The notes under the pieces are model-generated. The model did not search any database and was not told where the DNA came from. It worked only from the letters and a program-made list of their open reading frames with translations. Below are positions 1 through 64,000 of a stretch of DNA of 64,000 nucleotides, piece after piece. The DNA lies in the IMG/VR virus record IMGVR_UViG_3300029305_003246, positions 1 through 64,000 of that record; one strand, 5' to 3'. Positions within the stretch are counted from its first letter, which is position 1. The number at the start of each line of letters is the position of its first letter. This DNA is from a virus (lineage: Duplodnaviria > Caudoviricetes). The translations under genes and the position numbers were made by a program.

Positions 1-32
1 AAAATAAATTAAAATAAAGGGAGGTACACTGT

Positions 33-1115
33 ATGATGTCAAATGCTAGAAAAATTCCAAGTAGAAATATAGATTTAATAGGAGTTGTTACTGATGAAAT
101 GTTAGCAGCATTTGCCGAAAGAATGAAGGAGATACAAGAATATGACTTAGCATTATATGAATACAATATGAAAGTTAAAAAAGAGTACAAAGAACCTTAC
201 GAAACTATAAGAATAAACTTATCTACACCAGGTGGTTCAGTTATGGCAGGTGCAGGCATCATGGGTATAATGGACGAGGCTATAGCACCTATACATGTAC
301 ACGTTATAGGAAGTTGTATGTCAATGGGTATAAGTATATTAGCCCATGCAGAAACTAGAAGTGCAACTAAATTCTCTAGTTTTATGATACACGGGATGAG
401 CACTGGCACATACGGTTACCTAGACGAAGGAATCCAAAGTTTGGATTACTATAAAGAGTTAGAAAAAGAATTAAATGTTGAACTTACTAAAAGAACTAAG
501 TATACTTTAGAGGAGTTAGAAAGTTACAGCAATGTGGCTCACTTCTTTGGATATAACGAAGCTTTAGAAAAAGGATTATTAACTAAAGATATATACGATA
601 CTACTCCACCTCCAAGATTTAGCAAAGCACAATTCGAAGATATAGTTAAGAGTGATTTAGCCGACGGTTATACTATGGACGAAGTATTAGATGCTTTCAA
701 TTCTGATAATCTTCAAGATAATGAGTTAGATATAGTTTTAGATTTACTAGCTAAATATGAAGAAGCCTTTAAGAAAAACGAAGCTAAAGAGGACGAAGTA
801 GATGAAGAAAAATTAGAAGCAAAAGCAGAAGAAAAGGAGGAAGAAGTTGACCCTATAGAAGAAAAAGTATTCGTTGAACCTTGTGAAATGGTAACTAAAG
901 ATGGTTCTGATGAAATGAATTTTGAAGAATTTATAGATATATTTGCACCTTACTATGACGCTTTATCTTACCTATTCACTGGCGAATATACATTCTTAGA
1001 AGTTGCTACTGAATTACAAAAAATAATAGAAGATTTAAAAGATGTAGATATAAATTTAATAATGGACTTCTTAGAAGTTATAGCAGATGTAGATGAGGAG
1101 GACTTAAATGAGTAG
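33..1115 (+). CDS. clpP: ClpP-like serine protease with long acidic C-terminal extension
   Basis: STPGGSVMAG, SCMSMG (catalytic Ser region), FMIH and EALEKGL motifs of ClpP; GGAGG RBS. Confidence 0.8.
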   Translation: MMSNARKIPSRNIDLIGVVTDEMLAAFAERMKEIQEYDLALYEYNMKVKKEYKEPYETIRINLSTPGGSVMAGAGIMGIMDEAIAPIHVHVIGSCMSMGISILAHAETRSATKFSSFMIHGMSTGTYGYLDEGIQSLDYYKELEKELNVELTKRTKYTLEELESYSNVAHFFGYNEALEKGLLTKDIYDTTPPPRFSKAQFEDIVKSDLADGYTMDEVLDAFNSDNLQDNELDIVLDLLAKYEEAFKKNEAKEDEVDEEKLEAKAEEKEEEVDPIEEKVFVEPCEMVTKDGSDEMNFEEFIDIFAPYYDALSYLFTGEYTFLEVATELQKIIEDLKDVDINLIMDFLEVIADVDEEDLNE

Positions 1116-1485
1116 GTTAAAGTATAAGTTTAAAAGGTTCTTTGCATATAGAAAATTAAAAAGAAGTGTGATGCCAGCTCTTAGGCATCACACTTCTGAA
1201 TTAATAGATACTAAAGATATAAATCTAATCTATATAATACCTTTTTTAGTTGATTTAGTAGTTCATAGGGAGAACACGATTTTAGTTGTTAATAACTCAC
1301 TAAGGGACTTCATTAATAGTGTTGAAGAATTAAATGACTATAATATAATGACTGTACACGATTTTACTTATTTCACTACTAAGGGCAAAACTATAGTAAC
1401 TACACCATTAGATGAAGAATGTTTTGATACTATGTATACTCATTCATTTTTAGATAAAGATAATGTCTATAAAATATTATTATAA
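1108..1485 (+). CDS. hypothetical protein
   Basis: ORF overlapping the clpP stop, GGAGG upstream. Confidence 0.6.
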   Translation: MSRLKYKFKRFFAYRKLKRSVMPALRHHTSELIDTKDINLIYIIPFLVDLVVHRENTILVVNNSLRDFINSVEELNDYNIMTVHDFTYFTTKGKTIVTTPLDEECFDTMYTHSFLDKDNVYKILL

Positions 1486-1497
1486 GGAGGAATAAAA

Positions 1498-1737
1498 TTG
1501 GCTCTACCTAAAGCAGGTCATACTAAGAAAAATATACATTTAAGTATAGATGATACTTGGATTTTAAGAGCTTTCAAAGAAATAATGGGCGAGGAAATTC
1601 CAAAGAGGCTTGAAAATATGTTTTTAGAGCAATTTAAAGATAGGTTATTAGATAAAGTTACTACTGAAGAATTTTTAAAAGAAATCTTTAGTGATATGAA
1701 AGAAGAAAGTATAGTATTTAAGTATAGAGGAGAATAA
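1498..1737 (+). CDS. hypothetical protein (TTG start)
   Basis: AAGGAGG RBS, operon context. Confidence 0.6.
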   Translation: MALPKAGHTKKNIHLSIDDTWILRAFKEIMGEEIPKRLENMFLEQFKDRLLDKVTTEEFLKEIFSDMKEESIVFKYRGE

Positions 1738-1741
1738 ATAT

Positions 1742-2224
1742 ATGGAATTAAAAATAAAGTATTTTGAAGATGCAAGAGAGTTAGAAATTAATCCTAAAGG
1801 GAATTTAATAGATGTTTATGCTAATGAAGATGTTTTCGTTCCCTATATGGGATATGCAATGATACCTTTAGGATTTGCGATGAAACTTCCACTTGGGTTT
1901 ATCGCCAAGTTATATCCTAGAAGTTCAACTTTTAAAACTTGGGGTATAATTCAAACTAATCATGTTGGTATAATAGACGAAACTTACTGTGGTGATAATG
2001 ACCAATGGATGTACCCAGTACAATGCACTCAACCGAAGCAAGTTGTCAAAACTGAAGTATTCGGCCATAAGGTAACTATAGCAGGTACTTGGATTAAAAA
2101 AGGCGATAAAATAGCACAATTTGAAATTGTTAAAGCTACACCAGCAGGGCAATATAATTTTATAAAGGTTGACCATCTAGATGATGTTAATAGAGGAGGT
2201 TTTGGTTCTACAGGTAAAAACTAA
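1742..2224 (+). CDS. dut: trimeric dUTPase
   Basis: PRSS, GIIDETYCG, GDKIAQ and C-terminal RGGFGSTG motifs. Confidence 0.92.
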   Translation: MELKIKYFEDARELEINPKGNLIDVYANEDVFVPYMGYAMIPLGFAMKLPLGFIAKLYPRSSTFKTWGIIQTNHVGIIDETYCGDNDQWMYPVQCTQPKQVVKTEVFGHKVTIAGTWIKKGDKIAQFEIVKATPAGQYNFIKVDHLDDVNRGGFGSTGKN

Positions 2225-2229
2225 TCACG

Positions 2230-2258
2230 AGGGTTCATATGAACCTTCTTTTTTCGTT
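2230..2258 (+). terminator. intrinsic terminator with embedded GTTCA-N17-CGTT promoter motif
   Basis: GGGTTCA-TA-TGAACCT hairpin + T-tract followed directly by CGTT. Confidence 0.75.
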
Positions 2259-2284
2259 CGAAAAAAATAAAGGAGGTAATATTA

Positions 2285-3451
2285 ATGAAATATCTATTTA
2301 CAAGTGAATCTGTTACTGTGGGGCATCCAGATAAAATTTGTGACCAAATATCTGATGCTATACTTGATGCAATTCTAGAAAAAGACCCATATGGACGTGT
2401 AGCATGTGAAACTATGGTGACTACGGGTCTTGTATTTGTAGCAGGTGAAATATCTACAAACACTTATGTTGATATTCCTAAAATAGCAAGGGATGTTATA
2501 AAGGAAATAGGCTATGATAATGCAAAATATGGGTTCGATTGCAATACTTGTTCTGTTATAACATCTATAGATGAACAGTCTAACGATATTGCAGTTGGTG
2601 TTGGTGAACTTACTGAAGAAGAAATTAACAAAATTGGAGCAGGTGACCAAGGGATAATGTTTGGATATGCTACTAATGAAACCGAAGAATTTATGCCCTT
2701 ACCAGTAACACTGGCTCATAAATTAGCTAAAAGACTAGAGGAAGTTCGCAAAGAAGGAATAATTCCTTATCTTAGACCTGATGGAAAAACTCAAGTTACT
2801 ATAGAGTATGAAGATGGTATTCCTAAAAGAGTTCATACAGTTCTTATCTCTACACAACATAGTGACCTAATAGATAATGAAACTCTTAAAATAGCTATCT
2901 TTAATCAAGTAATAAAACACGTCATTCCTAGAGAATTATTAGACGATGATACTATTATATACATTAATCCGACGGGAAGATTCGTTATAGGTGGACCACA
3001 AGGTGATACGGGTCTTACGGGTAGAAAAATAATAATAGATACTTACGGTGGAGCTACTCGTCACGGTGGTGGTGCATTCTCAGGTAAAGACCCAACTAAA
3101 GTAGATAGAAGTGGAGCATATTATGCGAGATATGTTGCAAAGAATATCGTTGCAGCAGGCTTAGCAGATAAATGTGAAATCCAAGTGTCTTATGCCATAG
3201 GGGTTGCAAAACCATTATCTATTTTCATTGAAACTTTCGGTACAAATAAAGTTCCTAATGATTTCATATTATCTTTAATATACAAATATTTCGATTTTAG
3301 ACCAGGTGCTATAATAAGAGACTTAGATTTAAGACGACCTCTATATAAACAAGTTGCATCTTATGGTCATTTTGGTCGAGAAGGTTTACCATGGGAAAAT
3401 TTAGATAAGGTTGAAGTCTTAGTAGACGAAATGGTAAACTATTTAGAGTAG
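2285..3451 (+). CDS. metK: S-adenosylmethionine synthetase
   Basis: [39 protein letters not shown]. Confidence 0.98.
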
Positions 3452-3476
3452 GTTCACACCTACTCTTTTTATCGTA
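3445..3476 (+). terminator. terminator/promoter cassette (GTTCA-N16-CGTA)
   Basis: AGAGTAGGT-TCAC-ACCTACTCT-TTTT-ATCGTA. Confidence 0.75.
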
Positions 3477-3502
3477 CATAAGGATATTAAAGGAGGTTGC
3501 CT

Positions 3503-3967
3503 ATGGAATTAGAAAAATTATTAGAAGATAATAAATTTGTTGACTATGTGATTAATAGGTTCTTACCCTTCAAAATTATTTATAAGATGCTAGAAGTAGA
3601 CTATAATGATAGAGGTAATAACTTCTGCATTTTCCACGATAATTCAAACACGCCATCTGCGAGAATTTATCACAATGATAATGGCGATAGTTTGTATTGT
3701 TATTCAGAAGGTAAGTCCTACAAACCTTCACAGGCTTTCAGAAGAGGTCTTATAGGCCATCGTATCGAGTCTATAGCTTATAATATTTTAAAACAATTCG
3801 ATGAAACTCAAGTCCAAGCCTTATTAGATGAATTCGGTGTAGGTCTAGATATTAAGCCTACTTTTACCGAAGATGAATTATCTACTCTTAATAAGTTTAA
3901 AAATAGTGAAGTAACCGTTCATGAATTTAATAAATCTTTAATAAAAATATTGTATTTTGGAGGGTGA
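3503..3967 (+). CDS. primase-type CHC2 zinc-binding domain protein
   Basis: CIFHDNSNTPSARIY...YCYSE; ATG at 3503 fits the AAGGAGG RBS. Confidence 0.65.
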   Translation: MELEKLLEDNKFVDYVINRFLPFKIIYKMLEVDYNDRGNNFCIFHDNSNTPSARIYHNDNGDSLYCYSEGKSYKPSQAFRRGLIGHRIESIAYNILKQFDETQVQALLDEFGVGLDIKPTFTEDELSTLNKFKNSEVTVHEFNKSLIKILYFGG

Positions 3968-3971
3968 TATT

Positions 3972-4277
3972 ATGGAATTAAGATTATGTGAAAATATTAC
4001 TAAAAATGAGTATTTAAGTTCTTACAATTGTAAAATGTTAAGAGATACATTTATAGACTATATGGTACATGGTCAAGGTAAAACTGAAGATATAGCTAGA
4101 AACTACATCGACTACAGTTACAAAACTTATGATTCTATAAAATTTGTATCAGGTGTCCTTGTATCTATAGATAATAAACCTTACTTTATAAATGAAGCTT
4201 TTTATAGTGAAGATGAGTTAAAGATATATGCAGTAGGAAATTATGCAGGGATTTCATATAAATTTGAATTAATATAG
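3972..4277 (+). CDS. hypothetical protein
   Basis: GGAGGGTG RBS before ATG 3972. Confidence 0.6.
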   Translation: MELRLCENITKNEYLSSYNCKMLRDTFIDYMVHGQGKTEDIARNYIDYSYKTYDSIKFVSGVLVSIDNKPYFINEAFYSEDELKIYAVGNYAGISYKFELI

Positions 4278-4287
4278 GAGGTATTAT

Positions 4288-6522
4288 ATGGCCGATTTTA
4301 CTTACACTCATTATTGTGGGTATAAAAAGATTAATCCAGAGTGGAATAAAGATTTAAAGACTATATTAGTTCGTAACTATAAAGAATTAAAATATCTATT
4401 ATTTGATAAATATAAAGATTGTAAGTTCGCAGGGTTCGATACTGAGACTACAGGGTTAGACCCTCAAGCGAAAGATGCCGATTTAGTTGGTTACTCTTTC
4501 ACTTATGATGGTAAAAATGGTTATTACGTTCCAGTTAATCATATGGGATATAAAACTTTAGATGAAACTGATGAAGGTTATAACGATGATGAGTATTTTA
4601 ATTTAGGACCTAATGCTTTTAATTTATTCTATCAAAAGATGCAAACTCATACGAAAACGTTTTTAGCAAATATGATGTTTGACTATAATTATTTAGAGTA
4701 CGTTGGTGCTAAATATGGATATGATTGGAATATGGGTAAATGTCCTTATTATGATATATTTGTTGGATTATTCTTAGCCGATACAAACGTTCCTTTCCCT
4801 AACTTAAAGAAATCTGAGGCTCAATACCTTGGTTGGAATAGGGAAAACTTCGAGGCTACATTAGGTGATTATACCAACTTCGCATATGTCCCTATAGAAA
4901 TGAGTTATCAATATGCAGGATATGATGCTTTAGGGACTTACAATCTAGCACCTATTTCATTAAAATTCTATAAAGAGGCAGGACTTAGTGGTAAACTTGA
5001 TAATGAATTCTTATATGTATTAACTCAATTCTTAAAAAGAGGAGTTCGTTGCGATGTAGATTTAGCAAAGAAAACTCTTAAGGAGCAAGAGGATAGACTT
5101 CTAGAGTTACAAAATGAAATATGGGGTATATTCGGTTATCAATTTAATATAGGGTCAGGTGCACAATTATCTCAAGCATTAACTTCTATAGGCTTTGATA
5201 CAGGTCAACGTACGAAGTCAGGAGCTATGAAAACAGGTATGTATGAGCTTACTATGGCTAATGAAAAACGTGATGAACCTCATCCTATAGTTGACTTAAT
5301 AATAGAATATAAAACTTTAGCAAAATCAATTTCATCTTTCGCAGGTAAGATGGTTGAAGAAGGTGAAAGGTTCTCTGATAATGAAATTCGCTATAACTAT
5401 ACTACATTTAGAGTTCCTACGGGTAGACTTGCATCTTCAGGCGATGGTAAAAATAAATATTTCGCAACTATAAATGTTCAAGCCTTACCGAAACCTCACT
5501 CTAAAATGTGGTACGTTCATCCAGTCGACCCAAGTAATCCTACTTACAAGCATAGTGATTCCGATTCTATTATTTTAGATTGGAGGTTCTCTTTAACTGA
5601 TAAGTCAGATTATATGACTGAGGCTCTAGACCCACATTACTCTATAAGAAATATGTCGTTACCAGATGAAGGTCATTATTGGGTATCTATGGACTACTCA
5701 GCACAAGAGTTAAGAGCTATAGCAAACTTCTCTAATATACCATTTTGGAAGGATACTTTCATAAATGGTGGTGACCTTCACGAAAGAACGGCAAAAATGA
5801 TATGGGGTGAAGAGAACTATAATCACGACTTAAGAAAAAGAGCCAAAGGTGCGAACTTCGGTCTATCTTATGGAATGGCTTATCAAACAGCAGCAGAGAG
5901 TTTCAAATTACCACTTGAAGAAGCGAAAGAGCTTGTCGATGGTTGGTGGTCAGTATGTAAGGAACTAAAACAATCTCAAGATGCAGCAATTCGTAAGGCT
6001 AAAAAGACTGGAACTGTATATAACTACTTCGGTAGACCTAGAAGAGTTAAAGCCTACTTTGATTCTGCAGATAGACGTCAAATAGCTTTCGGTGAACGTA
6101 CTGTAAAAAATACAGTTATACAATCTGTAGGAGCCGACTTATGTAAAAGAGCTTGTATTAAGTATTACAAAGAGATGTGCCTTAATCCTAAATATGCAGG
6201 AAAGCATAGATTCTTATCTACTATCCACGATGAAATCAATATATCCGTATCTTATGAAGATAGAGACTTATTCTATGAAATGGTAAGAAAATTCCATGAT
6301 ATAATGTATGTTAAAGTCCCAGGATGGGATGTACCATTTGCAGTTGGTATAGAGCTTGGAAATCGTTGGGGCGATTCATTCGTATTTAAGTACGATGAAA
6401 ATAATAACCTTGTACCAGATATGTTCAAGGTACAACCTAAGAAAGAAGAACCTAAAAAAGAGGTTAAAAAGGTAGTTAAAAAAGAAGAAGTTGAGGATTT
6501 CGGTTTCGATATTTCCTTCTAA
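4288..6522 (+). CDS. polA: family A DNA polymerase with 3'-5' exonuclease domain
   Basis: FDTETTG and YAGYD (exonuclease), TGRLAS, DYSAQELR (motif A), RKRAKGANFGLSYG (motif B), IHDEI (motif C). Confidence 0.95.
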   Translation: MADFTYTHYCGYKKINPEWNKDLKTILVRNYKELKYLLFDKYKDCKFAGFDTETTGLDPQAKDADLVGYSFTYDGKNGYYVPVNHMGYKTLDETDEGYNDDEYFNLGPNAFNLFYQKMQTHTKTFLANMMFDYNYLEYVGAKYGYDWNMGKCPYYDIFVGLFLADTNVPFPNLKKSEAQYLGWNRENFEATLGDYTNFAYVPIEMSYQYAGYDALGTYNLAPISLKFYKEAGLSGKLDNEFLYVLTQFLKRGVRCDVDLAKKTLKEQEDRLLELQNEIWGIFGYQFNIGSGAQLSQALTSIGFDTGQRTKSGAMKTGMYELTMANEKRDEPHPIVDLIIEYKTLAKSISSFAGKMVEEGERFSDNEIRYNYTTFRVPTGRLASSGDGKNKYFATINVQALPKPHSKMWYVHPVDPSNPTYKHSDSDSIILDWRFSLTDKSDYMTEALDPHYSIRNMSLPDEGHYWVSMDYSAQELRAIANFSNIPFWKDTFINGGDLHERTAKMIWGEENYNHDLRKRAKGANFGLSYGMAYQTAAESFKLPLEEAKELVDGWWSVCKELKQSQDAAIRKAKKTGTVYNYFGRPRRVKAYFDSADRRQIAFGERTVKNTVIQSVGADLCKRACIKYYKEMCLNPKYAGKHRFLSTIHDEINISVSYEDRDLFYEMVRKFHDIMYVKVPGWDVPFAVGIELGNRWGDSFVFKYDENNNLVPDMFKVQPKKEEPKKEVKKVVKKEEVEDFGFDISF

Positions 6523-6553
6523 GACGAGTTCATTAGACTCGTCTTTTTTCGTT
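6521..6553 (+). terminator. terminator/promoter cassette (GTTCA-N17-CGTT)
   Basis: AAGACGAGT-TCATTAG-ACTCGTCTT-TTTT-CGTT. Confidence 0.75.
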
Positions 6554-6587
6554 TATATTCAATGAAAACGGGTTAAAGGAGGTTCAT

Positions 6588-9500
6588 ATGGCTAACCTAA
6601 GTATATTAAGTGGTATTGAGTTTTATTCTTATGACGTTGAAGTTTATGATAAAGTATTATTAGGCACAATAAGATATAAAGACTCTCAAATAGCTAAATT
6701 TAAAAATATTGATAATACTTTTTTCGAGAACAAATCCTTCTATGGTATTAATAGAGTCGAGTTAATAAGAGAGTTTATCAAATATCTATCCAAATTCGAT
6801 TCTAAGGTAGATAAGGATTCTTTCCTTCTAGGTGACGTTACAGATAAGCGAATTAAGAAAGGGACTACTTATGTTAATGATTCAATGATATTTATGGCAT
6901 CATCTCAGCAGTATGATGCTCAAGCTAAATCTGTCCCAGCGAAGGTTGAAACTCCAAAAGAAGTTCTTAAGCTAGATATGGAGTATAAAGATAAGATATA
7001 CAAAGTTCGCCTAAATTTAGAAGAACTTGGTGTTGGCAAAGGTGTTAAAACTCTTTATGATTTTAATGAAAAAATGTTAAAAAGTAAAATTGAAGCATTT
7101 TTAAAATCTTATAAGAAAGAGTATGATATTCAGTTATCTTTAAAAGATGAATTCGTTCAAGTAGGTAAGCTATTAATAGACGTAACTGTATTCAATGACC
7201 ATGTTGAAGGCTTTATAGACCTAAGTCATTTAAATTTAGATAGTGTTTCCTCTATCGAGGCCACAGGTAAGGATAAACAGGATTTATTAAATAATATAAT
7301 TCAGCAACTAAAATCTCATAAATTAACAGGTAAATTGAACTGGGGAAAAGTTGTTGATAAGACTAAAAAGGAAGGAGAAAATAAGATGGCAAACGAAACT
7401 ACTACAGCTACGTTGAAAAAGTTGGTTAAGAACTTGACTACTATGGTCAAGAAAGTAGGTTTCAACGAGGAAGAAATAGATGGCAGAATAATGTCTATAA
7501 TTCCAAATGCCAAGCCAGAAGGTGTTGGTGTTGGTGGAAATAAAGTAGATTTATCATATACATTACCTTGGGTTCTAGATAAGGCTCAAGTGAAAAAGAA
7601 AAAATTTGCAGAGGAAGTAGCAGAGACAGCTCAATCTAATATTGTTATCAAAGAAGTTGGTTTGACTTTATACATTTTAGATGAAGTTGAAGGTGAAATT
7701 AATATATCTATTTCAGCCGATGTTAAATGGATAAATACATTTTTCGGAACTACTGAACTAGATTCTTATACTTTAGTAGAACAGGCAGTAGTTATACAAG
7801 AGGCCACTCCAGTAGAAGTTACTAATGATTTCAAAGGTAATTTAGCTAAAGATGTAGCCGAATTTTTAGATAAAGAAGGTACTTTCCAAGGCAATAAATT
7901 TACTTATACTAAAGGGCTTGATGCAGGATTAGATTTACTATACCTTAATGATAAAGTTACTATGAGTATAAGATTATTCCCTTCTGCAAGTCAAGATGTT
8001 AATAGAGTAAGAGAACTAAATATGATGAAGGATGCACTTAGAACTATAAATAACTTCCCTTCAGATAATGTTCAAATATCTAAAAAGTCAGGTGACGATG
8101 CAATATCGGTTAATGTTACTATAGCACAATTTGAATCTTTCGCAGTAGAGTTAGTTAATAGAATTAAATTTGGTCTACAAAAGCATTTTCTATTAAGAAT
8201 CTCTAAAGGTGTAGATACTAATGCAAATAAAATTGAATTATTCACTAATTCAAATTCAGGAGGCGAAATAATGGCAGGTAATTTATTATTACAAGAGTTT
8301 GTTGAAAAAATAGCAAGTAGACCAGAGGTTAAATTAGCAGTTAAAGTAGATAAAGATACCCCTTTCCCAGTATCTTTCGATGTTACTGAAAAAGGATTTG
8401 ATGAAATAACAGTTAGATTTGAAAATAATGCTACTCAATATAGAGCATCTTTTAGACTAGAAGGACCTTTTAGTGAATTACAACCGAAAACATTCTCATT
8501 CTTCCATTATATAAAAGAAAAAGGATTTGGGGTTACTCAAGAAGGGTTAGGTGTAGTAGTTAGAGGTAATTATAAAGAAGGGGATATTTCTATAATTCAC
8601 GATTTAGCAACTTTACTTGATACAGTTAAAGGATTTTCATATAATCATGCAAATTCTTTTGAGGCTTGGGCTAAGAAACATAAATATGGATATTCTGAAG
8701 CAAATGCATTCTATCAAGTTAGAGATATAATACCTAACTACGAAGGTGACGCTATAGTATACAAATCAGGTAAAAGTAATTTTATAGCTATACCAAATGA
8801 TGTTGAAGGTATAGATGGATTCCTTGATGCAGTTAAACATGCTTATACTCCAGAGAAGTCAGGAGCCTTCTATAGATTCTATTTCACTAATTTAGATATG
8901 ATGCAAGATTTCGTTGATTTTGCTAATAAAATAGATAAGCAAGATTTAGGTGGTGTCGCACATATATCATTAGCAGCAGAGGTAAATGACCATGACCTTT
9001 TCATCAATTCTGATACTTTTAAAACTGTAAAAAACTTATTGTTAAGTGATGGATTTAATCAAACTGATATTAATGGATATGTGAGTTTTATAAAGGATAA
9101 TACTCAACATGGTTATAGTGTTTGGATAAGATTAAGAAAAAATAATAAATTTGATGCACACATAACTGTAACTAATACTGACCATTTAAAAGTCCTTATA
9201 GATTCACTTAAAGGTCTAAAATTTACAAAAACTGATGATTTAATGATTAAATTTGCTAATGATGTTACTTTTAGTAAGATTATGGTAAATTCTATACTTA
9301 ACATAATCAAGAAATTTGATTCTTCATTAGATGTGTTTACTGTCGCAAAAGTGCAAGAGGAACCAGTTAAGCAAGAAGTTAAGGTATCTGATGTATCTAA
9401 AAAGGAAGAAACTCCTAAAACTCCAGCTATAAAAGAGTTTATTGTCGAAAAAGGCGAAAGAGTATTCGATAAAGTTCCTTTTGTTAAAGGTCAAGTATAT

Positions 9501-10289
9501 GAAGTTGATAAAGTTATTAAGGCACTTATATCAGGCGAAGAAGATACTATAGAGACTTTAAGATTTGAAGTTTTAAGTGTCTTTAAGAATGGAAAAATTA
9601 GATGTAAAAATACCATTTTAGGCTATGAATTTAAACTATCAAACGACCCAGCTAGTGCACGTAAAGTATATAGACTAATAAAAGATGTTGCCAATTCTAA
9701 TATTAATGATGAGGTTAATAAACAAGAAGTTCAAGTAGAAGAGCCAGAAAATAGGGAAGTTGAACGTACTTATAAAGCAGGCAAAGTTAAAGACCCAGAA
9801 CATAAAGCACAATTAGATAGAATGAGGGCATATATTAAGAAAATAGCAGATATAGTAGATGCCGATAATGATTTCGCTTTAAGATTCCTTGAAGAGCCTA
9901 AGGAATTCCAAAAGTATAAACTTCCAACTGTTGGTGTAGGTTTATTCTATTATGGTGATAAATCTGCTACAGAATTAGAACAAAATGCTTTATATAAAAA
10001 AGTATATAGAGGTAGAGGTTTATCTATCCTTAGAAAATTCTTTAAAACTACTGACTTGAATGGTGAAAAATGTTTATTAGTTTTATTCGTTGATGCACAA
10101 TATGCAAAAGAAACAAAAGCTAAACTAATAAAAGAAAGTTTTGAATTAGGCAATAAAGTTAGAATTAATGGAAGACTTTACAAGGTTAATGCTATATATG
10201 AACATAAGTTTGCTATTGAAACTATTGCAGGGTTAATGTATATAGATATGGATTCAGACTTAATAGATATTACTATAGAGGAAGATTAA
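6588..10289 (+). CDS. giant multidomain protein (1233 aa), probable internal virion protein
   Basis: C-terminal ~170 aa clearly paralogous to the next ORF; LIKE motif before a small terminal beta domain; function inferred. Confidence 0.55.
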   Translation: MANLSILSGIEFYSYDVEVYDKVLLGTIRYKDSQIAKFKNIDNTFFENKSFYGINRVELIREFIKYLSKFDSKVDKDSFLLGDVTDKRIKKGTTYVNDSMIFMASSQQYDAQAKSVPAKVETPKEVLKLDMEYKDKIYKVRLNLEELGVGKGVKTLYDFNEKMLKSKIEAFLKSYKKEYDIQLSLKDEFVQVGKLLIDVTVFNDHVEGFIDLSHLNLDSVSSIEATGKDKQDLLNNIIQQLKSHKLTGKLNWGKVVDKTKKEGENKMANETTTATLKKLVKNLTTMVKKVGFNEEEIDGRIMSIIPNAKPEGVGVGGNKVDLSYTLPWVLDKAQVKKKKFAEEVAETAQSNIVIKEVGLTLYILDEVEGEINISISADVKWINTFFGTTELDSYTLVEQAVVIQEATPVEVTNDFKGNLAKDVAEFLDKEGTFQGNKFTYTKGLDAGLDLLYLNDKVTMSIRLFPSASQDVNRVRELNMMKDALRTINNFPSDNVQISKKSGDDAISVNVTIAQFESFAVELVNRIKFGLQKHFLLRISKGVDTNANKIELFTNSNSGGEIMAGNLLLQEFVEKIASRPEVKLAVKVDKDTPFPVSFDVTEKGFDEITVRFENNATQYRASFRLEGPFSELQPKTFSFFHYIKEKGFGVTQEGLGVVVRGNYKEGDISIIHDLATLLDTVKGFSYNHANSFEAWAKKHKYGYSEANAFYQVRDIIPNYEGDAIVYKSGKSNFIAIPNDVEGIDGFLDAVKHAYTPEKSGAFYRFYFTNLDMMQDFVDFANKIDKQDLGGVAHISLAAEVNDHDLFINSDTFKTVKNLLLSDGFNQTDINGYVSFIKDNTQHGYSVWIRLRKNNKFDAHITVTNTDHLKVLIDSLKGLKFTKTDDLMIKFANDVTFSKIMVNSILNIIKKFDSSLDVFTVAKVQEEPVKQEVKVSDVSKKEETPKTPAIKEFIVEKGERVFDKVPFVKGQVYEVDKVIKALISGEEDTIETLRFEVLSVFKNGKIRCKNTILGYEFKLSNDPASARKVYRLIKDVANSNINDEVNKQEVQVEEPENREVERTYKAGKVKDPEHKAQLDRMRAYIKKIADIVDADNDFALRFLEEPKEFQKYKLPTVGVGLFYYGDKSATELEQNALYKKVYRGRGLSILRKFFKTTDLNGEKCLLVLFVDAQYAKETKAKLIKESFELGNKVRINGRLYKVNAIYEHKFAIETIAGLMYIDMDSDLIDITIEED

Positions 10290-10317
10290 GTTCTTCCTCT
10301 TTTATAAGGAGGTTAAT

Positions 10318-13300
10318 ATGCAGTTAAATTTCTTAGGTGAACAATATAAGATAATAGATACAACTAAGAACGGTCTTATTATAGAAGCTTATAATGATAC
10401 ACTTTTTATTTCTTATGATGTATTAAATGAGGCGAAGTCCGAGGCTCCATTATACAGGGTTTTAGGACCTAGAGGTACTGTAGATGCTATAGAAAAAAAT
10501 GAGTTTCGTAAGACTGCTAGTTACGGGATATGTCTTACTAGGGATAAAAATTATTGGATAGGTGACCTTGATGGCGTTGATAAAGGTATAAAACTATTCC
10601 AATTTAGAATAAATCAATACAAACTTGCTAGTGATTATAAAATAATCACTATTGCCGAGTCAGGATATCAACGTAAAGACCAACGAAGTGAATCTGAAGA
10701 ACGTATTTTAGAAACTGTTAAAAATGTTGATAGATATCTTGAATGTATAGATACTAGAAAAGGTTATGTTGAAAGACATATTGAAAGATTATTTAAGGCA
10801 GTGGAAAATTTTAATAGCAATGCAGTATTATCAGGTAAAAGTAAAGAAAAGATTGAAGTTCCTTTCAAATTAACAAGGGACTTATTTATGAAAATTCAGG
10901 ATTTTGTCTATGGGGGAAGTAGAAATTATATTTTAGCTATAGCAACTATACTAGACTATAAAATACCTTTAGGTGAAAACTTCTATGGAGCTTTAGATAG
11001 ATTCCAAGTTAAACATGATTGCAAGAAGTTTGTTGCTCCAAAAGTTTCATCTAACTTTAATGAACTTGAGGCAAAAGTCAAAGAAATACAAGCAAAAGTA
11101 CCACCTCAACCAAGTGCTAACTCAAGTGAAGAAAGTCCATTAGTAACTACTTTTAAGGCTAATATAGGTGACTATAAAAAGCGATTAAAAGCTATGGGTT
11201 ATCAAGTAATTAGAATAACTGATTTAAATTATGATTTATATAGACCTATGACTTATGGCATTAACTTCGGCGAAAGTCCAGTTGAATTCTCAGCTATATT
11301 AACTCCAAGTGATATATTGGCGACTTTAACATTTACAAGTAGGTCTGAAGCACGTGATGCGATATGTAAATTAAAGTCTTTAGGATATGCATTTGAGCAA
11401 AAGCAATTCCAAGTATTATTCTCTATTCCTATAGATATAACTGATTTTAATAAAATACAAATGGCTCTAGAAAATATGGAAGAGTGTTTATCTGATGGAA
11501 CTCCATGGTTCCATGGTATCGTTCTAGAGGAAGGGTTTAAGTTTAATAAAGCTAAATTAACTTATACAAGACGTTTTGGTCTTATAACTATGAACGTTAA
11601 AATAGATGGGTCTCAGGTTGAAGTTGAAGTTAAGTTCTCCAATAAAATATTTGCACCCGAGTCTAGTTCTGTTCAAGAATTAAAACAATCTTTAGCAGAC
11701 CAATATCATTTATACTCTAATGGTAAACATTTTAGATTAACTGAATTCCCTAAAAACTTTGAAAATCTTGTTAAATCTGTAGAAATAGTATCTGATAGAT
11801 TAGCAAAAGCTAAGAAAAGATATGAAGATAATGAAGAAATGTTCTTAAAAATGTTAGACCAAATAAGAGCAGCAGGTTTCAAGGATTATAATAAAGAATT
11901 ATCATTTAGAGCATCTACTATATATGCAGATTTTTATCTTAATGTTGATGCCGAATTTTGGACAGCGAATGTTGTGATTCTTCCAGATTATAGATTAGGC
12001 AAGAAAGGTATTAAATTACAAGAGGTTGAGTTTTTCAAAAATAATCCTTTATATACAAAAATGAATTTTGGAGCTGATGATGGGGCTAGACTTTCACTAC
12101 AGTCTTTCGATTATTTAGAAAAAAATTTAAAAGACTTAGCAGACTTAATAGATGACTTTAAGAATAATTCTAATACTCTTTTAGATTCTCCAGATGCTAA
12201 AAGATTTAGAAATATGATTTCTTATCTAGATTTAGATGAGTTTGAAAAAGATAGTAAGTACTATATAAAATATAAGGGTGAATATAAAAATTTACCTTTA
12301 GAAGCAGTTTATGATAAGGATGAAAATACTTGTAATCTATACATTAATGATAAAGATTTCGCTAAATCTGAACATTTAGTAAAAATTAAGAATTTCAATA
12401 ATGGGAATATTCACACTTCTTACACTGGTTATGCTTATATTAAATTTACTGATATGGATGACTTCAGACATTTCGTTAAGAAGTTTATAAAACTTCTAGA
12501 AACTGAACCATTTGACCCAATAGATGGATTCGAAGGTTCATCTAATGATTTCTTCTATACTTTATTAGTCAATTTAGGTTGTGAGAATATAAAAAATATA
12601 GGGACTATTATAGCATCCAAAGGTACTTTAGGTGATAAATCTGTTAAGATAGATATAATGACTGATACCGACCGTTTACTTCTTCGTATTGATAAATCTG
12701 TTGGATTCACTGAAGTTCCTTCTAGTTGGTCAAAATATTATAATGATGTAGAAGATAATGCAGATAATTTTGTTATTACAGTAGATGGTAAAAAGAATAT
12801 TGAAGCAATATTAAAATTAGTAAAAGATGGTGAATCTATCCAAACTCCTACTACTGAGAGTGATTTAAAGAATGTTAGACAATTATACAAAGCATTTGGG
12901 TTAGCAGTTACTGAAACTGAAACTCGTATAAAAGCAGAAGGTACATTAGGTTTTCTACATGCATATTGTCAAACAAGTAGAAAATCTTTAAGAACAAAGG
13001 TTCAGTTCTCTAAATCTTACAAAGCTAACTTAGATGTATCTGATTACATGCCACAAATTATGAAAATAAAAGGTGTAGAAGTATCAGATGATATTGAAGA
13101 AGTAAGAATTATGATTAGCGATGTATCTAACTTAGCAGGATTTTTAAGTGAAGTTGAAACTTTCGTTAAGCCAGACAAAGTTGCAATGAATTCTTATGAT
13201 AAAGTTAAAGACCAATTAGAATCTGCAGGTTATAAATTTTATCCACCTAATAGATTTGGAAAAGTTGATGTTTTAACTGATTCAGCTATATACTTCGAAG

Positions 13301-15120
13301 GTTCTCAAGTTGAAGTATACTTAGAGTTTAAAGATGTTGTTCTTAAAGATTCTAAGGATAAAGAATTAGCATTTAGTTGTTTTTTAGGTCTAACAAATAA
13401 ACATAAGCATGATATAGAAGATATTGGTATAGTATTCTATATGCAAAATAAAGTTGTGGATATTAAAGAAGTTGTTCATACTATCAACTACTTCAATGAT
13501 GCATTTAGTAAGGTTATGACAGGTAAGAAAAATGAAGTTACTGAAGAAAAGAATATCTTCATTGAAGGTATACTTGAAGAATTAAAGAAACAAGCATTTA
13601 CTACTAATGACCAAAAGAGCCTAGTGAAATTTGAAGGTTTTGTTAAAACTATGTTTATAGATGGTATAGCATATAAAAAGACGAAAAAAGTCCTTATTAA
13701 AATACAAGATTCTGAATTCGCCAAAGCATTTATAAACTCTTTAAAAGGAGTTGGTGATTTAGAAATAGATGATACTATACAAGGAGTATTCTATGTAACT
13801 ACTCGTCAAGTAAACTTCTTTAAAGAATTCTTTAAAAGAGCTAATAGTTTTACAATACAAAAATCTGTTGAAGGTCTAGAAAACTTTGAAAAAGCATTAG
13901 GCAAACTAGAATTTAAGAAAGATGTTAAAGATAGTATAATAACATATATTAGTATTGATGACCACGATATAAGAAGTATTAAAATAAATATGGATACAGG
14001 AGCAGTTAGATTAGTATATCGTAACTCAGCATTAATTGCTCAAAATATAGATAATTTAATAGGTAATGCAAAAGTAACAAATAACTTCCAAAAGGATTAT
14101 GTTTTAAAATTCGCCGATATAAAAGATGCAATCCAATCTATTGGAAAATATCAAGATATATTTAAGCCACAACACGTTGAAGAAGTCGTTCCAGACGAAG
14201 TATCAAATATAGGTGTTGTAGAAGAGCCAACTGAGCCAGTAGATAATGTAAGTTCTTTCACTTCAAAAGTTATGGATATTCTTAATAATTACGATATGGT
14301 AACTGATGACGATGGCCAAGGTATAGTTGCATTCTTAAAAACTTTCGGAAGTATAAAACTTAAGGGAGCTTTATGGACTAAGAAAGATAAAGTTGAAGTC
14401 AAGTTAGCAAAAGATACACCAACTACTATAGGTATATTAAAACAAGTTCCTACATTCGATGGTGTTAAACATACAGGTTATGTAGGTGATTATGAAATAT
14501 TATCTATAAGTAAACCAGAAGGATTTGAAAGTGTTTTAAAAGCTATAGGAGCACAAGGTAAAATGCGAAAAGGCGACCTTATAAATAGAGTATTTGACCT
14601 TAAGTTTAAGAAGACTGGCGACCCAGACCACGATGATGCTATAGATAGAGTTTTAGCTTATATTAAGAAAAATCAAAAGGCTCTTAAATCTAGAGCTGAC
14701 TTAGGGGTATGGTTACTTGATAATCCAAAAGAATTAAATAAATATAAACTAGAATATCCTTCAGTAATGCTTATGTTTTATGAAGGTGATAAGTTCGACG
14801 TTAAGAAAGACCCAATATTCTTAAAATTCTATAAATCTAAAGCATTATCAATAATACGTCAACCTTTCAAAACTAAAGACTTAAACGGAAATCCTTGTAT
14901 TGGTGTTTGTTTCTACGATGCGAAAACAGCATCTAAGTATAAATTAAAATTAATAGAAGAAGCAAAAGCAAATGATGTTACTGTTACTATAAATAACATA
15001 GATTTTAAAGTTATAAGTATAAATGATACAAAAGTATTATTTGAGTCATCTTTAGGTATACAATTTGAATCTGATGTAGAATTTGTTAACATTGTAGTTG
15101 ATGAACCTCTAGAAGATTAG
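10318..15120 (+). CDS. giant multidomain protein (1600 aa) with N-terminal ADP-ribosyltransferase-like domain, probable internal virion protein
   Basis: VLNE then LYR...ICLTRDKN...ESEERI; C-terminal domain shared with 6588-10289. Confidence 0.55.
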   Translation: MQLNFLGEQYKIIDTTKNGLIIEAYNDTLFISYDVLNEAKSEAPLYRVLGPRGTVDAIEKNEFRKTASYGICLTRDKNYWIGDLDGVDKGIKLFQFRINQYKLASDYKIITIAESGYQRKDQRSESEERILETVKNVDRYLECIDTRKGYVERHIERLFKAVENFNSNAVLSGKSKEKIEVPFKLTRDLFMKIQDFVYGGSRNYILAIATILDYKIPLGENFYGALDRFQVKHDCKKFVAPKVSSNFNELEAKVKEIQAKVPPQPSANSSEESPLVTTFKANIGDYKKRLKAMGYQVIRITDLNYDLYRPMTYGINFGESPVEFSAILTPSDILATLTFTSRSEARDAICKLKSLGYAFEQKQFQVLFSIPIDITDFNKIQMALENMEECLSDGTPWFHGIVLEEGFKFNKAKLTYTRRFGLITMNVKIDGSQVEVEVKFSNKIFAPESSSVQELKQSLADQYHLYSNGKHFRLTEFPKNFENLVKSVEIVSDRLAKAKKRYEDNEEMFLKMLDQIRAAGFKDYNKELSFRASTIYADFYLNVDAEFWTANVVILPDYRLGKKGIKLQEVEFFKNNPLYTKMNFGADDGARLSLQSFDYLEKNLKDLADLIDDFKNNSNTLLDSPDAKRFRNMISYLDLDEFEKDSKYYIKYKGEYKNLPLEAVYDKDENTCNLYINDKDFAKSEHLVKIKNFNNGNIHTSYTGYAYIKFTDMDDFRHFVKKFIKLLETEPFDPIDGFEGSSNDFFYTLLVNLGCENIKNIGTIIASKGTLGDKSVKIDIMTDTDRLLLRIDKSVGFTEVPSSWSKYYNDVEDNADNFVITVDGKKNIEAILKLVKDGESIQTPTTESDLKNVRQLYKAFGLAVTETETRIKAEGTLGFLHAYCQTSRKSLRTKVQFSKSYKANLDVSDYMPQIMKIKGVEVSDDIEEVRIMISDVSNLAGFLSEVETFVKPDKVAMNSYDKVKDQLESAGYKFYPPNRFGKVDVLTDSAIYFEGSQVEVYLEFKDVVLKDSKDKELAFSCFLGLTNKHKHDIEDIGIVFYMQNKVVDIKEVVHTINYFNDAFSKVMTGKKNEVTEEKNIFIEGILEELKKQAFTTNDQKSLVKFEGFVKTMFIDGIAYKKTKKVLIKIQDSEFAKAFINSLKGVGDLEIDDTIQGVFYVTTRQVNFFKEFFKRANSFTIQKSVEGLENFEKALGKLEFKKDVKDSIITYISIDDHDIRSIKINMDTGAVRLVYRNSALIAQNIDNLIGNAKVTNNFQKDYVLKFADIKDAIQSIGKYQDIFKPQHVEEVVPDEVSNIGVVEEPTEPVDNVSSFTSKVMDILNNYDMVTDDDGQGIVAFLKTFGSIKLKGALWTKKDKVEVKLAKDTPTTIGILKQVPTFDGVKHTGYVGDYEILSISKPEGFESVLKAIGAQGKMRKGDLINRVFDLKFKKTGDPDHDDAIDRVLAYIKKNQKALKSRADLGVWLLDNPKELNKYKLEYPSVMLMFYEGDKFDVKKDPIFLKFYKSKALSIIRQPFKTKDLNGNPCIGVCFYDAKTASKYKLKLIEEAKANDVTVTINNIDFKVISINDTKVLFESSLGIQFESDVEFVNIVVDEPLED

Positions 15121-15170
15121 TTCTATATTTCAATAGATAAAACTATTCATTTAAAAGGAGTAGAGGTACA

Positions 15171-15455
15171 ATGAAAGATAATGATGTTGTATATCGTTTT
15201 AAAAGTTTTAAGGTGATTAAAAAATATAATCATTTCTTAATAATCAATACACGTAAACCTTTTAAGGATGGACATACCCATGTAGAGGGTGACCTTGATA
15301 CTTGTATTGCTATAATTAAAACTGTCTACAACGAGGAAGAACCAATGAGTCGAAATATTCATTTCCTAACTTCTTTGATGAGATTAAGTAGTAATAGAAA
15401 ATATAGACTAAAAATAGATGAATTAATAAAATGCATCGAATATGAAGTTCCATGA
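15171..15455 (+). CDS. hypothetical protein
   Basis: ORF with RBS. Confidence 0.6.
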   Translation: MKDNDVVYRFKSFKVIKKYNHFLIINTRKPFKDGHTHVEGDLDTCIAIIKTVYNEEEPMSRNIHFLTSLMRLSSNRKYRLKIDELIKCIEYEVP

Positions 15456-15457
15456 AG

Positions 15458-15499
15458 GGGATGGAAGTGATTAAGTTCACTTTCATCCTTTTTATCGTT
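15458..15499 (+). terminator. terminator/promoter cassette (GTTCA-N16-CGTT)
   Basis: GGATGGAAGTGA...TCACTTTCATCC-TTTTT-ATCGTT. Confidence 0.7.
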
Positions 15500-15534
15500 C
15501 TTATAAGTACAAATAAAATAATGGAGGTATTAAT

Positions 15535-16803
15535 ATGAGTATATCTTGTGGTAGAAAAATAAGCGAATTAGAGGTTATATGTAAGGAATTAGGGCTTGAA
15601 ATTATACCTACAGGCAAAAATGGTAGGTTCATGAAGGATGATTATGTAAAAGCATTAAGGGAGTATTATTTAAACAAAATTTTCAAAGGAAAAGATAATG
15701 CACCCGTATCTTTAAAACTAATGTTAGAGCTTGAATCTCCAATGTTATCTTGCCAACATAAAGATGTGAAAGCAGATGTTGAACCTAAACTTTGGATAGA
15801 TGATAATAATTGGACGGCCGAAGAAAAAATGGATGGAGCTCGTATGGTTACGATGTTATTTGCAGGTGGAGGATTTAGTGCATTTTCTAGAAATAACAGC
15901 GATGTGAATTACCTTCCTATTCCTTATAATAATCAAATATATGTAGGGACTATAGATTGGAGTAAAATAACTGATACTTTTATCCTAGATAATGAAATAA
16001 TATGCACGAACCCAAATGTTCAAACTTCCTTTAATAATCTAGAAACTGAAACTATGTTACAGGCAGTTACTTCTTTATTGGCTCTTAAAAAAGAAGATAC
16101 TATAGCTTTACAAAAAATGTATGATAGACCATTGAAGTTTATGGCTTTCGATTGTCTTTATTGGAACGGTGAGTGGATAATGGATAAGCCACTTAAAGAA
16201 AGACGTGAGTATTTATTAAAAGCAGTTGCCCAAATGATTGAGGCAGGTTTTAATGTTGAGGTCAATAAATGGGTGACTTCTAATAAGAAAGCCTTCTATA
16301 AAAATATTATTAAGAATAACGGTGAAGGAATTATAATGAAAGATGAAAATTCTGTATATAAAGCAGTATCATCTAGAGCTCATAGAAGTTGGGTTAAAGT
16401 TAAAAAGACTATGTCCGAAATGCTAACTGAGACAGGTACGGGAGATACTATAGATGGAGCTATAACAGGCTATACTTTAGGTGAAGGAAAAAACGAAGGC
16501 AAAGTTGGTAGTGTTGAAGTATCTATAAACTTAGAATGTGAGGATGGCTCTATAATTACTCATAAAATCGCATATGTTGGTGGATTTGATGATGCCCTTC
16601 GAGATGATATGACTTTAATAGATGAAAATGGAAATGTAACTCTTAATCCTAAGTATTATGGAAAAATAGTTGAAGTCGATGGTTATGGTATATCAAGTAG
16701 AGTTATGAGACTTCGCCACGCCGTACTTATAAGATTTAGAGACGATAAAAACTTCGAGGATTGTATTTATACTGAAAAATTTATAAAATCTATGATATTA
16801 TAG
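15535..16803 (+). CDS. lig: ATP-dependent DNA ligase
   Basis: EEKMDGAR (motif I), LDNE, AFDCL, EGIIMK, WVKVK, RLRH..LIRFRDDK. Confidence 0.93.
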   Translation: MSISCGRKISELEVICKELGLEIIPTGKNGRFMKDDYVKALREYYLNKIFKGKDNAPVSLKLMLELESPMLSCQHKDVKADVEPKLWIDDNNWTAEEKMDGARMVTMLFAGGGFSAFSRNNSDVNYLPIPYNNQIYVGTIDWSKITDTFILDNEIICTNPNVQTSFNNLETETMLQAVTSLLALKKEDTIALQKMYDRPLKFMAFDCLYWNGEWIMDKPLKERREYLLKAVAQMIEAGFNVEVNKWVTSNKKAFYKNIIKNNGEGIIMKDENSVYKAVSSRAHRSWVKVKKTMSEMLTETGTGDTIDGAITGYTLGEGKNEGKVGSVEVSINLECEDGSIITHKIAYVGGFDDALRDDMTLIDENGNVTLNPKYYGKIVEVDGYGISSRVMRLRHAVLIRFRDDKNFEDCIYTEKFIKSMIL

Positions 16804-16812
16804 AAAATTTTT

Positions 16813-17041
16813 AAGGAATCGAGTTCTTTTTCGATTCCTTTTTTCGTACATAGGAATATAAGTGTTACATACTTATTAGGGTTAAAATTTAGATAAAAAT
16901 TTCTATAAATTGGTATAAATATTTTTAGAAAGTATATAATAGGAGTATAAAGATAAATTAGTCATTCAAACCTATTTTAACCCGACCTATGAAAAATAAT
17001 TCAAGATTTCAGTTCACTTTTTACTCCAAGTTTAATACAAT
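16813..17041 (+). promoter_or_regulatory. terminator followed by three tandem promoters upstream of a sigma-like gene
   Basis: GTTCT-N17-CGTA (16823-16848), GGTATA-N17-TATAAT (16912-16940), GTTCAC-N18-TACAAT (17012-17041). Confidence 0.6.
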
Positions 17042-17087
17042 GAATATATAAATAATAAAATTTAAAAATTAATGGGGGTAAGCCCTT

Positions 17088-17747
17088 ATGAGAAATTTAT
17101 TAAGAGAATTAGAAAAAATGGAATTCGTTAATGAAACTATATGTATGGAAGAAGGATACTTATTAGTACACAACGTTCTTAAAAGATTATATAACGGTGG
17201 AAACTATGAATTCTTAAGAAATACAACTAGTTTTGAAGATTTATTAGACGATATATTTGAAATCTGTATAAGAAGAGATTTATTTAATAGATTCCAATTA
17301 AGCCAAGATTTTATAGATGGTAAAACTGAAAATAATGGGAAAAGAACGTATATAAAAGTAGCAGTTAAAAGAATGCTAATCGACTTAAATGCTTATAGAC
17401 GTACAAAAGTGACTATAAGTGCAGACAAAGAAGTTGATGGCGATGACGATAATAGCGAAAACTTATATAATACTCTTGCAGATAATGTAAACGTTCAAGA
17501 TGAAGTTACAGCTAGACTTGATGTTATGCAAGTTATAAATACTTTAGACGATACTAAAGGGACTGCAGTTGGAGTTAGCCCATTATTAGGTGAAAGTAAA
17601 CTAAATGAAAAAACTGTTTTACTTCACGTATTAGAAGGTTATAACGTAACTGAAATAGCAGCAATGTATAAGAATCCTACTACAGGAAAGCCAGTTGCGA
17701 AAACTTATGTAAGTAGATTAATAAAAAATTGTAGACAATATTTCTAG
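17088..17747 (+). CDS. sigma70-family RNA polymerase sigma factor-like protein
   Basis: region-2-like YIKVAVKRMLID and region-4 HTH LEGYNVTEIAAMY...YVSRLIK. Confidence 0.7.
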   Translation: MRNLLRELEKMEFVNETICMEEGYLLVHNVLKRLYNGGNYEFLRNTTSFEDLLDDIFEICIRRDLFNRFQLSQDFIDGKTENNGKRTYIKVAVKRMLIDLNAYRRTKVTISADKEVDGDDDNSENLYNTLADNVNVQDEVTARLDVMQVINTLDDTKGTAVGVSPLLGESKLNEKTVLLHVLEGYNVTEIAAMYKNPTTGKPVAKTYVSRLIKNCRQYF

Positions 17748-17749
17748 TA

Positions 17750-17780
17750 AGAAGGTTCATTTGAACCTTCTTTTTTCGTT
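17750..17780 (+). terminator. terminator/promoter cassette (GTTCA-N17-CGTT)
   Basis: AGAAGGTTCA-TT-TGAACCTTCT-TTTTT-CGTT. Confidence 0.75.
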
Positions 17781-17800
17781 CTAGTAAGTGAGGTGATTAA

Positions 17801-18340
17801 ATGTCGAGTCCAAAATTCCTTAAAAAATGTATAGAAGATATTTATAACACTAGTCCTCTTTTAATAGTAGGGGAGGCGAGATTACTCTTTTTAAGAGCTT
17901 GGCAATATAAGGTTAATCGAGTTACTAACACGAAGGAGTTAAGGGAAGTTACTAACTACTATTCAACTATAAAAGATTCTAAGCCTATAGTCATAGACGA
18001 TTTGTCGTTACTTCAAGAATCCTCTTTAAAGCTATTATTAAAACTTGTGGAGGAGTCAAAGACGCCAGTTATCTTATTAAGTAGTTATGATAATTTAGAT
18101 AGTATACTTCTATCTAGAATTAAGACATTTATAAGATTTAATGAGCCTATACATTCCGATTTTCTAGACTTACAATCTTTTTATGATGTTTTAGTTGAAA
18201 AGGATTTTAAAGATTCCAAAGCATCTGATAAGTTAAAGTTCTATTTAGAAAAATGCCCTATGTATTTACAGTTGGAGTATGATTTAAATACTTCTTCTAA
18301 TAAAAATAAAATATTATCTATTTTAGCAGGAGGTGAGTAG
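17801..18340 (+). CDS. degenerate AAA+ clamp-loader subunit (delta'-like)
   Basis: IVIDD...LLLKLVEE...ILLSR resembles the HolB/DnaX Walker B, LLKxxEE and SRC regions; no Walker A. Confidence 0.55.
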   Translation: MSSPKFLKKCIEDIYNTSPLLIVGEARLLFLRAWQYKVNRVTNTKELREVTNYYSTIKDSKPIVIDDLSLLQESSLKLLLKLVEESKTPVILLSSYDNLDSILLSRIKTFIRFNEPIHSDFLDLQSFYDVLVEKDFKDSKASDKLKFYLEKCPMYLQLEYDLNTSSNKNKILSILAGGE

Positions 18341-19003
18341 ATGGAGGGGAAATGTGTTAAAGTTAAAGACCTATCTATGATAAATTATATCTATCCAGAG
18401 TTTATTACTCTAAGTTATGTGAATTTTCTTAATAGGGATGATAAAGTCATATATGTAGGTAAACCCTTTAAGGGTCTAGATGAATATTTAGCTAAAAATA
18501 CTAAAGCATACATTAATACTGTAGGCACGCCAGAGATTGACTTAACTACTAATGAAGCTCTAATAAAATATTGCTATGATAAGAAGCAAAAGAACTTGTC
18601 TAACTCCACGAAATATTTCTTAGAAGGTCTTAATGATAAGGATTTATGGACTGCGATGAAAATATTCCTTCAAATAGGGAAATTACCCTATGAAATAAAA
18701 AAGGATGTAAGTATTTATAAGTTATTTCAGTCCTTTTCAGAGCCTACTTCAAATACTTTAAAAATTGTCTTTGATTTATTTGATACTTATCCAATGGGGG
18801 TTCTCGAATCAAGTTTGCTAACGTTCTTAGAACGTGTGACGCATAACTCAAGCGAGTCTGTATCGAATAAATATGGTTTATTAATTAATAGTACGAAAAT
18901 GAAATATGGCAAGAATATTAAAAGTAGTTTATTAACTTATAGCAAGTCCAATAAAACTGAACTAGATTTTATTAATTTAGTCTTAAGCATAAGAGGGGTG
19001 TGA
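18341..19003 (+). CDS. hypothetical protein, possible clamp-loader delta-like subunit
   Basis: coupled to the delta'-like gene; assignment by context only. Confidence 0.4.
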   Translation: MEGKCVKVKDLSMINYIYPEFITLSYVNFLNRDDKVIYVGKPFKGLDEYLAKNTKAYINTVGTPEIDLTTNEALIKYCYDKKQKNLSNSTKYFLEGLNDKDLWTAMKIFLQIGKLPYEIKKDVSIYKLFQSFSEPTSNTLKIVFDLFDTYPMGVLESSLLTFLERVTHNSSESVSNKYGLLINSTKMKYGKNIKSSLLTYSKSNKTELDFINLVLSIRGV

Positions 19004-19007
19004 TTAT

Positions 19008-19265
19008 ATGTTCATTAGTTCTTATTCTCCAAGTGAAATGGATAAAATGAATTATGATGATTTGTCTTATATAGTAGGTTTAATAGTTAATAAAATAATA
19101 GTGAAACCACCTCGATGTCGAATAGATGGTGAGTTTGCTTATATTGATGAATATTCAGGATACTTCCAGTGCGAGCATTGTGGTAGATTTGGAAAACTTT
19201 ATATTGGTAAATCGTTGGATGATTTTAGCGATTGGAGGGAGCTTGATGATAGATTTTTCAGATAG
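19008..19265 (+). CDS. small zinc-finger protein
   Basis: CRID...FQCEHCG. Confidence 0.5.
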   Translation: MFISSYSPSEMDKMNYDDLSYIVGLIVNKIIVKPPRCRIDGEFAYIDEYSGYFQCEHCGRFGKLYIGKSLDDFSDWRELDDRFFR

Positions 19266-19923
19266 AGTTGTTGCAATAAATAAAACTTATCAAGATAAAT
19301 TTGATTTAAAAGTAGTTAATGAGTTATTAAAAAGGGGAGTTCATTATGATGAACTTCCTTCTCATATTAAGCATAAAGCATTATTGAAGTATTGGTCTAT
19401 CTGCACACCAGATGTTGTTAGAAAGGGATTTATTCCTTCACAGTATGTCTCAAATCCAGATATAGTTGTGGTTAATAGGACTCCTACTACAAATGATTTA
19501 AAGTATACCAATACAAATATAGCAAAGAATCCTTCTAATGCAGTCATTAATAAGCTAGTACATGAGTTAGGATTTACTGACCCATATGTAACAAGCTTAT
19601 CCTTCCATGTAACTTCTCATTACAATGATTGGACTTTAGATAAATTAAAAGAAGAATTCCTATTTAAGAACTTAGAGTTTGATAATATAGAAGTTCCTCA
19701 AGTATTTCTTTTACTTGGTAATGATGCCATGAATGTATTCTTTGATACAGGTAGAACTGTCCAAAATATATTTGGGGATATCTACTTGGCCGAATATAAA
19801 GGAGCCAAGCGAATGTTTATACCCATACCTCATACAGCCTACTTACTTAGAGATAAAAATTTATATAAAAATACGGTTCTATTTTTAAGAGCTATCCGTT
19901 CAGTATTGCAACAAATAAAATAA
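19246..19923 (+). CDS. uracil-DNA glycosylase superfamily-like protein
   Basis: IVVVNRTP, FLLLGNDA and PIPHTAYLLR resemble family-4 UDG motifs; GGAGG RBS favours start 19243/19246. Confidence 0.6.
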   Translation: MIDFSDRVVAINKTYQDKFDLKVVNELLKRGVHYDELPSHIKHKALLKYWSICTPDVVRKGFIPSQYVSNPDIVVVNRTPTTNDLKYTNTNIAKNPSNAVINKLVHELGFTDPYVTSLSFHVTSHYNDWTLDKLKEEFLFKNLEFDNIEVPQVFLLLGNDAMNVFFDTGRTVQNIFGDIYLAEYKGAKRMFIPIPHTAYLLRDKNLYKNTVLFLRAIRSVLQQIK

Positions 19924-19936
19924 AGGAGGAATACTA

Positions 19937-20326
19937 ATGCGAGTAGATACTGTAGCACAATTTAGAGATATATTAAAAGATATGGGAGACTTATATGAAA
20001 GAAAAAATGCCGATTATGGTGGAGCTATAGAAAAAGCAATACACGAATTCGGTTATGTATATTCTGCTTGTATGTTATTTAATAAGCTAGAAAGATTTAG
20101 AAATCTTATAAAGAAAGATGATTATGAAGGGAAAGTTGGTGAGTCTTTAGTCGATACACTTTTAGATATGGCAAACTATGCAGTTGAAACAGCTAGAGTT
20201 ATGATGAATGATATGGAATATATAGCCGAAATGCATCGCCTTGATGAGGTTAGAGCATTAACGGTAGAAGAGTTTAATAAACTTCATCCAGATAATGCTT
20301 GGAGTGATTGGGGTGAAGAAATATAA
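19937..20326 (+). CDS. nucleotide-modification-associated DUF1599/Nmad1-like (MazG-fold) protein
   Basis: KNADYG...KLERF...ESLVDTLLDMANYA. Confidence 0.75.
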   Translation: MRVDTVAQFRDILKDMGDLYERKNADYGGAIEKAIHEFGYVYSACMLFNKLERFRNLIKKDDYEGKVGESLVDTLLDMANYAVETARVMMNDMEYIAEMHRLDEVRALTVEEFNKLHPDNAWSDWGEEI

Positions 20327-20766
20327 TGGCAACTTCTCTATCTGATATATTAAAGGAAGTGGATTCGCTATTGACTGAGGCCAATAGCGAATTACTTGAT
20401 TTAATAGAAAGTTCTTCCTCTATCGATTTAACATTACCTTCTTTCGAAGACGCATCTAGTAAGAAATGTTTATATGATAGTTATGCTAAAATAGTTAATT
20501 TTAATGCATCATGTGCACAGAGTGTCATGAAGGTTAATCGCTTATTATTAACTATAAAAGATATACAAAATCAAATAATCTCTTCAGATGCCTACAATTA
20601 TAATGTTATACAGCAGTTCAACCTTAATGTTAAAAACTCTACCACTAAAGTAAAAGAAAATTTATCTAATGTTCAAGATTTTAAGAATAGCCTTGATGCG
20701 ATACTTAAATTTTATAATAACTTAAGTTTTATATTAACTTCGCCATACTTAAGGGAAAATATTTAG
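20326..20766 (+). CDS. hypothetical helical protein
   Basis: translationally coupled ORF. Confidence 0.6.
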   Translation: MATSLSDILKEVDSLLTEANSELLDLIESSSSIDLTLPSFEDASSKKCLYDSYAKIVNFNASCAQSVMKVNRLLLTIKDIQNQIISSDAYNYNVIQQFNLNVKNSTTKVKENLSNVQDFKNSLDAILKFYNNLSFILTSPYLRENI

Positions 20767-20790
20767 TTCATTTATATAGTAAATACCGTT
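20766..20790 (+). promoter_or_regulatory. GTTCA-N16-CGTT promoter motif without terminator
   Basis: starts on the G of the upstream TAG stop; precedes the SSB gene. Confidence 0.7.
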
Positions 20791-20826
20791 ATAAAATATA
20801 CAAATAAAATTTAGGAGGTAGCCAGT

Positions 20827-21579
20827 ATGGATAATATGTTTAATGATTTTGAATTAGATTTAGATAATATAGAAATAAAAGGTGATGATGAAGAAGTGAA
20901 AGGTGAAGTAGTTCAACCACCTGTACAATCTAATGGGAATGCAGTTTCTAAAAAAGTTGAATTCAAGTTCGATTTTGGCAAACTTAATATTCCAGGGGTT
21001 ATGGTTGGGGATATAGGTATAGAAGTATCTAGATATCCAGTTGATAAAATAAAATTTACTAAAGCTAAAAGGGAAATGATAAGTATAGTAACACCTCAAG
21101 TTATGGCTATAAAAACTCATTATATAGATGGTGTTGGGTCTGTCTTATGTTCAGGCAAAACTTGTTGCAAAATAGGTGGAGCACCTAGAATAAAATATTT
21201 ATTCCCAGTAGTAGTTTATGAAACTGATTCTAAAGGGAAGCCAGTAAGTAGTAAATTATCTTTTAAAGTTATGGCAGTAGGTGAAGGTATTTATAGAGAT
21301 ATAATGACTTTAGCAGATGTGCAAGATATAACTACAATTGATTTACTTGTTACATGTAAAGAAGAAGTTTATCAAGATATATCTTTAACACCTGCAGGAA
21401 ACTGTAGATGGCAATCTCAACCTAAATTAGTAGAGCAAGTTGTTGAGTTTTGGGGTCAACATATGGAAGATATAATTAAGCCTATAGCAAGAGAAGTTGA
21501 TGAAGAAACGTTATTAGCACAAGCAGGGTTAGATACAGGTGCAAGTTCGTCTGATGTAGATTTTAGTGCATTTATATAA
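20827..21579 (+). CDS. single-stranded DNA-binding protein (gp32-like)
   Basis: His/Cys cluster HY...CSGKTCC, acidic-aromatic tail SSDVDFSAFI, position before ruvC/recA. Confidence 0.55.
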   Translation: MDNMFNDFELDLDNIEIKGDDEEVKGEVVQPPVQSNGNAVSKKVEFKFDFGKLNIPGVMVGDIGIEVSRYPVDKIKFTKAKREMISIVTPQVMAIKTHYIDGVGSVLCSGKTCCKIGGAPRIKYLFPVVVYETDSKGKPVSSKLSFKVMAVGEGIYRDIMTLADVQDITTIDLLVTCKEEVYQDISLTPAGNCRWQSQPKLVEQVVEFWGQHMEDIIKPIAREVDEETLLAQAGLDTGASSSDVDFSAFI

Positions 21580-21628
21580 ACTTTAGGTGAGGACTAGTCC
21601 TCACCTATTTACATAAGGAGGTGATATT

Positions 21629-22198
21629 ATTATAATAGCAGGAATTGATGCAAGTTTTACTCGATTAGGGTATACTATAATTGATACTATTAATAAAACT
21701 ATTTACATTGATAATTTGCCAGGGAAACGTGGTAACACCTTCCAAACGGTATTTCAAAACGGTACGGTAAAAGCATCCGAGTTGTTGAAGGCTCTAAAAG
21801 ATTATGATATTGACTATGTTATATCGGAAGAACCCTTTATAGGACGTGAAGCCAGTGAAGGTTTATTCCTATTAGATGGCATTATTAATTATTCTTTAAT
21901 ATTAAAAGGTGTTAAGGAAATATATAACACGAATCCTTCTTATCTAAAAACATTACATGGATTCAAATATTCCAAATCTGATTCAGTGAATTTAGCAAAA
22001 GAATTAATTGAGGTTTACAAGTTATATGGTTATTCGTTTAATAAGAAAAGGTATAATGATGACGAGAGTGAGTCTTTTATCTTTGCCACGAGATTATTTA
22101 TTCGAAAACATAGTGACCTTAAAATGTTAAATGATTTCTTTAATGTAAAAGATAAACTCAGTCTAGAAAAAGAAAAATTATTATATATGAAAAAATAG
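21629..22198 (+). CDS. ruvC: RuvC-like Holliday junction resolvase (probable ATT start)
   Basis: in-frame upstream IIAGIDASFTRLG motif, ISEEP, NDDESES; AAGGAGGTG RBS followed by ATT. Confidence 0.75.
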   Translation: MIIAGIDASFTRLGYTIIDTINKTIYIDNLPGKRGNTFQTVFQNGTVKASELLKALKDYDIDYVISEEPFIGREASEGLFLLDGIINYSLILKGVKEIYNTNPSYLKTLHGFKYSKSDSVNLAKELIEVYKLYGYSFNKKRYNDDESESFIFATRLFIRKHSDLKMLNDFFNVKDKLSLEKEKLLYMKK

Positions 22199-22210
22199 GA
22201 GGAACTTGAT

Positions 22211-23230
22211 ATGGCAAATGCTTTAGATAAGAAAATAGCATCAAAATTAGAAGGTTATAAAGAAAAGTATGGCTTAAAGTCTGATGAGTTTGTAAAATCA
22301 GGTAGTATTATACTTGATATGGTGGTTTCCAATGGGAGGGGATTACCACTTAATAAATTCATAGAAGTTGCATCTGATTCAGGTTTAGGGAAGTCAACTA
22401 TGGTTCTACATGCGATGAAGTCTGCTTGTGACCAAGGCCATAGAGTTGTCTATTTAGATATTGAGGGTGGTCTTAATGATGCCTTATTAGAAGGAATTGG
22501 ATTAACTCAATATTTAGATGATTTGTTTATAGTCTTACCGATACAAACGTATGGTGAGGCCGAAGAGATTTGCATGGATTTAGTTGGCAACTGTAGTTTT
22601 ATAGTAGTTGACTCAATCACGGCTCTACTTCCAGATGAGTTATTAGAAAAGTCCATAACTCAAGTATTGCCAGGTCTACAATCTAGATACTTAAGTAACT
22701 TCTTACAAAAGTTCAAAGGTCAAGTTACGAACTCAGGCACTTCTATGATATTCATAAATCAAATAAGAAATAAATTTAACTTTAGAGGCCAAACTACTCA
22801 AGACTCAGCAGGTGGTTATGCGATGAAGTTCTATCAAGACGTAAGAATATTTATGAAGAAATCTGCTAAAATGGAAAAGAAAATGGTTACAGGTGATGGT
22901 GAAAAGACTATAGAGTATGGTTGTATAAATAAAATCTATACTAAGAAAAATAGATACAATTCCCCATTTGTCGAAATAGATATAGCAGTTGTATACGGAA
23001 AAGGTATATCGAATCTAATGTCATATAATACTTGGTTAGAAAATCATGGTTGTCTAAAACGTTCAGGGGCTTGGTATTCTGTAATATTAAATGATGAAGA
23101 AGTTGCAAAAGTTTGTGGTGCGAATGGTATACTTAAGTATATAAAAGAAAACTTTGAATTTATAGATGCTTATGTTCAAGAAAATGGTGGCTTTAAATTA
23201 GTTGAAGCCGAAAGGGATGATGAAGATTAG
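22211..23230 (+). CDS. recA: RecA/UvsX recombinase
   Basis: SGLGKST Walker A, YLDIE, VVDSI, IFINQIR, GGYAMKFY, KNR, GAWY. Confidence 0.95.
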   Translation: MANALDKKIASKLEGYKEKYGLKSDEFVKSGSIILDMVVSNGRGLPLNKFIEVASDSGLGKSTMVLHAMKSACDQGHRVVYLDIEGGLNDALLEGIGLTQYLDDLFIVLPIQTYGEAEEICMDLVGNCSFIVVDSITALLPDELLEKSITQVLPGLQSRYLSNFLQKFKGQVTNSGTSMIFINQIRNKFNFRGQTTQDSAGGYAMKFYQDVRIFMKKSAKMEKKMVTGDGEKTIEYGCINKIYTKKNRYNSPFVEIDIAVVYGKGISNLMSYNTWLENHGCLKRSGAWYSVILNDEEVAKVCGANGILKYIKENFEFIDAYVQENGGFKLVEAERDDED

Positions 23231-23265
23231 AAAAGAGTGGGTTCAATTCCCACTCTTTTTTCGTT
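23231..23265 (+). terminator. terminator/promoter cassette (GTTCA-N16-CGTT)
   Basis: AAAAGAGTGGG-TTCAATT-CCCACTCTTTT-TT-CGTT. Confidence 0.75.
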
Positions 23266-23289
23266 CTTAATATAAAGGAGGTTGTTATT

Positions 23290-23535
23290 ATGAAAGATGC
23301 AAAAGTAATAAATATAAGTGATGTCGATTTTAAGAAATTAATAGGGCTTGTTTTAGATAAGCAAGCATCTTGCTACTCCATAAATGATACAATATACTTC
23401 GGTGTTAAAGGCGATTTATTAAGAAATGGTGTAGTCCCTTATCAGGGACCTATAATATTATTAACTGAAAATTATTCAGGAAGTATATTTGTTGAAAGTG
23501 GAAGAGTTGTTACTATAACAGTGCATTCTGTATAG
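23290..23535 (+). CDS. hypothetical protein
   Basis: ORF with AAGGAGG RBS. Confidence 0.6.
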   Translation: MKDAKVINISDVDFKKLIGLVLDKQASCYSINDTIYFGVKGDLLRNGVVPYQGPIILLTENYSGSIFVESGRVVTITVHSV

Positions 23536-23545
23536 GAGGAATAAT

Positions 23546-24808
23546 ATGATTATCAAAGCTAAAAATTTCGAAATTATTGATGATTTAGAGTTAGAATTAA
23601 AAGACGGGATTACAGTCATAGTTGGTGCTAGTAATAACGGGAAGTCCAGTATAATTCGTTTACTTAGAGCCATTCTTTATAATCTTAATGGTGATGCATC
23701 TATCCAACAAGGACAAGATGCTTATACTTTGGGTATTATTGATAATGGTAATAAAGTTATAGTGAAAAGGGATATGACGGCATCTAACAAAACAGTTTAT
23801 TCTGTTAATGGCAATTTATTGAAGAAAGTTGGACGTAATATTGTACCCGAGGTTGAAGATGCTTTGAATATAAAAGTAGTTGATATAAACAAGAAAAAAG
23901 TTGAGTTGAACTTCCTAAAGCAAATGGAGTACCCATTCTTAATAGGTGAAACAGGGAGTTTTATTTATGACTTTTTATCAAGTTCTTCAAATCAAACCGA
24001 TTTTTCGGAGTTGTTAAAGTTAATGAAAACTGACCAAAAAGAAATTTCCGATAATAAGAAAAACCTTGAGGGTCAAACTGATGTCTTAAAAGATATGTTT
24101 CAAACTTCTAAAGATACTTATGAAAAGTTACAGGATGTGAATACTGTAACTGATATGATATTCGACTTTGATACTAAAATACAGTATTTGCAAAAGCTAG
24201 AGGATACCATCAAGAGTTTAGAGTATGCCGATGCCAATATCTTTAACTTAAATAATAAAATGGATTATTTACTAGAGCGAATTAAAGTATTAAGCGACCT
24301 TGATAATATTATTTCTAACTATAACGATAATCTAGAAATGCTTAACTTCTGTGACTATATAAAATCTATAGAAGATAAAATATTATCTCAAAGCATTACA
24401 CTTCGTATGTTAGATGATTTAAATAGGGAGCTTGATTTAACTTCTTTAATAGAGCTACAAGATATATGTAATTCTAAGGCTCAAGATTTAATAGATTTTC
24501 AAGGTTTTCTAGATAATATAAATAATATCTTAGAGTTAACAGATAGCTTGAAAAACGTAAACAAATCGAATGAGAAGGTCTTAAATGCTATAAATGAAGT
24601 CTTATTCCTTAAAGACCAATCAACCGAAATTCAAGCCGAATGTAATACTCTATCTAATAATATAAACAAAGTACAAGAATTAGTTCACTCTTTAACTCTA
24701 GAAACGTTTAATAATAATGTAACAGTAGAGAGTTTAGTGAATGTCAAGAGTGAGCTTAATACTTTTGACGTTTGTCCAGTATGCAATTCAAAATTAAAGG
24801 AGGATTAA
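23546..24808 (+). CDS. sbcC: SbcC/Rad50 N-terminal half (Walker A, coiled coil, zinc hook)
   Basis: KAKNF, GASNNGKSS, Q-loop FLKQ, coiled coil ending in CPVC. Confidence 0.85.
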   Translation: MIIKAKNFEIIDDLELELKDGITVIVGASNNGKSSIIRLLRAILYNLNGDASIQQGQDAYTLGIIDNGNKVIVKRDMTASNKTVYSVNGNLLKKVGRNIVPEVEDALNIKVVDINKKKVELNFLKQMEYPFLIGETGSFIYDFLSSSSNQTDFSELLKLMKTDQKEISDNKKNLEGQTDVLKDMFQTSKDTYEKLQDVNTVTDMIFDFDTKIQYLQKLEDTIKSLEYADANIFNLNNKMDYLLERIKVLSDLDNIISNYNDNLEMLNFCDYIKSIEDKILSQSITLRMLDDLNRELDLTSLIELQDICNSKAQDLIDFQGFLDNINNILELTDSLKNVNKSNEKVLNAINEVLFLKDQSTEIQAECNTLSNNINKVQELVHSLTLETFNNNVTVESLVNVKSELNTFDVCPVCNSKLKED

Positions 24809-24809
24809 T

Positions 24810-25067
24810 ATGAGTGATTTAGGTGCTAGATTTATGCAGTTAAAACAAAAGAAAGAGGAGTTAGAAAGAGCTATAATGGAAACTAATGTTAGATTAGAGG
24901 CTCTTCAAAAAGATTTAAAAGATGCCATGCAAACTCTTAAAGATAAGTATGGTGTAGAAACCTTAGAGGAAGCAAAAGCATTATTTAATAAGAAAGACCT
25001 TGAGTATTCTGCTATAGCTAAACAGCTTGAAGAAAAATTATCTGAATATGAAGAATTAGTGAAGTAG
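24810..25067 (+). CDS. small coiled-coil protein, probable SbcC middle segment
   Basis: heptad pattern; lies between the two SbcC halves; own RBS. Confidence 0.55.
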   Translation: MSDLGARFMQLKQKKEELERAIMETNVRLEALQKDLKDAMQTLKDKYGVETLEEAKALFNKKDLEYSAIAKQLEEKLSEYEELVK

Positions 25068-25075
25068 GTGATATA

Positions 25076-25741
25076 ATGCTTTATACTACTTCAAATTACC
25101 AAGCTTTAAGGGATAGAGCCATCAAACTCAATTCCCTTAAAGATACATCCTATAAAAATTATAAGAACACCGAAGTCAAGTATGTTGAAACAGCCGAAAA
25201 ATTATTAAAGGTAAAAGAGCAGCTATTAGTACAAGAGGCATCTATAAAGGTATTAAGAGAAATTATAGATATTATGTCTAAAGAATTTATAGATTCTATA
25301 GTCGACCTTCTTACATTTGCTCTACAAACTATTATTTATGATAAGGATTACTCGGTAAAAATATTACTTAAAGAGTCTAGAAACTCTAAGCAAGCCGAAA
25401 TAATTCTAGTATCTAAGCAAGAGGATGGTTCTATAATAGAATCACCTATTCCAGACAACTGTGGAGGAGGTATATCAGCGATAGTTGGCCTAGTTCTTCA
25501 AATATTCTTCATTCAATATTTTAAGTTAAATAAATTATTAATAATGGATGAGGCCTTAAGTCAAATATCGAAGGAATATATTCCTAATACTATGACCTTC
25601 TTAAAGACTTTATCTAAGGAAAGAGGATTTAAATTCCTTCTAGTATGCCATGATAATAGGATAATAAAACACGCCGACTATATGTATAGAATGGAAATGG
25701 GTAAACTTACTGAAATTGATATGAATGGTGGTGAGTTCTAA
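25076..25741 (+). CDS. sbcC: SbcC/Rad50 C-terminal half
   Basis: signature-like CGGG, Walker B LLIMDEA, H-loop VCHD. Confidence 0.85.
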   Translation: MLYTTSNYQALRDRAIKLNSLKDTSYKNYKNTEVKYVETAEKLLKVKEQLLVQEASIKVLREIIDIMSKEFIDSIVDLLTFALQTIIYDKDYSVKILLKESRNSKQAEIILVSKQEDGSIIESPIPDNCGGGISAIVGLVLQIFFIQYFKLNKLLIMDEALSQISKEYIPNTMTFLKTLSKERGFKFLLVCHDNRIIKHADYMYRMEMGKLTEIDMNGGEF

Positions 25742-26715
25742 TGTCGAGGATAATTGATAAAATAGCATTTGTGGGCGATGCTCATTTTTCATCTAAAACT
25801 CCTTCATCTCGTTTAGATGATTATGCAAGTACTTGTATAGATAAACTCGATAAACTTCTTAACCTATGTAAAAAGGAAAAAATCACTCATGTTGTCCTAT
25901 TAGGCGATTTATTTAACACTCCGACTGATACTCTATTATATGTTAATAGGGTTATGCAAAAATTTAAGGAGTTTGAGCGAAATAATATATTTGTATTTTC
26001 TATATTAGGAAACCACTCTGTGAGCAATATGAAACACGAGAATAAAGATAAGTCATCTGAAGGAGTCTTATATACTTCTAAACTTGTTAGAGAGTTACAA
26101 TATGAGCCCTTCACTTCGCCAGCAGGATATTCAATAGGTTTATATGGTTATCATTATTCTCAACCTATTGGATTACCTTCAAAGGGTGATAAAGTCAATA
26201 TTTGTGTAGCACATAAGGGATATAATGAGTCTTATGATGGAAGTTTAACTAAAACATCATGTCTTGAGTTAGGTTTCAATATTTATGCTTTAGGTCATTT
26301 TCATCAGCCTTATGATATATTAAGGGATACAAATTATATAGTAGTTAGACCAGGAAGATTTATGCGAAATACAGCAGATGAGTTTAATATGACTAATAAT
26401 ATTAATATTGATGTTGTTCATTTCCAAGGTACTCTAGAAAAACCTTTAATAACAACTGAACGTCTTACTTTAGATATTGAGGAGTATTCTAAGGTATTCA
26501 GTACTAAAGTATTAACAAAGAGTATAGCGAATGAAAAATATTTATCTAGTCTTACAGGCCGAGTTCAGGAGTTAATGGTAAAAATGGATATAACTTATGA
26601 TAATAAAGATGATGATATATTTAGAGTTCTAGATTCACTTGATATTGATACTAGAATTAAAAATAATATTGAGATTTATCTTCAATATCAAGGCATTAAT
26701 CGTTCTATAAATTAA
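25741..26715 (+). CDS. sbcD: SbcD/Mre11 metallophosphoesterase nuclease
   Basis: GDAH, GDLF, GNH, AH, LGHFH motifs. Confidence 0.9.
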   Translation: MSRIIDKIAFVGDAHFSSKTPSSRLDDYASTCIDKLDKLLNLCKKEKITHVVLLGDLFNTPTDTLLYVNRVMQKFKEFERNNIFVFSILGNHSVSNMKHENKDKSSEGVLYTSKLVRELQYEPFTSPAGYSIGLYGYHYSQPIGLPSKGDKVNICVAHKGYNESYDGSLTKTSCLELGFNIYALGHFHQPYDILRDTNYIVVRPGRFMRNTADEFNMTNNINIDVVHFQGTLEKPLITTERLTLDIEEYSKVFSTKVLTKSIANEKYLSSLTGRVQELMVKMDITYDNKDDDIFRVLDSLDIDTRIKNNIEIYLQYQGINRSIN

Positions 26716-26736
26716 TAAAAACAAGGAGGATTTATT

Positions 26737-27930
26737 ATGGAAAACTTTAATTTAGAAGAATTAGAATTAAATCTTGAGGATGATTTCGACCTAGATGATT
26801 GCTTTGAATTATCTGCAGTTGAAGAAGATACTGAAGTTATAGAGGAGCTACATTTTAAAGTTCCTACAAGAGACTTTTTAGGTATGTTGAAAAAAGCCAA
26901 AACAGTTATATCTTCATCTGCTAGGGACTTAATAACTAAAGCAGTATGCATGAGAGTAATAGATGGCAATTTAGTTATGAGATGCACTGATTTTGATGTT
27001 TATATGGAGCTTAAATGTCCATTAATGAACAATGCTTGTATACTTGATGAAGTTGTGGTTACTCCTATAGATAACTTAATCCAAGTAGCAAAAGCACTTC
27101 CAGCTACTACTGTTATATTAAAAGATAATGAAGGTAAAATAAGAATCAAACTTATAGGGGGTTCAATTGACCTTGAAACTCTTAATGTAGGCGAAGATAA
27201 ATTCGTTATGAAAGACGAAGTTGTAGAAGATAAAGGTATAGATGCACAAGATTTATACTCTACATTATTAGCATTCTCACCTATAGTTAATGCATCAGTC
27301 AACCCTATGGAAAAAAGAATAATATTTAACGAAGAGGGAGCAAAAGTAGTTTATATGTTTAGCATTACTTCTAGAGAAGGTGATTTCCCTAAATTCGATG
27401 TTAAGACGAAGGATTTATCAGTATTGAAAACTCTATTAACTAATGCAAAAGGTAAATTAAGAACATACCGTACAGTTGATGAAAAAGTGTCTACTAGATT
27501 TGTGATAGAAGATGATACTTTTAGATATACTTTCCTTATAGGTGAAACAAATATTAATAAAATATTAGCAGATAACTTTAAGGAATCTGATTTCTTACAA
27601 GGTGCTTTTATAGAGTTTAGTAAAATAAGTAAATTAGTTGAATTATCTAGTGCATTAAATTATGCTACAGGTAAGGTTAAAATGAAGTTTACTGATATGA
27701 ATGTCTTACAATTACATGTCCCTACTAAAAATGGAGATAATACATTCAAATTAGATGCGACTCCAAATGGTAATTTAGAGGTAGGTACTGAAGTTGAGGT
27801 TCCAGCGAAGTTATTCTTAACTGTATTAAAAGCATTCCAAAAGAGGTCTGTATTAACATTATACTGTAATGCAGGAAAAATCTTATTAGCTAATGATGAT
27901 TTTAAAGGTTTAATACTATTAAATGCATAA
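26737..27930 (+). CDS. dnaN: DNA polymerase III beta-like sliding clamp
   Basis: ~370-aa core, LVMRCTDFDV (cf. ATDLE), alternating alpha/beta three-domain pattern, DnaX in the same genome. Confidence 0.65.
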   Translation: MENFNLEELELNLEDDFDLDDCFELSAVEEDTEVIEELHFKVPTRDFLGMLKKAKTVISSSARDLITKAVCMRVIDGNLVMRCTDFDVYMELKCPLMNNACILDEVVVTPIDNLIQVAKALPATTVILKDNEGKIRIKLIGGSIDLETLNVGEDKFVMKDEVVEDKGIDAQDLYSTLLAFSPIVNASVNPMEKRIIFNEEGAKVVYMFSITSREGDFPKFDVKTKDLSVLKTLLTNAKGKLRTYRTVDEKVSTRFVIEDDTFRYTFLIGETNINKILADNFKESDFLQGAFIEFSKISKLVELSSALNYATGKVKMKFTDMNVLQLHVPTKNGDNTFKLDATPNGNLEVGTEVEVPAKLFLTVLKAFQKRSVLTLYCNAGKILLANDDFKGLILLNA

Positions 27931-27939
27931 AAATTTAGA

Positions 27940-27972
27940 AAAGAAGGTTCAAACGAACCTTCTTTTTACGTT
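27940..27972 (+). terminator. terminator/promoter cassette (GTTCA-N17-CGTT)
   Basis: AAAGAAGGTTC-AAAC-GAACCTTCTTT-TT-ACGTT. Confidence 0.75.
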
Positions 27973-28007
27973 CTATAAATTACAAATAAAACTTAGGAGG
28001 TAAGTTT

Positions 28008-28358
28008 ATGAATAACTTAGAGCAAGGAACTATAAATAAATTAAATGATATGTTATCTCAAATAGGTGAGGTTAGAGATGAGTTAGCTAAAGTAAATAAC
28101 CTTAAAAAGAGACTTAGATTATTAGAAAAAGGTGTTAAAAACTTACTTATAGAAAATGAATGTAATTTCTATGAAAATTCTGAATGGTTAGTAACTATTG
28201 AAAGAGCTATAAAAGATAGAATAACTGAAGAAAAAGTTATAGAAATAATCGAATTATTCGACTCTAATCAACTTGACTCTTTATGCTTAGAAGATTTTTT
28301 CGTACCGAAAGAGTCAGTTAGTATGAAAATTAAAAAAGTTAAAAAAGAGGAGGAATAA
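28008..28358 (+). CDS. hypothetical protein
   Basis: ORF with AGGAGG RBS. Confidence 0.6.
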   Translation: MNNLEQGTINKLNDMLSQIGEVRDELAKVNNLKKRLRLLEKGVKNLLIENECNFYENSEWLVTIERAIKDRITEEKVIEIIELFDSNQLDSLCLEDFFVPKESVSMKIKKVKKEEE

Positions 28359-28361
28359 GAT

Positions 28362-28616
28362 ATGGTATTCGATAAATCTCAATTATATGTTTTTCAAGCT
28401 AAATTAGTAGAATTTAATGACCCTAAAGAGCCAGACTTATTATGGGGAGCTAAATGCAATAATAAAGTAGTCAAGATAACTAATGATGGTTATCTTGGCA
28501 CTATTGAAGTGGATGGTGTTGCCTATAAAATATTAAGAAAATGGACTCGTATAGTAGCACCCGAAAAAGTAGATGCTTTCCTAAAAGCTACAGGTCAAAC
28601 TAATCCAAATATTTAG
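28362..28616 (+). CDS. hypothetical protein
   Basis: ORF with RBS. Confidence 0.6.
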   Translation: MVFDKSQLYVFQAKLVEFNDPKEPDLLWGAKCNNKVVKITNDGYLGTIEVDGVAYKILRKWTRIVAPEKVDAFLKATGQTNPNI

Positions 28617-28682
28617 TTTACGAATATGAAAATAAACGTTTAGAAAAATATAAAGAAAATCTTAATAAGGGAGTTGAATTAT

Positions 28683-29522
28683 ATGCCTTGTAAAATTATG
28701 AAAGTTTATGATGGCAGAGATGTTAAGGAGGTCATACGTGACGAGGAAGTTTTTAGATTAGTAAGTGCCGAAACTGTTAAAGGAAAATACTCAATATCTG
28801 CTAAATATAATGATGCATTCGTCTTAAAAGAGTTATTTGATTTAGGTGAGGAAGTAGTATTTAATGAATGTGTCGATATAATAGTAGAGTATAGAATCTT
28901 ATTACAAAAGATGGTCGATGCAGGTGTATCTGCGAAGTCAGCCACTGCTAAAGCTAAAAAAGAAGCTTTCGATATAGTTCAAGCTAGATATATAGATGCT
29001 TTAGGCAAAGAAAAGTATCTTCAAATATTCCCTATGGTGGATAAATCTAAAGCTAAGACTACAAAGCAAAGAAGTAAGCAGCAAGTAAGAGAAGTTAAGT
29101 CTAAAATTAAAAAAATTAAGGACTTAACTAAAGAGCTTGAACTTCCTCCAGAGGTAACTAAACCTAATGAGGATATAGTTACTCAAATAAATAATGTAAT
29201 ATCTGAAGATGAGACTTTAAAGGCTCTAAAAGATGATAGAGATATAGAAAGTCTTAAACTTGAAAAAGCACAATTAGAAGTTCCAGATGTTGATTTAAAT
29301 ATAGATTTAAGTCTTATTCATAAGGAGGGCAAACCTAATGAAGATGAGAATAGCATATTTAAAAATGAAATGGAAGTATCTAAAGTTCAAGAGGAAAATA
29401 AGAAAGATGTACAAGAATTTAATACAGAAGTTTTTATAAAGCCAGTTAAAGAAGAAGTTCCAGTCCTTGATTTTGGTGATGATTTAGAAGATTTCTTCGC
29501 TAATGAGGATGGATTATTTTAA
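28683..29522 (+). CDS. hypothetical protein with acidic C-terminus
   Basis: ORF after a GTTTA-N16-CGTT motif (28616-28640). Confidence 0.6.
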   Translation: MPCKIMKVYDGRDVKEVIRDEEVFRLVSAETVKGKYSISAKYNDAFVLKELFDLGEEVVFNECVDIIVEYRILLQKMVDAGVSAKSATAKAKKEAFDIVQARYIDALGKEKYLQIFPMVDKSKAKTTKQRSKQQVREVKSKIKKIKDLTKELELPPEVTKPNEDIVTQINNVISEDETLKALKDDRDIESLKLEKAQLEVPDVDLNIDLSLIHKEGKPNEDENSIFKNEMEVSKVQEENKKDVQEFNTEVFIKPVKEEVPVLDFGDDLEDFFANEDGLF

Positions 29523-29911
29523 TGAAGCATAAGTTTACATTAATAACTTTAATTATACTATGTGGAGTGATATTATTCTGTATCACTCCCAAATATAAGG
29601 ATATAACTATTAGTATAGATGGAACGACTATAGTTACTCAAGCCAAGGAAATGGAAGTCAATGCTAGTGCCTATTATGGGGATACAATTACTTCTACAGG
29701 TGCAATTCCCAAGCCATATCATACTTTAGCAGTTGACCCAAAAGTTATTCCCTACGGTTCAAAAGTTTACATTCCTTCGTTCAATAAGATATTCATAGCA
29801 GAAGATTGTGGAGGTGCTATAAAAGGTAAAAAGATTGATATATTCTTACCTACTAGAGATGATTGCATCACCTTCGGTAGAAGGGATATAAAGATATTTA
29901 TTTTAAAATAG
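29522..29911 (+). CDS. 3D-domain cell-wall protein
   Basis: N-terminal TM; ASAY, LAVDPKVIPYGSKVYI, AEDCGGAIKGKKIDIF. Confidence 0.9.
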   Translation: MKHKFTLITLIILCGVILFCITPKYKDITISIDGTTIVTQAKEMEVNASAYYGDTITSTGAIPKPYHTLAVDPKVIPYGSKVYIPSFNKIFIAEDCGGAIKGKKIDIFLPTRDDCITFGRRDIKIFILK

Positions 29912-29922
29912 GAGGTATTATT

Positions 29923-30123
29923 ATGGAAATGTTATTATGGAATGGAGCTTGGTCGATAGTTAGTTATTTTATAGTTAAAAAAGTTCAAGAAAACCACCCT
30001 AATTTAGACGTAAATGAATGGCTATATGTAGCAGGTGCATTTTTAGTTGGTGCATTATGGACTTGGATATACTTAGCATATAAAGTTAGTGAGCATAAAA
30101 AATATGGAAAATATTCTAAATAA
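29923..30123 (+). CDS. small membrane protein
   Basis: two hydrophobic segments, RBS. Confidence 0.6.
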   Translation: MEMLLWNGAWSIVSYFIVKKVQENHPNLDVNEWLYVAGAFLVGALWTWIYLAYKVSEHKKYGKYSK

Positions 30124-30231
30124 GGGGTTGATTATATGATGGAATTATTAACTATAGCAGTAGCAGTTGGTGTTTATTTAGGTGTTATAATATTAGTTCC
30201 TAAAGTATTTAAAAAGTAGGAGGTATATAAT

Positions 30232-30591
30232 ATGGCCGATGATAGAGAAATATTATATAAAATAGAGCAAAATGAAACCAACTTTATGTATATTACAAAG
30301 TCTTACTTTAAGGATAAAGAATATTATGATATTCGTAAATACTTTATAAATGAAAAAGGTCAAGAGATAGCTACTAAAAAAGGCTTGACGTTAAATGCAG
30401 AAGAGTGGCAAAAAGTATGTACATTAATGCTAGACTTCATCAACTTTGAAGGTACTGAAAAAGTTGAAGAGCCTAAAGCCGAAGATTTTATCTCTAATGA
30501 GCCAGATACAAGTACCTTTGATTATAGGTCTTTAGATAGTGTCATCCTATCTGATGGTGACCCATTTAATGATGGCAATTTCCCTTGGTAA
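30232..30591 (+). CDS. PC4/YdbC-like ssDNA-binding protein
   Basis: YYDIRKYF...TKKGLTL..EEW; acidic tail ending FPW. Confidence 0.8.
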   Translation: MADDREILYKIEQNETNFMYITKSYFKDKEYYDIRKYFINEKGQEIATKKGLTLNAEEWQKVCTLMLDFINFEGTEKVEEPKAEDFISNEPDTSTFDYRSLDSVILSDGDPFNDGNFPW

Positions 30592-30756
30592 AATAATATA
30601 AAGGAGATGATATTGTGGTACATTCTTTAATCGAGTTAGCAAATTATTCTGATGGAGTTATCTTAAAATATCAAGCAAATGAAAAAACAGCACTTCTAAG
30701 ATTTGGTGATGAAGAGAGAATGTATAAATATGAAAATAATGAATGGAAATTAGATG

Positions 30757-30789
30757 AAGAGTAGGTTCAAACCTACTCTTTTTATCGTT
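30757..30789 (+). terminator. terminator/promoter cassette (GTTCA-N16-CGTT)
   Basis: AAGAGTAGGTT-CA-AACCTACTCTT-TTT-ATCGTT. Confidence 0.75.
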
Positions 30790-30809
30790 TATAAAGGTGA
30801 GGTGATATT

Positions 30810-31508
30810 ATGAGTGTTAGTCCATTAGAGTTGTATCAAATAGCAAGCAAAATCGACGCAGATAAGGTTCATTTAAATAAATATACTTATTTAGGTAATA
30901 AGTTCAATTTCCCACATTATAGGATACTTAGCTTAAGAGATGTAATGTTAAATAATATGCATACGAGACTTCCGAAGCATATCTTAAACTTTATAAGCGA
31001 GCAGGGTGAAGTTCTACTTATAGCGAATATTATAGCAGGTTATATACCTTTAATACAATTAAGAAGTATACATGGAGATAAGCAGTTTATGGCTATAGGA
31101 AGTCAATCCAAATTATTCTACGGTCTAGGTTATTTAGATAATAATTTCAAATATGGCGATTGGGTGGTTATAGTTGAAGGTCTAGCAGATGCCGATATAG
31201 GTCGAGGTTTATATCCTAACTTTTTAGCAACTATGACCTCAAAGATAACTCATTCTCAATTCGAAGTTCTTAAGTTATTAACTAATAGAGTTATACTTAT
31301 AGGCGATAATGATAAGCCAGGCCGAATAGGTACTAAAAATAATCGTAAGAAGTTACAAGAAGCAGGGTTCGATGTTCGCCTAATATTCCAATATGGGGAT
31401 TTGAAAGATATAGGCGAATTAGGTGATTTACTTCTTAATAATGATGGTTACACCTTTAATACAGCAGTCAAATACTATAAATCTAAAATAGAAAACATTA
31501 TAAAATAA
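30810..31508 (+). CDS. DNA primase TOPRIM/catalytic domain protein lacking the zinc finger
   Basis: LFYGL, VIVEGLADAD, LIGDNDKPG, KDIGE. Confidence 0.8.
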   Translation: MSVSPLELYQIASKIDADKVHLNKYTYLGNKFNFPHYRILSLRDVMLNNMHTRLPKHILNFISEQGEVLLIANIIAGYIPLIQLRSIHGDKQFMAIGSQSKLFYGLGYLDNNFKYGDWVVIVEGLADADIGRGLYPNFLATMTSKITHSQFEVLKLLTNRVILIGDNDKPGRIGTKNNRKKLQEAGFDVRLIFQYGDLKDIGELGDLLLNNDGYTFNTAVKYYKSKIENIIK

Positions 31509-31584
31509 ATTAAAAGACGAGTTCAAGACGAGCTCGTCTTTTCGTTTTATAAGATACAAAATAAAACTTAGGAGGTAAAGCCTT

Positions 31585-31755
31585 ATGAATAAATATACTT
31601 TAATAGTTACTAAAAAAGATGGAAGTAAATTCGATATACAATATGATAATTTAGATGCATTAAAAGATGTTGCGAAAAGATATAATAAAAAAGGTCACGA
31701 TGTACAAATAGTACAACACGTCATAGTTTATGAGGTGACTCAATATGAAAAATAA
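31585..31755 (+). CDS. small hypothetical protein (not in ORF track)
   Basis: AGGAGG RBS, ATG, 56 codons, downstream of the cassette at 31521-31546. Confidence 0.5.
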   Translation: MNKYTLIVTKKDGSKFDIQYDNLDALKDVAKRYNKKGHDVQIVQHVIVYEVTQYEK

Positions 31756-32395
31756 AAATTTAAGAAATAAAGCGATAGGAGGTGCAGTAGTCGTATCTAT
31801 GGCGACTACTTCCTCTATCTATACAGTTAATAAAATAAATAATCTAAAGGAAGAAAATAGTAGATTACAAAGTCAAATAGATGTTAATGAAAAGAAAGCA
31901 AAAGCCGAAGTTATTGATACTACATTTGAAGATTTAAAAGAAATAAATGAAAAGAATACAAAATTAATAGTATACGAAGCCGAGTCAAAAGGTTATAGCA
32001 AGACGATAAAAAATGATGCATTAATAGATATGCAGGCCACATTAAATACTTCATATTCCTATATGGCGACTATAGATTTGAGCACTTCTAAAATAGTACA
32101 TGCCAAAGGACAATATATGGTCATAGTTGATTTATCTACTATAAAACTAGATACAATCTCTATAGGACCGATGGATATTAAGTACGACTTAAATTGGCTT
32201 AATAGATGGAAAGGCAAAACTCAATCCGAACTTACAGGCACTATAATTACTCTAGCAACCGAAGATATTGAGGCTCATGTTAATGATGATTTTAATACTA
32301 ACTTAAGCCTAATAAAATCTAGAGTTAAATCCAAAATTTATTCTATATATGCAGGCATCCCAGTAGAGGTTATCTTTACAGGAGAAAATAATTAA
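31745..32395 (+). CDS. membrane-anchored protein (DUF4230-like)
   Basis: N-terminal TM, coiled coil, beta-rich domain with ATIDLS. Confidence 0.45.
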   Translation: MKNKNLRNKAIGGAVVVSMATTSSIYTVNKINNLKEENSRLQSQIDVNEKKAKAEVIDTTFEDLKEINEKNTKLIVYEAESKGYSKTIKNDALIDMQATLNTSYSYMATIDLSTSKIVHAKGQYMVIVDLSTIKLDTISIGPMDIKYDLNWLNRWKGKTQSELTGTIITLATEDIEAHVNDDFNTNLSLIKSRVKSKIYSIYAGIPVEVIFTGENN

Positions 32396-32415
32396 AATAC
32401 AAGGAGGCAAGCCCT

Positions 32416-33204
32416 ATGAAAAATATAAAAAATACAGTTGTTATATCTACGATAATGAGTACACTTCTTACATCTCCAGTTCATGCAGATGATTTTATTC
32501 GTATTAATGTTGATAATAGTCCAAAAAACGTTCAGGAAGCTCCACAAGACGAAGCAGTTAATGTCTTAAATACTTCTAATAATGAACTAGATATAGTCCT
32601 TAGAGTAGGCGAGTTTCCTAATAAATTAGGTAAGAGATTAATCTTACCTAATAAAGCCGAAGGTTACAATGATTTACCTATTCAGTATGATGCAGTTAAT
32701 GATAATTACTTCATATCTGAATATTACTTTAACTTAAAAATAGCAAAGAAACTTCGTTGGGTACTAGAGCAAAATGGTGTTAATGCTATACTTCAAGATA
32801 CTACTTGCAAAGCCGAAGACTTAAATGCAGCAGGACGTATTGCTAAAGCTAAAAACCCACCGATATATTTGTCAGTTCATACTAATGCATTTAAGGAAGA
32901 TTCAAGTGGGTACTTCTTTATGACTAACGGTGATGCAGGCTCTAAAGGTATCGCAGATAGATTAAGTTATTCTATACAAGACAATAACTTAATACCTAAA
33001 ATGTCAAATAGAATAAATGATGGTTATATAGGTGAAATGAATGTTAAGCCAGGTGAATTTAATATCTTAGGTGAATTCGGATTCTTTAGTAATCCAGAGG
33101 AAGCGAAAAAATTAGCCAGTGAAGATTATTGCAACTATGTAGCACGTAAGATGGGTGATGAGTTGAAATTAATATTAGAAGAACTTGGTTATTTAGAAAA
33201 ATAA
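32416..33204 (+). CDS. secreted N-acetylmuramoyl-L-alanine amidase (Amidase_3-like)
   Basis: signal peptide (..PVHA), SEYYFNLKIA, LSVHTNA, ILGEFGFFSN. Confidence 0.8.
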   Translation: MKNIKNTVVISTIMSTLLTSPVHADDFIRINVDNSPKNVQEAPQDEAVNVLNTSNNELDIVLRVGEFPNKLGKRLILPNKAEGYNDLPIQYDAVNDNYFISEYYFNLKIAKKLRWVLEQNGVNAILQDTTCKAEDLNAAGRIAKAKNPPIYLSVHTNAFKEDSSGYFFMTNGDAGSKGIADRLSYSIQDNNLIPKMSNRINDGYIGEMNVKPGEFNILGEFGFFSNPEEAKKLASEDYCNYVARKMGDELKLILEELGYLEK

Positions 33205-33263
33205 GAGTTCACGAGAACGAATTACATCGTTCTCTACATCATAAAATAAAAGGGGTGAAGCCT

Positions 33264-34910
33264 ATGAAATGGAAATATTATTGGTGGAAGTTTAGACAAG
33301 AGTTTTTGGGTGGTTGGGAAGTAATTAAAGAGCTTTGGAGTGAAATAGATATAATCGAAGATGTCAAAGCTACTTATAATAGACTAAAAGAGGATGACGA
33401 ATATGAAGCTTTACAAAACCGTTATCGTAAGAAAGAGATACTACACAAGGGCGATATAATAACTTTTAGAAATCCTCATTGCTATGGCAATGAAATTGTA
33501 GCAAAAGTAGTAAATGTCTATAAGAGTTTTTGTTACGATAAAATGGTAGTTGATATAATAGTTCTATCTTCAGCTCTACATGAAAAAGACACTTTATTAG
33601 CATTTCCTCAAGATGATATAATGAATAATATTATCCAAATGGGAGGTACTTTTTAATGAATAGTGATTTAGAGTATTTTAATAAAATAGAAGAGATGTTT
33701 AATGATAGCAAATTCTGTGATGAAGAAATTGATATTCTATTCCATTACATGTCTTGTCATATTAATAATAGTGTTTATGAATGCATATTCTTAGATGAAT
33801 ATGAAAATATAAGGGGCACTAGAAAGCATAAAGATATTCTAAAAGCAATTAATGATATGTATAATGAATATAAAAATTTATAGGAGGTAACCTTATGAAA
33901 ACTAAAAAAGAGTATTATGAATTTGCCGATACTGAAGCAAGAGAAATAGCTTTAGCAATGCGACCTTGTTTTGCATCTTATAGTCCTACTTCTTACGTTA
34001 AAAGATTCGCCGATAAAAGATATGAAACTTGGGTCTTAACTCTAAAAGATAAAGATATAGTAATACCTTCTGATATACAAGATAAAGTCCATAGAGTATT
34101 TGTCTCAACGTTTACTAATGTAATAAAAGATTATATAGAATCGTTACCTAAGACGACTAATCCTTATGTTTTAAAAGTCTTAAATAAAAAGGAGGGCAAA
34201 TAATATGGTAATACTTAATAGAGATGCATATTGTGATTATTGTGGAGCTTATCTTCCAGATAAAGATGATTTTGTAGAATTTAGACGATATTGTTATTGT
34301 GATATAGATTGTTGGGAAAAATACTTAGTGAAAAACTCCATCCGTTATCCTTACGGGGTACTATTCGGTGATGAAATGTATAACTCATTTGACCACCTAT
34401 ATATAGAATGTTACGATGAAACAATTCAGAGATGATAATTTACATCTCTGAATTTTATGTGTATAAGAAAAATAAAAAGCTAAAATAATAAAGACGTAAA
34501 TATTAGAGGAGGATGATATGCATATGTCAATTAATCCAAGTTTAATAGTGTATATAGATATTATGAATAATACTGAATTACATTTAGAGGTTCTATCGTA
34601 TGATGACGAATATGTTCACGCATTAGAAGTAGGCAATCCATTTGAATATTCCTTTAATGAATATGGCGATATGGATTTATTACAAAAGTTTACTAAAGAC
34701 GAAGAGTATAGCGAAGGTGAGTTCTTCCTATACGACGAAGAGTTATACATTGTAGACGATTACTCTTATCACTCAGGGAGTATATTTGCTAGAAAAGTTC
34801 ATAATGCAGTTTCTATTCCTTTAACGGATGTTGAAATCATCGAAGAATTTGATGATTTCTGTGATTACTATATATCACAAGACAAACTTATTTACAATAA
34901 GGAGGTATAG
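33264..34910 (+). other. cluster of five small hypothetical CDS (33264-33656, 33656-33883, 33895-34203, 34205-34435 Cys-rich, 34518-34910)
   Basis: consecutive + strand ORFs with RBSs. Confidence 0.55.
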
Positions 34911-34911
34911 A

Positions 34912-35718
34912 ATGGATAATAATGAATTTTTATTCGAGGGTATGGTTGAACGTATGAATACCGTATCTATTTATAATAAATCACCCTACATCTTATGGGA
35001 ACAGCACGCTACGGAAAGAATATTTAAGCATAGGGATTTCATAAGTATCGCTCAAATACATTCTCTTAATCCTTCTATTATAGAAGAAGATTTAGTAAGA
35101 GAATTAAAGACTAATTATGTAGATATCGAAGTCGAGTGGATGATGGCCAATCCAAAAGTGACGAACACGAAAGTCATGCCACGCTTTCAAGAGGTCAAGT
35201 GGGTCATTCGTAAACCCTATAAATTAACCTACTTCGATAACAGGACTAATAAAAAAGAGACCGTTATGATAGAAGCTACTATGCAAGGCTCATACAATAC
35301 TTTATTTAGTATGAAACATAGAGATGCAGTGAAAAACATATGGTATAACACCGAAGGCGACGCCAATATGAAGTTCGACGCCATTAATAGGTTTTTAGCA
35401 TCCAAGTCCCCTACATTCAAGTCAGATATTCTCCAAGGTAGATTAGGATTTAATAAGCCTTACCTATTTATAGAAACATTTGTCCTAGCACTTATACATC
35501 CGACGAAGTTTCCTATTACATTCTCAGGTGCATCGAAGGACGGCAAGAATGTAAAATGGACGTACTATAACACGACGCCTAAACATATAGATGTTACCTT
35601 CTATCAATATATGACTATGTATAAAAAGGCACGAGGTTTAGTTAAAATGAAAGGCTTAATAGACCTAGTTCCAGCGAAAGAAATCAAACAGTTAATAGAC
35701 GCTAACAAGGAGGAATAA
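34912..35718 (+). CDS. hypothetical protein
   Basis: AAGGAGGT RBS places the start at 34912. Confidence 0.6.
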   Translation: MDNNEFLFEGMVERMNTVSIYNKSPYILWEQHATERIFKHRDFISIAQIHSLNPSIIEEDLVRELKTNYVDIEVEWMMANPKVTNTKVMPRFQEVKWVIRKPYKLTYFDNRTNKKETVMIEATMQGSYNTLFSMKHRDAVKNIWYNTEGDANMKFDAINRFLASKSPTFKSDILQGRLGFNKPYLFIETFVLALIHPTKFPITFSGASKDGKNVKWTYYNTTPKHIDVTFYQYMTMYKKARGLVKMKGLIDLVPAKEIKQLIDANKEE

Positions 35719-35719
35719 T

Positions 35720-36673
35720 ATGAAGTTAGATTTTAATGAAGGTTATAAACTAAAGGGGGTTAATCAAGATTTTTATGAAGAGTGGGGTCTTAAAGATTCC
35801 CACTCTTTGATGTTCATCTCCGATGCTAAAATAAAAAACACGAGCCAAGTTATGTATCTTACAGTCAACTTGGCCAACCACGAAGTTCTCCTAATCTATA
35901 AATATGTTAAGCTAATGAAAGTGCAATTTGTGAGACTTCTCCACACTCCTATAACGAAGCCACGTAACCTTAGTCTAGAAAATAAAATATTAAAAAGTTT
36001 ATCGAAGCATCCTCAAGTACAGGAGATAGTAACTTCCGAAGAAGATTATCTACAGCATAAAATAACCATTCCTACTACTCCAGACATCTATGCCGATGAC
36101 TTTTATGATACTTTAGATGAAGAATTAGTACAAAAGGTTAATAAAGGTAAAAGACGAAGTAAAATTAAATATACTAAGTATAAGGATAGAATCAACTTCC
36201 GTAAGGCTAATCAAGACGATTATTTAGATATTATTAACCTTATGCAAACTTGGATGAAGAATAAGGCCGACCGTAATGACCTATTTAATAAGAAAACATT
36301 CTCTACAGTAGAAAAGAAATTCCCTATGCTATTACAAGACCCATTCTCGATATATGTTACTACTTTCGACGATGAAATAATAGCATTTGAAGTATTCGCT
36401 AGGGAAGGAGATAAGGTAGTTCAGTTAGTTAATCAAGCTCATCCTTCGCCAGAGTGCCTACAGTGGGGCGAAGATTTAAACAAAGAAATATATGCTTATG
36501 CTCTAAAATGGCATCACCTTCTAACAATTAATGAGTTTACAAAAGATCCTTCTATACGTTTAATACATTATGAATATGCTAGTAATTTAAAAGGAGGCTT
36601 ATGGAACTTTAAAAATATGATGTATTCTAGCAAAGTTCATTTAATAAGAATGAAATTTAGGAAGGAGCGATAA
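35720..36673 (+). CDS. GNAT/DUF2156-like (aminoacyl-tRNA-dependent transferase fold) protein A
   Basis: FRKANQDD..IINLMQTW, IIAFEV, GGLWNFK; paralogous to the next ORF. Confidence 0.5.
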   Translation: MKLDFNEGYKLKGVNQDFYEEWGLKDSHSLMFISDAKIKNTSQVMYLTVNLANHEVLLIYKYVKLMKVQFVRLLHTPITKPRNLSLENKILKSLSKHPQVQEIVTSEEDYLQHKITIPTTPDIYADDFYDTLDEELVQKVNKGKRRSKIKYTKYKDRINFRKANQDDYLDIINLMQTWMKNKADRNDLFNKKTFSTVEKKFPMLLQDPFSIYVTTFDDEIIAFEVFAREGDKVVQLVNQAHPSPECLQWGEDLNKEIYAYALKWHHLLTINEFTKDPSIRLIHYEYASNLKGGLWNFKNMMYSSKVHLIRMKFRKER

Positions 36674-36674
36674 T

Positions 36675-37577
36675 ATGTTAAGTGATGCCCAAGCTTTAAG
36701 ATTTATGAGTAGAGAAGAGTTCAATACCTTCCCTACTTCATCGGTATTTGGAATGTCCACACCAGGTTATGCGATAGCGATTAACTCACCTTCTTTAAAA
36801 TATAAGATATTTAAAGTTAAAGATGATGAAGTACTTGTAATATTTAAGCAGGTTAATATGTTTCAAACTCATTATAAGAGGTTATTAGGTTTCCCAATCT
36901 CTAAGAAAGGCGACGTTAAATTAGAAAAGGCTCTATTTAAGAAGTTATGCACCCTTGATGATGTTACGGAAATGCAACTTCTAGAATCTGACGCTATTAT
37001 ACATGGTTTAGATACTTCTAAACTTGAATATGAAAATGTAGAATTTTTCGTTAATCCGAAGGAGCTTTCGCCTACTATGAATGGAAAGTATCGCCAAAGA
37101 TATCAAATATCTAAGTTTATAGATGATTTGGTATATAGGGACGCGACGTCAGATGATTTTGAGGCCATAATATCTCTACTTAATAGATGGATGTTATTCA
37201 AAGACGATTCCGAAGGTGTCCATTCTAAACCTATCTATAAAAATGTGATTAAGAACCCTAATAAGTATCTATTAGGCGACTACACTACAAAAGTTCTCTA
37301 CTATAAAGACGAGTTATTCGCTTTCAGTGTCAATTATGTAACCGATTCTAAGGTTTATCAAATCACGAATATAGTAGATACCTTCTCCGATACTTTCCCA
37401 AAACATCTAGTAAAAGGTGGAAATCGTATACCTTTTTACTATTTAGTTAAGTCATTTGAGGATTATGAATATATTTCCTTTATGGGTAGTATTAATCCGA
37501 AGTCAAACGTTTTTAAGAATAAGGAATTAGTATACAAGACTTATGAAAAGTTCTATAGAATAAAATTAAAGAAATAG
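36675..37577 (+). CDS. GNAT/DUF2156-like protein B
   Basis: YRDATSDD..IISLLNRW, LFAFSV, YISFMG; paralogous to the previous ORF. Confidence 0.5.
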   Translation: MLSDAQALRFMSREEFNTFPTSSVFGMSTPGYAIAINSPSLKYKIFKVKDDEVLVIFKQVNMFQTHYKRLLGFPISKKGDVKLEKALFKKLCTLDDVTEMQLLESDAIIHGLDTSKLEYENVEFFVNPKELSPTMNGKYRQRYQISKFIDDLVYRDATSDDFEAIISLLNRWMLFKDDSEGVHSKPIYKNVIKNPNKYLLGDYTTKVLYYKDELFAFSVNYVTDSKVYQITNIVDTFSDTFPKHLVKGGNRIPFYYLVKSFEDYEYISFMGSINPKSNVFKNKELVYKTYEKFYRIKLKK

Positions 37578-37589
37578 GAGGAATAAAAT

Positions 37590-38801
37590 ATGTATGGAAT
37601 AAATAGTGAGAATAAAGGTATTATAAACGGTACTGAATGGATGTACCAGTGTCCAGAGTATGTCGAATGGACGCGAGGCTATAATGATTATGAGCATATA
37701 TTCGCCAAATATAGAGGTATACACGAGGAGTTTCCTAACTATTCAGAACAAAGGAAGAAAGATATAGTAGAAGAATTATTTGAAATATATCGTTCTGTCA
37801 ATATATTCCCTATAGCATATTACAGTCAATATGGGGTTGAGAAGGCTATTCAGCAGTTATATAATAATCAGGTTTATTATGACGGGAAAGTCCTTCAAAA
37901 TAAGAGCAACGTTGGATTAAAGCTATGCAAATGGACGCACCCTATTCAACATCAGATAACTAGAAATGATAAAGACCCTAATATGATAGATAAGTTCTAT
38001 AATGATGAAATTTTAAAGAAAGCAATTAAAGGTTCTATAACTACAAATAAAAGTGCCGACCCAGCTCATATATTAAATTTCTTAACATTAATAGGGTCTA
38101 CAGCCACTAACTTTAAGCCATTATCAGCTCAAGCTATGGTAGAAAGATACACGCCTTTTAATGGAGTAGTATTCGATTCATCTCAAGGTATAGGTGGTAG
38201 AATACTTGGAACTTTAACTTCTCAAAAGAATTTAACATACATTGGTTCTGACCCATGGAAGGAAACAAATATATGTAATGCGAAGCTTGGTCAATATTGT
38301 GAGGATGTTTTGGGTAGAAGTAACTCATACAAATTATTCTGTATAGGTTCTGAAAAGATGCGATTATCTAATGAAAATATAGCAGACTTCTCATTCACTT
38401 CCCCACCTTATTTTGATTTAGAGCATTATTCTGATGACGCTACTCAATGTTATAATGCCTATCCAGAGATAACGAAGTGGTTCAAGGCATTTTGTGGAAT
38501 GACTATTAAAAATACTTTTAATATATTAAAACCAGGTGCATTTTACTGTGTAAATATCGCCGATTTTAACTATGGAGGCAAAGTTGTAAACTATGTTAAT
38601 ACATGGAAAAGATTAGCAGAACAAGTAGGATTTGAATATATCCATACGGGTAGAATGCTACTTACTTCTAGAATAGGTGCAGGAGTTTCCAACTCTAAAA
38701 GGGATGTTGAAACTACGAAATCTGAACCTATTTTAACATTTAGAAAGCCGTTGGATATGAATAACTTCGGTAATAATGTGAAAATAGATGTAGATTTTTA
38801 G
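37590..38801 (+). CDS. N4-cytosine/N6-adenine amino-methyltransferase
   Basis: VFDSSQGIGGR (motif I), FTSPPYF (motif IV), LKPGA. Confidence 0.85.
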   Translation: MYGINSENKGIINGTEWMYQCPEYVEWTRGYNDYEHIFAKYRGIHEEFPNYSEQRKKDIVEELFEIYRSVNIFPIAYYSQYGVEKAIQQLYNNQVYYDGKVLQNKSNVGLKLCKWTHPIQHQITRNDKDPNMIDKFYNDEILKKAIKGSITTNKSADPAHILNFLTLIGSTATNFKPLSAQAMVERYTPFNGVVFDSSQGIGGRILGTLTSQKNLTYIGSDPWKETNICNAKLGQYCEDVLGRSNSYKLFCIGSEKMRLSNENIADFSFTSPPYFDLEHYSDDATQCYNAYPEITKWFKAFCGMTIKNTFNILKPGAFYCVNIADFNYGGKVVNYVNTWKRLAEQVGFEYIHTGRMLLTSRIGAGVSNSKRDVETTKSEPILTFRKPLDMNNFGNNVKIDVDF

Positions 38802-38829
38802 AATTATTTCCTTTATAAATTCTATATAG

Positions 38830-39008
38830 ATGTGAGCGACGCGAAATCGCTCACCCATATTTTATGGTTTCCTCCATTCGGAAGTTTTGAGCGGTGAAAC
38901 TTCCAATTCTCTACATTTTTTATTATTCTCATATTTCATATATATTTTTCATATTCATTCCTCCCTTAATATTATTTTTTAAGAACCTCAAATTTGGGGT
39001 TCTTTTTT
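38830..39008 (+). ncRNA. candidate small RNA with two hairpins, CCUCC tracts and terminator
   Basis: GTGAGCGA/TCGCTCAC, GGAAGTTT/AAACTTCC, TTTCCTCC, ATTCCTCCC; terminator 38981-39008. Confidence 0.35.
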
Positions 39009-39056
39009 ATTCTTTAAATCGTATAATATATTATAAAATACTTTGGAGGTATTAAT

Positions 39057-39245
39057 ATGAATAAAATAATAAATGAAGCAAAGTTATCTATGAAATTAAA
39101 AGAAGTTGAATTAAATATTAAGTTGTTAAATTTAGTATGCCAAGATGATAGTCTTAATGATATTTTATTAGAGGATATTAGTTATGATTTAGATGTTCTA
39201 CTAGATAAAATTGAAAGTTATAAAAATAAATGCAAAAGAGGATAG
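39057..39245 (+). CDS. small hypothetical protein
   Basis: GGAGG RBS; IINE motif near the N-terminus. Confidence 0.55.
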   Translation: MNKIINEAKLSMKLKEVELNIKLLNLVCQDDSLNDILLEDISYDLDVLLDKIESYKNKCKRG

Positions 39246-39286
39246 TTCACTATCCTCTTTTTAATCGTTTAATATAGTAAAGGAGA

Positions 39287-40336
39287 GTGATGTATAGCAT
39301 GTTAAGTCAAGAAGCTAGACCTCAGACATTTAGGGAGGTAGCAGGTCAGAAATTAGCTAAAGAATTATTAATTTCTATTGTTAGAAAACCGAATGAATCT
39401 CCACGAAGCTTACTCCTAACAGGTGAATATGGTACAGGGAAAACTACTACTTCAAGAATATTCGCTAGGGGATTAAATTGCCCTAATAAAAAGGATTATG
39501 AACCTTGTAATAAATCGGATTGTCCTATATGTGGGCAAGATATAAATAGTGCGAGTTTTTATCAAGAATACGATGCGACTATAATAGGTAATGTGGAAAC
39601 AATAAGGGAGTTGAGGGATACCTTCTATTATAATATTAAAGGGCAGTATAAGGTTATAGTATTTGACGAATGTCATAGTGCATCGAAATCTGCTCAAACA
39701 GCTCTTTTAAAGGTTATTGAGGAGGCACCTCAAGGTATATTCTTCTTATTCCCTACTACTCATGCACATCAATTATTGCCTACTATAGTGAGTAGATGTC
39801 TTGAAGTTCCTTATAATTTAATACCATCTGATGCCATTATTCCTAACTTATTTCAAGTGGCTTTAAAATATAATTTAGGTCTAGATAAGAATAATGAAGA
39901 TGACGTTCGCCTAATGACTACTATAGCACATAAATCAGGAGGCCATATGCGAAATGCTCATATGCTTTTAGATAGTCTTCAGTTATTAGGCAAGGATATA
40001 TTTCTAGAGACTGTTACTTCTATTAGACCAGCTATATGCAAATACTTCTTATCTATACTTAAAAAAGATAAGGACTTATTATTTAACTCGATATCTGAAA
40101 TGTTGACGCATCCTTTAGCCGATGTTGTATCTGAATTTGATGAAGTTATTCTAAATGTTATGAAGTCTTTAATAGATAAGAATGAAACACCCGAAGGAAA
40201 ACTTGCCAAAGCCTATGGTATAAACTTTATAAAAATAATGAAAGTTACTCAAGAAAGTTGGTTTAGAAATTCGTTAAGTAACGATATTTCCTTCCAATGT
40301 GCATTACTTAGTATCTATCAAATGTTGAATAAATAG
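39287..40336 (+). CDS. dnaX: clamp loader ATPase, DNA polymerase III gamma/tau-like
   Basis: RPQTFREVAGQ, GEYGTGKTT, zinc-binding Cys cluster, VFDECH, ALLKVIEE, TIVSRC, SGGHMRNA. Confidence 0.92.
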   Translation: MMYSMLSQEARPQTFREVAGQKLAKELLISIVRKPNESPRSLLLTGEYGTGKTTTSRIFARGLNCPNKKDYEPCNKSDCPICGQDINSASFYQEYDATIIGNVETIRELRDTFYYNIKGQYKVIVFDECHSASKSAQTALLKVIEEAPQGIFFLFPTTHAHQLLPTIVSRCLEVPYNLIPSDAIIPNLFQVALKYNLGLDKNNEDDVRLMTTIAHKSGGHMRNAHMLLDSLQLLGKDIFLETVTSIRPAICKYFLSILKKDKDLLFNSISEMLTHPLADVVSEFDEVILNVMKSLIDKNETPEGKLAKAYGINFIKIMKVTQESWFRNSLSNDISFQCALLSIYQMLNK

Positions 40337-40347
40337 GGAGTGATTGA

Positions 40348-40974
40348 ATGGTAGTTCATGAGGATGAATATAAAGTTAATAAGAAATTAAAAAGATTTCC
40401 TAAGATACACGAGTTACTAAAGTATGATGAGGCAACTAACACGTATGAAGTTATATGGAACGATAGAAATATCCAGGCCATTACTAACATTGTCAAAACA
40501 GTTGTAAATAAACATTTTATGAACCCAGAGATGTATGAGGAGTACATCTCTCATGCATTAACTAAAGTTGTAGATGTTTTAATTTCAGGTGAATTTAATT
40601 ATAGAGATTATGGCACGACGGCAGGCTTAAAAAATTTCCTCTATACTTGTGCAAGAAATTCTCTAACTGATTATACTTACCATTTTAAAAATTCTAAAAA
40701 GGAAGTATTTTATGACTCAATTCCCGAGTCTATCGAACGTGACTCCTTCTTACCATCGCTTTCAGAACACGATATAGACAAGTATCTAAAGTTTTACTTT
40801 AATAAGTTTTATCTAGTGCCACAGACGTTCGATAAGTCCGAATTTGTATTCCTTGTAAAAGCAATGGGATATGAAGTCGATGCTCCATTCTCTAAACCTA
40901 AAGAAGAAAATATTTATGCTCTAGAAAAGTGCTTGAGTTTATTTTCTAAATATTATTTTAATAGAATGTTATAA
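40348..40974 (+). CDS. possible divergent sigma factor (region 2-like)
   Basis: EEYISHALTKVV...KNFLYTCARNSLTDY resembles sigma region 2. Confidence 0.45.
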   Translation: MVVHEDEYKVNKKLKRFPKIHELLKYDEATNTYEVIWNDRNIQAITNIVKTVVNKHFMNPEMYEEYISHALTKVVDVLISGEFNYRDYGTTAGLKNFLYTCARNSLTDYTYHFKNSKKEVFYDSIPESIERDSFLPSLSEHDIDKYLKFYFNKFYLVPQTFDKSEFVFLVKAMGYEVDAPFSKPKEENIYALEKCLSLFSKYYFNRML

Positions 40975-40984
40975 GGAGGATACA

Positions 40985-41386
40985 ATGGTAGAGAAAAATA
41001 GCGATATTAAAATAGGTTATGTGAGTTTATTAGATATGTCCGATGATGAGTTTAATACCTTATTAGATTACTTCGAATTTAAGAAGAAATCTCCTAGTGT
41101 TAGATATTTAGCATCTTTAATAGGGAAGGAAGCTTTTTTAGAGTTAATGGACTTATTTGCATCTGATACGATTAAAATACCTACTAGAGCCGAGTCTATA
41201 AAAATATTAAATTATATCTCTATCTATCATTATTTAAAAGATAGAGAATTCTCCGATATGGCCTATCAAAAGGCCAAAGGTCTATATAAAAGAAAAATAG
41301 ACTCCTTACAGTCTATTGTTAATACTATAGATAACTTAAATGCTATAGATGATTTTGATGATGTAGGTGATGAATTTGAAGAATAA
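40985..41386 (+). CDS. Mor/C-family transcription activator-like protein
   Basis: LASLIGKEAFLELMDLFASDTIKIP matches the Mor dimerisation pattern. Confidence 0.55.
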   Translation: MVEKNSDIKIGYVSLLDMSDDEFNTLLDYFEFKKKSPSVRYLASLIGKEAFLELMDLFASDTIKIPTRAESIKILNYISIYHYLKDREFSDMAYQKAKGLYKRKIDSLQSIVNTIDNLNAIDDFDDVGDEFEE

Positions 41387-41804
41387 CGATTTGGCTAAAA
41401 TAGAGGCTTGGCTAACAGGTACATCTGATGTTTTGCCTACTGATTTGAAGTTGGCAGTTAAAGACCTTATGACCAAACTTCAATTTTCTCAGGGTTCTCT
41501 AATGGTAAGCCAATTAAAAAGAAGTATGAGGTTAATCCAAACTATTAACCTATTAGAGCAGGAGCTTATGTCACCTCAGTATCTCTTAACATTAGATGCT
41601 GAGGCCAAAATGGAAATACTTAATTATTGCACGTCTAACCTTAATAAGAATCTAGATTCTATTAATAAGTTTATGACGGCTAATCAGGAGACAATGAATT
41701 ACATTGACCCTAAGACGAAATCCTTACAAAATCTATTGATGAGTCTATCATCCGATGATATAGATAATTTATTAAATATGTTAGATACAATGAGTGATAA
41801 TTAG
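41367..41804 (+). CDS. hypothetical helical protein
   Basis: overlapping ORF in operon. Confidence 0.55.
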   Translation: MMNLKNNDLAKIEAWLTGTSDVLPTDLKLAVKDLMTKLQFSQGSLMVSQLKRSMRLIQTINLLEQELMSPQYLLTLDAEAKMEILNYCTSNLNKNLDSINKFMTANQETMNYIDPKTKSLQNLLMSLSSDDIDNLLNMLDTMSDN

Positions 41805-41899
41805 TTCACTCATTGTATTTTAACCGTTATATAATATGTATAAAGAACAAAAGATTGGGGTATAATTAGAGTATTAATTATGGAAAAGGGGGTCTTTAT

Positions 41900-42175
41900 A
41901 TGGACGATATCTTAAATTCTATTAAAAGAATGTCATCTATGTTTGGATTTAAGCAAATAGGTGACGAAGTATACTTAAGACCTGCGATGAACGGTCTTGG
42001 TGAAGTTTACTTATCTTTTTTAGATGAATACTTAATATTTGTTACTGATGATAATTCTCTTCATATGTCTTATGAAGATATAATATACAATATTGAACTT
42101 TATAAAGAAAGTCATATGCAAGGATTTAATGAGAGAACTATATTCACTCAAGCATTAGAAATGCTTAAAAAATAA
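41900..42175 (+). CDS. hypothetical protein
   Basis: ORF after the motif at 41804-41828. Confidence 0.55.
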   Translation: MDDILNSIKRMSSMFGFKQIGDEVYLRPAMNGLGEVYLSFLDEYLIFVTDDNSLHMSYEDIIYNIELYKESHMQGFNERTIFTQALEMLKK

Positions 42176-42191
42176 TATTAGGAGGTATTCT

Positions 42192-42974
42192 ATGTATACT
42201 ATAAATGATATTAAGGTTGAATTATTGAATCCAGAGGAAGTTAAAAACTTTATAAAGAACCACGGGATATTTGCATGTCAGTGTTATATGACGCCAGAGA
42301 AGTTCGCCGAAAGAGTTGGAATATCTTGTTTAAGAGAAGGACATCGTTCAGGTTCTAGAGGTGATATGTTCAAGTTTAGAATTACTTGCCCTAGATTTTG
42401 TGCAGACCAAATAATGAGACATAGTGTTGGTACAGCTATAAATTGTCAATCTCAAAGATATGTAGATATGGATGATAATTTCTCAATATATGTCCCACCT
42501 TTCGTTGAAAATAATGAAGTTTTAAGTGACTTCTATAAAATATATGAGGATAATTGTAAGTTAGTTTATGATAAAGTAAGAAATTTAATGACTTCTAAAG
42601 GTATCACAGGTGAAACAGCTAATGACTTAATGAGAACTATGTTACCGATAGGAGTTGAGTGCAACTTAACTATGGGATTTACTATTGAAGCCTTAATACA
42701 TTTTATGGAAAAACGTTTATGTGTAAGAGCCGATGCACCTATTCGCAAAGTAGCCCAATTAATGAGGGAAGCAGTCCTAGCAGTTGAGCCTAGATATGAA
42801 GAGTTCTTTATACCACAATGTGAAGCTTTAATGTATTGTCCAGAGAAGCATACTTGTGGTGCTTACCCTTCTAGAGAAGAAGTAGAAAGATTACTTAAAT
42901 TAGGTAAAGATTGTTGCAAAAATAACCCTTTAGACGAGTTCTGTAATGGTGATTGTTCTAAATGTAATAAATAA
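42192..42974 (+). CDS. thyX: flavin-dependent thymidylate synthase
   Basis: GHRS, QIMRH...SQRYV, RTMLP, FMEKRLC, CPE..TCG. Confidence 0.88.
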   Translation: MYTINDIKVELLNPEEVKNFIKNHGIFACQCYMTPEKFAERVGISCLREGHRSGSRGDMFKFRITCPRFCADQIMRHSVGTAINCQSQRYVDMDDNFSIYVPPFVENNEVLSDFYKIYEDNCKLVYDKVRNLMTSKGITGETANDLMRTMLPIGVECNLTMGFTIEALIHFMEKRLCVRADAPIRKVAQLMREAVLAVEPRYEEFFIPQCEALMYCPEKHTCGAYPSREEVERLLKLGKDCCKNNPLDEFCNGDCSKCNK

Positions 42975-43077
42975 TAATTAAGGTGAGGAAAATTCCTCAC
43001 CTTTTTTCGTTCAAATAGGTATCATTTTCCGTATAAAAGTATATAATGAAGTAAATAAATATTTAGGAGGTAATCTC

Positions 43078-43905
43078 ATGGAAAATAAAATGAATGTTTA
43101 TTATGCTAAAGGTAATATAATAGAAATAGCAGATTGTGATATATTAGCTATAGATAGTAAGGGAAATGCAAATGTTAGAGAAGTTTGTCCTAAGTGTGGA
43201 GGCACAGGTGTTCTTCCTTGTTATAGACATATCCAAAATGGAATTTGTTTCAAGTGTGAAGGTGCTAGATATTTTGTAAAAAGTAGAAAATTAAGAACTA
43301 TGGAAGAAGCTCTTAAGATGCAAGAAAAATATTTAGCTAAAAAGGAAAAAGAACGTCAAGAGTATTTAGCTAAAAGACGTGAAGAGTTTATAGCTAAATA
43401 TGAAACTTTAACTGATATGTATGTAGTATATAAAAATAGTTATGAAATTAAAGATTATCTAAAAGAATTAGGGTATAAATTTAGTAAGGCATTAAAAGTA
43501 TGGTACGGACCTATTAAGCCAGATAAAGGGACTTTCGTTTTTATACCTAAAGATGAATTTTATGAAATAGAAGAAAATATAAATGAAATTAATATAAATT
43601 ACTCTAATATAAATAGATTTATCGATAATGCAGTATTTGAAAATAGTGAATACTTTGGTAAAATAGACGATAAATATACTAAAGAACTAAAAGTTCTTAA
43701 TGTTAAAATAATAGAAGGCAAGTTCACTACTCACCTTGTTACTCTAACTGATGGCAATTACAAGTTCAGTTGCTTTACAAATGCTTATAAAGTTCTAGAT
43801 AATATCGAAATAGATAATACTTATAACTTTACATTTACTGTAAAAAGTCACGATACTTATAATAGTGAAAAAATAACTTATATAAAAGGTATAAAATTAG
43901 CTTAG
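43078..43905 (+). CDS. zinc-finger plus OB-fold protein
   Basis: CPKCGGTG...CFKCEG, LKELGYKFS...W, C-terminal OB-like strands. Confidence 0.55.
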   Translation: MENKMNVYYAKGNIIEIADCDILAIDSKGNANVREVCPKCGGTGVLPCYRHIQNGICFKCEGARYFVKSRKLRTMEEALKMQEKYLAKKEKERQEYLAKRREEFIAKYETLTDMYVVYKNSYEIKDYLKELGYKFSKALKVWYGPIKPDKGTFVFIPKDEFYEIEENINEININYSNINRFIDNAVFENSEYFGKIDDKYTKELKVLNVKIIEGKFTTHLVTLTDGNYKFSCFTNAYKVLDNIEIDNTYNFTFTVKSHDTYNSEKITYIKGIKLA

Positions 43906-43967
43906 AAGGTTCAAATGAACCTTCTTTTTTCGTTCTAATTAATACACTAATTAAGGGAGGCTATAAC

Positions 43968-44398
43968 ATGGGAAGATTTGAAATTGACAGAAATAAAGAA
44001 GTTCAAGGTATTCTTAAATTATATGCATTAGATTCTGAGGTTCGTACTTTTATAGATGAATTATACTTCGCCAACTATGTGGAGTATAAAGGGAAATTAA
44101 GATTAGCTATTCGCCATAATATAGATGCTATAAATGAATTTATAGAAAATAAAGATAATAAGGAGGAATAATTATGCAAATGTATATATACCCAAAATAT
44201 AATATAGGGCAAAAAGTAAAAGCATATCAAAATCCTATAATAAATGGAAAAATAAGTAGTAGAGCTATAGTTGTTTATGGTGTAGTAAAAGAAATTATAA
44301 TTGGCAGAGACTTTATTCTTGACCAACTTTACTATATGTATCGACTTGATTCAGGTGAAGTATTTATTGAAAATAATCTACTAGAAAGACGAGATTAG
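43968..44398 (+). other. two small hypothetical CDS (43968-44171, 44174-44398)
   Basis: RBS-preceded ORFs after the cassette at 43909-43934. Confidence 0.55.
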
Positions 44399-44543
44399 TT
44401 CATAAGTATTCTTTTAATCGTTTAACAAGTAAAGAAAGGAGGTTTAAAAGTGGTTATGAAAATTATATTTAGTTTATTTGCATTTTTATTCTTCCTTGTC
44501 TTTATTGATGATTATATAAAAATTAATTTCAGGAGGTAACCTT

Positions 44544-45170
44544 ATGATATACAAACCCGAGCTTACAGCTATTCATTCTGAAAGTCCAAGTGAATCTGCT
44601 AGAATATTAAGCGAGTTAGCTAATGAGTGTGATAAAGTATTAGATTATGGATGTGGATTTGGTAGAAATATTCAATATATGTTAGAAAATGGATTTACTT
44701 ACGTTGACGGAACTGATACTTTAGTCCAATTAGATAAGTTACAAACTGAAATCTTTAGTAATGACCTTTACAAATGGGAATTATTTAAGATGCATAGTGT
44801 TGAGCTTGAGTTAAGTACCTATTTAACGAGTGAATCTTATGATTATGTATTAAGTTCCTTCGTATTAAATGTAGTTACTGACGAGTGGAAAAGTTACATT
44901 TTAGATGATATGAATAGACTTCTTAAACCTAATGGGACATTAATATTAGAAGTTAGAGCTAATGTGAAAGCCAAGTCAAAAGTTCAATTCCATGATGGTT
45001 TCCTTATAAGAAAAGGGAAGTCTAAAACTTTCCAAGAAGTTATCTCTAAAGAAAAGATGGCCACTCTAGTTAGGGAGGCAGGATTCGATATAGAAAAGCA
45101 TATATTTACTTCTAGCAAGCATATAGTTATAGCTAAAAAGATTTTCGATTCTCCGATAGATTGGTTCTAA
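44544..45170 (+). CDS. class I SAM-dependent methyltransferase
   Basis: VLDYGCGFGR, YDYVLSSFVLN, LLKPNGTLIL. Confidence 0.88.
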   Translation: MIYKPELTAIHSESPSESARILSELANECDKVLDYGCGFGRNIQYMLENGFTYVDGTDTLVQLDKLQTEIFSNDLYKWELFKMHSVELELSTYLTSESYDYVLSSFVLNVVTDEWKSYILDDMNRLLKPNGTLILEVRANVKAKSKVQFHDGFLIRKGKSKTFQEVISKEKMATLVREAGFDIEKHIFTSSKHIVIAKKIFDSPIDWF

Positions 45171-45230
45171 AATATGAATTAAATCGTACAATGAAGTATA
45201 AGTAAATATAAAATTTTAGGAGGTAACCTT

Positions 45231-45539
45231 ATGAAAGATATAAAATGTCCTTGTTGTAATAAGAATATAATTACTGAAAAGAAAATAAAAGATGCAGATA
45301 GATGGGATAATTATGGTGGGATATCTTGGTTACTTGTGGGAGGACCTATTGGATATGGTCTTGGGGCATTATGTTTAGGTACTAAAGCCTTTAAAAAGCA
45401 TATTCAAGATGAAGTAGATGTTAAATGTCCTCATTGTAAAAAGAAAATTACTCTAACTAAAGCACAATGGAAGGAAATTAAGGCTCTAATAAAAGAAGTT
45501 CAAACTAATGAAAGACATAAAAAGCAAAATCGTTTATAA
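45231..45539 (+). CDS. zinc-ribbon membrane-associated protein
   Basis: CPCC...CPHC flanking a Gly-rich hydrophobic segment. Confidence 0.55.
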   Translation: MKDIKCPCCNKNIITEKKIKDADRWDNYGGISWLLVGGPIGYGLGALCLGTKAFKKHIQDEVDVKCPHCKKKITLTKAQWKEIKALIKEVQTNERHKKQNRL

Positions 45540-45611
45540 AAGTTAGTTCACGAGTACTGAAGTACTCGTTATATAATATAAATAAAATTAAATTTTAGGA
45601 GGTATTGCCCT

Positions 45612-46847
45612 ATGAAAAATATAAAATTAAATGATGTTGTTAAAGTTCAAGTAAATGGAAGATTTGTTCAAGGTTATGTTATACAGTTAAATGAAGGCAA
45701 GGCATTAGTTCAAGTTCCAGTGTTCTATGGTGATACAAAATTTATCGAAGTTGAGTCTAAAGTTGAAGATTTAATGCCAGTCTTTAAAGATTTTAATGAC
45801 TGGAAAAAATTTAATGGTAAGTAAAATTAGGGAGTACGAAAATGGATATAAAAACTATAAAAATAGATGAGTATAATAGAAGTAACCAACTAAATATATT
45901 AAATATAGTTGGAATGTATATGGTAGAAAATATGTATACAGTAACTTATTTTAAAACTAATGAAGGCCTATATAAATTACAAATAATTAATGATGAAAGT
46001 GTTGAACTTTTAATTGAATATTCGGAACAAGACCGAATATTCAATATTTATGATATAAACTTTAAAGATAAAGAATTATTAGTCGATATAGAAGATATAA
46101 TAGATAGAGAATTCGATTTGGATAGTTGGGATTAACTTCTCAACTATCTTTATGTATAATAAGCGAAGACGAAGGTGAACTTAATAGTTCACCTTTTTAA
46201 TGCCTTTCGTTCATATAAGCATAAGGAGTGATAATATGAAAAAGAAGTTAATCTTAATAACTATACTATGGCATATAATTCTCTTCATATTCTGTTACTA
46301 CACTGGAAAGTTATTCCTATTCTTTATTAAATTAGCTTTTAAGATGATACAATTAGCCATATTAAGTAGATTTATCGAAGTTATATAGGGGGGAAGTTAT
46401 ATGAAGACTATACTATTTATACTTGAGGCAATATTATCGATGTTAATAGCAGGTATTATTTCTTTTATAGTTGCTCTTGTACTTTATGCGATATTATATA
46501 ATGGAGGTTTATTCCTATGATGCAATTATATTTCCTAATGATTCTCAAATTCATATTCGATGTGTTCATAACTTTCCTTTTATTCGTTCTAAATACAATA
46601 CTTACAGTTACAATATGCATCGGATTTGTTGGATTCTTCTATCAAGTATACAAACTATTTAAGAGGGAGTGATATTATGATAAGAGCTATTAAAGATGCA
46701 ATTAAGTTCGTATCTAAGATAATTCTTAATATATTTATGTTCATTCTAGCATTATTCAGTCTGATAGGTTCTTTAGCACTTGGAATAATCATCCCAGTCC
46801 TTGTTGTGATAATACTTGGATGCATTGTATTTGAATTACTATTCTAA
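45612..46847 (+). other. cluster of small hypothetical and membrane CDS (45612-45824, 45842-46135, 46236-46388, 46677-46847)
   Basis: RBS-preceded ORFs. Confidence 0.5.
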
Positions 46848-46957
46848 ACTCAAATCGATTCTAGAACTTCCCAAGATAATTTTCAAACTCAAGCAAATCA
46901 CGAGGATATGACGTTCACCTATTAAAAATTCCAAATAAAAATAAGGAGGCAAACCCT

Positions 46958-47749
46958 ATGAGGATAATTAAGAAAAAAGGTCAATTATCTATCCAAAAGG
47001 AGTTGCACGAAGAGTGCAATTCTCCTTCATCTAGTAGTAACAGTATAAACAGTCATAATAACAATCATAGTAAGAACAGTAATAAGAGTGATAGTGTCAA
47101 TTCTAGTAAGAAAGCCAATACTACTAAGAACTTTGATAAGATATTCGGTAAGGTAAGAGGGAATGAGGAGTTTGAAATGCTTATGAGAGACCAGGGGGAT
47201 GCGATTTTGAGGACGAAAGGAGCCTTGATGTATAGGAATAAAGGGAAGATGTCCGATAATGATTTAGAGTCTGCTATTAATATGGGTCTATTTGTTGCAT
47301 TCCAAAAGTTCGACCCTTCACGAGGATATTCATTTGCGACGTTCTTCGGTAAGGTAGCTATCAATGAGATTAAGCAGAACTACAGGGACTTTAAGAGATT
47401 TAATGGGTCTTATACCACTCATTCAGGAAATACGAGGGTGAATGTGAGTTATGATGTCGATAGTGAGGATATCATAAGTGCAATAAATCTTCTAACTTCT
47501 AGAGTTGACGATACTGATGCTATATGTGAAGCCAAGGATGTCTTATCTTTAGTAGACGAGCTTTTAAAAGAATTAAATGACGATAGGTTCACTCAAATTA
47601 TACCTTACGTTCAATTAGAGTATAAGACGAAGGATATAGCCGAGGAGCTTGGGGTAAGACCACCTCAAGTATCTAAAGCTAAGAAAAGATTTGCAACTTT
47701 ATTCTTTGATAAATACCCAGAGTTAAAAGAATATATTGAAAGCTTATAA
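46958..47749 (+). CDS. sigma70-family sigma factor with N-terminal Ser/Asn tract
   Basis: DLESAINMGLFVAFQKFDPSRGYSFATF (region 2), KDIAEELGV..PQVSK (region 4). Confidence 0.88.
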   Translation: MRIIKKKGQLSIQKELHEECNSPSSSSNSINSHNNNHSKNSNKSDSVNSSKKANTTKNFDKIFGKVRGNEEFEMLMRDQGDAILRTKGALMYRNKGKMSDNDLESAINMGLFVAFQKFDPSRGYSFATFFGKVAINEIKQNYRDFKRFNGSYTTHSGNTRVNVSYDVDSEDIISAINLLTSRVDDTDAICEAKDVLSLVDELLKELNDDRFTQIIPYVQLEYKTKDIAEELGVRPPQVSKAKKRFATLFFDKYPELKEYIESL

Positions 47750-47829
47750 GTGTTTAAATGAGGTAAAGCTAAAGGTGAGAAGGCCAAGCAAATAAATGAG
47801 AATATAATTATAATTCGGAGGGAAGTCCT

Positions 47830-48156
47830 ATGAATGATATAAAAAAGGGTGATATACTATTTGTAAACTTTGGTGAGCAAGAAGGTAGTGTCCAAAAGGG
47901 AAAAAGATATGCTATAGTAGTGAGCAATAATGTAGGTAATAAATACAGCACGACTATAATGGTAGTACCAACCACGACTAAGAAGAAAGCTAATCTCCCT
48001 ACACATTTTAATACTACTATTGAAAGGGATAGCACTATACTATGTGAGAATATAATGACTATATCTAAAGACCAAGTCATTAGGAAGTATAATACTTTAA
48101 GCAATGACGATATTAAGAAGCTTAATCATTGCTTAAAGGTAGCGATGACTTTATAA
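47830..48156 (+). CDS. mazF: PemK/MazF-family endoribonuclease with no adjacent antitoxin
   Basis: KKGDI.FVNF, GSVQKGKRYAIVVSN..GNKYS, VVPTTT, LCENIMTISK. Confidence 0.9.
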   Translation: MNDIKKGDILFVNFGEQEGSVQKGKRYAIVVSNNVGNKYSTTIMVVPTTTKKKANLPTHFNTTIERDSTILCENIMTISKDQVIRKYNTLSNDDIKKLNHCLKVAMTL

Positions 48157-48276
48157 AATAAAGTCATCCCCAAGTACATAGCCCTATGAGTCTAATAACA
48201 TAAATACATAGGGCATATAATATAATAAAGTTATTCAAGAGATAGCTTAACAAATTAAAGTTGGAGGTAATTAAAT

Positions 48277-48663
48277 ATGATATATACTAATAATCTACAT
48301 GAACAAATATGCGACCATAATTCGGAGTTCCGTAACTTGGCCAATACGATATCTTGGTTGACTGATGGTTGTCCTTATATGGTGGCCGAGTTCGACCTAT
48401 TACAAGCTTTTATTTCTAAAGACTATAATCGTATAAGGGAAGAAATAACTCCCTTCTTTTTTAGCGATGATAAGTTTATGGATGAAATAACAGATATGTT
48501 TAATAAGGTACTAGAGGCAGAGATGGAAATAGTCTATGAAAACATTATGCAGGACTTAGTTGTCGAGCTTTCGGAAGATGGTACTAAGGTAGAAGTCAAG
48601 AAGTGGACTGACGAATATATGGAAGACGAAGCCGAGGCAGAGTTTGAGGAGGGTGATGAATAA
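48277..48663 (+). CDS. acidic hypothetical protein
   Basis: GGAGG RBS. Confidence 0.6.
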   Translation: MIYTNNLHEQICDHNSEFRNLANTISWLTDGCPYMVAEFDLLQAFISKDYNRIREEITPFFFSDDKFMDEITDMFNKVLEAEMEIVYENIMQDLVVELSEDGTKVEVKKWTDEYMEDEAEAEFEEGDE

Positions 48664-49250
48664 TGTGGTTCATAATATTATGTATTCTTATTATGTTTGG
48701 TTTATTTATCCTAACTGATAAAATGGATTAATAAATTATCAAGAATAGGTTCACGAATATGAACCTATTCGTTCTATAAGATACAAATAAATATGAGGAG
48801 GCATATGTTATGAGAGGAGAGTTCATGATTAGTGCATTAGTATTCTTGGTAGGTTGTTTTACAGGGGCAAAAGTTCAAGCTTATGTAAGAGCAGGCAAAG
48901 ATAAAAAGGAGGGAAAATAATATGGAATATTTTGAATTAGTTATGATTTCACTTATACTTGCAGGATGTGGTGGCCTACTTGGTTACTTATTCGCCGACC
49001 TAAAGTATCAAATAGACTTACTTGAAGCTAGTAGAGAAGATGCTAAAGTATATTATGATGAGGAGGAAGAAGAATAATGACTTGGCAGACAGCTTTAATG
49101 TTGACAATTGTAATTACTTTAGCGACTACAAGTTCTGTCCTAATATATACCGATATAAAATCGAAGGAGTTTGATGAAGATGAGGATGAATAATTCTCAT
49201 CTTTTTTCACGAAAGCAGTAATCATTTCAAGAAAATATAATACAATATAA

Positions 49251-49351
49251 GTATAGAAGGAAAACTAGTAAAAACCAGTGAGGAAGAGTCACGTAAATCG
49301 TTAGTGGGAAAGTAACCACTCTAAAAAGTTCCCCACGCAAGTGGGCTATAC
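49251..49351 (+). ncRNA. structured 5' leader or small RNA
   Basis: GTATAG/CTATAC closing stem, GTGA/TCAC, AGTGG/CCACT, CCCAC-GCAA-GTGGG; directly after promoter 49218-49246. Confidence 0.4.
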
Positions 49352-49387
49352 ATAGCAGTACAAATTAAATATTAGGAGGTAGACTCT

Positions 49388-51276
49388 ATGTTAAATAAAA
49401 TAAAAAATTTAGTACCTAGTAAATATGTGAAATTTGAAGAGGCATACGATAAATACGGATACGAAGATATGGTTATAGTTAATCTAGTAAAAGAAGATAG
49501 TTATTTCCTTCTAGCTTATGACGATGAAGATTATTTCCACCTTATAGATGAGGTACATTGTATGGCATGGTATACTAAGGACATAAAAGAAGTTGCACAA
49601 TGGATTGAAAATTATTTATAAGTGTAACCTTTTCAAGAAAATATAATACAATAGAAGTATAATAATAAATATAATTTTAGGAGGTAATCTCTATGAAAAA
49701 GCTAAGTCCAGAATTATACCTATATAAAGGAGTTGAAGTTCATAAGCTATCTAGTGGAAATTATGAAGCTTTAGTTTATGTTAATGACTATAGACTTCCA
49801 CTTAAAGTTATAGGAGCTACTCAAGCGAGCTTTAAGAAGATATTTAATAAGGTAGTAAAAGACAATGGTGGATTAAAGGAGGCGAAATAATATGATTTAT
49901 TTCATTCTTCTAGCTATTCTGATAATCGATATTAAGTTTATGATATTAAATAACCTTAACTAAGATGGACGCAAGTCCATCTTTTTAATTGAAAATTTTT
50001 CGAAAAATAGGTATCTTTTCAAGAAAGCAACGTATAATAGAAGTATAATAAGTTATAATAAAATTTTAGGAGGTAGCCCTATGAAAATAAAATTCCATTT
50101 AGATTCTACTGAAAGAAAATATGTATGTGAGTTCTTATTAAATGTTAATAGAGATAAGATAAAAGCTATTATCGAAAATTATAGACAATACAAATATGAT
50201 GGCAATACTACTTTTAATAATCTTGATATAGATGAAGTATTTGCAGGAGTTGTTGATATGGCAACTCATATGATAAGCGAAAAAGAAATAGTCAAGGCTC
50301 CAGTTGATACTACTTTAGCTTTTTATTATTGGTTAGGTGCACAATGTATAGATGATACGTTCTACATTTTAGGATGCGAACGTGATAATAAAGCAGTAGC
50401 CATCGATAGAGCTATGGGTAATCTATATGGCGACCTAGACCAAGCTTTAGAAGCATATAGCTTTGGTTATACTAACTATTAGAGCGAGTTCAATACTCGC
50501 TCTTTTTTCGTTTATATGATTAAGCTAAAGGAGGCGATGTAATGAAATTTAATCTTGGGGATGTTGTTAAGATAGCACGTGAAGAATTATTTATGTCAGG
50601 ATGTTATGGTACAATCATAGGTACTATAGAGGAAACAAGAGAATATATCGTTGGGTTCTATATGGTAGACGATGATGGAGTCGTAACTTTATATGATGAA
50701 TTCTTCTACTATGAAAACGAATTGGAGTTGAAAAAATGAATATAGATTTAAACTATAGGGAGATACAAATGATACTCGAGGCACTTGATGCACACTTATG
50801 CGACTTATATGCTAGTCAAGATATCTATTCTGATAATGAAAAGGTTTTATTTCTACTTAACGAATCTATCGATGGGATAAATCGATTAAGAGCCAAATTA
50901 CAAGGGAGGGAATAATATGAGAGTGAAGCTAGACCTTATGAGGTTAGATAGTTTTGAGCCCGTACAAGAAACCTTCGAAAGATTAGGTGCGAGGCATATC
51001 CACGATATCTGTATCTTAAAAAACAATAAGGAAATCGATAGGGAAGCAGTATATAGAGCTACAACTCAAATAGCAAGGCATTTGGATGTAGGTATACTAG
51101 AGTTCCTTATGCCAGAGGATGATGTGAAAGCCTTGAAGGAATGGTTAGGCATCCAAGCTATGATAGAGACTTATTACTTAGTAACTGAACTAGATTTAGA
51201 ATATCCTATAACGACTATCGACCGAGCTTTATTTGATTTATTCTATAATTTATCAGTCGAATTAGGGGAGGTGTAA
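49388..51276 (+). other. small early-type hypothetical CDS (49388-49621, 49693-49890, 50081-50482, 50542-50739, 50917-51276 HTH-like)
   Basis: each has a strong RBS, several have their own promoter. Confidence 0.55.
50010..50038 (+). promoter_or_regulatory. class A promoter GGTATC-N17-TATAAT (representative of ~15 copies)
   Basis: related copies at 43018, 49218, 49624, 56015, 56218, 58939, 60231, 60605, 60736, 62041, 62632, 63687. Confidence 0.75.
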
Positions 51277-51277
51277 A

Positions 51278-52201
51278 ATGAGAATATTAGAATTAAATAA
51301 CCTAAAAGTAAATGAAGTAATTAGAGGTTATGCTCTAATTACTTCTTATTCAGTTGCAAGTTATGGCAACCAAGGTAAGTCTAGAGCATTAGGCTCATTA
51401 CAAACGAAGGATAAGTCCATCGAGTGGACGGCATTCGATACTAAGGTAGTCGAATATTTTTCTAGTATGGAGATAAATAATATACTATGTATAGACGCAA
51501 AAGTGAGCGAGTATAATGGGAAGTTATCTCTAGTAATTAATAAGATAGATTTCGAGCCTACTACTTTAACTAAATATGATTTTATGAAGTCAGTTGAAGT
51601 TGGTAGCCTATGTCAAGGTTTACTATATGGAGTTCAGCAGCATCTATCTCCTAATTATCAAAGAGTATTCTCCGTTCTATTAAGGGACTATAGAAAGGAA
51701 TACACTCGTACTTATGCAGGAGCGAAGTATCACGATGCACTTATTGGTGGTCTACTTAATCACTCATATAAGATGTTTAGAATAGCTTTAATACTTCTAG
51801 ATAATGACCCACGATTAGAACCTTTTAAAGACGAGCTTTTACTCGGTACTTTAATACACGACTTTGGTAAGGTTATCGAGCTTAATATAAATAAGTACAC
51901 TAAGAACTCCTTCGTTACTCATAGAACGTTAGGCATTGAAATATTAGCTTTAAGAAGGGATGAGATAGTCCCATGTATAGGCGAAGATGCATATTACAGG
52001 TTGTTGGCCATAGTCCAAGGTCATCACGGGGAGCAGTGGGGAGATGCACCGACTACTATGATTACCCAAGTAGTACATTATATTGACCTTCTAGAAAGTC
52101 AAACTACAGGTTTCCTTGATATCATCGAGAACGAAGCATACCAAGTCCAAGATAATGGCAATAAAGTAATCAAGCATGGAGGGAATAACTTAGTAATTTA
52201 G
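51278..52201 (+). CDS. yhaM: YhaM/Cbf1-like 3'-5' exoribonuclease (OB + HD)
   Basis: N-terminal OB, AKYHDA..GGLLNHS, LIHDFGK, H, HHG, VHYID. Confidence 0.85.
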   Translation: MRILELNNLKVNEVIRGYALITSYSVASYGNQGKSRALGSLQTKDKSIEWTAFDTKVVEYFSSMEINNILCIDAKVSEYNGKLSLVINKIDFEPTTLTKYDFMKSVEVGSLCQGLLYGVQQHLSPNYQRVFSVLLRDYRKEYTRTYAGAKYHDALIGGLLNHSYKMFRIALILLDNDPRLEPFKDELLLGTLIHDFGKVIELNINKYTKNSFVTHRTLGIEILALRRDEIVPCIGEDAYYRLLAIVQGHHGEQWGDAPTTMITQVVHYIDLLESQTTGFLDIIENEAYQVQDNGNKVIKHGGNNLVI

Positions 52202-52254
52202 TTCATGTATCTAAAGAAAAACGTTTTATATAATAAGTAAATAAGCTAAAGGAG

Positions 52255-52386
52255 ATGATTACAGCAGAACCGTTAAAGAGGGTTACTAAAGAAGTTGATA
52301 TAAGAGATAAATATTGGAAGATAGCCGAAGATATTTGGTGCATAATATTTTGGGCAGGTGTCATAGGATACTTCTTTTTTAAATAA
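52255..52386 (+). CDS. small membrane peptide (43 aa, not in ORF track)
   Basis: AAAGGAG RBS; C-terminal hydrophobic segment. Confidence 0.45.
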   Translation: MITAEPLKRVTKEVDIRDKYWKIAEDIWCIIFWAGVIGYFFFK

Positions 52387-52408
52387 TTTAATATTTAGAG
52401 GTAGCTTT

Positions 52409-52985
52409 ATGAATAAAAAATTAAGAACTTTATTATTAGCAGGATTACTTACTTTAGGGATGAGTACCATAGCATTTGCAAATGAAAGCGAATTGCCAGC
52501 AGTTTCTACATCTACGATTACTCATCCAAAATTCGAAGATGGCAAAAGAGTTGTAGAACTTCAAGGTGGACTTATTATAGTTGATATGACGGAAAAAGAA
52601 AATGGCGAGTATGATATAGTAGTAAAATGGAAAGGTGAAAGCATAAAAAATCTTAGGTGTTAAATCTATTTATGAAAAAGGAACTATAGACCATACGAAC
52701 TACTTTGAAGAGTTATATCATTGTAATACATTAGGACAAGAAGGCGAGTTCGTCTTTGGCAAAGTTCTAGGTGGTGGACAAGGATTCTCAGGACCTCTTG
52801 GTAAGTTAGTTGAAGTTGAAATTACTTTTGAAAATCTTACTAAAGGTGGCAACCCAACAGACCCTAAAGAGCCAGATGAAGAAATAGACGACCCAGCTAC
52901 AGGTGACGCGACTACTATAGGGTTCTTAGTTGCAGGAGCATTAGCCACTTTAGGATTATGCACATTAAAGAAAGATGAAGAATAA
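52409..52985 (+). pseudogene. sortase-anchored surface protein, frameshifted at an A6 run (52645-52650)
   Basis: signal peptide (..AFA); removing one A gives a 191-aa ORF ending DPATGD + TM + KK. Confidence 0.75.
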
Positions 52986-53107
52986 GCCAGTCTTGGAATA
53001 TAGACAACAAATATTGAAAGTCCTATAATAAGGACAACAAATAAGGTATAAGAGGTGAGTTCATTACTCACCTCTTTTTTCGTTCTTCTAAATAAAAAGG
53101 TGATTAT

Positions 53108-53782
53108 ATGAATAAGAAAGTTAGAAAATTAATCTCAAATTTATTAGTAGCAACCTTGAGTATATCTGCTTGGGAATTAGGCAAGAAGCAATATGGTTAT
53201 TTGGAAAACCGTAAGACTTATTCTACTATACAAAAGCAAAAGGATAATACAGGTGATGTTCAAGCTTATCTAAAGGAGCATAATTTCGATTGGATACAAG
53301 TTACGGGTACAGCTATCGACTATACTCTTATGGTAGCAGAAGATAATAACTATTATCTAACCCACGACTATAAAGGTGAGTCAAGCTCAGGTGGTGCTAT
53401 TTATTATGACGCCAGTGATGTCCCTTACAACGGAAGCAATACTGTCATATTTGGCCATTCTATGAGGGATGGTTCTATGTTTAATAACTTACATTACTTC
53501 CAAAAGGACCATAAGCGATTCCAAGAATCCGTTCTAACTATAAGCACGGCCGAAGGTGAAACTAAATACTACCCATTAGCATATTATGTTACTCAAGATA
53601 ATTTTTTCCATAAGGATGTTGATAATATGCCGATAGACGAAGCTCTAAAGGTAATCGAAAGGGATACTAACTATTATATAAAGGATACAAACTATTCATC
53701 CGACTCTCATATAATAGTCCTTTATACTTGTGACTATAGCATAGAAGATGGTCGATTAATAGTATTCTACATTTCTAAATAG
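53108..53782 (+). CDS. srtB: class B sortase
   Basis: N-terminal TM, WIQVTGTAIDY, DNNYYL, GAIYYD, IFGHSMRDGSMF, VLYTC, GRLIV. Confidence 0.92.
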   Translation: MNKKVRKLISNLLVATLSISAWELGKKQYGYLENRKTYSTIQKQKDNTGDVQAYLKEHNFDWIQVTGTAIDYTLMVAEDNNYYLTHDYKGESSSGGAIYYDASDVPYNGSNTVIFGHSMRDGSMFNNLHYFQKDHKRFQESVLTISTAEGETKYYPLAYYVTQDNFFHKDVDNMPIDEALKVIERDTNYYIKDTNYSSDSHIIVLYTCDYSIEDGRLIVFYISK

Positions 53783-53793
53783 GAGGTACTTTT

Positions 53794-54402
53794 ATGATTA
53801 ATATCCTACTTTCGACGTATAACTTTAATAGTGAGGATTGCTTTCCTCTTTTAAAATACATTCTAGAACCAGGGATGCAAGTTTGTATTCTCCCATATTC
53901 GCATGATGAAGTTTTGTATAGTGATTATGATAAGTTCGATTGGGTCTACGATTATGATGACCCTTCTAGCGATTATCATGCTATAGCAAGAGCCTACAAA
54001 GATTATGGCATAGAAAAAATTCGTATAGTACACCCAAAAGATAATCTATCTATGATAGAGGATAAGATTAGGAAGTCCGATATATTATTCTTTACAGGGG
54101 GCAACCCAGTTCAAGCTATGGAACGAATGGAGCCCATTATTCCTATATTAAAAGACTATGACGGCATAGTGATGGGAGCCAGTGCAGGTGCTATGGTTCA
54201 AGTAAAAGAGTTTGTTATAGACGGCGAAGGATATCCTTATTCCTACTATAAGGGATTAGGATTTATCAAGTACGATATGGATGTGATTGTCCACTATAAT
54301 GCCGACCCACATCTAAAATCTATTATAAGAAGAAGCTTAGATGAACGACCTCTAACTAAAATATATGCGATAAAAGATGGTGAATGTTTAATAATTTATT
54401 AG
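53794..54402 (+). CDS. peptidase S51 (PepE-like) family protein
   Basis: DILFFTGGN, GASAGAM, GLGF, VHY. Confidence 0.85.
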   Translation: MINILLSTYNFNSEDCFPLLKYILEPGMQVCILPYSHDEVLYSDYDKFDWVYDYDDPSSDYHAIARAYKDYGIEKIRIVHPKDNLSMIEDKIRKSDILFFTGGNPVQAMERMEPIIPILKDYDGIVMGASAGAMVQVKEFVIDGEGYPYSYYKGLGFIKYDMDVIVHYNADPHLKSIIRRSLDERPLTKIYAIKDGECLIIY

Positions 54403-54468
54403 TTCACTATTACATGAAGTATCGTTTTAATCAGTGTAAGATAAATAAAATACTAGGAGGTAAACTCT

Positions 54469-56008
54469 ATGAATATAAATGAGGTATTAAAAAATAAGAT
54501 GCTTAATAACTTTAAATATTATAAAGCTAAATATAATAAAACTTTCAAGAATATGCTTAACTACTCTTTAACTGACCCAAATAATATGGTCGGAGGTTTA
54601 TGTAGATATGTAGCTAGAGAAGATAAGTGGTTACTGACTACAATATTTGAAAGTTGCAATGCCGATTATTCAGGAGTACCCGAAGTTCTTATTATGCAGT
54701 ACAAAGATTATTTCCCTAACGAAATAATCAAGCTAGTTGAAGAAAGGTTAGCATTTTGGAATATAGACCCAAATAAATATATGGAGGTTAAATAGTATGA
54801 GACATCTAAGTATAGGCACTACAGTTGTTACTAAAGAAAGATTTGAAGTCAGTCCCGTTGAATACCTTAACGAGGGTCTAATAGGGGAAATTATAGATGA
54901 AACTTTCCCTTATTACTACCTTGTTAAATTTGATTTTGGAGCTTATTGGATAGATGAGATACACTTAGTGGAGGTGATATAGTGAAGAAGTTCTTTATAG
55001 AATTAAAATGGCAAATAGCTAAATGGAGAATGAAAAGAAAAATGATGAGATAGGAGTTGATTAGATGTTACCAAGTACTAAAGCTAGAATAGTGACTTCT
55101 TTGATGAGAGTAGCTAATAACGGGTATAAAAAGCATAAGTATAATAAAGAAAACGAAGTTAAGTACACGCCACCCAAACCTACTGAAAATAACGAGTCAC
55201 CTTTAGACGTGGTAATAGGATTCTTTTTCGCTATTATAGTATTATTTTTATTAGCTTTAGCAAATTAAATATGGGAGGTAATTTTTATGAAAGCAAAATT
55301 AATAAAAGAACTACACGAGATAGGGGTATATAGAGACTTAGTTACTAAAAGAAAATTAGAATGTATGAAGGTAGCAGAATTATTAAACCTAAAAGCATTC
55401 GTTGAAGAGGAAAAAGCTAGAGGAGTAGTATTCGCTAGAAAGCAAGAAGAATATATCTTTGTTAAGCCAGTTACTAAGCAAGAAAAAATAGCTAATAAAG
55501 GTAAAAAGAAAAGATAATCAAGCCCTTCTCATCGAGTTGGCGATGACGAGTCTTGATTTTAAAACACCTCTCCTAGAGTCGACTGGGACGGGTGTTTTAT
55601 TTATGTAAAGGAGGTAATATTATGCAATACGACCCACATAATTCGTATGAATATAATGGTAACTTATTCACGAAATATTTCTTAATCGAGCTTTATGTCC
55701 TAGACCATTTAGGTCGACCATATAATCCTTGTGGAAGTGATTACACGATACTGTATGACGACTTAAAGACCTTGACGGGAGTTCTTAATAGGTTAAAAAG
55801 GCTCACACCTTTCGATAAGATGCCGATGGAGGTAATCGGATTTAAAATATTCTCTTATACTAACATCTATAATAGAGATGATTATACTAAATATGTAGAT
55901 ACTATAGAACCTTTTAACCGATACGATAATATATATGGCTCTATACTAAAAGCCCAATATGAGCATTATAAAAAAGGACAATGGAAAATTTCTGAAGAAA
56001 AATTATAA
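54469..56008 (+). other. small hypothetical CDS (54469-54795, 54797-54982, 55065-55268, 55287-55517 FbpA-like, 55622-56008)
   Basis: RBS-preceded ORFs. Confidence 0.55.
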
Positions 56009-56050
56009 AAATTAGTAATCATTTCAAGATATAATCGTATAATAGAAGTA

Positions 56051-56193
56051 TAAGAAGGTTAATTAAATAAGTAATCAAGTTTAGGTAGGACTTCAAGTCA
56101 AGTCCATAGATTTCCTCTAGGGTGTATGATTACTTATTACCTTCTTAAGTTGAAGGCGACCTACTTGTCTAGGTCAGAGATTACCCTAGAGGA
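56051..56193 (+). ncRNA. candidate pseudoknotted small RNA
   Basis: stems 56051-59/56139-47 and 56066-77/56127-38; loop 56113-23 complementary to 56183-93; begins just after TATAAT 56038-43. Confidence 0.55.
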
Positions 56194-56292
56194 CGTAAGA
56201 AAAAAAGTTCAAAAGTTGGTATCAAATTTAAGATATCAACGTATAATAAGAGTATAGAAGTTAAAAATTAAATATTTCAGGAGGTAAACCCT

Positions 56293-56685
56293 ATGAAAAC
56301 TATAGTTGAATTAAAAAATGATATGATGGAAGTATTCGAACCTATGACTAAGGAAGAAGTTGAAATGTTATGTGGTGACGACTTCGGTAAGTTATTAACT
56401 ATAGAAGCAAATACTACTTACCTTGAAAATGAAAGAGTTATAGTAGTTGCCGATGGTACTTTCTACAACTTAAATAGAAACGATTTTAATAAGTTCAGAA
56501 TAAATACTCTTGAAGGTAGATGTTTCACTTATACTGATTATAAAATGCACAATAATCTAGATGACGCTTTCGAATTCTTAGGTTCTGCAGGTGAAAATGT
56601 AGTTGTAATAACTAGAAATTTATTCCAAGATGAAGATGGCGATTTTACTGAATTAGTTTACTACACTACTACACTTGAGGGATAA
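56293..56685 (+). CDS. hypothetical acidic protein, paralog 1
   Basis: shares LENER, YNLNR.DF..FRIN..EGR.FTYT and VVVITRN.FQDEDGDFT with 57082-57480. Confidence 0.75.
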   Translation: MKTIVELKNDMMEVFEPMTKEEVEMLCGDDFGKLLTIEANTTYLENERVIVVADGTFYNLNRNDFNKFRINTLEGRCFTYTDYKMHNNLDDAFEFLGSAGENVVVITRNLFQDEDGDFTELVYYTTTLEG

Positions 56686-56737
56686 ATAAATGAAATAATT
56701 AGTTCACTTTTAAGTAGCTAAAACGTATATAATATTA

Positions 56738-57037
56738 TAGGGCAGGGTGGTCGATTTAGATTCACCCGTAAGTCCCACCTAATAGATAGTACACACGAAG
56801 CCTATACCATCCTCGAGTTGATGAGGGTGGCAAGCTGAATAAGGGTGTGGCATATAAAGTGGGCAGGGAGTCGATTTAGATTTACCCGTAAGTCCCACAC
56901 ATAATTGATAGTACCTTCCACGCCTATGCATCGCACGCGGAACAGGGAGAAGGTCGATAGATTTTGGATAGTATGGGATAGCCGATTTAGGTAAGTCCCA
57001 TCATAAGGGTGGAGCCGATTTAGGTGTACCACCCGTA
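56738..57037 (+). ncRNA. GC-rich repeated-hairpin RNA (4x C-GAUUUA-G loops)
   Basis: two ~70-nt imperfect direct repeats plus two shorter hairpins with different stems and an identical loop; promoter motif at 56702-56733. Confidence 0.6.
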
Positions 57038-57081
57038 CATATTACAAGTTAATATGAATTTATTTTAGGAGGTAAGTCCTT

Positions 57082-57480
57082 ATGAAAAATATAGTTGATT
57101 TAAGAAATGATATGTATGAAGTATTTGAACCTATAACTATGGAAGATTATTATAATCTAAATGTTAAAGACCTTGGAGCTTTAGTTACAGTTGAAACTAA
57201 TGCAGGAAAATCTTTCCTTGAAAATGAAAGATTAGTAGTTATGGTAGGTAATAAAACTTATAATCTTAATAGGGATGATTTTACTCACTTTAGAATAAAT
57301 GCTTGTGAAGGTAGATACTTTACTTATACAGGGCATAAGTTGTTCAAAACTTTATTTGATGCCGTTCAATACGGGGAAGTTCTTAGAAATGAAGTTGTTG
57401 TTATAACTAGAAATATCTTCCAAGATGAAGATGGTGATTTTACTGATGTTTGGTATTGTGCTTGTACTTTAGAAGCTTAA
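57082..57480 (+). CDS. hypothetical protein, paralog 2
   Basis: paralog of 56293-56685. Confidence 0.75.
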   Translation: MKNIVDLRNDMYEVFEPITMEDYYNLNVKDLGALVTVETNAGKSFLENERLVVMVGNKTYNLNRDDFTHFRINACEGRYFTYTGHKLFKTLFDAVQYGEVLRNEVVVITRNIFQDEDGDFTDVWYCACTLEA

Positions 57481-57557
57481 TCTCAAGTAAATAAAACGGG
57501 TTGAGAAACTATCAACTCGTACCTTTAATAAAATATATTATATGGAGGTAAGCCCTT

Positions 57558-57977
57558 ATGGAAAATAAAACTATATTTGAATGTTTAAAAGAAGCTTGTT
57601 CACGCTCTACTCTAAATATGTTAGATATTAACCCAAATTATTTCTTTGGTGAAGTTGTACCTTACCCAATTCCATTCGACGATGGCGATATACTTGATTA
57701 TATAAGTTCTTTAACTGATGGATTTATGGAATCTGAATATAAGATGGTTCTTTATAACGGCACAGTAACTAAGCTAGATATTGATATGCAGGATTGTATG
57801 ATTGATACTGAGGATATCGAATGTTATCCTTTAGCGATATTAGAGTCTTATGAAGAAATGGTTCGCTTATGTTATAGCCAAGGTCAAAAGGACTTCGTCT
57901 ACTTAATATCTAAAGATTACGACGCTAATGATGATACTACAACTTATAGCCTATCTAGATTATTAAAGATAAAATAG
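57558..57977 (+). CDS. acidic hypothetical protein
   Basis: GGAGG RBS; followed by terminator AAGCCC-TTCA-GGGGCTTTTT. Confidence 0.6.
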   Translation: MENKTIFECLKEACSRSTLNMLDINPNYFFGEVVPYPIPFDDGDILDYISSLTDGFMESEYKMVLYNGTVTKLDIDMQDCMIDTEDIECYPLAILESYEEMVRLCYSQGQKDFVYLISKDYDANDDTTTYSLSRLLKIK

Positions 57978-58068
57978 AAGCCCTTCAGGGGCTTTTTATT
58001 TTACTCAAATTTACATAGTTCATCATTCCCACTTCTTTCGTTTAGTATACCAATAAAATAAAAAAGGA

Positions 58069-58671
58069 GTGAATCTTATGAACCTAGATATTGAGTTTCT
58101 TTATCACGATATGATGAAATATATTACTTACTTTAAAGCTAAATACCCATCTATACCACTAGATGATTTAGAGGACGAACTAAGATGGAGCTTTTTTAAG
58201 ACGTATAGAGTATTTGATGAATCCAAAGGTGTCTTATTCAAAACTTTGTTCTTTAATATAGCTAATAATGGATGCAAATGCATTTTGAGGTATCGTTCTA
58301 ATAGGAAGGGATTACTAGATGCCAAGTCTTTAGATTATATTAATGACGAAGGTGATACGTTCTCCGAATATTATGATTATATGATAGTTACTAATAATGG
58401 TGATGAGGATAGACTCTTAAGTATTAATATATTAGAGTCTTTAGCTAAATTCACCGAGACATTACCACGAAGTCAAAAAAGAGTTATGGAGTTGTATCTA
58501 GCAGGTTATTCAAATGGAGAAATAAGCGATATGTTAAATCTACAGCATAACAACGTGAGCACGCAAAAGGCCAGTGTCTTGAAGAAGTTTGTTAAGCAGT
58601 ACAAGGATGAGTTCCCTATGCTTAGAGAACATAGAACTTCCAGAAATATAATAAATAGATTAGAAAAGTAA
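58069..58671 (+). CDS. sigma70-family sigma factor (SigH/TcdR-like size)
   Basis: DDLEDEL...FDESKGVLFKT.F..IANN (region 2), LAGYSNGEISDMLNL..NNVS (region 4). Confidence 0.85.
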   Translation: MNLMNLDIEFLYHDMMKYITYFKAKYPSIPLDDLEDELRWSFFKTYRVFDESKGVLFKTLFFNIANNGCKCILRYRSNRKGLLDAKSLDYINDEGDTFSEYYDYMIVTNNGDEDRLLSINILESLAKFTETLPRSQKRVMELYLAGYSNGEISDMLNLQHNNVSTQKASVLKKFVKQYKDEFPMLREHRTSRNIINRLEK

Positions 58672-58687
58672 TTAGGAGGAAAATACT

Positions 58688-61122
58688 ATGATGAAAAAAT
58701 TAGAAGCTTTAATGAAGGAAAATAAAAGGGTATACTTAGAGGTAAATGATAATCAAGTTGTCATCCACGTCAAAACTAAAGGAAGAGACTTTGGACGTAT
58801 AAAAGGTTATAAACCAGTTGAAGTTGTTACTAGCCCTATTGAAATAGATGAGCTTGTTAACATATTAAGAAATAATTACTTAGTAAACTACCTTGAAAAA
58901 GGAAGTAATATATTATTGATAAGAAATTTTAAAAATATGGTATCTTTTCAAGAAAATAACGTATAATAGAAGTATAGAAAGTTAAATAAAAAATTAAATA
59001 TATGGAGGTAAACCCTATGAGATATGAAAGTATAAAAGAGTTTAACTATAGAATAATAAGTGAGGACTTTATGGAAAATCGTTACCCTATAGTAAAATAC
59101 TTTAACTTCATTAATAATAAGGACTTAGATGGCAAGTTAGTTCGTAACTCTAAGCTAGATAGAAATAGAGAGCCATGGAGAGTTTGGGTAGAAGATACTG
59201 TAGTTGGTTATCGCCATAATTTAAATTTCGATTCCAAATTCGAAATGCTTAACTTCCTAATAATGCTAACTGAAAATAATACTTTAAAAGTCCTTGGTTA
59301 CTCTACTATAAAAGAAAAAAATTGTGATAGTTATACTTTAATAGATTAGGAACTGATTTTCAGTTCCTTTTTTATTTGTATATCGTTCTATAATAAAGGA
59401 GGTTATAGTATGCGAATAGTTATGAGAGATAATTACAAGAGACAAAAGGACGTGCTTATAGCCGAAGTATACGATAAATGTATAGCTATTAACTTATGCA
59501 GGATGTTAAATGCTAATGCACGACTTAATGGTTCACATTATTACTATCAAATAGTATCTGATAAACATAAGGTAGGTGAATAAAATGGAAGATGAAATGA
59601 TAACTATATTAAATGATTTAGTAACTTTAGCTAATAAAAATAAATGCATCCTAATAAAACTAAATATAGATTTACATCAGGATTTAGTTCAAGCAGAGAT
59701 GTATCATTATAGAACTGGCGAAAAATTCGTTTTACATTATAATGGAGCCGAATGGAAAAATAGTTAGTTCACGAATAGCGACTACTTCGTTCTATACTTC
59801 AGAAATAAAATTTAATATATGGAGGTATGCCCTATGTTATTAAATTTAAAATTAGTTAATGTGATTGAACTAATGGAAGCGAATAATGTTGACGAAGTTA
59901 ATTATGGATTTATTGGTTTACCTTTTACTGATGCAGGTTTGTCTCATATTATGCAAGAGTTAGGAGTTGATGTCCCTTCTGATTTAGGCATAGTTGAATT
60001 TCAATCTGATTGTTTAAATATTGACGTATGTGGTGATGACGATATAATTCTTCTAAACGAAATGATTAAGTATATAGATGAAGAATTAAATTATGCCGAA
60101 GATTATTGCTCTATGTTAGACGAAATAAATGAAGCTTTAGAGTCAGGTATTCTTAATATGTGGGACTTTTAGTAGTAAAGGGAACGATTTTTCGTTCCCT
60201 TGAAATTTTTCGAAAAAATTTTTAAAATATGGTATCTTTTCAAGATAATTTAATACAATATAGTATAAATAAAAAATATTAAAAACTTGGAGGTAAACCC
60301 TATGTTAAATAATATAATAGAATATGTTATAAGTGTTGGATTAACTATGAAGGATGCAGACTACTATATAAATAACGGTTATACTTTCGAAGATACTGTA
60401 AATGCTATAGAGGAAGTAAATAATAACTTTATGGATTTCGATTTCGACGAGTTTTAAAACTCGTCTTTTTTAATGCTTAAAATCTAAGGTATATAAAAGG
60501 TCGTTAAATAGTTAGTAAAACCCGTAAAACCTTTTTAATTAGCTTTTACGGGTTTTCTGTAATTATCTATTCTAAAAATATTTAAAAAATATTTCTAAAA
60601 AATAGGTATCTTTTTTATAAAAATGTATATAATATAGTATATAAAACTTAATAAAACTTTTAATAATAATCTAACCCGTTAAAATAATGTGGTTAGGTGG
60701 TTAAGGAAAAAAGTTTAAAAAGTTTTATAAAAAGTGTAATCTTTTCAAGAAAATGTAATATAATAGAAGTATAAAAGGTAATAAGTTTTAAGGTACTTTG
60801 ATAATTAAATAAAATATAAAATTTTAGGAGGAATTGCCCTATGTTAAATAATATGATAATTGATAAAATAGTTGAGTTTGGATTTGGAAAATATATCGAT
60901 AATATAGGATATAACGTTATGGAAATGCCTTTCGATGTATATAAAGCTAAAATAGATAAAGTTGGTGCATTCTTACTAGCAGTCCCAGGTTTAAGAGTTA
61001 TAACTGTAAACGAATACGGTGACGAAATAAAAACTTTCGAAGAAGCTAAAAATTATAAAGACGACGAATTATTAGTAGTATTCTACGACCCTAAATATTG
61101 GGAAGAAAACGGACTTATATAA
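58688..61122 (+). other. small early-type hypothetical CDS (58688-58966, 59017-59349, 59576-59767, 59834-60172, 60302-60456, 60841-61122)
   Basis: strong RBSs, individual promoters and terminators. Confidence 0.55.
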
Positions 61123-61231
61123 GTCCGTTTTTTATTTGCCTTAAAATTATACCTAAAGCTAAATAAAAAGGTTCACAACGGGCGAATTCTTCGTTATATA
61201 GTGTAAATATTAATATATGGAGGTATACTCT

Positions 61232-61777
61232 ATGTTAAATAAAAAAGAATTAAAAGATACTTTAAGTTCTATAATAACGAAAAATTCTGTATTTGTTTGT
61301 ATTGGTACTACACGAGCTTTATTCGATGCATTTGCTCCTTGGCATGGAGATTACCTAAAAGCTAAAGGGATACCCGTTTATGGGACTTCTGATAAAAATG
61401 TAAATGCTTTGACGATGTACTCTAGCTTAAATAAAATCTATAATAAAGATAAAGTACCTATGGATAATATAATCGCTATAGATTCAGCCGTAACCTATAC
61501 GGAAGAAAAGAAAAATAAAATGGAAGTTCGTATCGATGCACCGATATATCCAGGTGCAGGTGTTGGGAAGCAATTTCCGACGATAGGAAAGCATTCTATA
61601 GTGATGTATACTTTAACTAAAGACGAAGTTAATGATGTAATGAATGGGTATAAAGGTGGATTTGGTACTTTAACTGACATCGCCGATGTCGAAAAGATTA
61701 TGGACAATGCAAAAATGTTAGCCGATATAATTGAAGAAATTTATTTAGAAAAAGGTGGAAAGTTAGTTCACGAATAA
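61232..61777 (+). CDS. yyaC: spore protease YyaC (DUF1256)-like protein
   Basis: VCIGT...DAFAP, VYGT...VNA, IIAIDSA, PGAGVGK.FP.IG. Confidence 0.85.
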   Translation: MLNKKELKDTLSSIITKNSVFVCIGTTRALFDAFAPWHGDYLKAKGIPVYGTSDKNVNALTMYSSLNKIYNKDKVPMDNIIAIDSAVTYTEEKKNKMEVRIDAPIYPGAGVGKQFPTIGKHSIVMYTLTKDEVNDVMNGYKGGFGTLTDIADVEKIMDNAKMLADIIEEIYLEKGGKLVHE

Positions 61778-62112
61778 GAAGTTCTTCGTTCTAGTAAGTA
61801 TAAATAAAATCTAAAATTCAGGAGGTAGTCCTTATGATGATATTAAAAAGAGATATGAATTTATTTGTTGAGGAAGTAATAGAAAATAATCTTAATGAAT
61901 TAGTTGCCCTTGATAAATGCGAAGAATTAAATGAAGCTAATAAAGAAGATGGAGTTTACTATATGGTAACTACTGATGATTATGTAGTATTTAATAGGAA
62001 GTAGAGGAAAAAAATTCCTCTACTTTTTTCACGAAAAAGTGTAAACATTTTTATTATTCTTAATACAATATAGTATAAATAAAAAATATTAAAATTTAGG
62101 GGGATATCTTAT

Positions 62113-64000: not shown

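Follow-up and report, generated by a model that had tools for sequence, protein, structure and literature searches.

To our knowledge, the Mom protein of phage Mu is the only established case of an amino acid being moved from a charged tRNA onto DNA (none before April 2026). In the thymidine hypermodification pathways of other phages, 5-hmdU is activated by a kinase and free amino acids are used, not tRNA. The acceptors of the characterised DUF2156- and Fem-type enzymes are, as far as we know, lipids, peptidoglycan precursors or small molecules, and never DNA. Mom carries out a Gly-tRNA-dependent N6-adenine modification of double-stranded DNA; it is a homodimer with a single GNAT domain bearing an HTH-like insertion, and residues R111, S124 and R151 are essential (PMC13219725). 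The thymidine pathways, described in phages M6, ViI, SP10 and PhiW-14, attach amino acids post-replicatively to DNA bases, and the adducts are then tailored (PMC8989533). In DUF2156-type proteins, the tRNA acceptor stem is bound by a helix of positive charge that lies between GNAT I and GNAT II (PMC7334510, PMC6103681), and a basic residue in GNAT II stabilises the oxyanion (K305 in FemX, R914 in ErdS; PMC13219428).

Here, a block of four genes (g1-g4) was analysed in an uncultured 135-kb phage from the cattle gut, the host of which is probably a member of the Bacillota. The window (i.e. the whole stretch of DNA analysed) comprised 64,000 nucleotides, and the coordinates of all features are listed in Table 1. 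ORF calls bore out the tight packing of the genes, which are separated by 1, 1 and 12 nt. The ORF called for g1 began at 34828, and the ATG given in the table was taken as the real start. The acidic ORF ahead of g1 had no PHROG match, and the PHROGs search of the small genes upstream of g1 was empty; this ORF shares a 3447-bp contig with g1-g3 in an independent bovine-gut run and is probably co-transcribed with g1. From the hairpin patterns, the upstream terminator-like hairpin may mark where the transcription unit begins at its 5' side and the T-run hairpin downstream of g4 is its likely 3' end; no RNA source was present among the sequencing runs listed. The genomic setting of the block is DNA metabolism, and the MetK and DUF1599 genes that the original prediction had placed elsewhere in the window were both located. 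The clamp of the phage is encoded at 26737-27930.

Table 1. Coordinates of the four-gene block and of associated features in the window
Feature	Coordinates	Strand	Description
MetK gene	2285..3451		elsewhere in the window
DUF1599 gene	19937..20326		elsewhere in the window
Terminator-like hairpin	34423..34454	+	12-pair stem, weak T tail; consensus scan, pattern match only
Acidic ORF	34518..34910	+	130 aa, no assigned function; stops 1 nt ahead of g1
Four-gene block	34912..38801	+	g1-g4
g1	34912..35718	+	268 aa; ATG start behind AGGAGG
g2 (paralog A)	35720..36673	+	317 aa; soluble tandem-GNAT protein, aminoacyl-tRNA-transferase-like, DUF2156-like
g3 (paralog B)	36675..37577	+	300 aa; sister of A
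g4	37590..38801	+	403-aa SPPY amino-methyltransferase
GC-rich hairpin	38832..38854	+	directly 3' of g4
Intrinsic-terminator-like hairpin	38981..39004	+	with T run; pattern scan

The paralogy of g2 and g3 was confirmed by BLASTP (29% identity over 199 aa, E 1e-19), and the two proteins are sister clades in the family tree (SH-aLRT 99). Their translations contained the peptide strings and the GLWNFK motif quoted in the original prediction and, as read at that time, no membrane segments (19-residue hydropathy maximum 1.2 for A and 0.76 for B). Both have a pI of about 9, and g1-g3 are all strongly basic. The double-GNAT look was upheld by a structural model (pLDDT 93) and by fold searches. Helical segments at residues 134-157 sit between the two GNAT halves in the model of A; about half of the residues of this segment are Lys or Arg in A and five are basic in B, the inter-domain basic helix being retained in both paralogs. 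The profile alignment with 2HQY, and that with a PF09924 protein, pass through this helix. The single invariant lysine of the family (K298 in A, K283 in B; constant in 101 family sequences) is located in the final beta-hairpin of GNAT II. Paralog B is nearer to the family consensus than A (match to the A3 profile, E 8.7e-64) and retains the conserved family residues, K283 among them. An N-terminal clamp-docking motif was looked for in both proteins, and the case for it is not convincing: in A, the N-terminus belongs to the fold (pLDDT ~84), its alignment with 2HQY starting at residue 2, and in B the QALRF sequence lacks conservation and lies out of register.

Searches of PHROGs with g2 and g3, of NCBIfam with g1-g4 and of the PDB with g2 (phmmer) were empty. 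About 77 representatives of the transferase family were found, and no fused methylase-transferase form was present among the 77 at E <= 1e-3, because all of them are 368 aa or shorter. Neither g2 nor g3 matched PF09924 in Pfam, 1 of 68 relatives did so (1.7e-4), and the Pfam model also missed family members in two positive-control contigs; the relation was detected as remote homology only (hhalign 86.7%, E 4e-6). On these sequence comparisons, the g2/g3 family is therefore a separate family within the PF09924 superfamily, and not a Pfam member. Its proteins would belong to the aminoacyl-tRNA-transferase class, with aminoacyl-tRNA as donor.

The stand-alone DUF2156 protein of Bacteroides thetaiotaomicron (2HQY) is 9-12% identical to the phage proteins and has no known substrate, so that its match to A and B informs on fold and not on function. 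By structure, the nearest characterised enzymes are MprF-/FemX-like. The activity of these enzymes, the probable Bacillota host and an amidase gene 1.7 kb upstream of the block are in keeping with envelope remodelling, in which A and B would attach amino acids to the membrane lipids or peptidoglycan precursors of a Gram-positive host for superinfection exclusion or lysis control, the methylase being an unrelated neighbour; we consider this improbable. The related characterised domain is the C-terminal domain of MprF/aminoacyl-phosphatidylglycerol synthase (PF09924; PDB 4V34-4V36, 9J8Q, 7DUW). MprF has an N-terminal multi-pass flippase domain, whereas A and B have neither a flippase nor a membrane domain, and the A/B family is linked to a DNA-methylase-type gene, whereas MprF lies in a host envelope locus. 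The FemX/FemABX peptidyl transferases (PDB 4II9, 1NE9, 6SNR) have no sequence similarity to A or B.

As members of the class of tRNA-dependent GNAT transferases, A and B could also act as an aminoacyl-tRNA sink, draining or redirecting particular charged tRNAs, or could aminoacylate protein N-termini and so tag proteins for degradation in the manner of L/F-transferase, and the phage encodes a ClpP-family protease. However, the ClpP-like gene adjoins the structural genes and its product is probably the prohead protease, and either activity would leave the methylase linkage without a reason. L/F-transferase and ATE1 were not among the structural matches listed, an absence that excludes nothing. 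Overall, such a role is judged very improbable.

The expected SPPY methyltransferase with an N-terminal extension of about 170 aa was recovered in g4, with motif I at residues 196-204 and motif IV at 271-274 (S271-P-P-Y274). The protein consists of an N-terminal domain (1 to ~165), the catalytic domain and a 16-aa C-terminal tail that closes with acid-aromatic residues. D196, G200, G202 and R204 do not vary among the aligned phage homologs or among 20 IMG/VR relatives; homologs were found in 29 GenBank phages. Matches were obtained to PF01555 (E 1e-3), phrog_12517 (3e-18) and phrog_498/67 ('DNA methyltransferase'). The PF01555 score of g4 (19.4 bits) is below the Pfam gathering cut-off of 26.7, which its IMG/VR relatives exceed (30.0-30.2 bits). 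Against the PDB, the g4 profile matched 2ZIE and the N4C MTases 8S9M/8S9N in two segments of swapped order. The SPPY motif IV, the glycine-rich SAM motif I and the post-motif-IV region are shared with these beta-class DNA N4-cytosine/N6-adenine MTases (PF01555), but motif IV precedes motif I in the beta class whereas motif I comes first in g4 (a circular permutation), and g4 adds its variable N-terminal domain. By motifs and profiles, g4 belongs to the PF01555 DNA N4-C/N6-A methylase lineage as an SPPY amino-methyltransferase.

Faint PDB matches of g4 include Trm14 and an rRNA methylase, RNA m2G and m6A methyltransferases can likewise have the motif order I-IV and (D/N/S)PP(F/Y), and tRNA binding would be required of the transferases anyway. 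These features would suit an RNA target, i.e. modification of host or phage tRNA or rRNA by the methylase and the transferases (e.g. reprogramming translation or blunting tRNA-directed defences). This was given a low probability, since the best profile matches of g4 are DNA methylases, RNA is known as acceptor for no Fem/DUF2156 enzyme and the genome places the block in a DNA-metabolism setting.

The g1 protein is basic (pI 9.3) and has no Pfam, PHROG or NCBIfam family. Its AF2 model (pLDDT 56.6) gave no match in the fold search, the Atlas look-up returned unnamed clusters only, and hhalign comparison with the neighbour clusters from IMG/VR reached probabilities of <=1.4%. Six homologs were found (38-99% identity), the longest contigs of which have the same lengths (3447, 145575, 15129) as those of the paralog-A homologs, suggesting that g1 accompanies paralog A in related phages. 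It is described here as a conserved basic partner of the module, with its role unassigned.

A gene-neighbourhood survey, proposed with the original prediction, revealed that the methylase linkage recurs in very distant IMG/VR phages: a g4-type methylase lies directly upstream of the transferase in 28 of 33 loci of a very distant family branch (only about eight sublineages), and the HMM of neighbour cluster c1 matched g4 at 2e-32. The transferase was seen without the methylase at a single locus, ended by a contig edge. Methylases without the transferase were found in cultured phages, in which g4-type genes stand alone within replication and recombination modules. The transferase-methylase linkage is what is new here. 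No match was obtained among 50,697 GenBank phages by blastn of the block or by tblastn of g1, g2 and four distant family members, and thus no cultured phage with the transferase family was found among them. IMG/VR scans with queries A1, A6, P0043, P0033, P0036 and P0058 returned no relative, and JGI metagenome scans (A4 and P0058) and a genome-contig scan (A1) were empty.

In the IMG/VR cassettes, a PLP enzyme (PALP type) sometimes lies between methylase and transferase, and a spermidine-synthase-like gene lies downstream of the transferase; no homologs of either neighbour were found in this phage. Most of these loci are surrounded by auxiliary genes (Hsp20, peroxiredoxin, CHASE2-domain cyclase, lysozyme) and not by replication genes. 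The additional cassette genes fit a small-molecule pathway too; they count against DNA as the target, as do the auxiliary-gene setting, the PF01555 score of g4 and the small number of sublineages. In such a pathway, the transferases would aminoacylate a metabolite or nucleotide-like compound and the SPPY enzyme (elsewhere also the spermidine-synthase-like and PLP enzymes) would tailor the same molecule, yielding a modified nucleotide, a polyamine-like compound or an immune-signal mimic. Aminoacylating enzymes of antibiotic pathways include Sbb17, PacB and VlmA. We nevertheless find this explanation unlikely: PF01555-type (S/D/N)PPY enzymes have a known role in the amino-methylation of nucleic-acid bases, the PDB entries most closely related to g4 are DNA N4-C methylases or modification methylases, g4-type genes occur by themselves in the replication and recombination modules of cultured phages, and g1-g3 are strongly basic.

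We propose, with about an even chance of being right, that the block is a tRNA-dependent, SAM-assisted DNA base hypermodification module. An aminoacyl transferase acting with the methyltransferase had been predicted, and this interpretation is partly supported: fold, paralogy, motif conservation and gene linkage are established here, and what we infer is the use of aminoacyl-tRNA, DNA as the acceptor, the order of the steps and the protective role. The acceptor stem of a charged tRNA, which would be the host's because the 135-kb phage genome has no tRNA gene, would dock on the basic helix between the GNAT halves of g2/g3, and the aminoacyl group would then go to an acceptor seated in the first of these halves. 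By analogy with K305 of FemX, K298/K283 may stabilise the transition state. The g4 enzyme would act as a SAM-dependent amino-methyltransferase on the same substrate; a shared substrate is suggested by the linkage of the two enzyme types in very distant phages, together with the occurrence of the methylase on its own. The transferases would elaborate on, or be targeted by, the methylase, with a flipped-out base of replicated phage DNA as substrate, and A and B might act one after the other to attach two residues, or might each attach a different amino acid. The resulting adduct, derived from an amino acid and possibly methylated, would protect the DNA of the phage against host nucleases. We know of no experiment or modified base for any phage with this transferase family.

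Like Mom, the proposed module would modify DNA through a phage enzyme of the GNAT superfamily, with a charged tRNA as the source of the amino acid. Mom acts alone, however, whereas two tandem-GNAT paralogs, a methylase and g1 occur here. The HTH-like insertion of Mom is absent from the tandem-GNAT model, no DNA-binding insertion was recognisable in A or B, and no sequence relation to Mom was found; the relation to Mom is one of concept and not of homology. PLP enzymes, as in the thymidine pathways, occur in some related IMG/VR cassettes, but are of the PALP type, and no thymidine-pathway kinase or transferase was noticed in this phage (no systematic search).

More broadly, and only tentatively, the cassette may represent a second, independent tRNA-dependent DNA hypermodification route, in which an amino-methyltransferase-type enzyme and DUF2156-like tandem GNATs (duplicated here) would write an aminoacyl, dipeptidyl or N-methyl-aminoacyl base adduct; this route would be common among uncultured phages, ranging from those of the cattle gut to T4-like viruses of aquatic origin, with no cultured phage possessing it. 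In the cassette, tRNA-dependent transferases of a different and far larger class are joined by a partner of the DNA-methylase type, and the combination is found repeatedly in unrelated uncultured phages. If DNA is the target, decorating DNA from charged tRNA would be a strategy of phages in general and not a peculiarity of Mu, and DNA would be the first acceptor of the DUF2156 class beyond lipids, cell wall and antibiotics. A function would also be suggested for the orphan 2HQY-type proteins, and a new base chemistry would become available for restriction-evasion studies and DNA labelling tools.

The window covers the initial 64 kb of an IMG/VR virus record that is 135,413 bp long and has direct terminal repeats. 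The window had a G+C content of ~30% and carried genes on the + strand only. Metagenomes of animal faeces and the bovine gut, drawn from 13 studies, contained near-identical DNA, and no tRNA genes were found in the whole 135-kb genome. Pfam annotation of the neighbours placed the four-gene block (g1-g4) within a DNA-metabolism region (see table). The MetK and DUF1599 genes named in the original prediction were both recovered, the latter above the Pfam cut-off and directly 3' of the UDG-like gene (19126-20326); its domain had been cited there for a link to nucleotide modification. The phage MetK shared 62-68% identity with the MetK proteins of Clostridia and further Bacillota. ThyX and MetK are both phage-encoded, and no ThyA-type hydroxymethylase was found among the genes annotated here.

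Features of the block and its surroundings (window coordinates)
Feature	Coordinates	Strand	Basis or remark
MetK	2285-3451	+	Pfam
Family-A DNA polymerase	4288-6522	+	Pfam
Ligase	15535	+	Pfam
UDG-family gene	19126	+	family-4 UDG-like, weak Pfam and TIGR matches
DUF1599 gene	19937-20326	+	Pfam, 28.3 bits
RecA	22211	+	Pfam
Split SbcC/SbcD	23546-26715	+	Pfam
Beta-type clamp	26737-27930	+	Pfam
Toprim protein	30810	+	Pfam
Weaker terminator-like hairpin	34423-34454	+	upstream of block
130-aa ORF	34518-34910	+	upstream of g1
g1	34912-35718	+	AGGAGG and ATG start
g2	35720-36673	+	ORF
g3	36675-37577	+	ORF
g4	37590-38801	+	ORF
Terminator-like hairpin	38832-38854	+	3' of g4
Terminator-like hairpin	38981-39004	+	3' of g4
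Clamp loader	39287	+	Pfam
ThyX	42192-42974	+	Pfam
Class-I methyltransferase	44544-45170	+	Pfam

The block encodes a basic protein (g1), two putative DUF2156-like transferases (g2 and g3) and a predicted methylase (g4). As originally noted, the genes were tightly packed (gaps of 1, 1 and 12 nt). No membrane-like segments were detected in any of the four proteins. Because of the terminator-like hairpins upstream and downstream, the transcription unit may also take in the 130-aa ORF. The pI of g1, g2 and g3 was 9.0-9.3, versus a median of 5.3 for the longer ORFs of the same phage.

The paralogy of g2 and g3 was confirmed: they are 29% identical across a 199-residue alignment (E 1e-19). The structure of g2 was modelled with AlphaFold2 (pLDDT 93, pTM 0.89), using as input A3, an alignment of 68 of 77 family representatives. 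The suspected double-GNAT fold was borne out by Foldseek, which matched the model at E ~1e-8 or better to 2HQY (a stand-alone DUF2156 protein), MprF synthase domains, FemX, and the aminoacyl-tRNA-dependent peptide synthases Sba18 and Sbb17. In a PDB profile search with A3, 2HQY ranked first with a remote match (E 0.026). Among 401 sampled Bacillota genomes, 5 encoded proteins of ~300 aa that the A3 profile matched; the two that were checked were clear PF09924 members (9e-60 and 7.5e-28), and hhalign of A3 against one Bacillota PF09924 protein gave a probability of 86.7% (E 4e-6). The A3/PF09924-type alignment had at its core the basic helix that separates the GNAT halves, which is very rich in Lys and Arg in g2 and moderately rich in g3; aminoacyl-tRNA transferases share this helix as the element that binds the tRNA acceptor stem (PMC7334510, PMC6103681). 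The Pfam PF09924 model missed g2 and g3, as it did their relatives in the two contigs used as controls, which sets them apart as a family of their own in the superfamily. Members of this fold class draw amino acids from charged tRNA. Tagging of tRNA or protein by g2/g3 is one of the main rivals to acylation of DNA bases. In two Bacillota genomes (L084:1171-2954 and L086:189-2127), a stand-alone PF09924 (DUF2156) gene adjoins an Acetyltransf_9 GNAT gene, fused to an SCP2 domain in one of them, a pairing in cells that may be relevant to the role of 2HQY-type proteins.

Close relatives of g2 (48-92% identical) and g3 (52-96%) obtained by word-indexed search were all unnamed metagenomic proteins. 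An exhaustive HMM search with the joint g2/g3 profile yielded the 77 representatives (7 of them fragments), each ≤368 aa and most of 260-368 aa. Across 101 aligned family sequences, a single residue was fully invariant: K298 of g2, which corresponds to K283 of g3 and lies in the final GNAT II hairpin. Other conserved positions kept in g2/g3 were K61/K58, R72/R69, P77/P74, T79/S76, E87/E84, D167/D161, W178/W172 and K182/K176, and g3 was nearer to the family consensus than g2. The oxyanion is stabilised by FemX K305 and ErdS R914 at a comparable place (PMC13219428), and K298 may be their equivalent.

In a quick maximum-likelihood tree, the g2 and g3 groups were sister clades (SH-aLRT 99), which places the duplication inside this phage lineage. 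Equal longest contigs were recorded for the g2/g3 homologs P0019 and P0107 (99,970 bp) and P0020 and P0027 (2,872 bp), and for g1 and g2 homologs (3,447, 145,575 and 15,129 bp), suggesting that g1 and both transferase copies travel together in relatives down to ~48% identity. The contig of 3,447 bp comes from an independent bovine-gut run and covers the 130-aa ORF, g1-g3 and the beginning of g4; relative to the window it has 3% substitutions and one +1 and one -1 indel that compensate each other. In this one run, the insertion and deletion lie three bases apart in g2 (window 35766-35769) among clustered substitutions; the reading frame is kept across the pair, which suggests selection on the protein. 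No cultured phage carrying the transferase family was found by tblastn of family members against GenBank phages.

The last gene had been read as an SPPY methyltransferase, and its alignment indeed contained S271-P-P-Y274 with motif I (D196, G200, G202, R204), a YIGxDP motif and the post-motif-IV region. The Pfam N6_N4_Mtase match was sub-threshold, and PHROGs returned phrog_12517 (3e-18) and two 'DNA methyltransferase' families. In a PDB profile search, two segments in swapped order matched the modification methylase 2ZIE as well as 8S9M and 8S9N, both DNA N4-cytosine methyltransferases; g4 is thus related to the beta-class DNA amino-methyltransferases by circular permutation. Within its PF01555 lineage, (S/D/N)PPY methyltransferases modify the exocyclic amines of bases in DNA. 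RNA as the target of the g2-g4 enzymes is a further main rival. Homologs of g4 were found by tblastn in 29 GenBank phages: full-length in Bacteroides phages SJC03 and DAC (31% identity, N-terminal domain included), whereas those of Vibrio, Mammaliicoccus and Staphylococcus phages cover the catalytic domain alone and neighbour helicase, exonuclease and dCMP-deaminase genes.

The C-terminus of g4 carries a 16-residue extension, absent from aligned homologs, which ends in an acid-aromatic tail and could serve for docking to the replisome or clamp. Short tails of this kind, with a terminal Phe, end several replication-region proteins: the family-A polymerase, g4, the class-I methyltransferase and ORF 133775-135214 (outside the window). 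ORFs 20827-21579 and 28674-29522 in the window, and 133196-133762 outside it, were also noted for their C-termini, and one ORF of the phage ends in QMSLF, a classic beta-clamp pentapeptide. The tails may form a shared docking code for the beta-type clamp or the phage polymerase.

Most collection scans for relatives returned none; 33 IMG/VR loci (L092-L124) were retrieved with an alignment of the P0073 branch of the family. Their transferases, one family member in each locus, were ~15-20% identical to g2/g3 and lay across the deepest split of the family tree. A gene-neighbourhood survey placed a g4 homolog directly upstream of the transferase, or two genes upstream where a PALP-type PLP enzyme intervenes, in 28 of the 33 loci (phmmer E 2.6e-31 to 2.9e-7, spanning g4 residues 155-387). 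Contig boundaries left the upstream side unreadable in L111 and L118 and incomplete in L112 and L114; in L121 (contig of L091), Rad50, Mre11, DenV, UvsW, UvsY and gp23 lie upstream and the contig breaks off within the transferase gene. At 30 bits, the IMG/VR methylases pass the Pfam cut-off, and they share with g4 exactly the same motifs (FTSPPYF, DxSxGxGxR, YIGxDP); among all proteins of this phage, an HMM of their cluster matched g4 alone (2e-32). In SJC03 and in the Vibrio and Mammaliicoccus phages, the g4-type methylase was present and the transferase family absent, with positive controls matched. The transferase thus nearly always occurs with a g4-type methylase, which can occur alone, a pattern expected if the transferase adds a step to methylase action or recognition. 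Envelope remodelling, with the methylase as an unrelated neighbour, is also a main rival.

The cassette in these loci (e.g. L115:1876-6770) comprises the SPPY methylase, the optional PLP enzyme, the transferase and a PF01564 gene, with no tandem transferase duplication. This spermidine-synthase-like gene was downstream in all 26 readable loci. Together with the PLP genes and the auxiliary-gene surroundings, it gives some support to a small-molecule pathway, likewise among the main rivals; no counterpart of the spermidine-synthase-like gene or the PLP enzyme was found in this phage's proteome. A 620-630-aa protein with CHASE2 and adenylate/guanylate cyclase domains (L097:571-2454; cluster c10, in 9 IMG/VR loci) is encoded a few genes upstream of the cassette, adjoining Hsp20 and peroxiredoxin genes.

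The fold class, the paralogy, the class features of both copies, the methylase lineage of g4 with its intact motifs and the linkage in distant phages are established here. For the predicted aminoacyl transferase acting with the methyltransferase on DNA, the fold class, methylase lineage and gene linkage lend partial support, with DNA as the proposed acceptor. No paper tying DUF2156-type enzymes to phages or to DNA modification was found in the literature searched. The phage GNAT Mom transfers glycine from Gly-tRNA to N6-adenine in dsDNA, and the product then rearranges to a carbamoylmethyl adduct (PMC13219725). Under DNA-base acylation, g2 and g3 would use host aminoacyl-tRNA to acylate a base in phage DNA jointly with g4, whose part may be base flipping, base marking or methylation of the adduct; g2 and g3 may act in sequence, like FemA and FemB, or each bring a different amino acid. 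In this scheme, which as a whole has roughly an even chance, the product would shield phage DNA from host nucleases.

Follow-up and report, generated by a model that had tools for sequence, protein, structure and literature searches.

A phage cassette of a class-B-type sortase and its putative cell-wall substrate, with the substrate gene interrupted at an A6 run

Introduction

At positions 52,409 to 53,782 of a 64,000-nt stretch of viral DNA (the window), an apparently complete sortase gene lies downstream of a gene that encodes a signal peptide and then stops early. The locus raises the question of whether the upstream gene is the sortase's own substrate and, if so, whether its interruption is an error, a loss or a switch. 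The preliminary description of the window, made from the letters alone, proposed that a phage encodes both a class B sortase and a cell-wall protein for it, that the protein is switched off at a run of six A residues, and that the run is possibly phase-variable.

Modules of this kind, an SrtB plus a substrate, have been described in 24 gut-associated phages of more than 200 kb (Yuan & Chen, bioRxiv 10.64898/2026.10.24.761521, October 2026). In that study, which is purely computational and whose text does not mention frameshifts or pseudogenes, the substrates range from 175 to 1,047 aa, the long ones carry SHIRT and FctA domains, and the closest cellular sortases are those of Bacillota. Among cellular enzymes, C. 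difficile SrtB cleaves xPxTG signals between T and G, as in PVPPKTGDS (PMC4155245).

Results

The window is taken from a virus record of 135,413 bp with direct terminal repeats and a CheckV completeness estimate of 67%. The terminal repeats, together with genes for a head protease, DNA polymerase, ligase and clamp loader in the same record, bear out the assignment to a phage. The locus and its surroundings, all on the + strand, are laid out as follows.

52201..52225, +: copy of the phage-wide motif GTTCA-N16/17-CGTW, which lies ahead of both the 43-aa ORF and the substrate gene and is a candidate promoter
52255..52386, +: 43-aa ORF with a C-terminal hydrophobic helix, from the ORF list
52409..52663, +: substrate gene, truncated 5' part, with predicted signal peptide (52409-52480), predicted beta-sandwich strands 1-4, out-of-frame NLRC and stop
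52645..52650, +: A6 run, the frameshift site, from the DNA alignment, the junction of relative L036 and direct reading
52650..52985, +: substrate gene, 3' part in the +1 frame, with the rest of the predicted beta-sandwich, Pro/acidic linker and sorting signal
52890-52904, +: DPATG of the sorting signal
52908-52967, +: hydrophobic segment of the sorting signal
52968-52982, +: KKDEE tail of the sorting signal
52983-52985, +: stop of the 3' part
53050..53084, +: hairpin of 11 pairs with a T run, resembling a terminator, in the gap from the substrate gene to the sortase gene; it holds another motif copy, GTTCA-N17-CGTT, at 53059
53108..53782, +: sortase gene of class-B type, intact, for a protein of 224 aa that has a membrane anchor at its N-terminus, from Pfam, TIGR03064, PDB and AF2 fold
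53794..54402, +: Peptidase_S51-like gene (Pfam PF03575, E 7.8e-12), starting 11 nt past the sortase

The GTTCA-N16/17-CGTW motif occurs 36 times in the window, always on the + strand, versus 0.64 copies expected by chance, and may act as a promoter. If it does, the copies at 52201 and 53059 would give two transcripts under common regulation. The Peptidase_S51-like gene precedes the next motif copy and is probably co-transcribed with the sortase; it is outside the conserved cassette, since it is missing after the sortase in six relatives (L005, L006 and L009-L012). The 43-aa ORF has an identical sequence on 10 contigs and belongs to a cluster of 14 members, and at its position the relatives L006, L010, L011 and L012 carry lipoprotein genes.

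The ORF that starts at 52409 encodes 84 aa, as the preliminary description had read it: a signal peptide followed by an early stop. Its N-terminus, MNKKLRTLLLAGLLTLGMSTIAFA|NE, has the pattern of a Sec signal peptide, with a basic n-region (MNKKLRT), a hydrophobic core (LLLAGLLTLGMSTI) and a predicted cleavage site AFA|NE, and this pattern is conserved across the substrate family; its C-terminus reads ESIKNLRC*. The +1 frame is open from 52647 to 52985 (KILGVKSIYEKG...IDDPATGDATTIGFLVAGALATLGLCTLKKDEE*), and skipping one base of the A6 run yields a 191-aa protein (P0226) with 111 codons past the break free of stops. The repaired frame terminates in IDDPATGD, a hydrophobic helix (a stretch of 20 residues) and KKDEE*, which has the form of a C-terminal sorting signal. 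The downstream piece just passes the cut-off of Gram_pos_anchor (Pfam PF00746; 20.2 vs 20 bits) and stays marginally below that of TIGR01167 (15.7 vs 15.9). The downstream frame lacks a start codon, which is why the ORF list misses the substrate, as had been noted.

Intact homologues align residue for residue across the break, so the joining of the two frames is not a matter of chance: residues 1-80 of P0034 are 96% identical to the upstream piece and residues 81-192 are 86% identical to the downstream piece. The same point can be made at the DNA level, where the window reads GCATAAAAAATC, exactly one A more than GTAT-AAAAATA in L005 and GTAT-AAAAGTA in L006, and where L036 reads GCATAAAAATAT. 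The earlier claim that deleting one A at 52645-52650 restores the gene thus stands, and the comparison of A5 with A6 that it called for can be given for three intact relatives, in which the tract is A5 (L005 and L036) or A4 (L006). From signal peptide to sorting signal the frame is uninterrupted in these three and in nearly all database homologues, and is broken at 52645-52650 in the source record. Another intact homologue, P0230, is 90% identical and is encoded on a 127-kb contig. L036 was the one new true relative among 45 stretches returned by scans of metagenome and viral contigs with a degenerate junction pattern, which reached distant relatives only.

The exact 84-aa product was found on 7 contigs from three source collections (JGI/IMG, Logan and ENA), and the exact neighbouring proteins on 9-13 contigs, with 12 contigs for the identical sortase. 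These data suggest that the A6 allele is probably real and not an artefact. The sorting signal of the repaired product is 100% identical to that of P0238. The read-through protein carries one unique substitution before the break and three plus a one-residue deletion after it, a slight excess that indicates minimal decay; in a comparison aimed at relaxed selection, unique substitutions number 4 in the window allele versus 0-2 in relatives, very small counts. The frameshift falls inside strand 79-88 of a beta-sandwich modelled with confidence (pLDDT >90), and the 84-aa fragment should therefore not fold. Furthermore, an independent truncation is present in another lineage, in which P0043 (...VVHQ*, on 8 contigs) is broken in the Pro-rich linker, so broken alleles do occur in the substrate family.

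This family comprises about 155 metagenomic homologues, mostly of about 195 aa, with a common [DE]PxTGD motif. T-G-D is invariant in both family alignments (30 and 40 sequences), and among the 120 homologues listed DPETGD is found in 82 and DPATGD in 9. The KKDEE tail is net acidic, unlike classical sorting signals. Between signal peptide and linker, the passenger is predicted to be a beta-sandwich of 115 residues. In a Foldseek comparison with this model no PDB entry reached E 0.001, and the first-ranked one, a NEAT domain (E 0.033, TM 0.23/0.33), is not credible; in a wide VIA-align search the highest Z, 5.9, went to TRAF-like, Ig-like and CBM-like sandwiches and did not rise above noise; and the ESM Atlas gave no usable match. 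Assignments of the passenger as a NEAT, cohesin or CBM domain were dropped on account of these weak or noise-level matches. As modelled, the passenger is a generic beta-sandwich that matches no known fold family.

The downstream gene had been described as an intact SrtB with His, LYTC and Arg, and a class-B-type enzyme is what both its sequence and its predicted fold indicate. It scores 38.5 bits against Pfam Sortase (PF04203; cut-off 26.6, E 1.1e-9) and 107.8 bits against TIGR03064 (sortase_srtB) over profile positions 2-235 of 235, short of the NCBIfam SrtB equivalog cut-off of 153.75 bits. The presumptive catalytic residues, His117 (GHSM), Cys208 (LYTCDY) and Arg216 (GRLIV), align with the B. 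anthracis SrtB motifs; of the 105 sortase homologues 26 were aligned, and in these His and Cys do not vary, with Arg conserved in at least 90%. The best PDB sequence matches are SrtB entries (1rz2, 5jcv, 5b23 and 4ux7), led by B. anthracis SrtB 1rz2 at 8.5e-22. Similarly, the AF2 model (pLDDT 88.3) finds its top fold match in C. difficile SrtB (CD2718; 4UX7, 5GYJ) at E 6.9e-17 and TM 0.70/0.76. The first 16 Foldseek ranks all belong to SrtB structures, with E running from 6.9e-17 (4ux7) to 5.3e-11 (4y4q), and classes C, A, F and D first appear at 1.2e-6, about five orders of magnitude worse. Phage sortases of this type form a divergent clade; in the family search E falls from 1e-43 to 1e-12 at the first non-clade proteins. 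An intact sortase beside no intact phage substrate would be odd if the break were old.

The same two-gene arrangement, with the substrate first, is found in seven more contigs (L005, L006, L009, L010, L011, L012 and L036), and the relatives that bear the cassette are of 98, 104 and 128 kb as well as 202-227 kb; L009, for example, is 216 kb with a 174-aa substrate, and L011 and L012 are 227 and 202 kb. Judged by this gene order, the pairing of substrate and sortase is real and is conserved in phage contigs of 98-227 kb, in keeping with the proposal that the broken upstream gene is a dedicated substrate. These IMG/VR loci were recovered with the substrate and the substrate alignment as queries; the sortase as a single query found nothing in IMG/VR.

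Across the whole 135-kb genome, which is 93% coding, a sorting signal was found in this frame only: a regular-expression search for other proteins with such a signal returned none, its sole extra match being a 43-aa minus-strand artefact. The genome holds 145 A6 runs, 13 A7 runs and more than 200 runs of at least 6 bases, and a genome-wide search for a frame-hiding gap like that of the substrate gene gave no second one. A second frameshift candidate at 34500-34910 was rejected as an ordinary 130-aa ORF (34518-34910).

Among GenBank phages, the DNA of the locus had no blastn match and the substrate no tblastn match, and tblastn matches of the sortase were just 24-39% identical and lay in prophage-like or faecal fragments. 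In reference bacterial genomes, the sortase alignment matched cellular Bacillota SrtBs only, at 24-35% identity over long alignments and up to 42% on short segments, so these matches provide neither a prophage copy nor a host assignment. A search of the same kind of genomes for the substrate family, made with one peptide pattern only and thus weak evidence, found no member.

Discussion

Based on these results we favour the view, at a probability of roughly 0.6, that the locus is a conserved display cassette and that the extra A is a recent, genuine loss-of-function insertion in an accessory gene, the substrate gene, rather than a regulated switch. In working form, gene 1 would encode a Sec-exported protein of about 190 aa, built of a signal peptide, a 115-residue beta-sandwich, a Pro/acidic linker and a sorting signal that consists of [DE]PxTGD, a hydrophobic helix and the KKDEE tail. 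Gene 2 would encode a membrane-anchored sortase of class-B type. On the analogy of C. difficile SrtB, this enzyme would cleave the T-G bond and attach the protein to peptidoglycan in an infected Gram-positive (Bacillota) host. That the enzyme acts on the DPATG motif and anchors its substrate to the wall is likewise suggested by this analogy, and the biological role of the cassette would be to display a small beta-sandwich on the host wall. In this phage lineage, one A would have been inserted into an A5 tract, probably by replication slippage, with a change of frame at codon 80, midway through the predicted beta-sandwich; the normal frame would then yield just the 84-aa fragment, which has no anchor. 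The sortase gene is intact and has a promoter-like motif of its own.

The chief competing account, unlikely though it appears, is that the extra A is a sequencing or assembly error and that the real phage has A5 and a working substrate gene. A single-base difference in a homopolymer is a classic error type, the downstream frame is perfectly kept with a sorting signal identical to that of P0238, and the sortase is intact. However, the identical truncated product is present on 7 contigs from three collections and different assemblers, although these could stem from repeated assembly of shared or overlapping reads and so need not be independent. The exact read-through sequence, that is, an exact A5 twin, is absent from the same collection of 15 billion proteins in which the truncated product was found, and the genome shows no other broken-looking gene despite its more than 200 runs of at least 6 bases. 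A6 is, moreover, no hard tract for short-read data. The absence of an A5 twin beside 7 contigs with the A6 product also weighs against the idea, raised in the preliminary description, that an A5/A6 tract is a reversible phase-variation switch that turns surface display on and off. This we consider improbable, and the claim of phase variation found no support. The frameshift does sit in a homopolymer and slippage there could in principle be reversed, the frame beyond the break is still intact, and other family members too have truncated or altered alleles (P0043, P0233 and P0084). The tract is nevertheless a short A6, whereas known contingency tracts usually have 7-8 or more bases; the A5 or A4 (AAAAG) of the relatives arises purely via codon choice in ATA-AAA-AT; and truncation at the A tract was seen in none of the 36 close cluster members and none of the three shorter matches. 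Were the switch true, phage populations would keep displaying and non-displaying variants, for example because the benefit of excluding competitors is set against what display costs the infected cell, and the gene would be the first of its kind, phase-variable and host-surface-modifying, in a large phage of lytic type.

Two further accounts would lessen the consequence of the break. One holds that the sortase's main targets are host surface proteins or a pilus-like fibre, such that loss of the upstream gene matters little; an intact sortase next to a broken neighbour would agree with this, as would the presence of class B pilus polymerases among the fold matches, namely Spy0129 (3psq) and the S. 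pneumoniae type II pilus sortase (4y4q). Yet a substrate gene lies directly upstream in every relative examined, and motif and enzyme co-vary, a TPGTGQ substrate being paired with a sortase only 39% identical. Nor is there a conserved lysine of the pilin YPK type in the passenger (P0014 and P0049 have A in place of the K in HPKF), and the genome has no second pilin-like gene or sorting signal; we regard this account as very improbable. Still harder to credit is that low levels of full-length protein are made by +1 slippage of tRNA-Lys on A_AAA_AAU, or by transcriptional slippage, leaving the gene attenuated and not dead. Re-pairing of tRNA-Lys on AAA in the +1 frame is feasible and would yield a product identical to the wild type (SIKILG), but the slip site is followed by no slow or stop codon, the next 0-frame codon being AAU. 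The upstream AGGTG is 8 nt away, compared with about 3 nt for the element that stimulates the prfB shift, and is ordinary coding sequence that unshifted relatives also have. Transcriptional slippage needs runs of about 8-9 or more, and the feature is conserved in no relative. A programmed +1 frameshift was accordingly rejected, there being neither a stimulatory context nor conservation.

Read as a conserved cassette with a recent loss, the locus agrees with the modules of Yuan & Chen (10.64898/2026.10.24.761521) in that the SrtB keeps His, Cys and Arg and the upstream gene has a signal peptide, a variable passenger and a PXTG sorting signal; L009, L011 and L012 have the same design. It differs from them in its 135-kb record, below their 200 kb, its interrupted substrate and its small beta-sandwich passenger. 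The size of more than 200 kb is a limit of their sampling, not a property of the module. With C. difficile SrtB the phage sortase shares only about 25% sequence identity, and the enzyme of C. difficile is a chromosomal housekeeping sortase with about seven substrates, whereas that of the phage has one dedicated substrate. The preliminary description had likened the phage signal to the (S/P)PxTG type of clostridial SrtB, and DPATGD does fit the signals, (S/P)PXTG followed by D (SPKTGD, PPKTGD), that C. difficile SrtB cleaves (PMC4155245). Motif position 1 is D or E in the phage family and S or P in C. difficile, and the phage tails, KKDEE or KKDDEE, contrast with purely basic ones (KIKRN, KRRKMKKS; PMC4155245). 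The SrtB-IsdC operons of S. aureus and B. anthracis are similar in placing a class B sortase beside one dedicated non-LPXTG substrate, but their motif (NPQTN or NPKTG) and haem-binding NEAT passenger differ from those of the phage.

For the phage, a displayed beta-sandwich might serve superinfection exclusion, receptor masking or adhesion, all three of which are guesses. Llp of T5 and Ltp of Streptococcus thermophilus phage TP-J34 are phage lipoproteins that block superinfection and are fixed on the outer face of the envelope. They offer a functional analogy for exclusion, and several relatives of the cassette have a lipoprotein gene just upstream; however, Llp and Ltp are lipid-anchored, not sortase-linked, and have no sequence or fold similarity to the phage substrate. 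We know of no phage sortase substrate with an exclusion phenotype.

The cassette type itself was already described in the preprint of October 2026, and the novelty of the present locus is that of a naturally broken copy in a phage of smaller size. Phage sortases were first reported only weeks earlier and from genomes of more than 200 kb only, and the same cassette is now seen in phages of about 100-135 kb. Its metagenomic family is large and tight, counting about 155 substrates and 105 sortases; the [DE]PxTGD motif of the substrates is sharply delimited and their acidic tail unusual. Within that family, the A6 frameshift and the P0043 truncation would be natural null alleles and could serve as controls for wall-display function, and a short cassette with a 190-aa substrate would be convenient for a first demonstration of anchoring by a phage sortase.

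A class-B-type sortase gene follows an interrupted substrate gene

The IMG/VR virus record whose first 64 kb form the window is a large phage of 135,413 bp with direct terminal repeats, encoding a head maturation protease, a DNA polymerase, a ligase, sliding-clamp parts and a clamp loader; the window has a GC content of about 30% and carries all its long ORFs on the + strand. Despite the direct terminal repeats at 135 kb, CheckV estimates the completeness of the record (G000) at 67%, which implies phages of about 200 kb as the nearest relatives among the references. The features of the substrate-sortase locus are as follows.

52201, + strand: GTTCA motif, ahead of the 43-aa membrane ORF and the substrate gene
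52255-52386: 43-aa membrane ORF, at the position of the relatives' lipoprotein gene
52409-52663, + strand: 5′ part of the substrate gene, 84 residues, with MNKKLRTLLLAGLLTLGMSTIAFA/NE as a textbook signal peptide at the N-terminus and GESIKNLRC before the stop
52645-52650, + strand: run of six A (AAAAAA, A6), read directly from the sequence
52647-52985, + strand: 3′ part of the substrate gene, open in the +1 frame and ending in PDEEIDDPATGDATTIGFLVAGALATLGLCTLKKDEE and a stop
53059, + strand: GTTCA motif, within a terminator-like hairpin in the substrate-sortase gap
53108-53782, + strand: sortase gene, 224 aa (Pfam Sortase, 38.5 bits vs 26.6)
53794-54402: Peptidase_S51-like gene (dipeptidase E / cyanophycinase family), 11 nt past the sortase gene, product with no signal peptide
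54402, + strand: GTTCA motif, past the Peptidase_S51-like gene

The preliminary description had reported a signal-peptide ORF at 52409 that stops early, a sorting signal in another frame joined to it by removal of one A, and a substrate missed by the ORF track, and each of these was borne out. Skipping one base of the A6 run yields a 191-aa read-through protein (P0226), and the join matches intact homologues. The downstream piece scores 20.2 bits against the Pfam LPXTG-anchor model (cut-off 20) and 15.7 against the NCBIfam counterpart, just below its cut-off of 15.9. The +1 frame has no start codon that would yield an ORF of at least 30 aa, hence the 444-nt gap in the ORF track.

The next gene had been called an intact SrtB, and we file its product as a divergent class-B-type sortase on the basis of sequence and a predicted structure. 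It aligns with the NCBIfam SrtB model from end to end but, at 107.8, does not reach the equivalog cut-off of 153.75. Its best solved relatives by sequence are the SrtB enzymes of B. anthracis (8.5e-22), L. monocytogenes, C. perfringens and C. difficile; His117, Cys208 and Arg216 align with the catalytic residues of solved SrtBs and are conserved in 26 homologues. The AlphaFold model (pLDDT 88), which includes a long N-terminal anchor helix, has C. difficile SrtB 4ux7 as its top fold match (E 6.9e-17, TM 0.70/0.76), with class B filling ranks 1-16 and other classes appearing from about 1e-6 on. The sortase falls within a compact database clade of 105 proteins, separated by a clear gap from the next matches, and the nearest sortases in reference bacterial genomes, all from Bacillota, share 24-35% identity over long alignments.

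Origin and age of the A6 allele

An uninterrupted 195-aa homologue, with the sortase gene about 50 nt further on, is present in L005 (104 kb) and L006 (98 kb) of IMG/VR and in the metagenome contig L036. In a DNA alignment the tract differs by a single base (GCAT-AAAAAA-TC in the window vs GTAT-AAAAA-TA in L005); L036 reads GCAT-AAAAA-TA and L006 GTAT-AAAAG-TA. The comparison of related genomes suggested earlier thus gave five A in L005 and L036, four in L006 and six in the window alone. Searched against the database, the intact protein returned 155 substrate homologues, nearly all of 190-210 aa and all metagenomic, the closest being 90-92% identical to the read-through protein; homologue residues 1-80 align with the upstream piece and residues 81-192 with the downstream piece. 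Homologues match both pieces across the join and the tract differs by one base; the window allele thus descends from an A5 ancestor by gain of one base. Judged from the sequence, the break must be recent, since the 111 downstream codons are free of stops, the closest intact relative (P0238) has an identical sorting signal, and unique substitutions in the read-through protein number just four (three past the break), alongside a one-residue linker deletion.

The exact 84-aa product is found on seven contigs from JGI/IMG, Logan and ENA, behind which overlapping read sets are possible, and the exact flanking proteins on 9, 10, 12, 13 and 9 contigs; the exact read-through protein is absent from the same protein collection. 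Wherever the strain was assembled, the call was A6. The genome is 93% coding and contains 145 A6, 13 A7 and 55 T6 runs, with no other gap found to hide a long frame, so the assembly is not prone to homopolymer errors. A second frameshift candidate, in the 34518-34910 region, proved to be a normal ORF and was dropped; the next ORF, read at its longest (34828-35718), shares its first 83 nt with this 130-aa ORF, and its true start probably lies at an internal Met. Broken or anchor-less forms occur repeatedly across the substrate family: P0043 (154 aa; 8 contigs, the longest 69.7 kb) is a second natural truncated allele from another lineage, ending in GDEPVVHQ within the Pro-rich linker just ahead of the sorting signal, and the C-terminal tail is altered in P0233 and P0084. 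Together, these three indirect lines (seven contigs, a clean genome and broken alleles elsewhere) favour a real A6 allele.

The suggestion that the substrate is possibly phase-variable found no support. A reversible on/off switch at the A5/A6 tract is unsupported: the tract has just six bases, no A5 twin of the window strain is on record, no other close or short homologue among those read is truncated there, and the A5 or A4 of the relatives stems from Ile-Lys-Ile being encoded as ATA-AAA-AT in an AT-rich genome. Full-length protein could arise if tRNA-Lys slipped by +1 on A_AAA_AAU, which would restore the wild-type sequence, but the site lacks a slow codon, a well-placed stimulator and conservation; we rate such slippage as a background-level event. 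In the AlphaFold model of P0238, built with 40 aligned homologues, residues ~30-145 form a confident beta-sandwich (pLDDT >90), with the signal peptide, linker and anchor disordered; the frameshift falls within strand 79-88, so the 84-aa product holds under half of the domain.

Passenger domain and sorting signal

No specific fold match was found for the passenger (best Foldseek E 0.033; best VIA-align Z 5.9, to assorted sandwiches). Among relatives ~85% or more identical, nearly all variation in the folded domain lies in residues ~107-130 of the 192-aa substrate (window 52728-52799; LGQEGEFVFGKVLGGGQGFSG vs IEQEGEFFKGTVSGGGDGVSG), the N-terminal half being nearly invariant. This pattern is compatible with a ligand-binding loop, which the stretch could be, but proves nothing.

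In neither family alignment (30 and 40 sequences) do the T, G and next D of the sorting signal vary, and conservation of the P reaches at least 90%; DPETGD occurs in 82 and DPATGD in 9 of the 120 homologues listed. No other sorting-signal frame was found in the whole genome. C. difficile SrtB cuts SPKTG, PPKTG, SPSTG and SPQTG between T and G but does not cleave LPETG or NPQTN, and its native peptides include PVPPKTGDS and SDSPKTGDN (PMC4155245); the phage motif matches these xPxTG-D signals. Some 20 hydrophobic residues lie past the motif, ahead of a tail such as NKKDDEE. This tail, K/R-K-K plus three or four acidic residues (KKDEE, KKDDEE; window 52968-52982), is net acidic and conserved family-wide (alignments A2 and A3), whereas tails of classical sortase substrates, including those quoted for C. 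difficile (PMC4155245), are purely basic.

Conservation of the gene pair and its neighbourhood

The proposed pairing of a phage sortase with its own substrate is kept in L005, L006 and L036 and in four further contigs of 128-227 kb (L009-L012), retrieved by searching IMG/VR with the substrate alignment. In these four, the same signal peptide (MNKK[IVL][KR]SLL[IV]AGLLV) and a like sorting signal lie directly 5′ of a sortase ending in GRL[IV]VFYISE, while the passenger domains differ (substrates of 174, 197 and 284 aa). The 284-aa substrate (L011/L012, 5001-5855) has TPGTGQ, not DPETGD, and is paired with the most divergent sortase (5900-6562; 39% identity, ending in GDRLFVFYISE), which hints that motif and enzyme may co-vary.

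Directly 5′ of the substrate gene, relatives carry an HD-domain gene and a lipoprotein gene (LSGC/LTGC lipobox, 156-159 aa; L006, 3200-3670; L010, 4436-4915; L011 and L012, 4447-4926), which suggests a larger envelope-directed module. The Peptidase_S51-like gene is missing after the sortase gene in relatives; in the window it shares a GTTCA-bounded unit with the sortase gene. GTTCA-N16/17-CGTW occurs 36 times in the window (2233-63470), always on the + strand, against 0.64 expected, and often inside terminator-like hairpins just 5′ of genes; it probably represents a promoter class of the phage itself. If so, substrate and sortase would form two distinct units of one class, and the frameshift would have no polar effect on the sortase.

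Relation to known phage sortases

A bioRxiv preprint by Yuan & Chen (24 October 2026) describes 24 SrtB genes in 24 phages of >200 kb from animal guts, each preceded by a gene whose product joins a signal peptide to a variable passenger (175-1,047 aa) and a sorting signal in which PXTG is conserved; according to its authors, viral sortases were undocumented before, and they suggest surface display, possibly for receptor masking or superinfection interference (10.64898/2026.10.24.761521). The window locus is a further case of this recently described cassette type. It adds smaller phages (98-135 kb), a small-substrate family with its size and sharp motif, an unusual acidic tail and natural null alleles. 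A small cassette with natural nulls would make a convenient test system for phage sortases.

What the first reader, a model, noticed from the sequence alone, without database searches (positions are those of the whole stretch)
56700..57085. Noncoding RNA presenting four identical GAUUUA hexaloops between two paralogous genes
Seen: a ~300-nt GC-rich island with its own promoter (GTTCA-N17-CGTA plus TATAAT, 56702-56733). CGATTTAG occurs four times (near 56752, 56872, 56983, 57016), each at a hairpin apex. The stems differ but stay complementary: GGGTG/CACCC, GTGGG..GGG/CCC..CCCAC, ATGGGA/TCCCAT, GGGTGG/CCACCC. A fifth hairpin has a GATA loop. GTAAGTCC follows three of the loops and recurs in the SD-ATG spacer of the downstream gene. 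Inference: an invariant loop on variable stems is the signature of a multivalent protein-binding RNA, as CsrB/RsmZ are for CsrA. It could be a sponge or decoy for a host RNA-binding or defence protein, or the RNA partner of the flanking ~130-aa paralogs. I do not recognise it as a described family.
Basis: partly seen in the sequence, partly recalled or inferred. Interest (0 to 1): 0.82.

Follow-up and report, generated by a model that had tools for sequence, protein, structure and literature searches.

The report
Phage RNA with four identical loops
A 300-base GC-rich non-coding stretch in an uncultured 135-kb phage most likely folds as RNA into four hairpins with the same six-base loop, which suggests a docking platform for an unknown protein. 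It is real and fits no described RNA family, but it has been seen only in this one phage and its function is untested.

Summary
CGATTTAG occurs four times in 56752-57023, each at the tip of a stable hairpin. The three most stable GATTTA-tipped hairpins of the whole 135-kb genome lie here. This is also the genome's only non-coding GC-rich island.

A phage promoter motif found five times in the genome sits directly upstream. No terminator separates the island from paralog 2, so the island is a 5' leader, and perhaps also a released RNA. The hairpins are clearly more stable on the + strand because they use G-U pairs.

There is no match in Rfam, no tRNA and no credible ORF. The phage has no integrase, serine recombinase, reverse transcriptase, CsrA or Hfq.

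No homologue was found. The nearest relatives (three JGI contigs) have one paralog and lack both paralog 1 and the island, so covariation could not be tested. The flanking paralogs are acidic and occur without the RNA, so they are poor candidates for its partner.

My best reading, at about 0.4, is a multivalent protein-binding leader or sponge.

An unexpected lead: the core GTGGTCGATTTAGAT is also the unit of phased direct repeats beside rumA and tRNA integration sites across Clostridia. The link to the phage is unproven.

The scan had already flagged this same stretch in overlapping windows of this genome.

The parts
56700..56733 (+). Class B phage promoter: TAGTTCAC, 16-nt spacer, CGTATATAAT. 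The -10 hexamer TATAAT is at 56728-56733. The inferred start is about 56740.
   Evidence: The motif occurs 5 times in the genome against 0.21 expected. The other four copies are followed by an SD and ATG within 20-60 nt. The generic sigma-70 scan does not pick it up.
56740..56778 (+). Hairpin h1. Outer GGG/CCC stem, internal loop CA/GUAAGU, inner 8-bp stem with one bulged U, hexaloop GAUUUA (56753-56758). It starts at the inferred 5' end.
   Evidence: -13.9 kcal/mol, z -2.5. The minus strand gives only -9.0, z -0.55. Loop unpaired with P 0.99.
56807..56830 (+). Central 8-bp hairpin CCAUCCUC/GAGGGUGG with an 8-nt loop that lacks the motif.
   Evidence: -12.1 kcal/mol, z -3.5, 0 of 200 shuffles as good.
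56859..56898 (+). Hairpin h2, a duplicate of h1 (a 29-nt block is 97% identical). Outer stem GUGGG/CCCAC, the same internal loop, hexaloop GAUUUA (56873-56878).
   Evidence: Repeat family D2. -11.8 kcal/mol, z -1.75. Loop unpaired with P 0.94 or higher.
56950..56965 (+). Weak hairpin h5, AAGGUC/GAUUUU, with a GAUA loop. It looks like a degenerate copy of the motif that has lost UU.
   Evidence: -3.2 kcal/mol. Only partly formed in the ensemble.
56973..57001 (+). Hairpin h3. AUGGGA/UCCCAU stem, internal loop UA/AAG, apical GCC/GGU, hexaloop GAUUUA (56984-56989).
   Evidence: -12.1 kcal/mol, z -3.7, 0 of 200 shuffles as good. Loop unpaired with P 1.0.
57007..57034 (+). Hairpin h4. GGGUGG/CCACCC stem, internal loop A/GUA, apical GCC/GGU, hexaloop GAUUUA (57017-57022).
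   Evidence: -13.9 kcal/mol, z -3.2. It is the most stable GAUUUA-apex hairpin in the genome.
57062..57084 (+). Ribosome-binding region and ATG of paralog 2. It contains AUUUUAGGAGGUAAGUCC, a near-copy of the 3' half of h3 (GAUUUAGGUAAGUCC).
   Evidence: The 10-mer AGGTAAGTCC occurs only at 3709, 56989 and 57070 in 135 kb. No terminator lies between the island and this site.
56293..56685 (+). Paralog 1 (130 aa, pI 4.2). It is absent from the related contigs.
57082..57480 (+). Paralog 2 (132 aa, pI 4.6). It is the orthologue of the single gene in relatives (74-86% identity).

Best explanation
The island is transcribed from its own early-type phage promoter. It is the roughly 340-nt 5' leader of the paralog 2 / 139-aa gene transcript, and it also lies inside read-through transcripts from paralog 1.

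As RNA it folds into a string of independent hairpins. Four of them hold the single-stranded hexamer GAUUUA on a 3-bp cap (GUC/GAU or GCC/GGU) above an asymmetric internal loop and a G/C-rich stem.

I infer that these four units are repeated docking sites for one sequence-specific RNA-binding protein of the host or the phage. The protein is not identified. Several copies bound to the leader would control translation or stability of paralog 2, whose ribosome-binding region carries a fifth, unstructured near-copy (AUUUUAGGAGGUAAGUCC). If the RNA accumulates, it would also titrate that protein away from other targets.

Shown: the sequence, the predicted folds, the strand bias, the promoter recurrence, the lack of coding capacity and the lineage-specific presence. 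Inferred: transcription, protein binding, and the direction of the regulatory effect.
For: - All four motif copies sit at hairpin tips, with loop-unpaired probability 0.94 or higher.
- They include the three most stable of the 220 GATTTA-centred hairpins in the genome.
- Hairpin z-scores are -1.75 to -3.7 on the + strand against -0.55 to -2.0 on the - strand, which is 3-5 kcal/mol weaker there because of G-U pairs.
- The whole island gives z -2.16 on the + strand and -0.90 on the - strand.
- The stems differ but stay complementary, and the apical pair changes on both sides between h1/h2 and h3/h4.
- The promoter motif occurs five times against 0.21 expected. Elsewhere it is followed by an RBS within 20-60 nt, so the island is a 300-nt insert between promoter and RBS.
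- There is no terminator before paralog 2.
- It is the only non-coding GC-rich island in 135 kb.
- There is no ORF, tRNA or Rfam family.
- The 10-mer AGGTAAGTCC is shared by h3 and the RBS of paralog 2 and occurs only three times in the genome.
Against: - This is a single genome. No homologue turned up in IMG/VR, GTDB genomes, phage or plasmid collections.
- The nearest relatives lack it, so neither conservation nor independent covariation is shown.
- The four units descend from internal duplications, so shared loops may be ancestry rather than selection.
- The whole-island z-score is modest.
- No candidate binding protein was found. The phage has no CsrA or Hfq, and the flanking proteins are acidic.
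Confidence: 0.4

Rival explanations
1. A structural leader with no specific multivalent ligand. In this reading the hairpins act as a 5' stabiliser or processing and insulation module. h1 sits right at the inferred 5' end, which in Firmicutes blocks 5'-exonucleolytic decay. The hairpins could also separate the paralog 1 and paralog 2 mRNAs. Alternatively, they are a near-neutral product of local duplications of an RBS-containing segment. The identical loops would then reflect common descent only.
For: - The units are internal duplicates: families D1-D5, with h1/h2 97% identical over 29 nt.
- The 3' half of h3 resembles the RBS of paralog 2.
- The element is dispensable in the closest relatives.
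- h1 begins at the predicted start site.
- A second, unrelated structured insert lies behind the neighbouring promoter at 56060-56200 and is also missing from relative L004. This suggests the lineage tolerates such inserts.
Against: - After duplication the stems diverged strongly (AUGGGA/UCCCAU against GGGUGG/CCACCC against GGGUG/CACCC), while the 8-13-nt loop core stayed identical in all four copies. That asymmetry is not expected under neutral decay.
- A stabiliser needs one 5' hairpin, not four with the same loop.
Confidence: 0.27
2. A DNA-level cluster of binding sites. The core (G)GTCGATTTAGAT would be read as double-stranded or single-stranded DNA by the same unknown protein that recognises the phased direct repeats of this core beside rumA and tRNA integration sites in Clostridia. 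The phage island would recruit or decoy that protein.
For: - The 15-mer GTGGTCGATTTAGAT of h1 (56747-56761) is identical to the consensus unit of 2-4 direct repeats with a 27-30 bp period, found in more than 50 Bacillota loci.
- Those arrays show no conserved RNA structure, so they are probably read as DNA.
- They sit next to large serine recombinase genes and rumA stubs. This is a published integration hot spot (PMC4120198).
Against: - The scan was seeded with the phage motif. Only about four extra bases (GTGG) match, and only in one of four copies, roughly p 0.03 post hoc.
- Spacing in the phage is 120/111/33 nt, not 27-30.
- A DNA site gives no reason for non-homologous flanks to be self-complementary, for G-T pairs to favour one strand, or for a promoter to fire into the array.
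- The phage has no serine or tyrosine recombinase.
- The bacterial element is absent from the phage and plasmid collections.
Confidence: 0.12
3. An RNA-RNA device. The four loops (CGAUUUAG) would pair with a complementary stretch (CUAAAUCG) in a host sRNA, tRNA or mRNA. The island would act as a sponge or antisense regulator rather than a protein platform.
For: Identical, highly accessible loops of 6-8 nt closed by stable stems are the geometry of kissing-loop regulators.
Against: - No phage transcript carries the 8-nt complement. CGATTTAG never occurs on the minus strand of the 135-kb genome, whose ORFs of 100 aa or more in the window are almost all on the + strand.
- The host is unknown, so host targets could not be searched.
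- A 6-nt A/U-rich loop gives weak pairing.
Confidence: 0.07
4. A partner RNA of the flanking paralogs, forming an RNP or working like a type III toxin-antitoxin pair. The repeats would neutralise or assemble with the 130-aa proteins.
For: The layout of promoter, repeats and small gene recalls ToxIN-type loci, and the genes are duplicated around the RNA.
Against: - The paralogs are acidic, with pI 4.2 and 4.6.
- They have no Pfam, PHROG or PDB relative.
- Relatives keep the gene with no RNA.
- The repeats are neither tandem nor identical.
- There is no terminator between the repeats and the gene.
Confidence: 0.05

Closest known systems
CsrB/RsmY/RsmZ sponge RNAs and CsrA-bound mRNA leaders (for example glgC)
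   Same: Several hairpins show one short invariant single-stranded motif. A further copy overlaps the ribosome-binding site of the regulated gene. Both cis (leader) and trans (sponge) modes are possible.
   Different: The motif here is GAUUUA within YCGAUUUAGRU, not GGA. No Rfam Csr/Rsm model matches, and there is no CsrA gene in the phage. The element has four sites and is specific to one phage lineage.
Conserved intergenic hairpins of phage early transcripts (T7 RNase III sites, SP82/SPO1 Bs-RNase III sites) and Firmicute 5' stabiliser hairpins. This comparison is from my own knowledge.
   Same: Repeated hairpins of similar shape with an asymmetric internal loop, inside early polycistronic phage mRNA. 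The first hairpin sits at the 5' end.
   Different: The stems here are only 9-13 bp, short for RNase III. Conservation lies in the apical loop rather than in the stem or internal loop. All copies are clustered in one 300-nt leader.
Type III antitoxin RNAs (ToxI, CptI, TenpI) and phage pseudo-ToxI
   Same: A promoter followed by repeated RNA units and then a small gene. A phage-borne RNA with repeated units could in principle counter a host system.
   Different: The units are not tandem, not identical and not 34-45 nt. There is no terminator, and the downstream protein has no ToxN/AbiEii signature and exists without the RNA in relatives.
Lambda nut (boxB) and HK022 put antitermination RNAs
   Same: Promoter-proximal hairpins in a phage early transcript that act in cis through a loop-specific interaction. 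A strong terminator lies at the end of the unit (57976-57996).
   Different: There is no boxA or GNRA-like boxB pentaloop. There are four copies instead of one per operon, and no identified N-like protein.
Phased direct repeats next to rumA-stub and tRNA-stub integration sites of serine-recombinase elements in Clostridia (undescribed in the literature I could search)
   Same: They share the core GTGG(T/C)CGATTTAGAT, which matches h1 over 15 nt and h2 over 12 nt.
   Different: They are direct repeats with a 27-30 bp period, have no flanking complementarity and no conserved RNA fold. They lie in bacterial chromosomes beside recombinase genes. The phage has none of these features.

Membership tests
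Any Rfam 15 family | Covariance-model score at or near the gathering threshold | tested here: not met
   No hit at gathering in the whole window. No hit with E up to 10 inside 56700-57085.
tRNA / tmRNA / tRNA-like | Cloverleaf detected by ARAGORN or the Rfam tRNA model | tested here: not met
   No genes in the window or in the whole 135-kb genome. No Rfam tRNA hit.
CsrB/RsmZ-type CsrA sponge | GGA (A(N)GGA) motifs in hairpin loops | tested here: not met
   The loops are GAUUUA and none contains GGA.
CsrB/RsmZ-type CsrA sponge | A cognate CsrA protein | tested here: inconclusive
   No CsrA gene in the phage. The host is unknown.
Type III toxin-antitoxin (ToxIN/CptIN/TenpIN) | Tandem, near-identical 34-45-nt repeats, then a terminator, then the toxin gene | tested here: not met
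   Spacing is 120, 111 and 33 nt with diverged units. There is no terminator.
Type III toxin-antitoxin (ToxIN/CptIN/TenpIN) | The downstream protein is a ToxN/AbiEii-like endoribonuclease that needs the RNA | tested here: not met
   No Pfam or PHROG hit. Relatives carry the gene without the repeats.
RNA anti-CRISPR (Racr, solitary CRISPR repeat units; PMC10651486) | Sequence and fold mimic the CRISPR repeat of the host's system | not testable with these tools
   The host and its repeats are unknown. No Rfam CRISPR-DR model matched. The four stems differ from each other, which a repeat mimic would not need.
Phage attP with arm-type sites | An integrase or recombinase gene in the genome | tested here: not met
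   No PF00589, PF00239 or PF07508 match in the 135-kb record. CheckV estimates the record as 67% complete, so absence is not absolute.
Retron msr/msd or other RT-linked RNA | A reverse transcriptase gene | tested here: not met
   No PF00078 match.
Clostridial att-adjacent phased repeat arrays | 2-4 direct repeats of the core at a 27-30 bp period next to a rumA or tRNA stub and a serine recombinase | tested here: not met
   The core is shared. The period, the context and the recombinase are absent in the phage.

The most novel reading that the evidence does not exclude
The phage RNA would display, in single-stranded loops, the recognition core (GTGGTCGATTTAGAT) of an unidentified protein that binds phased repeats beside the rumA and tRNA attachment sites of serine-recombinase elements and prophages throughout Clostridia. 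The island would then be an RNA (or hairpin DNA) mimic of a DNA site, used by a lytic phage to titrate a factor of resident integrative elements or of the host.
Probability: 0.06. Interest if true: 0.85.

Novelty: new variant of a known kind. Interest (0 to 1): 0.5.

Why it matters
If the loops do bind a protein, this would be a new phage-encoded multivalent RNA in an uncultured, AT-rich, Firmicute-type phage of about 135 kb. Almost nothing is known about RNA-based regulation or counter-defence in such phages.

The element is compact, with four well-defined hairpins and one obvious mutational test, the hexaloop. It appears to have been gained together with a gene duplication, which gives a natural comparison between phages with and without it.

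The side observation may matter more widely. A 13-15-nt core repeated at a 27-30 bp period beside integration hot spots in many Clostridia points to an unrecognised accessory site of serine-recombinase elements.

Tried and rejected
Searches for relatives of the RNA, all negative or chance:
- blastn against phages and plasmids.
- Three motif scans of IMG/VR. All hits were single chance matches or coding repeats.
- BLAST against 400 sampled genomes of the class of Acetobacterium.
- The earlier-findings index.

Protein-anchored searches:
- The paralog family is tiny: 16 clusters and 6 representatives.
- It is absent from IMG/VR and from isolated phages.
- Three JGI contigs were retrieved, and they lack the island.

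The ENA/Logan contigs of the other relatives, including a 127-kb one, could not be read.

Readings rejected:
- tRNA or tRNA fragment.
- Any Rfam family.
- Coding region, including stop-codon recoding and the two minus-strand ORFs.
- attP.
- Retron.
- CsrA or Hfq partner encoded by the phage.
- Similarity to the neighbouring structured region 56060-56200: alignment score 19 against 18 +/- 2.5 for shuffles.

Structure of paralog 2: the AlphaFold model is confident (pLDDT 91), but it has no Foldseek hit in the PDB and a best VIA-align Z of 4.4. A language-model lead to phi29 SSB scored 0.80, which is chance level, and Pfam did not confirm it.

Leads left untested or weak:
- A remembered resemblance of GAUUUAGA..ACCC to the 5' end of Leptotrichia Cas13a repeats was considered. 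The 3' half that forms the Cas13a stem is absent. I treated it as chance and did not test it.
- The phage MazF was considered as a partner nuclease. GATTTA is not depleted in the genome (220 copies) and the gene is 8.6 kb away, so nothing supports the idea.

Full report
**Setting.** The window is the first 64 kb of a 135,413-bp IMG/VR virus record with direct terminal repeats and 31% GC. All but two of the window's ORFs of 100 aa or more are on the + strand. There is no tRNA or tmRNA anywhere in the genome. The finding lies in a run of small, acidic, unannotated genes that are driven by recurrent phage promoters and are followed by a sigma-factor gene.

**Observation.**
- CGATTTAG is at 56752, 56872, 56983 and 57016.
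- GTAAGTCC is at 56768, 56888, 56991 and 57072.
- Repeat analysis shows two modules of about 120 nt (h1 and h2 share a 29-nt block at 97%), followed by two short units 33 nt apart.
- Folded alone, the four units give -13.9, -11.8, -12.1 and -13.9 kcal/mol, with z-scores of -2.5, -1.75, -3.7 and -3.2. A motif-free central hairpin (56807-56830) gives z -3.5.
- In the ensemble of the 347-nt putative transcript, the GAUUUA bases are unpaired with probability 0.94-1.0.
- As a genome-wide control I forced every one of the 220 GATTTA sites into a loop. The three most stable enclosing hairpins are h4, h3 and h1.
- The reverse strand folds 3-5 kcal/mol worse per hairpin (z -0.55 to -2.0), because each stem uses G-U pairs. 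The whole island gives z -2.16 on the + strand and -0.90 on the - strand.
- The island is the only non-coding GC-rich stretch of the genome. All others encode Gly-rich or collagen-like repeats.

**Promoter and transcript.** The proposed promoter belongs to a motif class, TAGTTCAY-N16-19-CGTTATATAAT. The class has five copies (20764, 41802, 45544, 52199, 56700) against 0.21 expected in Markov shuffles. In the other four copies a Shine-Dalgarno sequence and ATG follow within 20-60 nt. At 56700 the 300-nt island sits between the promoter and the RBS of paralog 2. The -10 hexamer ends at 56733, so the inferred start is about 56740, which is the first G of h1. No intrinsic terminator lies between paralog 1 and the island, or between the island and paralog 2. 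The first strong terminator is at 57976-57996. The island is therefore a 5' leader and also an internal segment of read-through transcripts. Whether a separate small RNA is released cannot be told from sequence.

**Not coding, not a known RNA.**
- There is no + strand ORF of 30 aa or more.
- Reading TAG or TGA through opens at most 63 codons on the + strand.
- The two minus-strand ORFs have no Pfam or PHROG relative.
- Rfam 15 gives nothing at gathering thresholds for the whole window, and nothing with E up to 10 inside the island.

**Comparative evidence.**
- Paralog 2 has relatives at 74-86% identity in metagenomes only.
- The whole family has six representatives among 1.8 billion proteins.
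- Three JGI contigs could be read. They show the same gene order: a 138-aa gene, one paralog, a 137-aa gene, the sigma factor and an 88-aa gene. They have a single paralog, no paralog 1 and no island.
- Paralog 1 keeps the RBS and first codons of the relatives' single gene, while paralog 2 keeps its body. So paralog 1 plus the island look like one acquired or duplicated module.
- No copy of the island was found in IMG/VR, in phage or plasmid collections, or in 400 sampled Clostridia genomes.

**Internal evidence for selection on structure.** The four units are paralogous. h3 and h4 look like h1/h2 with the lower part of the inner stem removed. Since their duplication, three things have happened:
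- The 8-nt core CGAUUUAG has stayed identical in all four.
- The pair just below the closing C-G pair changed on both sides (U-A in h1/h2, C-G in h3/h4).
- The lower stems have become unrelated in sequence but remain fully complementary.

This is what one expects if both the loop sequence and the hairpin shape matter. With four related copies in one genome, though, it is suggestive rather than statistical.

**The partner question.**
- The flanking paralogs have pI 4.2 and 4.6.
- They have no family or solved-structure relative.
- Relatives carry the gene without the RNA.
- I therefore rate an RNP or toxin-antitoxin reading at about 0.05.
- The phage has no CsrA or Hfq.
- It does encode a PemK/MazF endoribonuclease at 47842-48141, but nothing links that gene to the island.

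**GTAAGTCC and the RBS.** GGAGGTAA(A/G)CCCT(T)ATG is the commonest RBS context of this phage, and paralog 2 has a one-base variant of it. The recurrence in the spacer is therefore not special in itself. Still, the 10-mer AGGTAAGTCC occurs only three times in 135 kb, and two of those are 81 nt apart, in h3 and in this RBS. Either the short units arose by duplication of an RBS-containing segment, or the RBS is a fifth, unstructured site for the same ligand. The second option is the basis of my cis-regulatory model.

**An unexpected lead.** A scan of 185,579 species genomes for two copies of the motif 10-40 nt apart returned more than 50 Bacillota loci. In these, GTGG(T/C)CGATTTAGAT is the unit of 2-4 direct repeats.
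- *Family 1* has a 30-bp period. It lies 123 nt behind the stop codon of rumA/rlmD, or behind a 45-nt rumA stub that follows a serine recombinase gene. Variable cargo lies beyond it.
- *Family 2* has a 27-29 bp period. It lies behind a tRNA 3' stub and a terminator.
- The rumA site is a published hot spot for serine-recombinase elements (PMC4120198).
- RNAalifold finds no conserved fold in family 1, so these arrays are probably read as DNA.
- Earlier notes of this scan saw the same arrays in other genomes.
- h1 matches the unit over 15 nt. Because the scan was seeded with the phage motif, only about four extra bases count, and only in one copy (roughly p 0.03).
- In the phage the motif sits in hairpins, at irregular spacing, behind a promoter, in a genome without a recombinase.
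- I keep a DNA-level reading at 0.12 and the more exotic site-mimic reading at about 0.06.

**Verdict.** This is a real, unusual and unclassified structured element. It is most probably an RNA leader with four equivalent loop sites. It is specific to one phage lineage, and its function is inferred from architecture alone. Interest is moderate at 0.5. The design is striking and easy to test, but there is no conservation, no expression data and no partner.

Noticed in passing
L258:3365-3673 (-), L209:3464-3772 and 5473-5752 (-), L281:87-396 (+) and about 30 further loci: A conserved arm of about 280 bp lies behind rumA/rlmD, or behind a 45-nt rumA stub that follows a serine recombinase gene. It occurs in many Clostridia. 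The arm holds a terminator and 2-4 direct repeats of GAGTGGTCGATTTAGAT at a 30-bp period plus a degenerate last unit, followed by variable cargo. RNAalifold finds no conserved fold. The function of the repeats is unknown.
   Followed up: partly
L274, L288, L291, L253, L261, L280, L206, L251: A second array family has the same core: GTGTG(T/G)(C/T)CGATTTAGATGCA, two copies 27-29 bp apart. It lies behind a tRNA 3' stub and a terminator. A conserved block of about 130 nt follows, and one stem in it covaries (GTTAAAAG/CTTTTAAC against GTTGCAC/GCGCAAC). It has no Rfam match.
   Followed up: partly
window 56060-56200: A second structured non-coding insert lies between two class A promoters (56036 and 56240). 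It has a 10-bp long-range stem, CCUCUAGGGU/ACCCUAGAGG, and folds at -40 kcal/mol. It is absent from relative L004, where the two promoters are about 50 nt apart. It is unrelated in sequence to the island.
   Followed up: partly
window 50031, 56036, 56240, 58960 and genome 64527: Class A promoter motif, GGTATCTTTTCAAGAAA..AACGTATAATAGAAGTATA, in five copies. Together with class B (20764, 41802, 45544, 52199, 56700) it suggests two temporal or sigma-specific promoter classes in a phage that encodes its own sigma factors.
   Followed up: partly
window 47842-48141: A PemK/MazF-family endoribonuclease gene (E 1.6e-23) in the phage.
   Followed up: no
L281:48-120: Group II intron domain V/VI (Rfam RF00029, 54 bits) ends exactly where the rumA-stub arm begins. 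The intron therefore sits at the same hot spot that the serine-recombinase elements use.
   Followed up: no
window 56270-56330 against L004:1105-1160: Paralog 1 carries the RBS and first codons of the relatives' single gene (ttcaggaggtaaaccctatgaaaactatagttga). Paralog 2 is the closer orthologue over the body: 83% against 53% identity. This suggests that a divergent copy plus the island recombined in at the 5' end of the gene.
   Followed up: partly
window 57082-57480: The paralog family gives a confident AlphaFold model (pLDDT 91, pTM 0.84). It has no Foldseek hit in the PDB with E of 0.001 or better, and the best VIA-align Z is 4.4. It may be an undescribed small alpha/beta fold restricted to this phage group.
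   Followed up: partly
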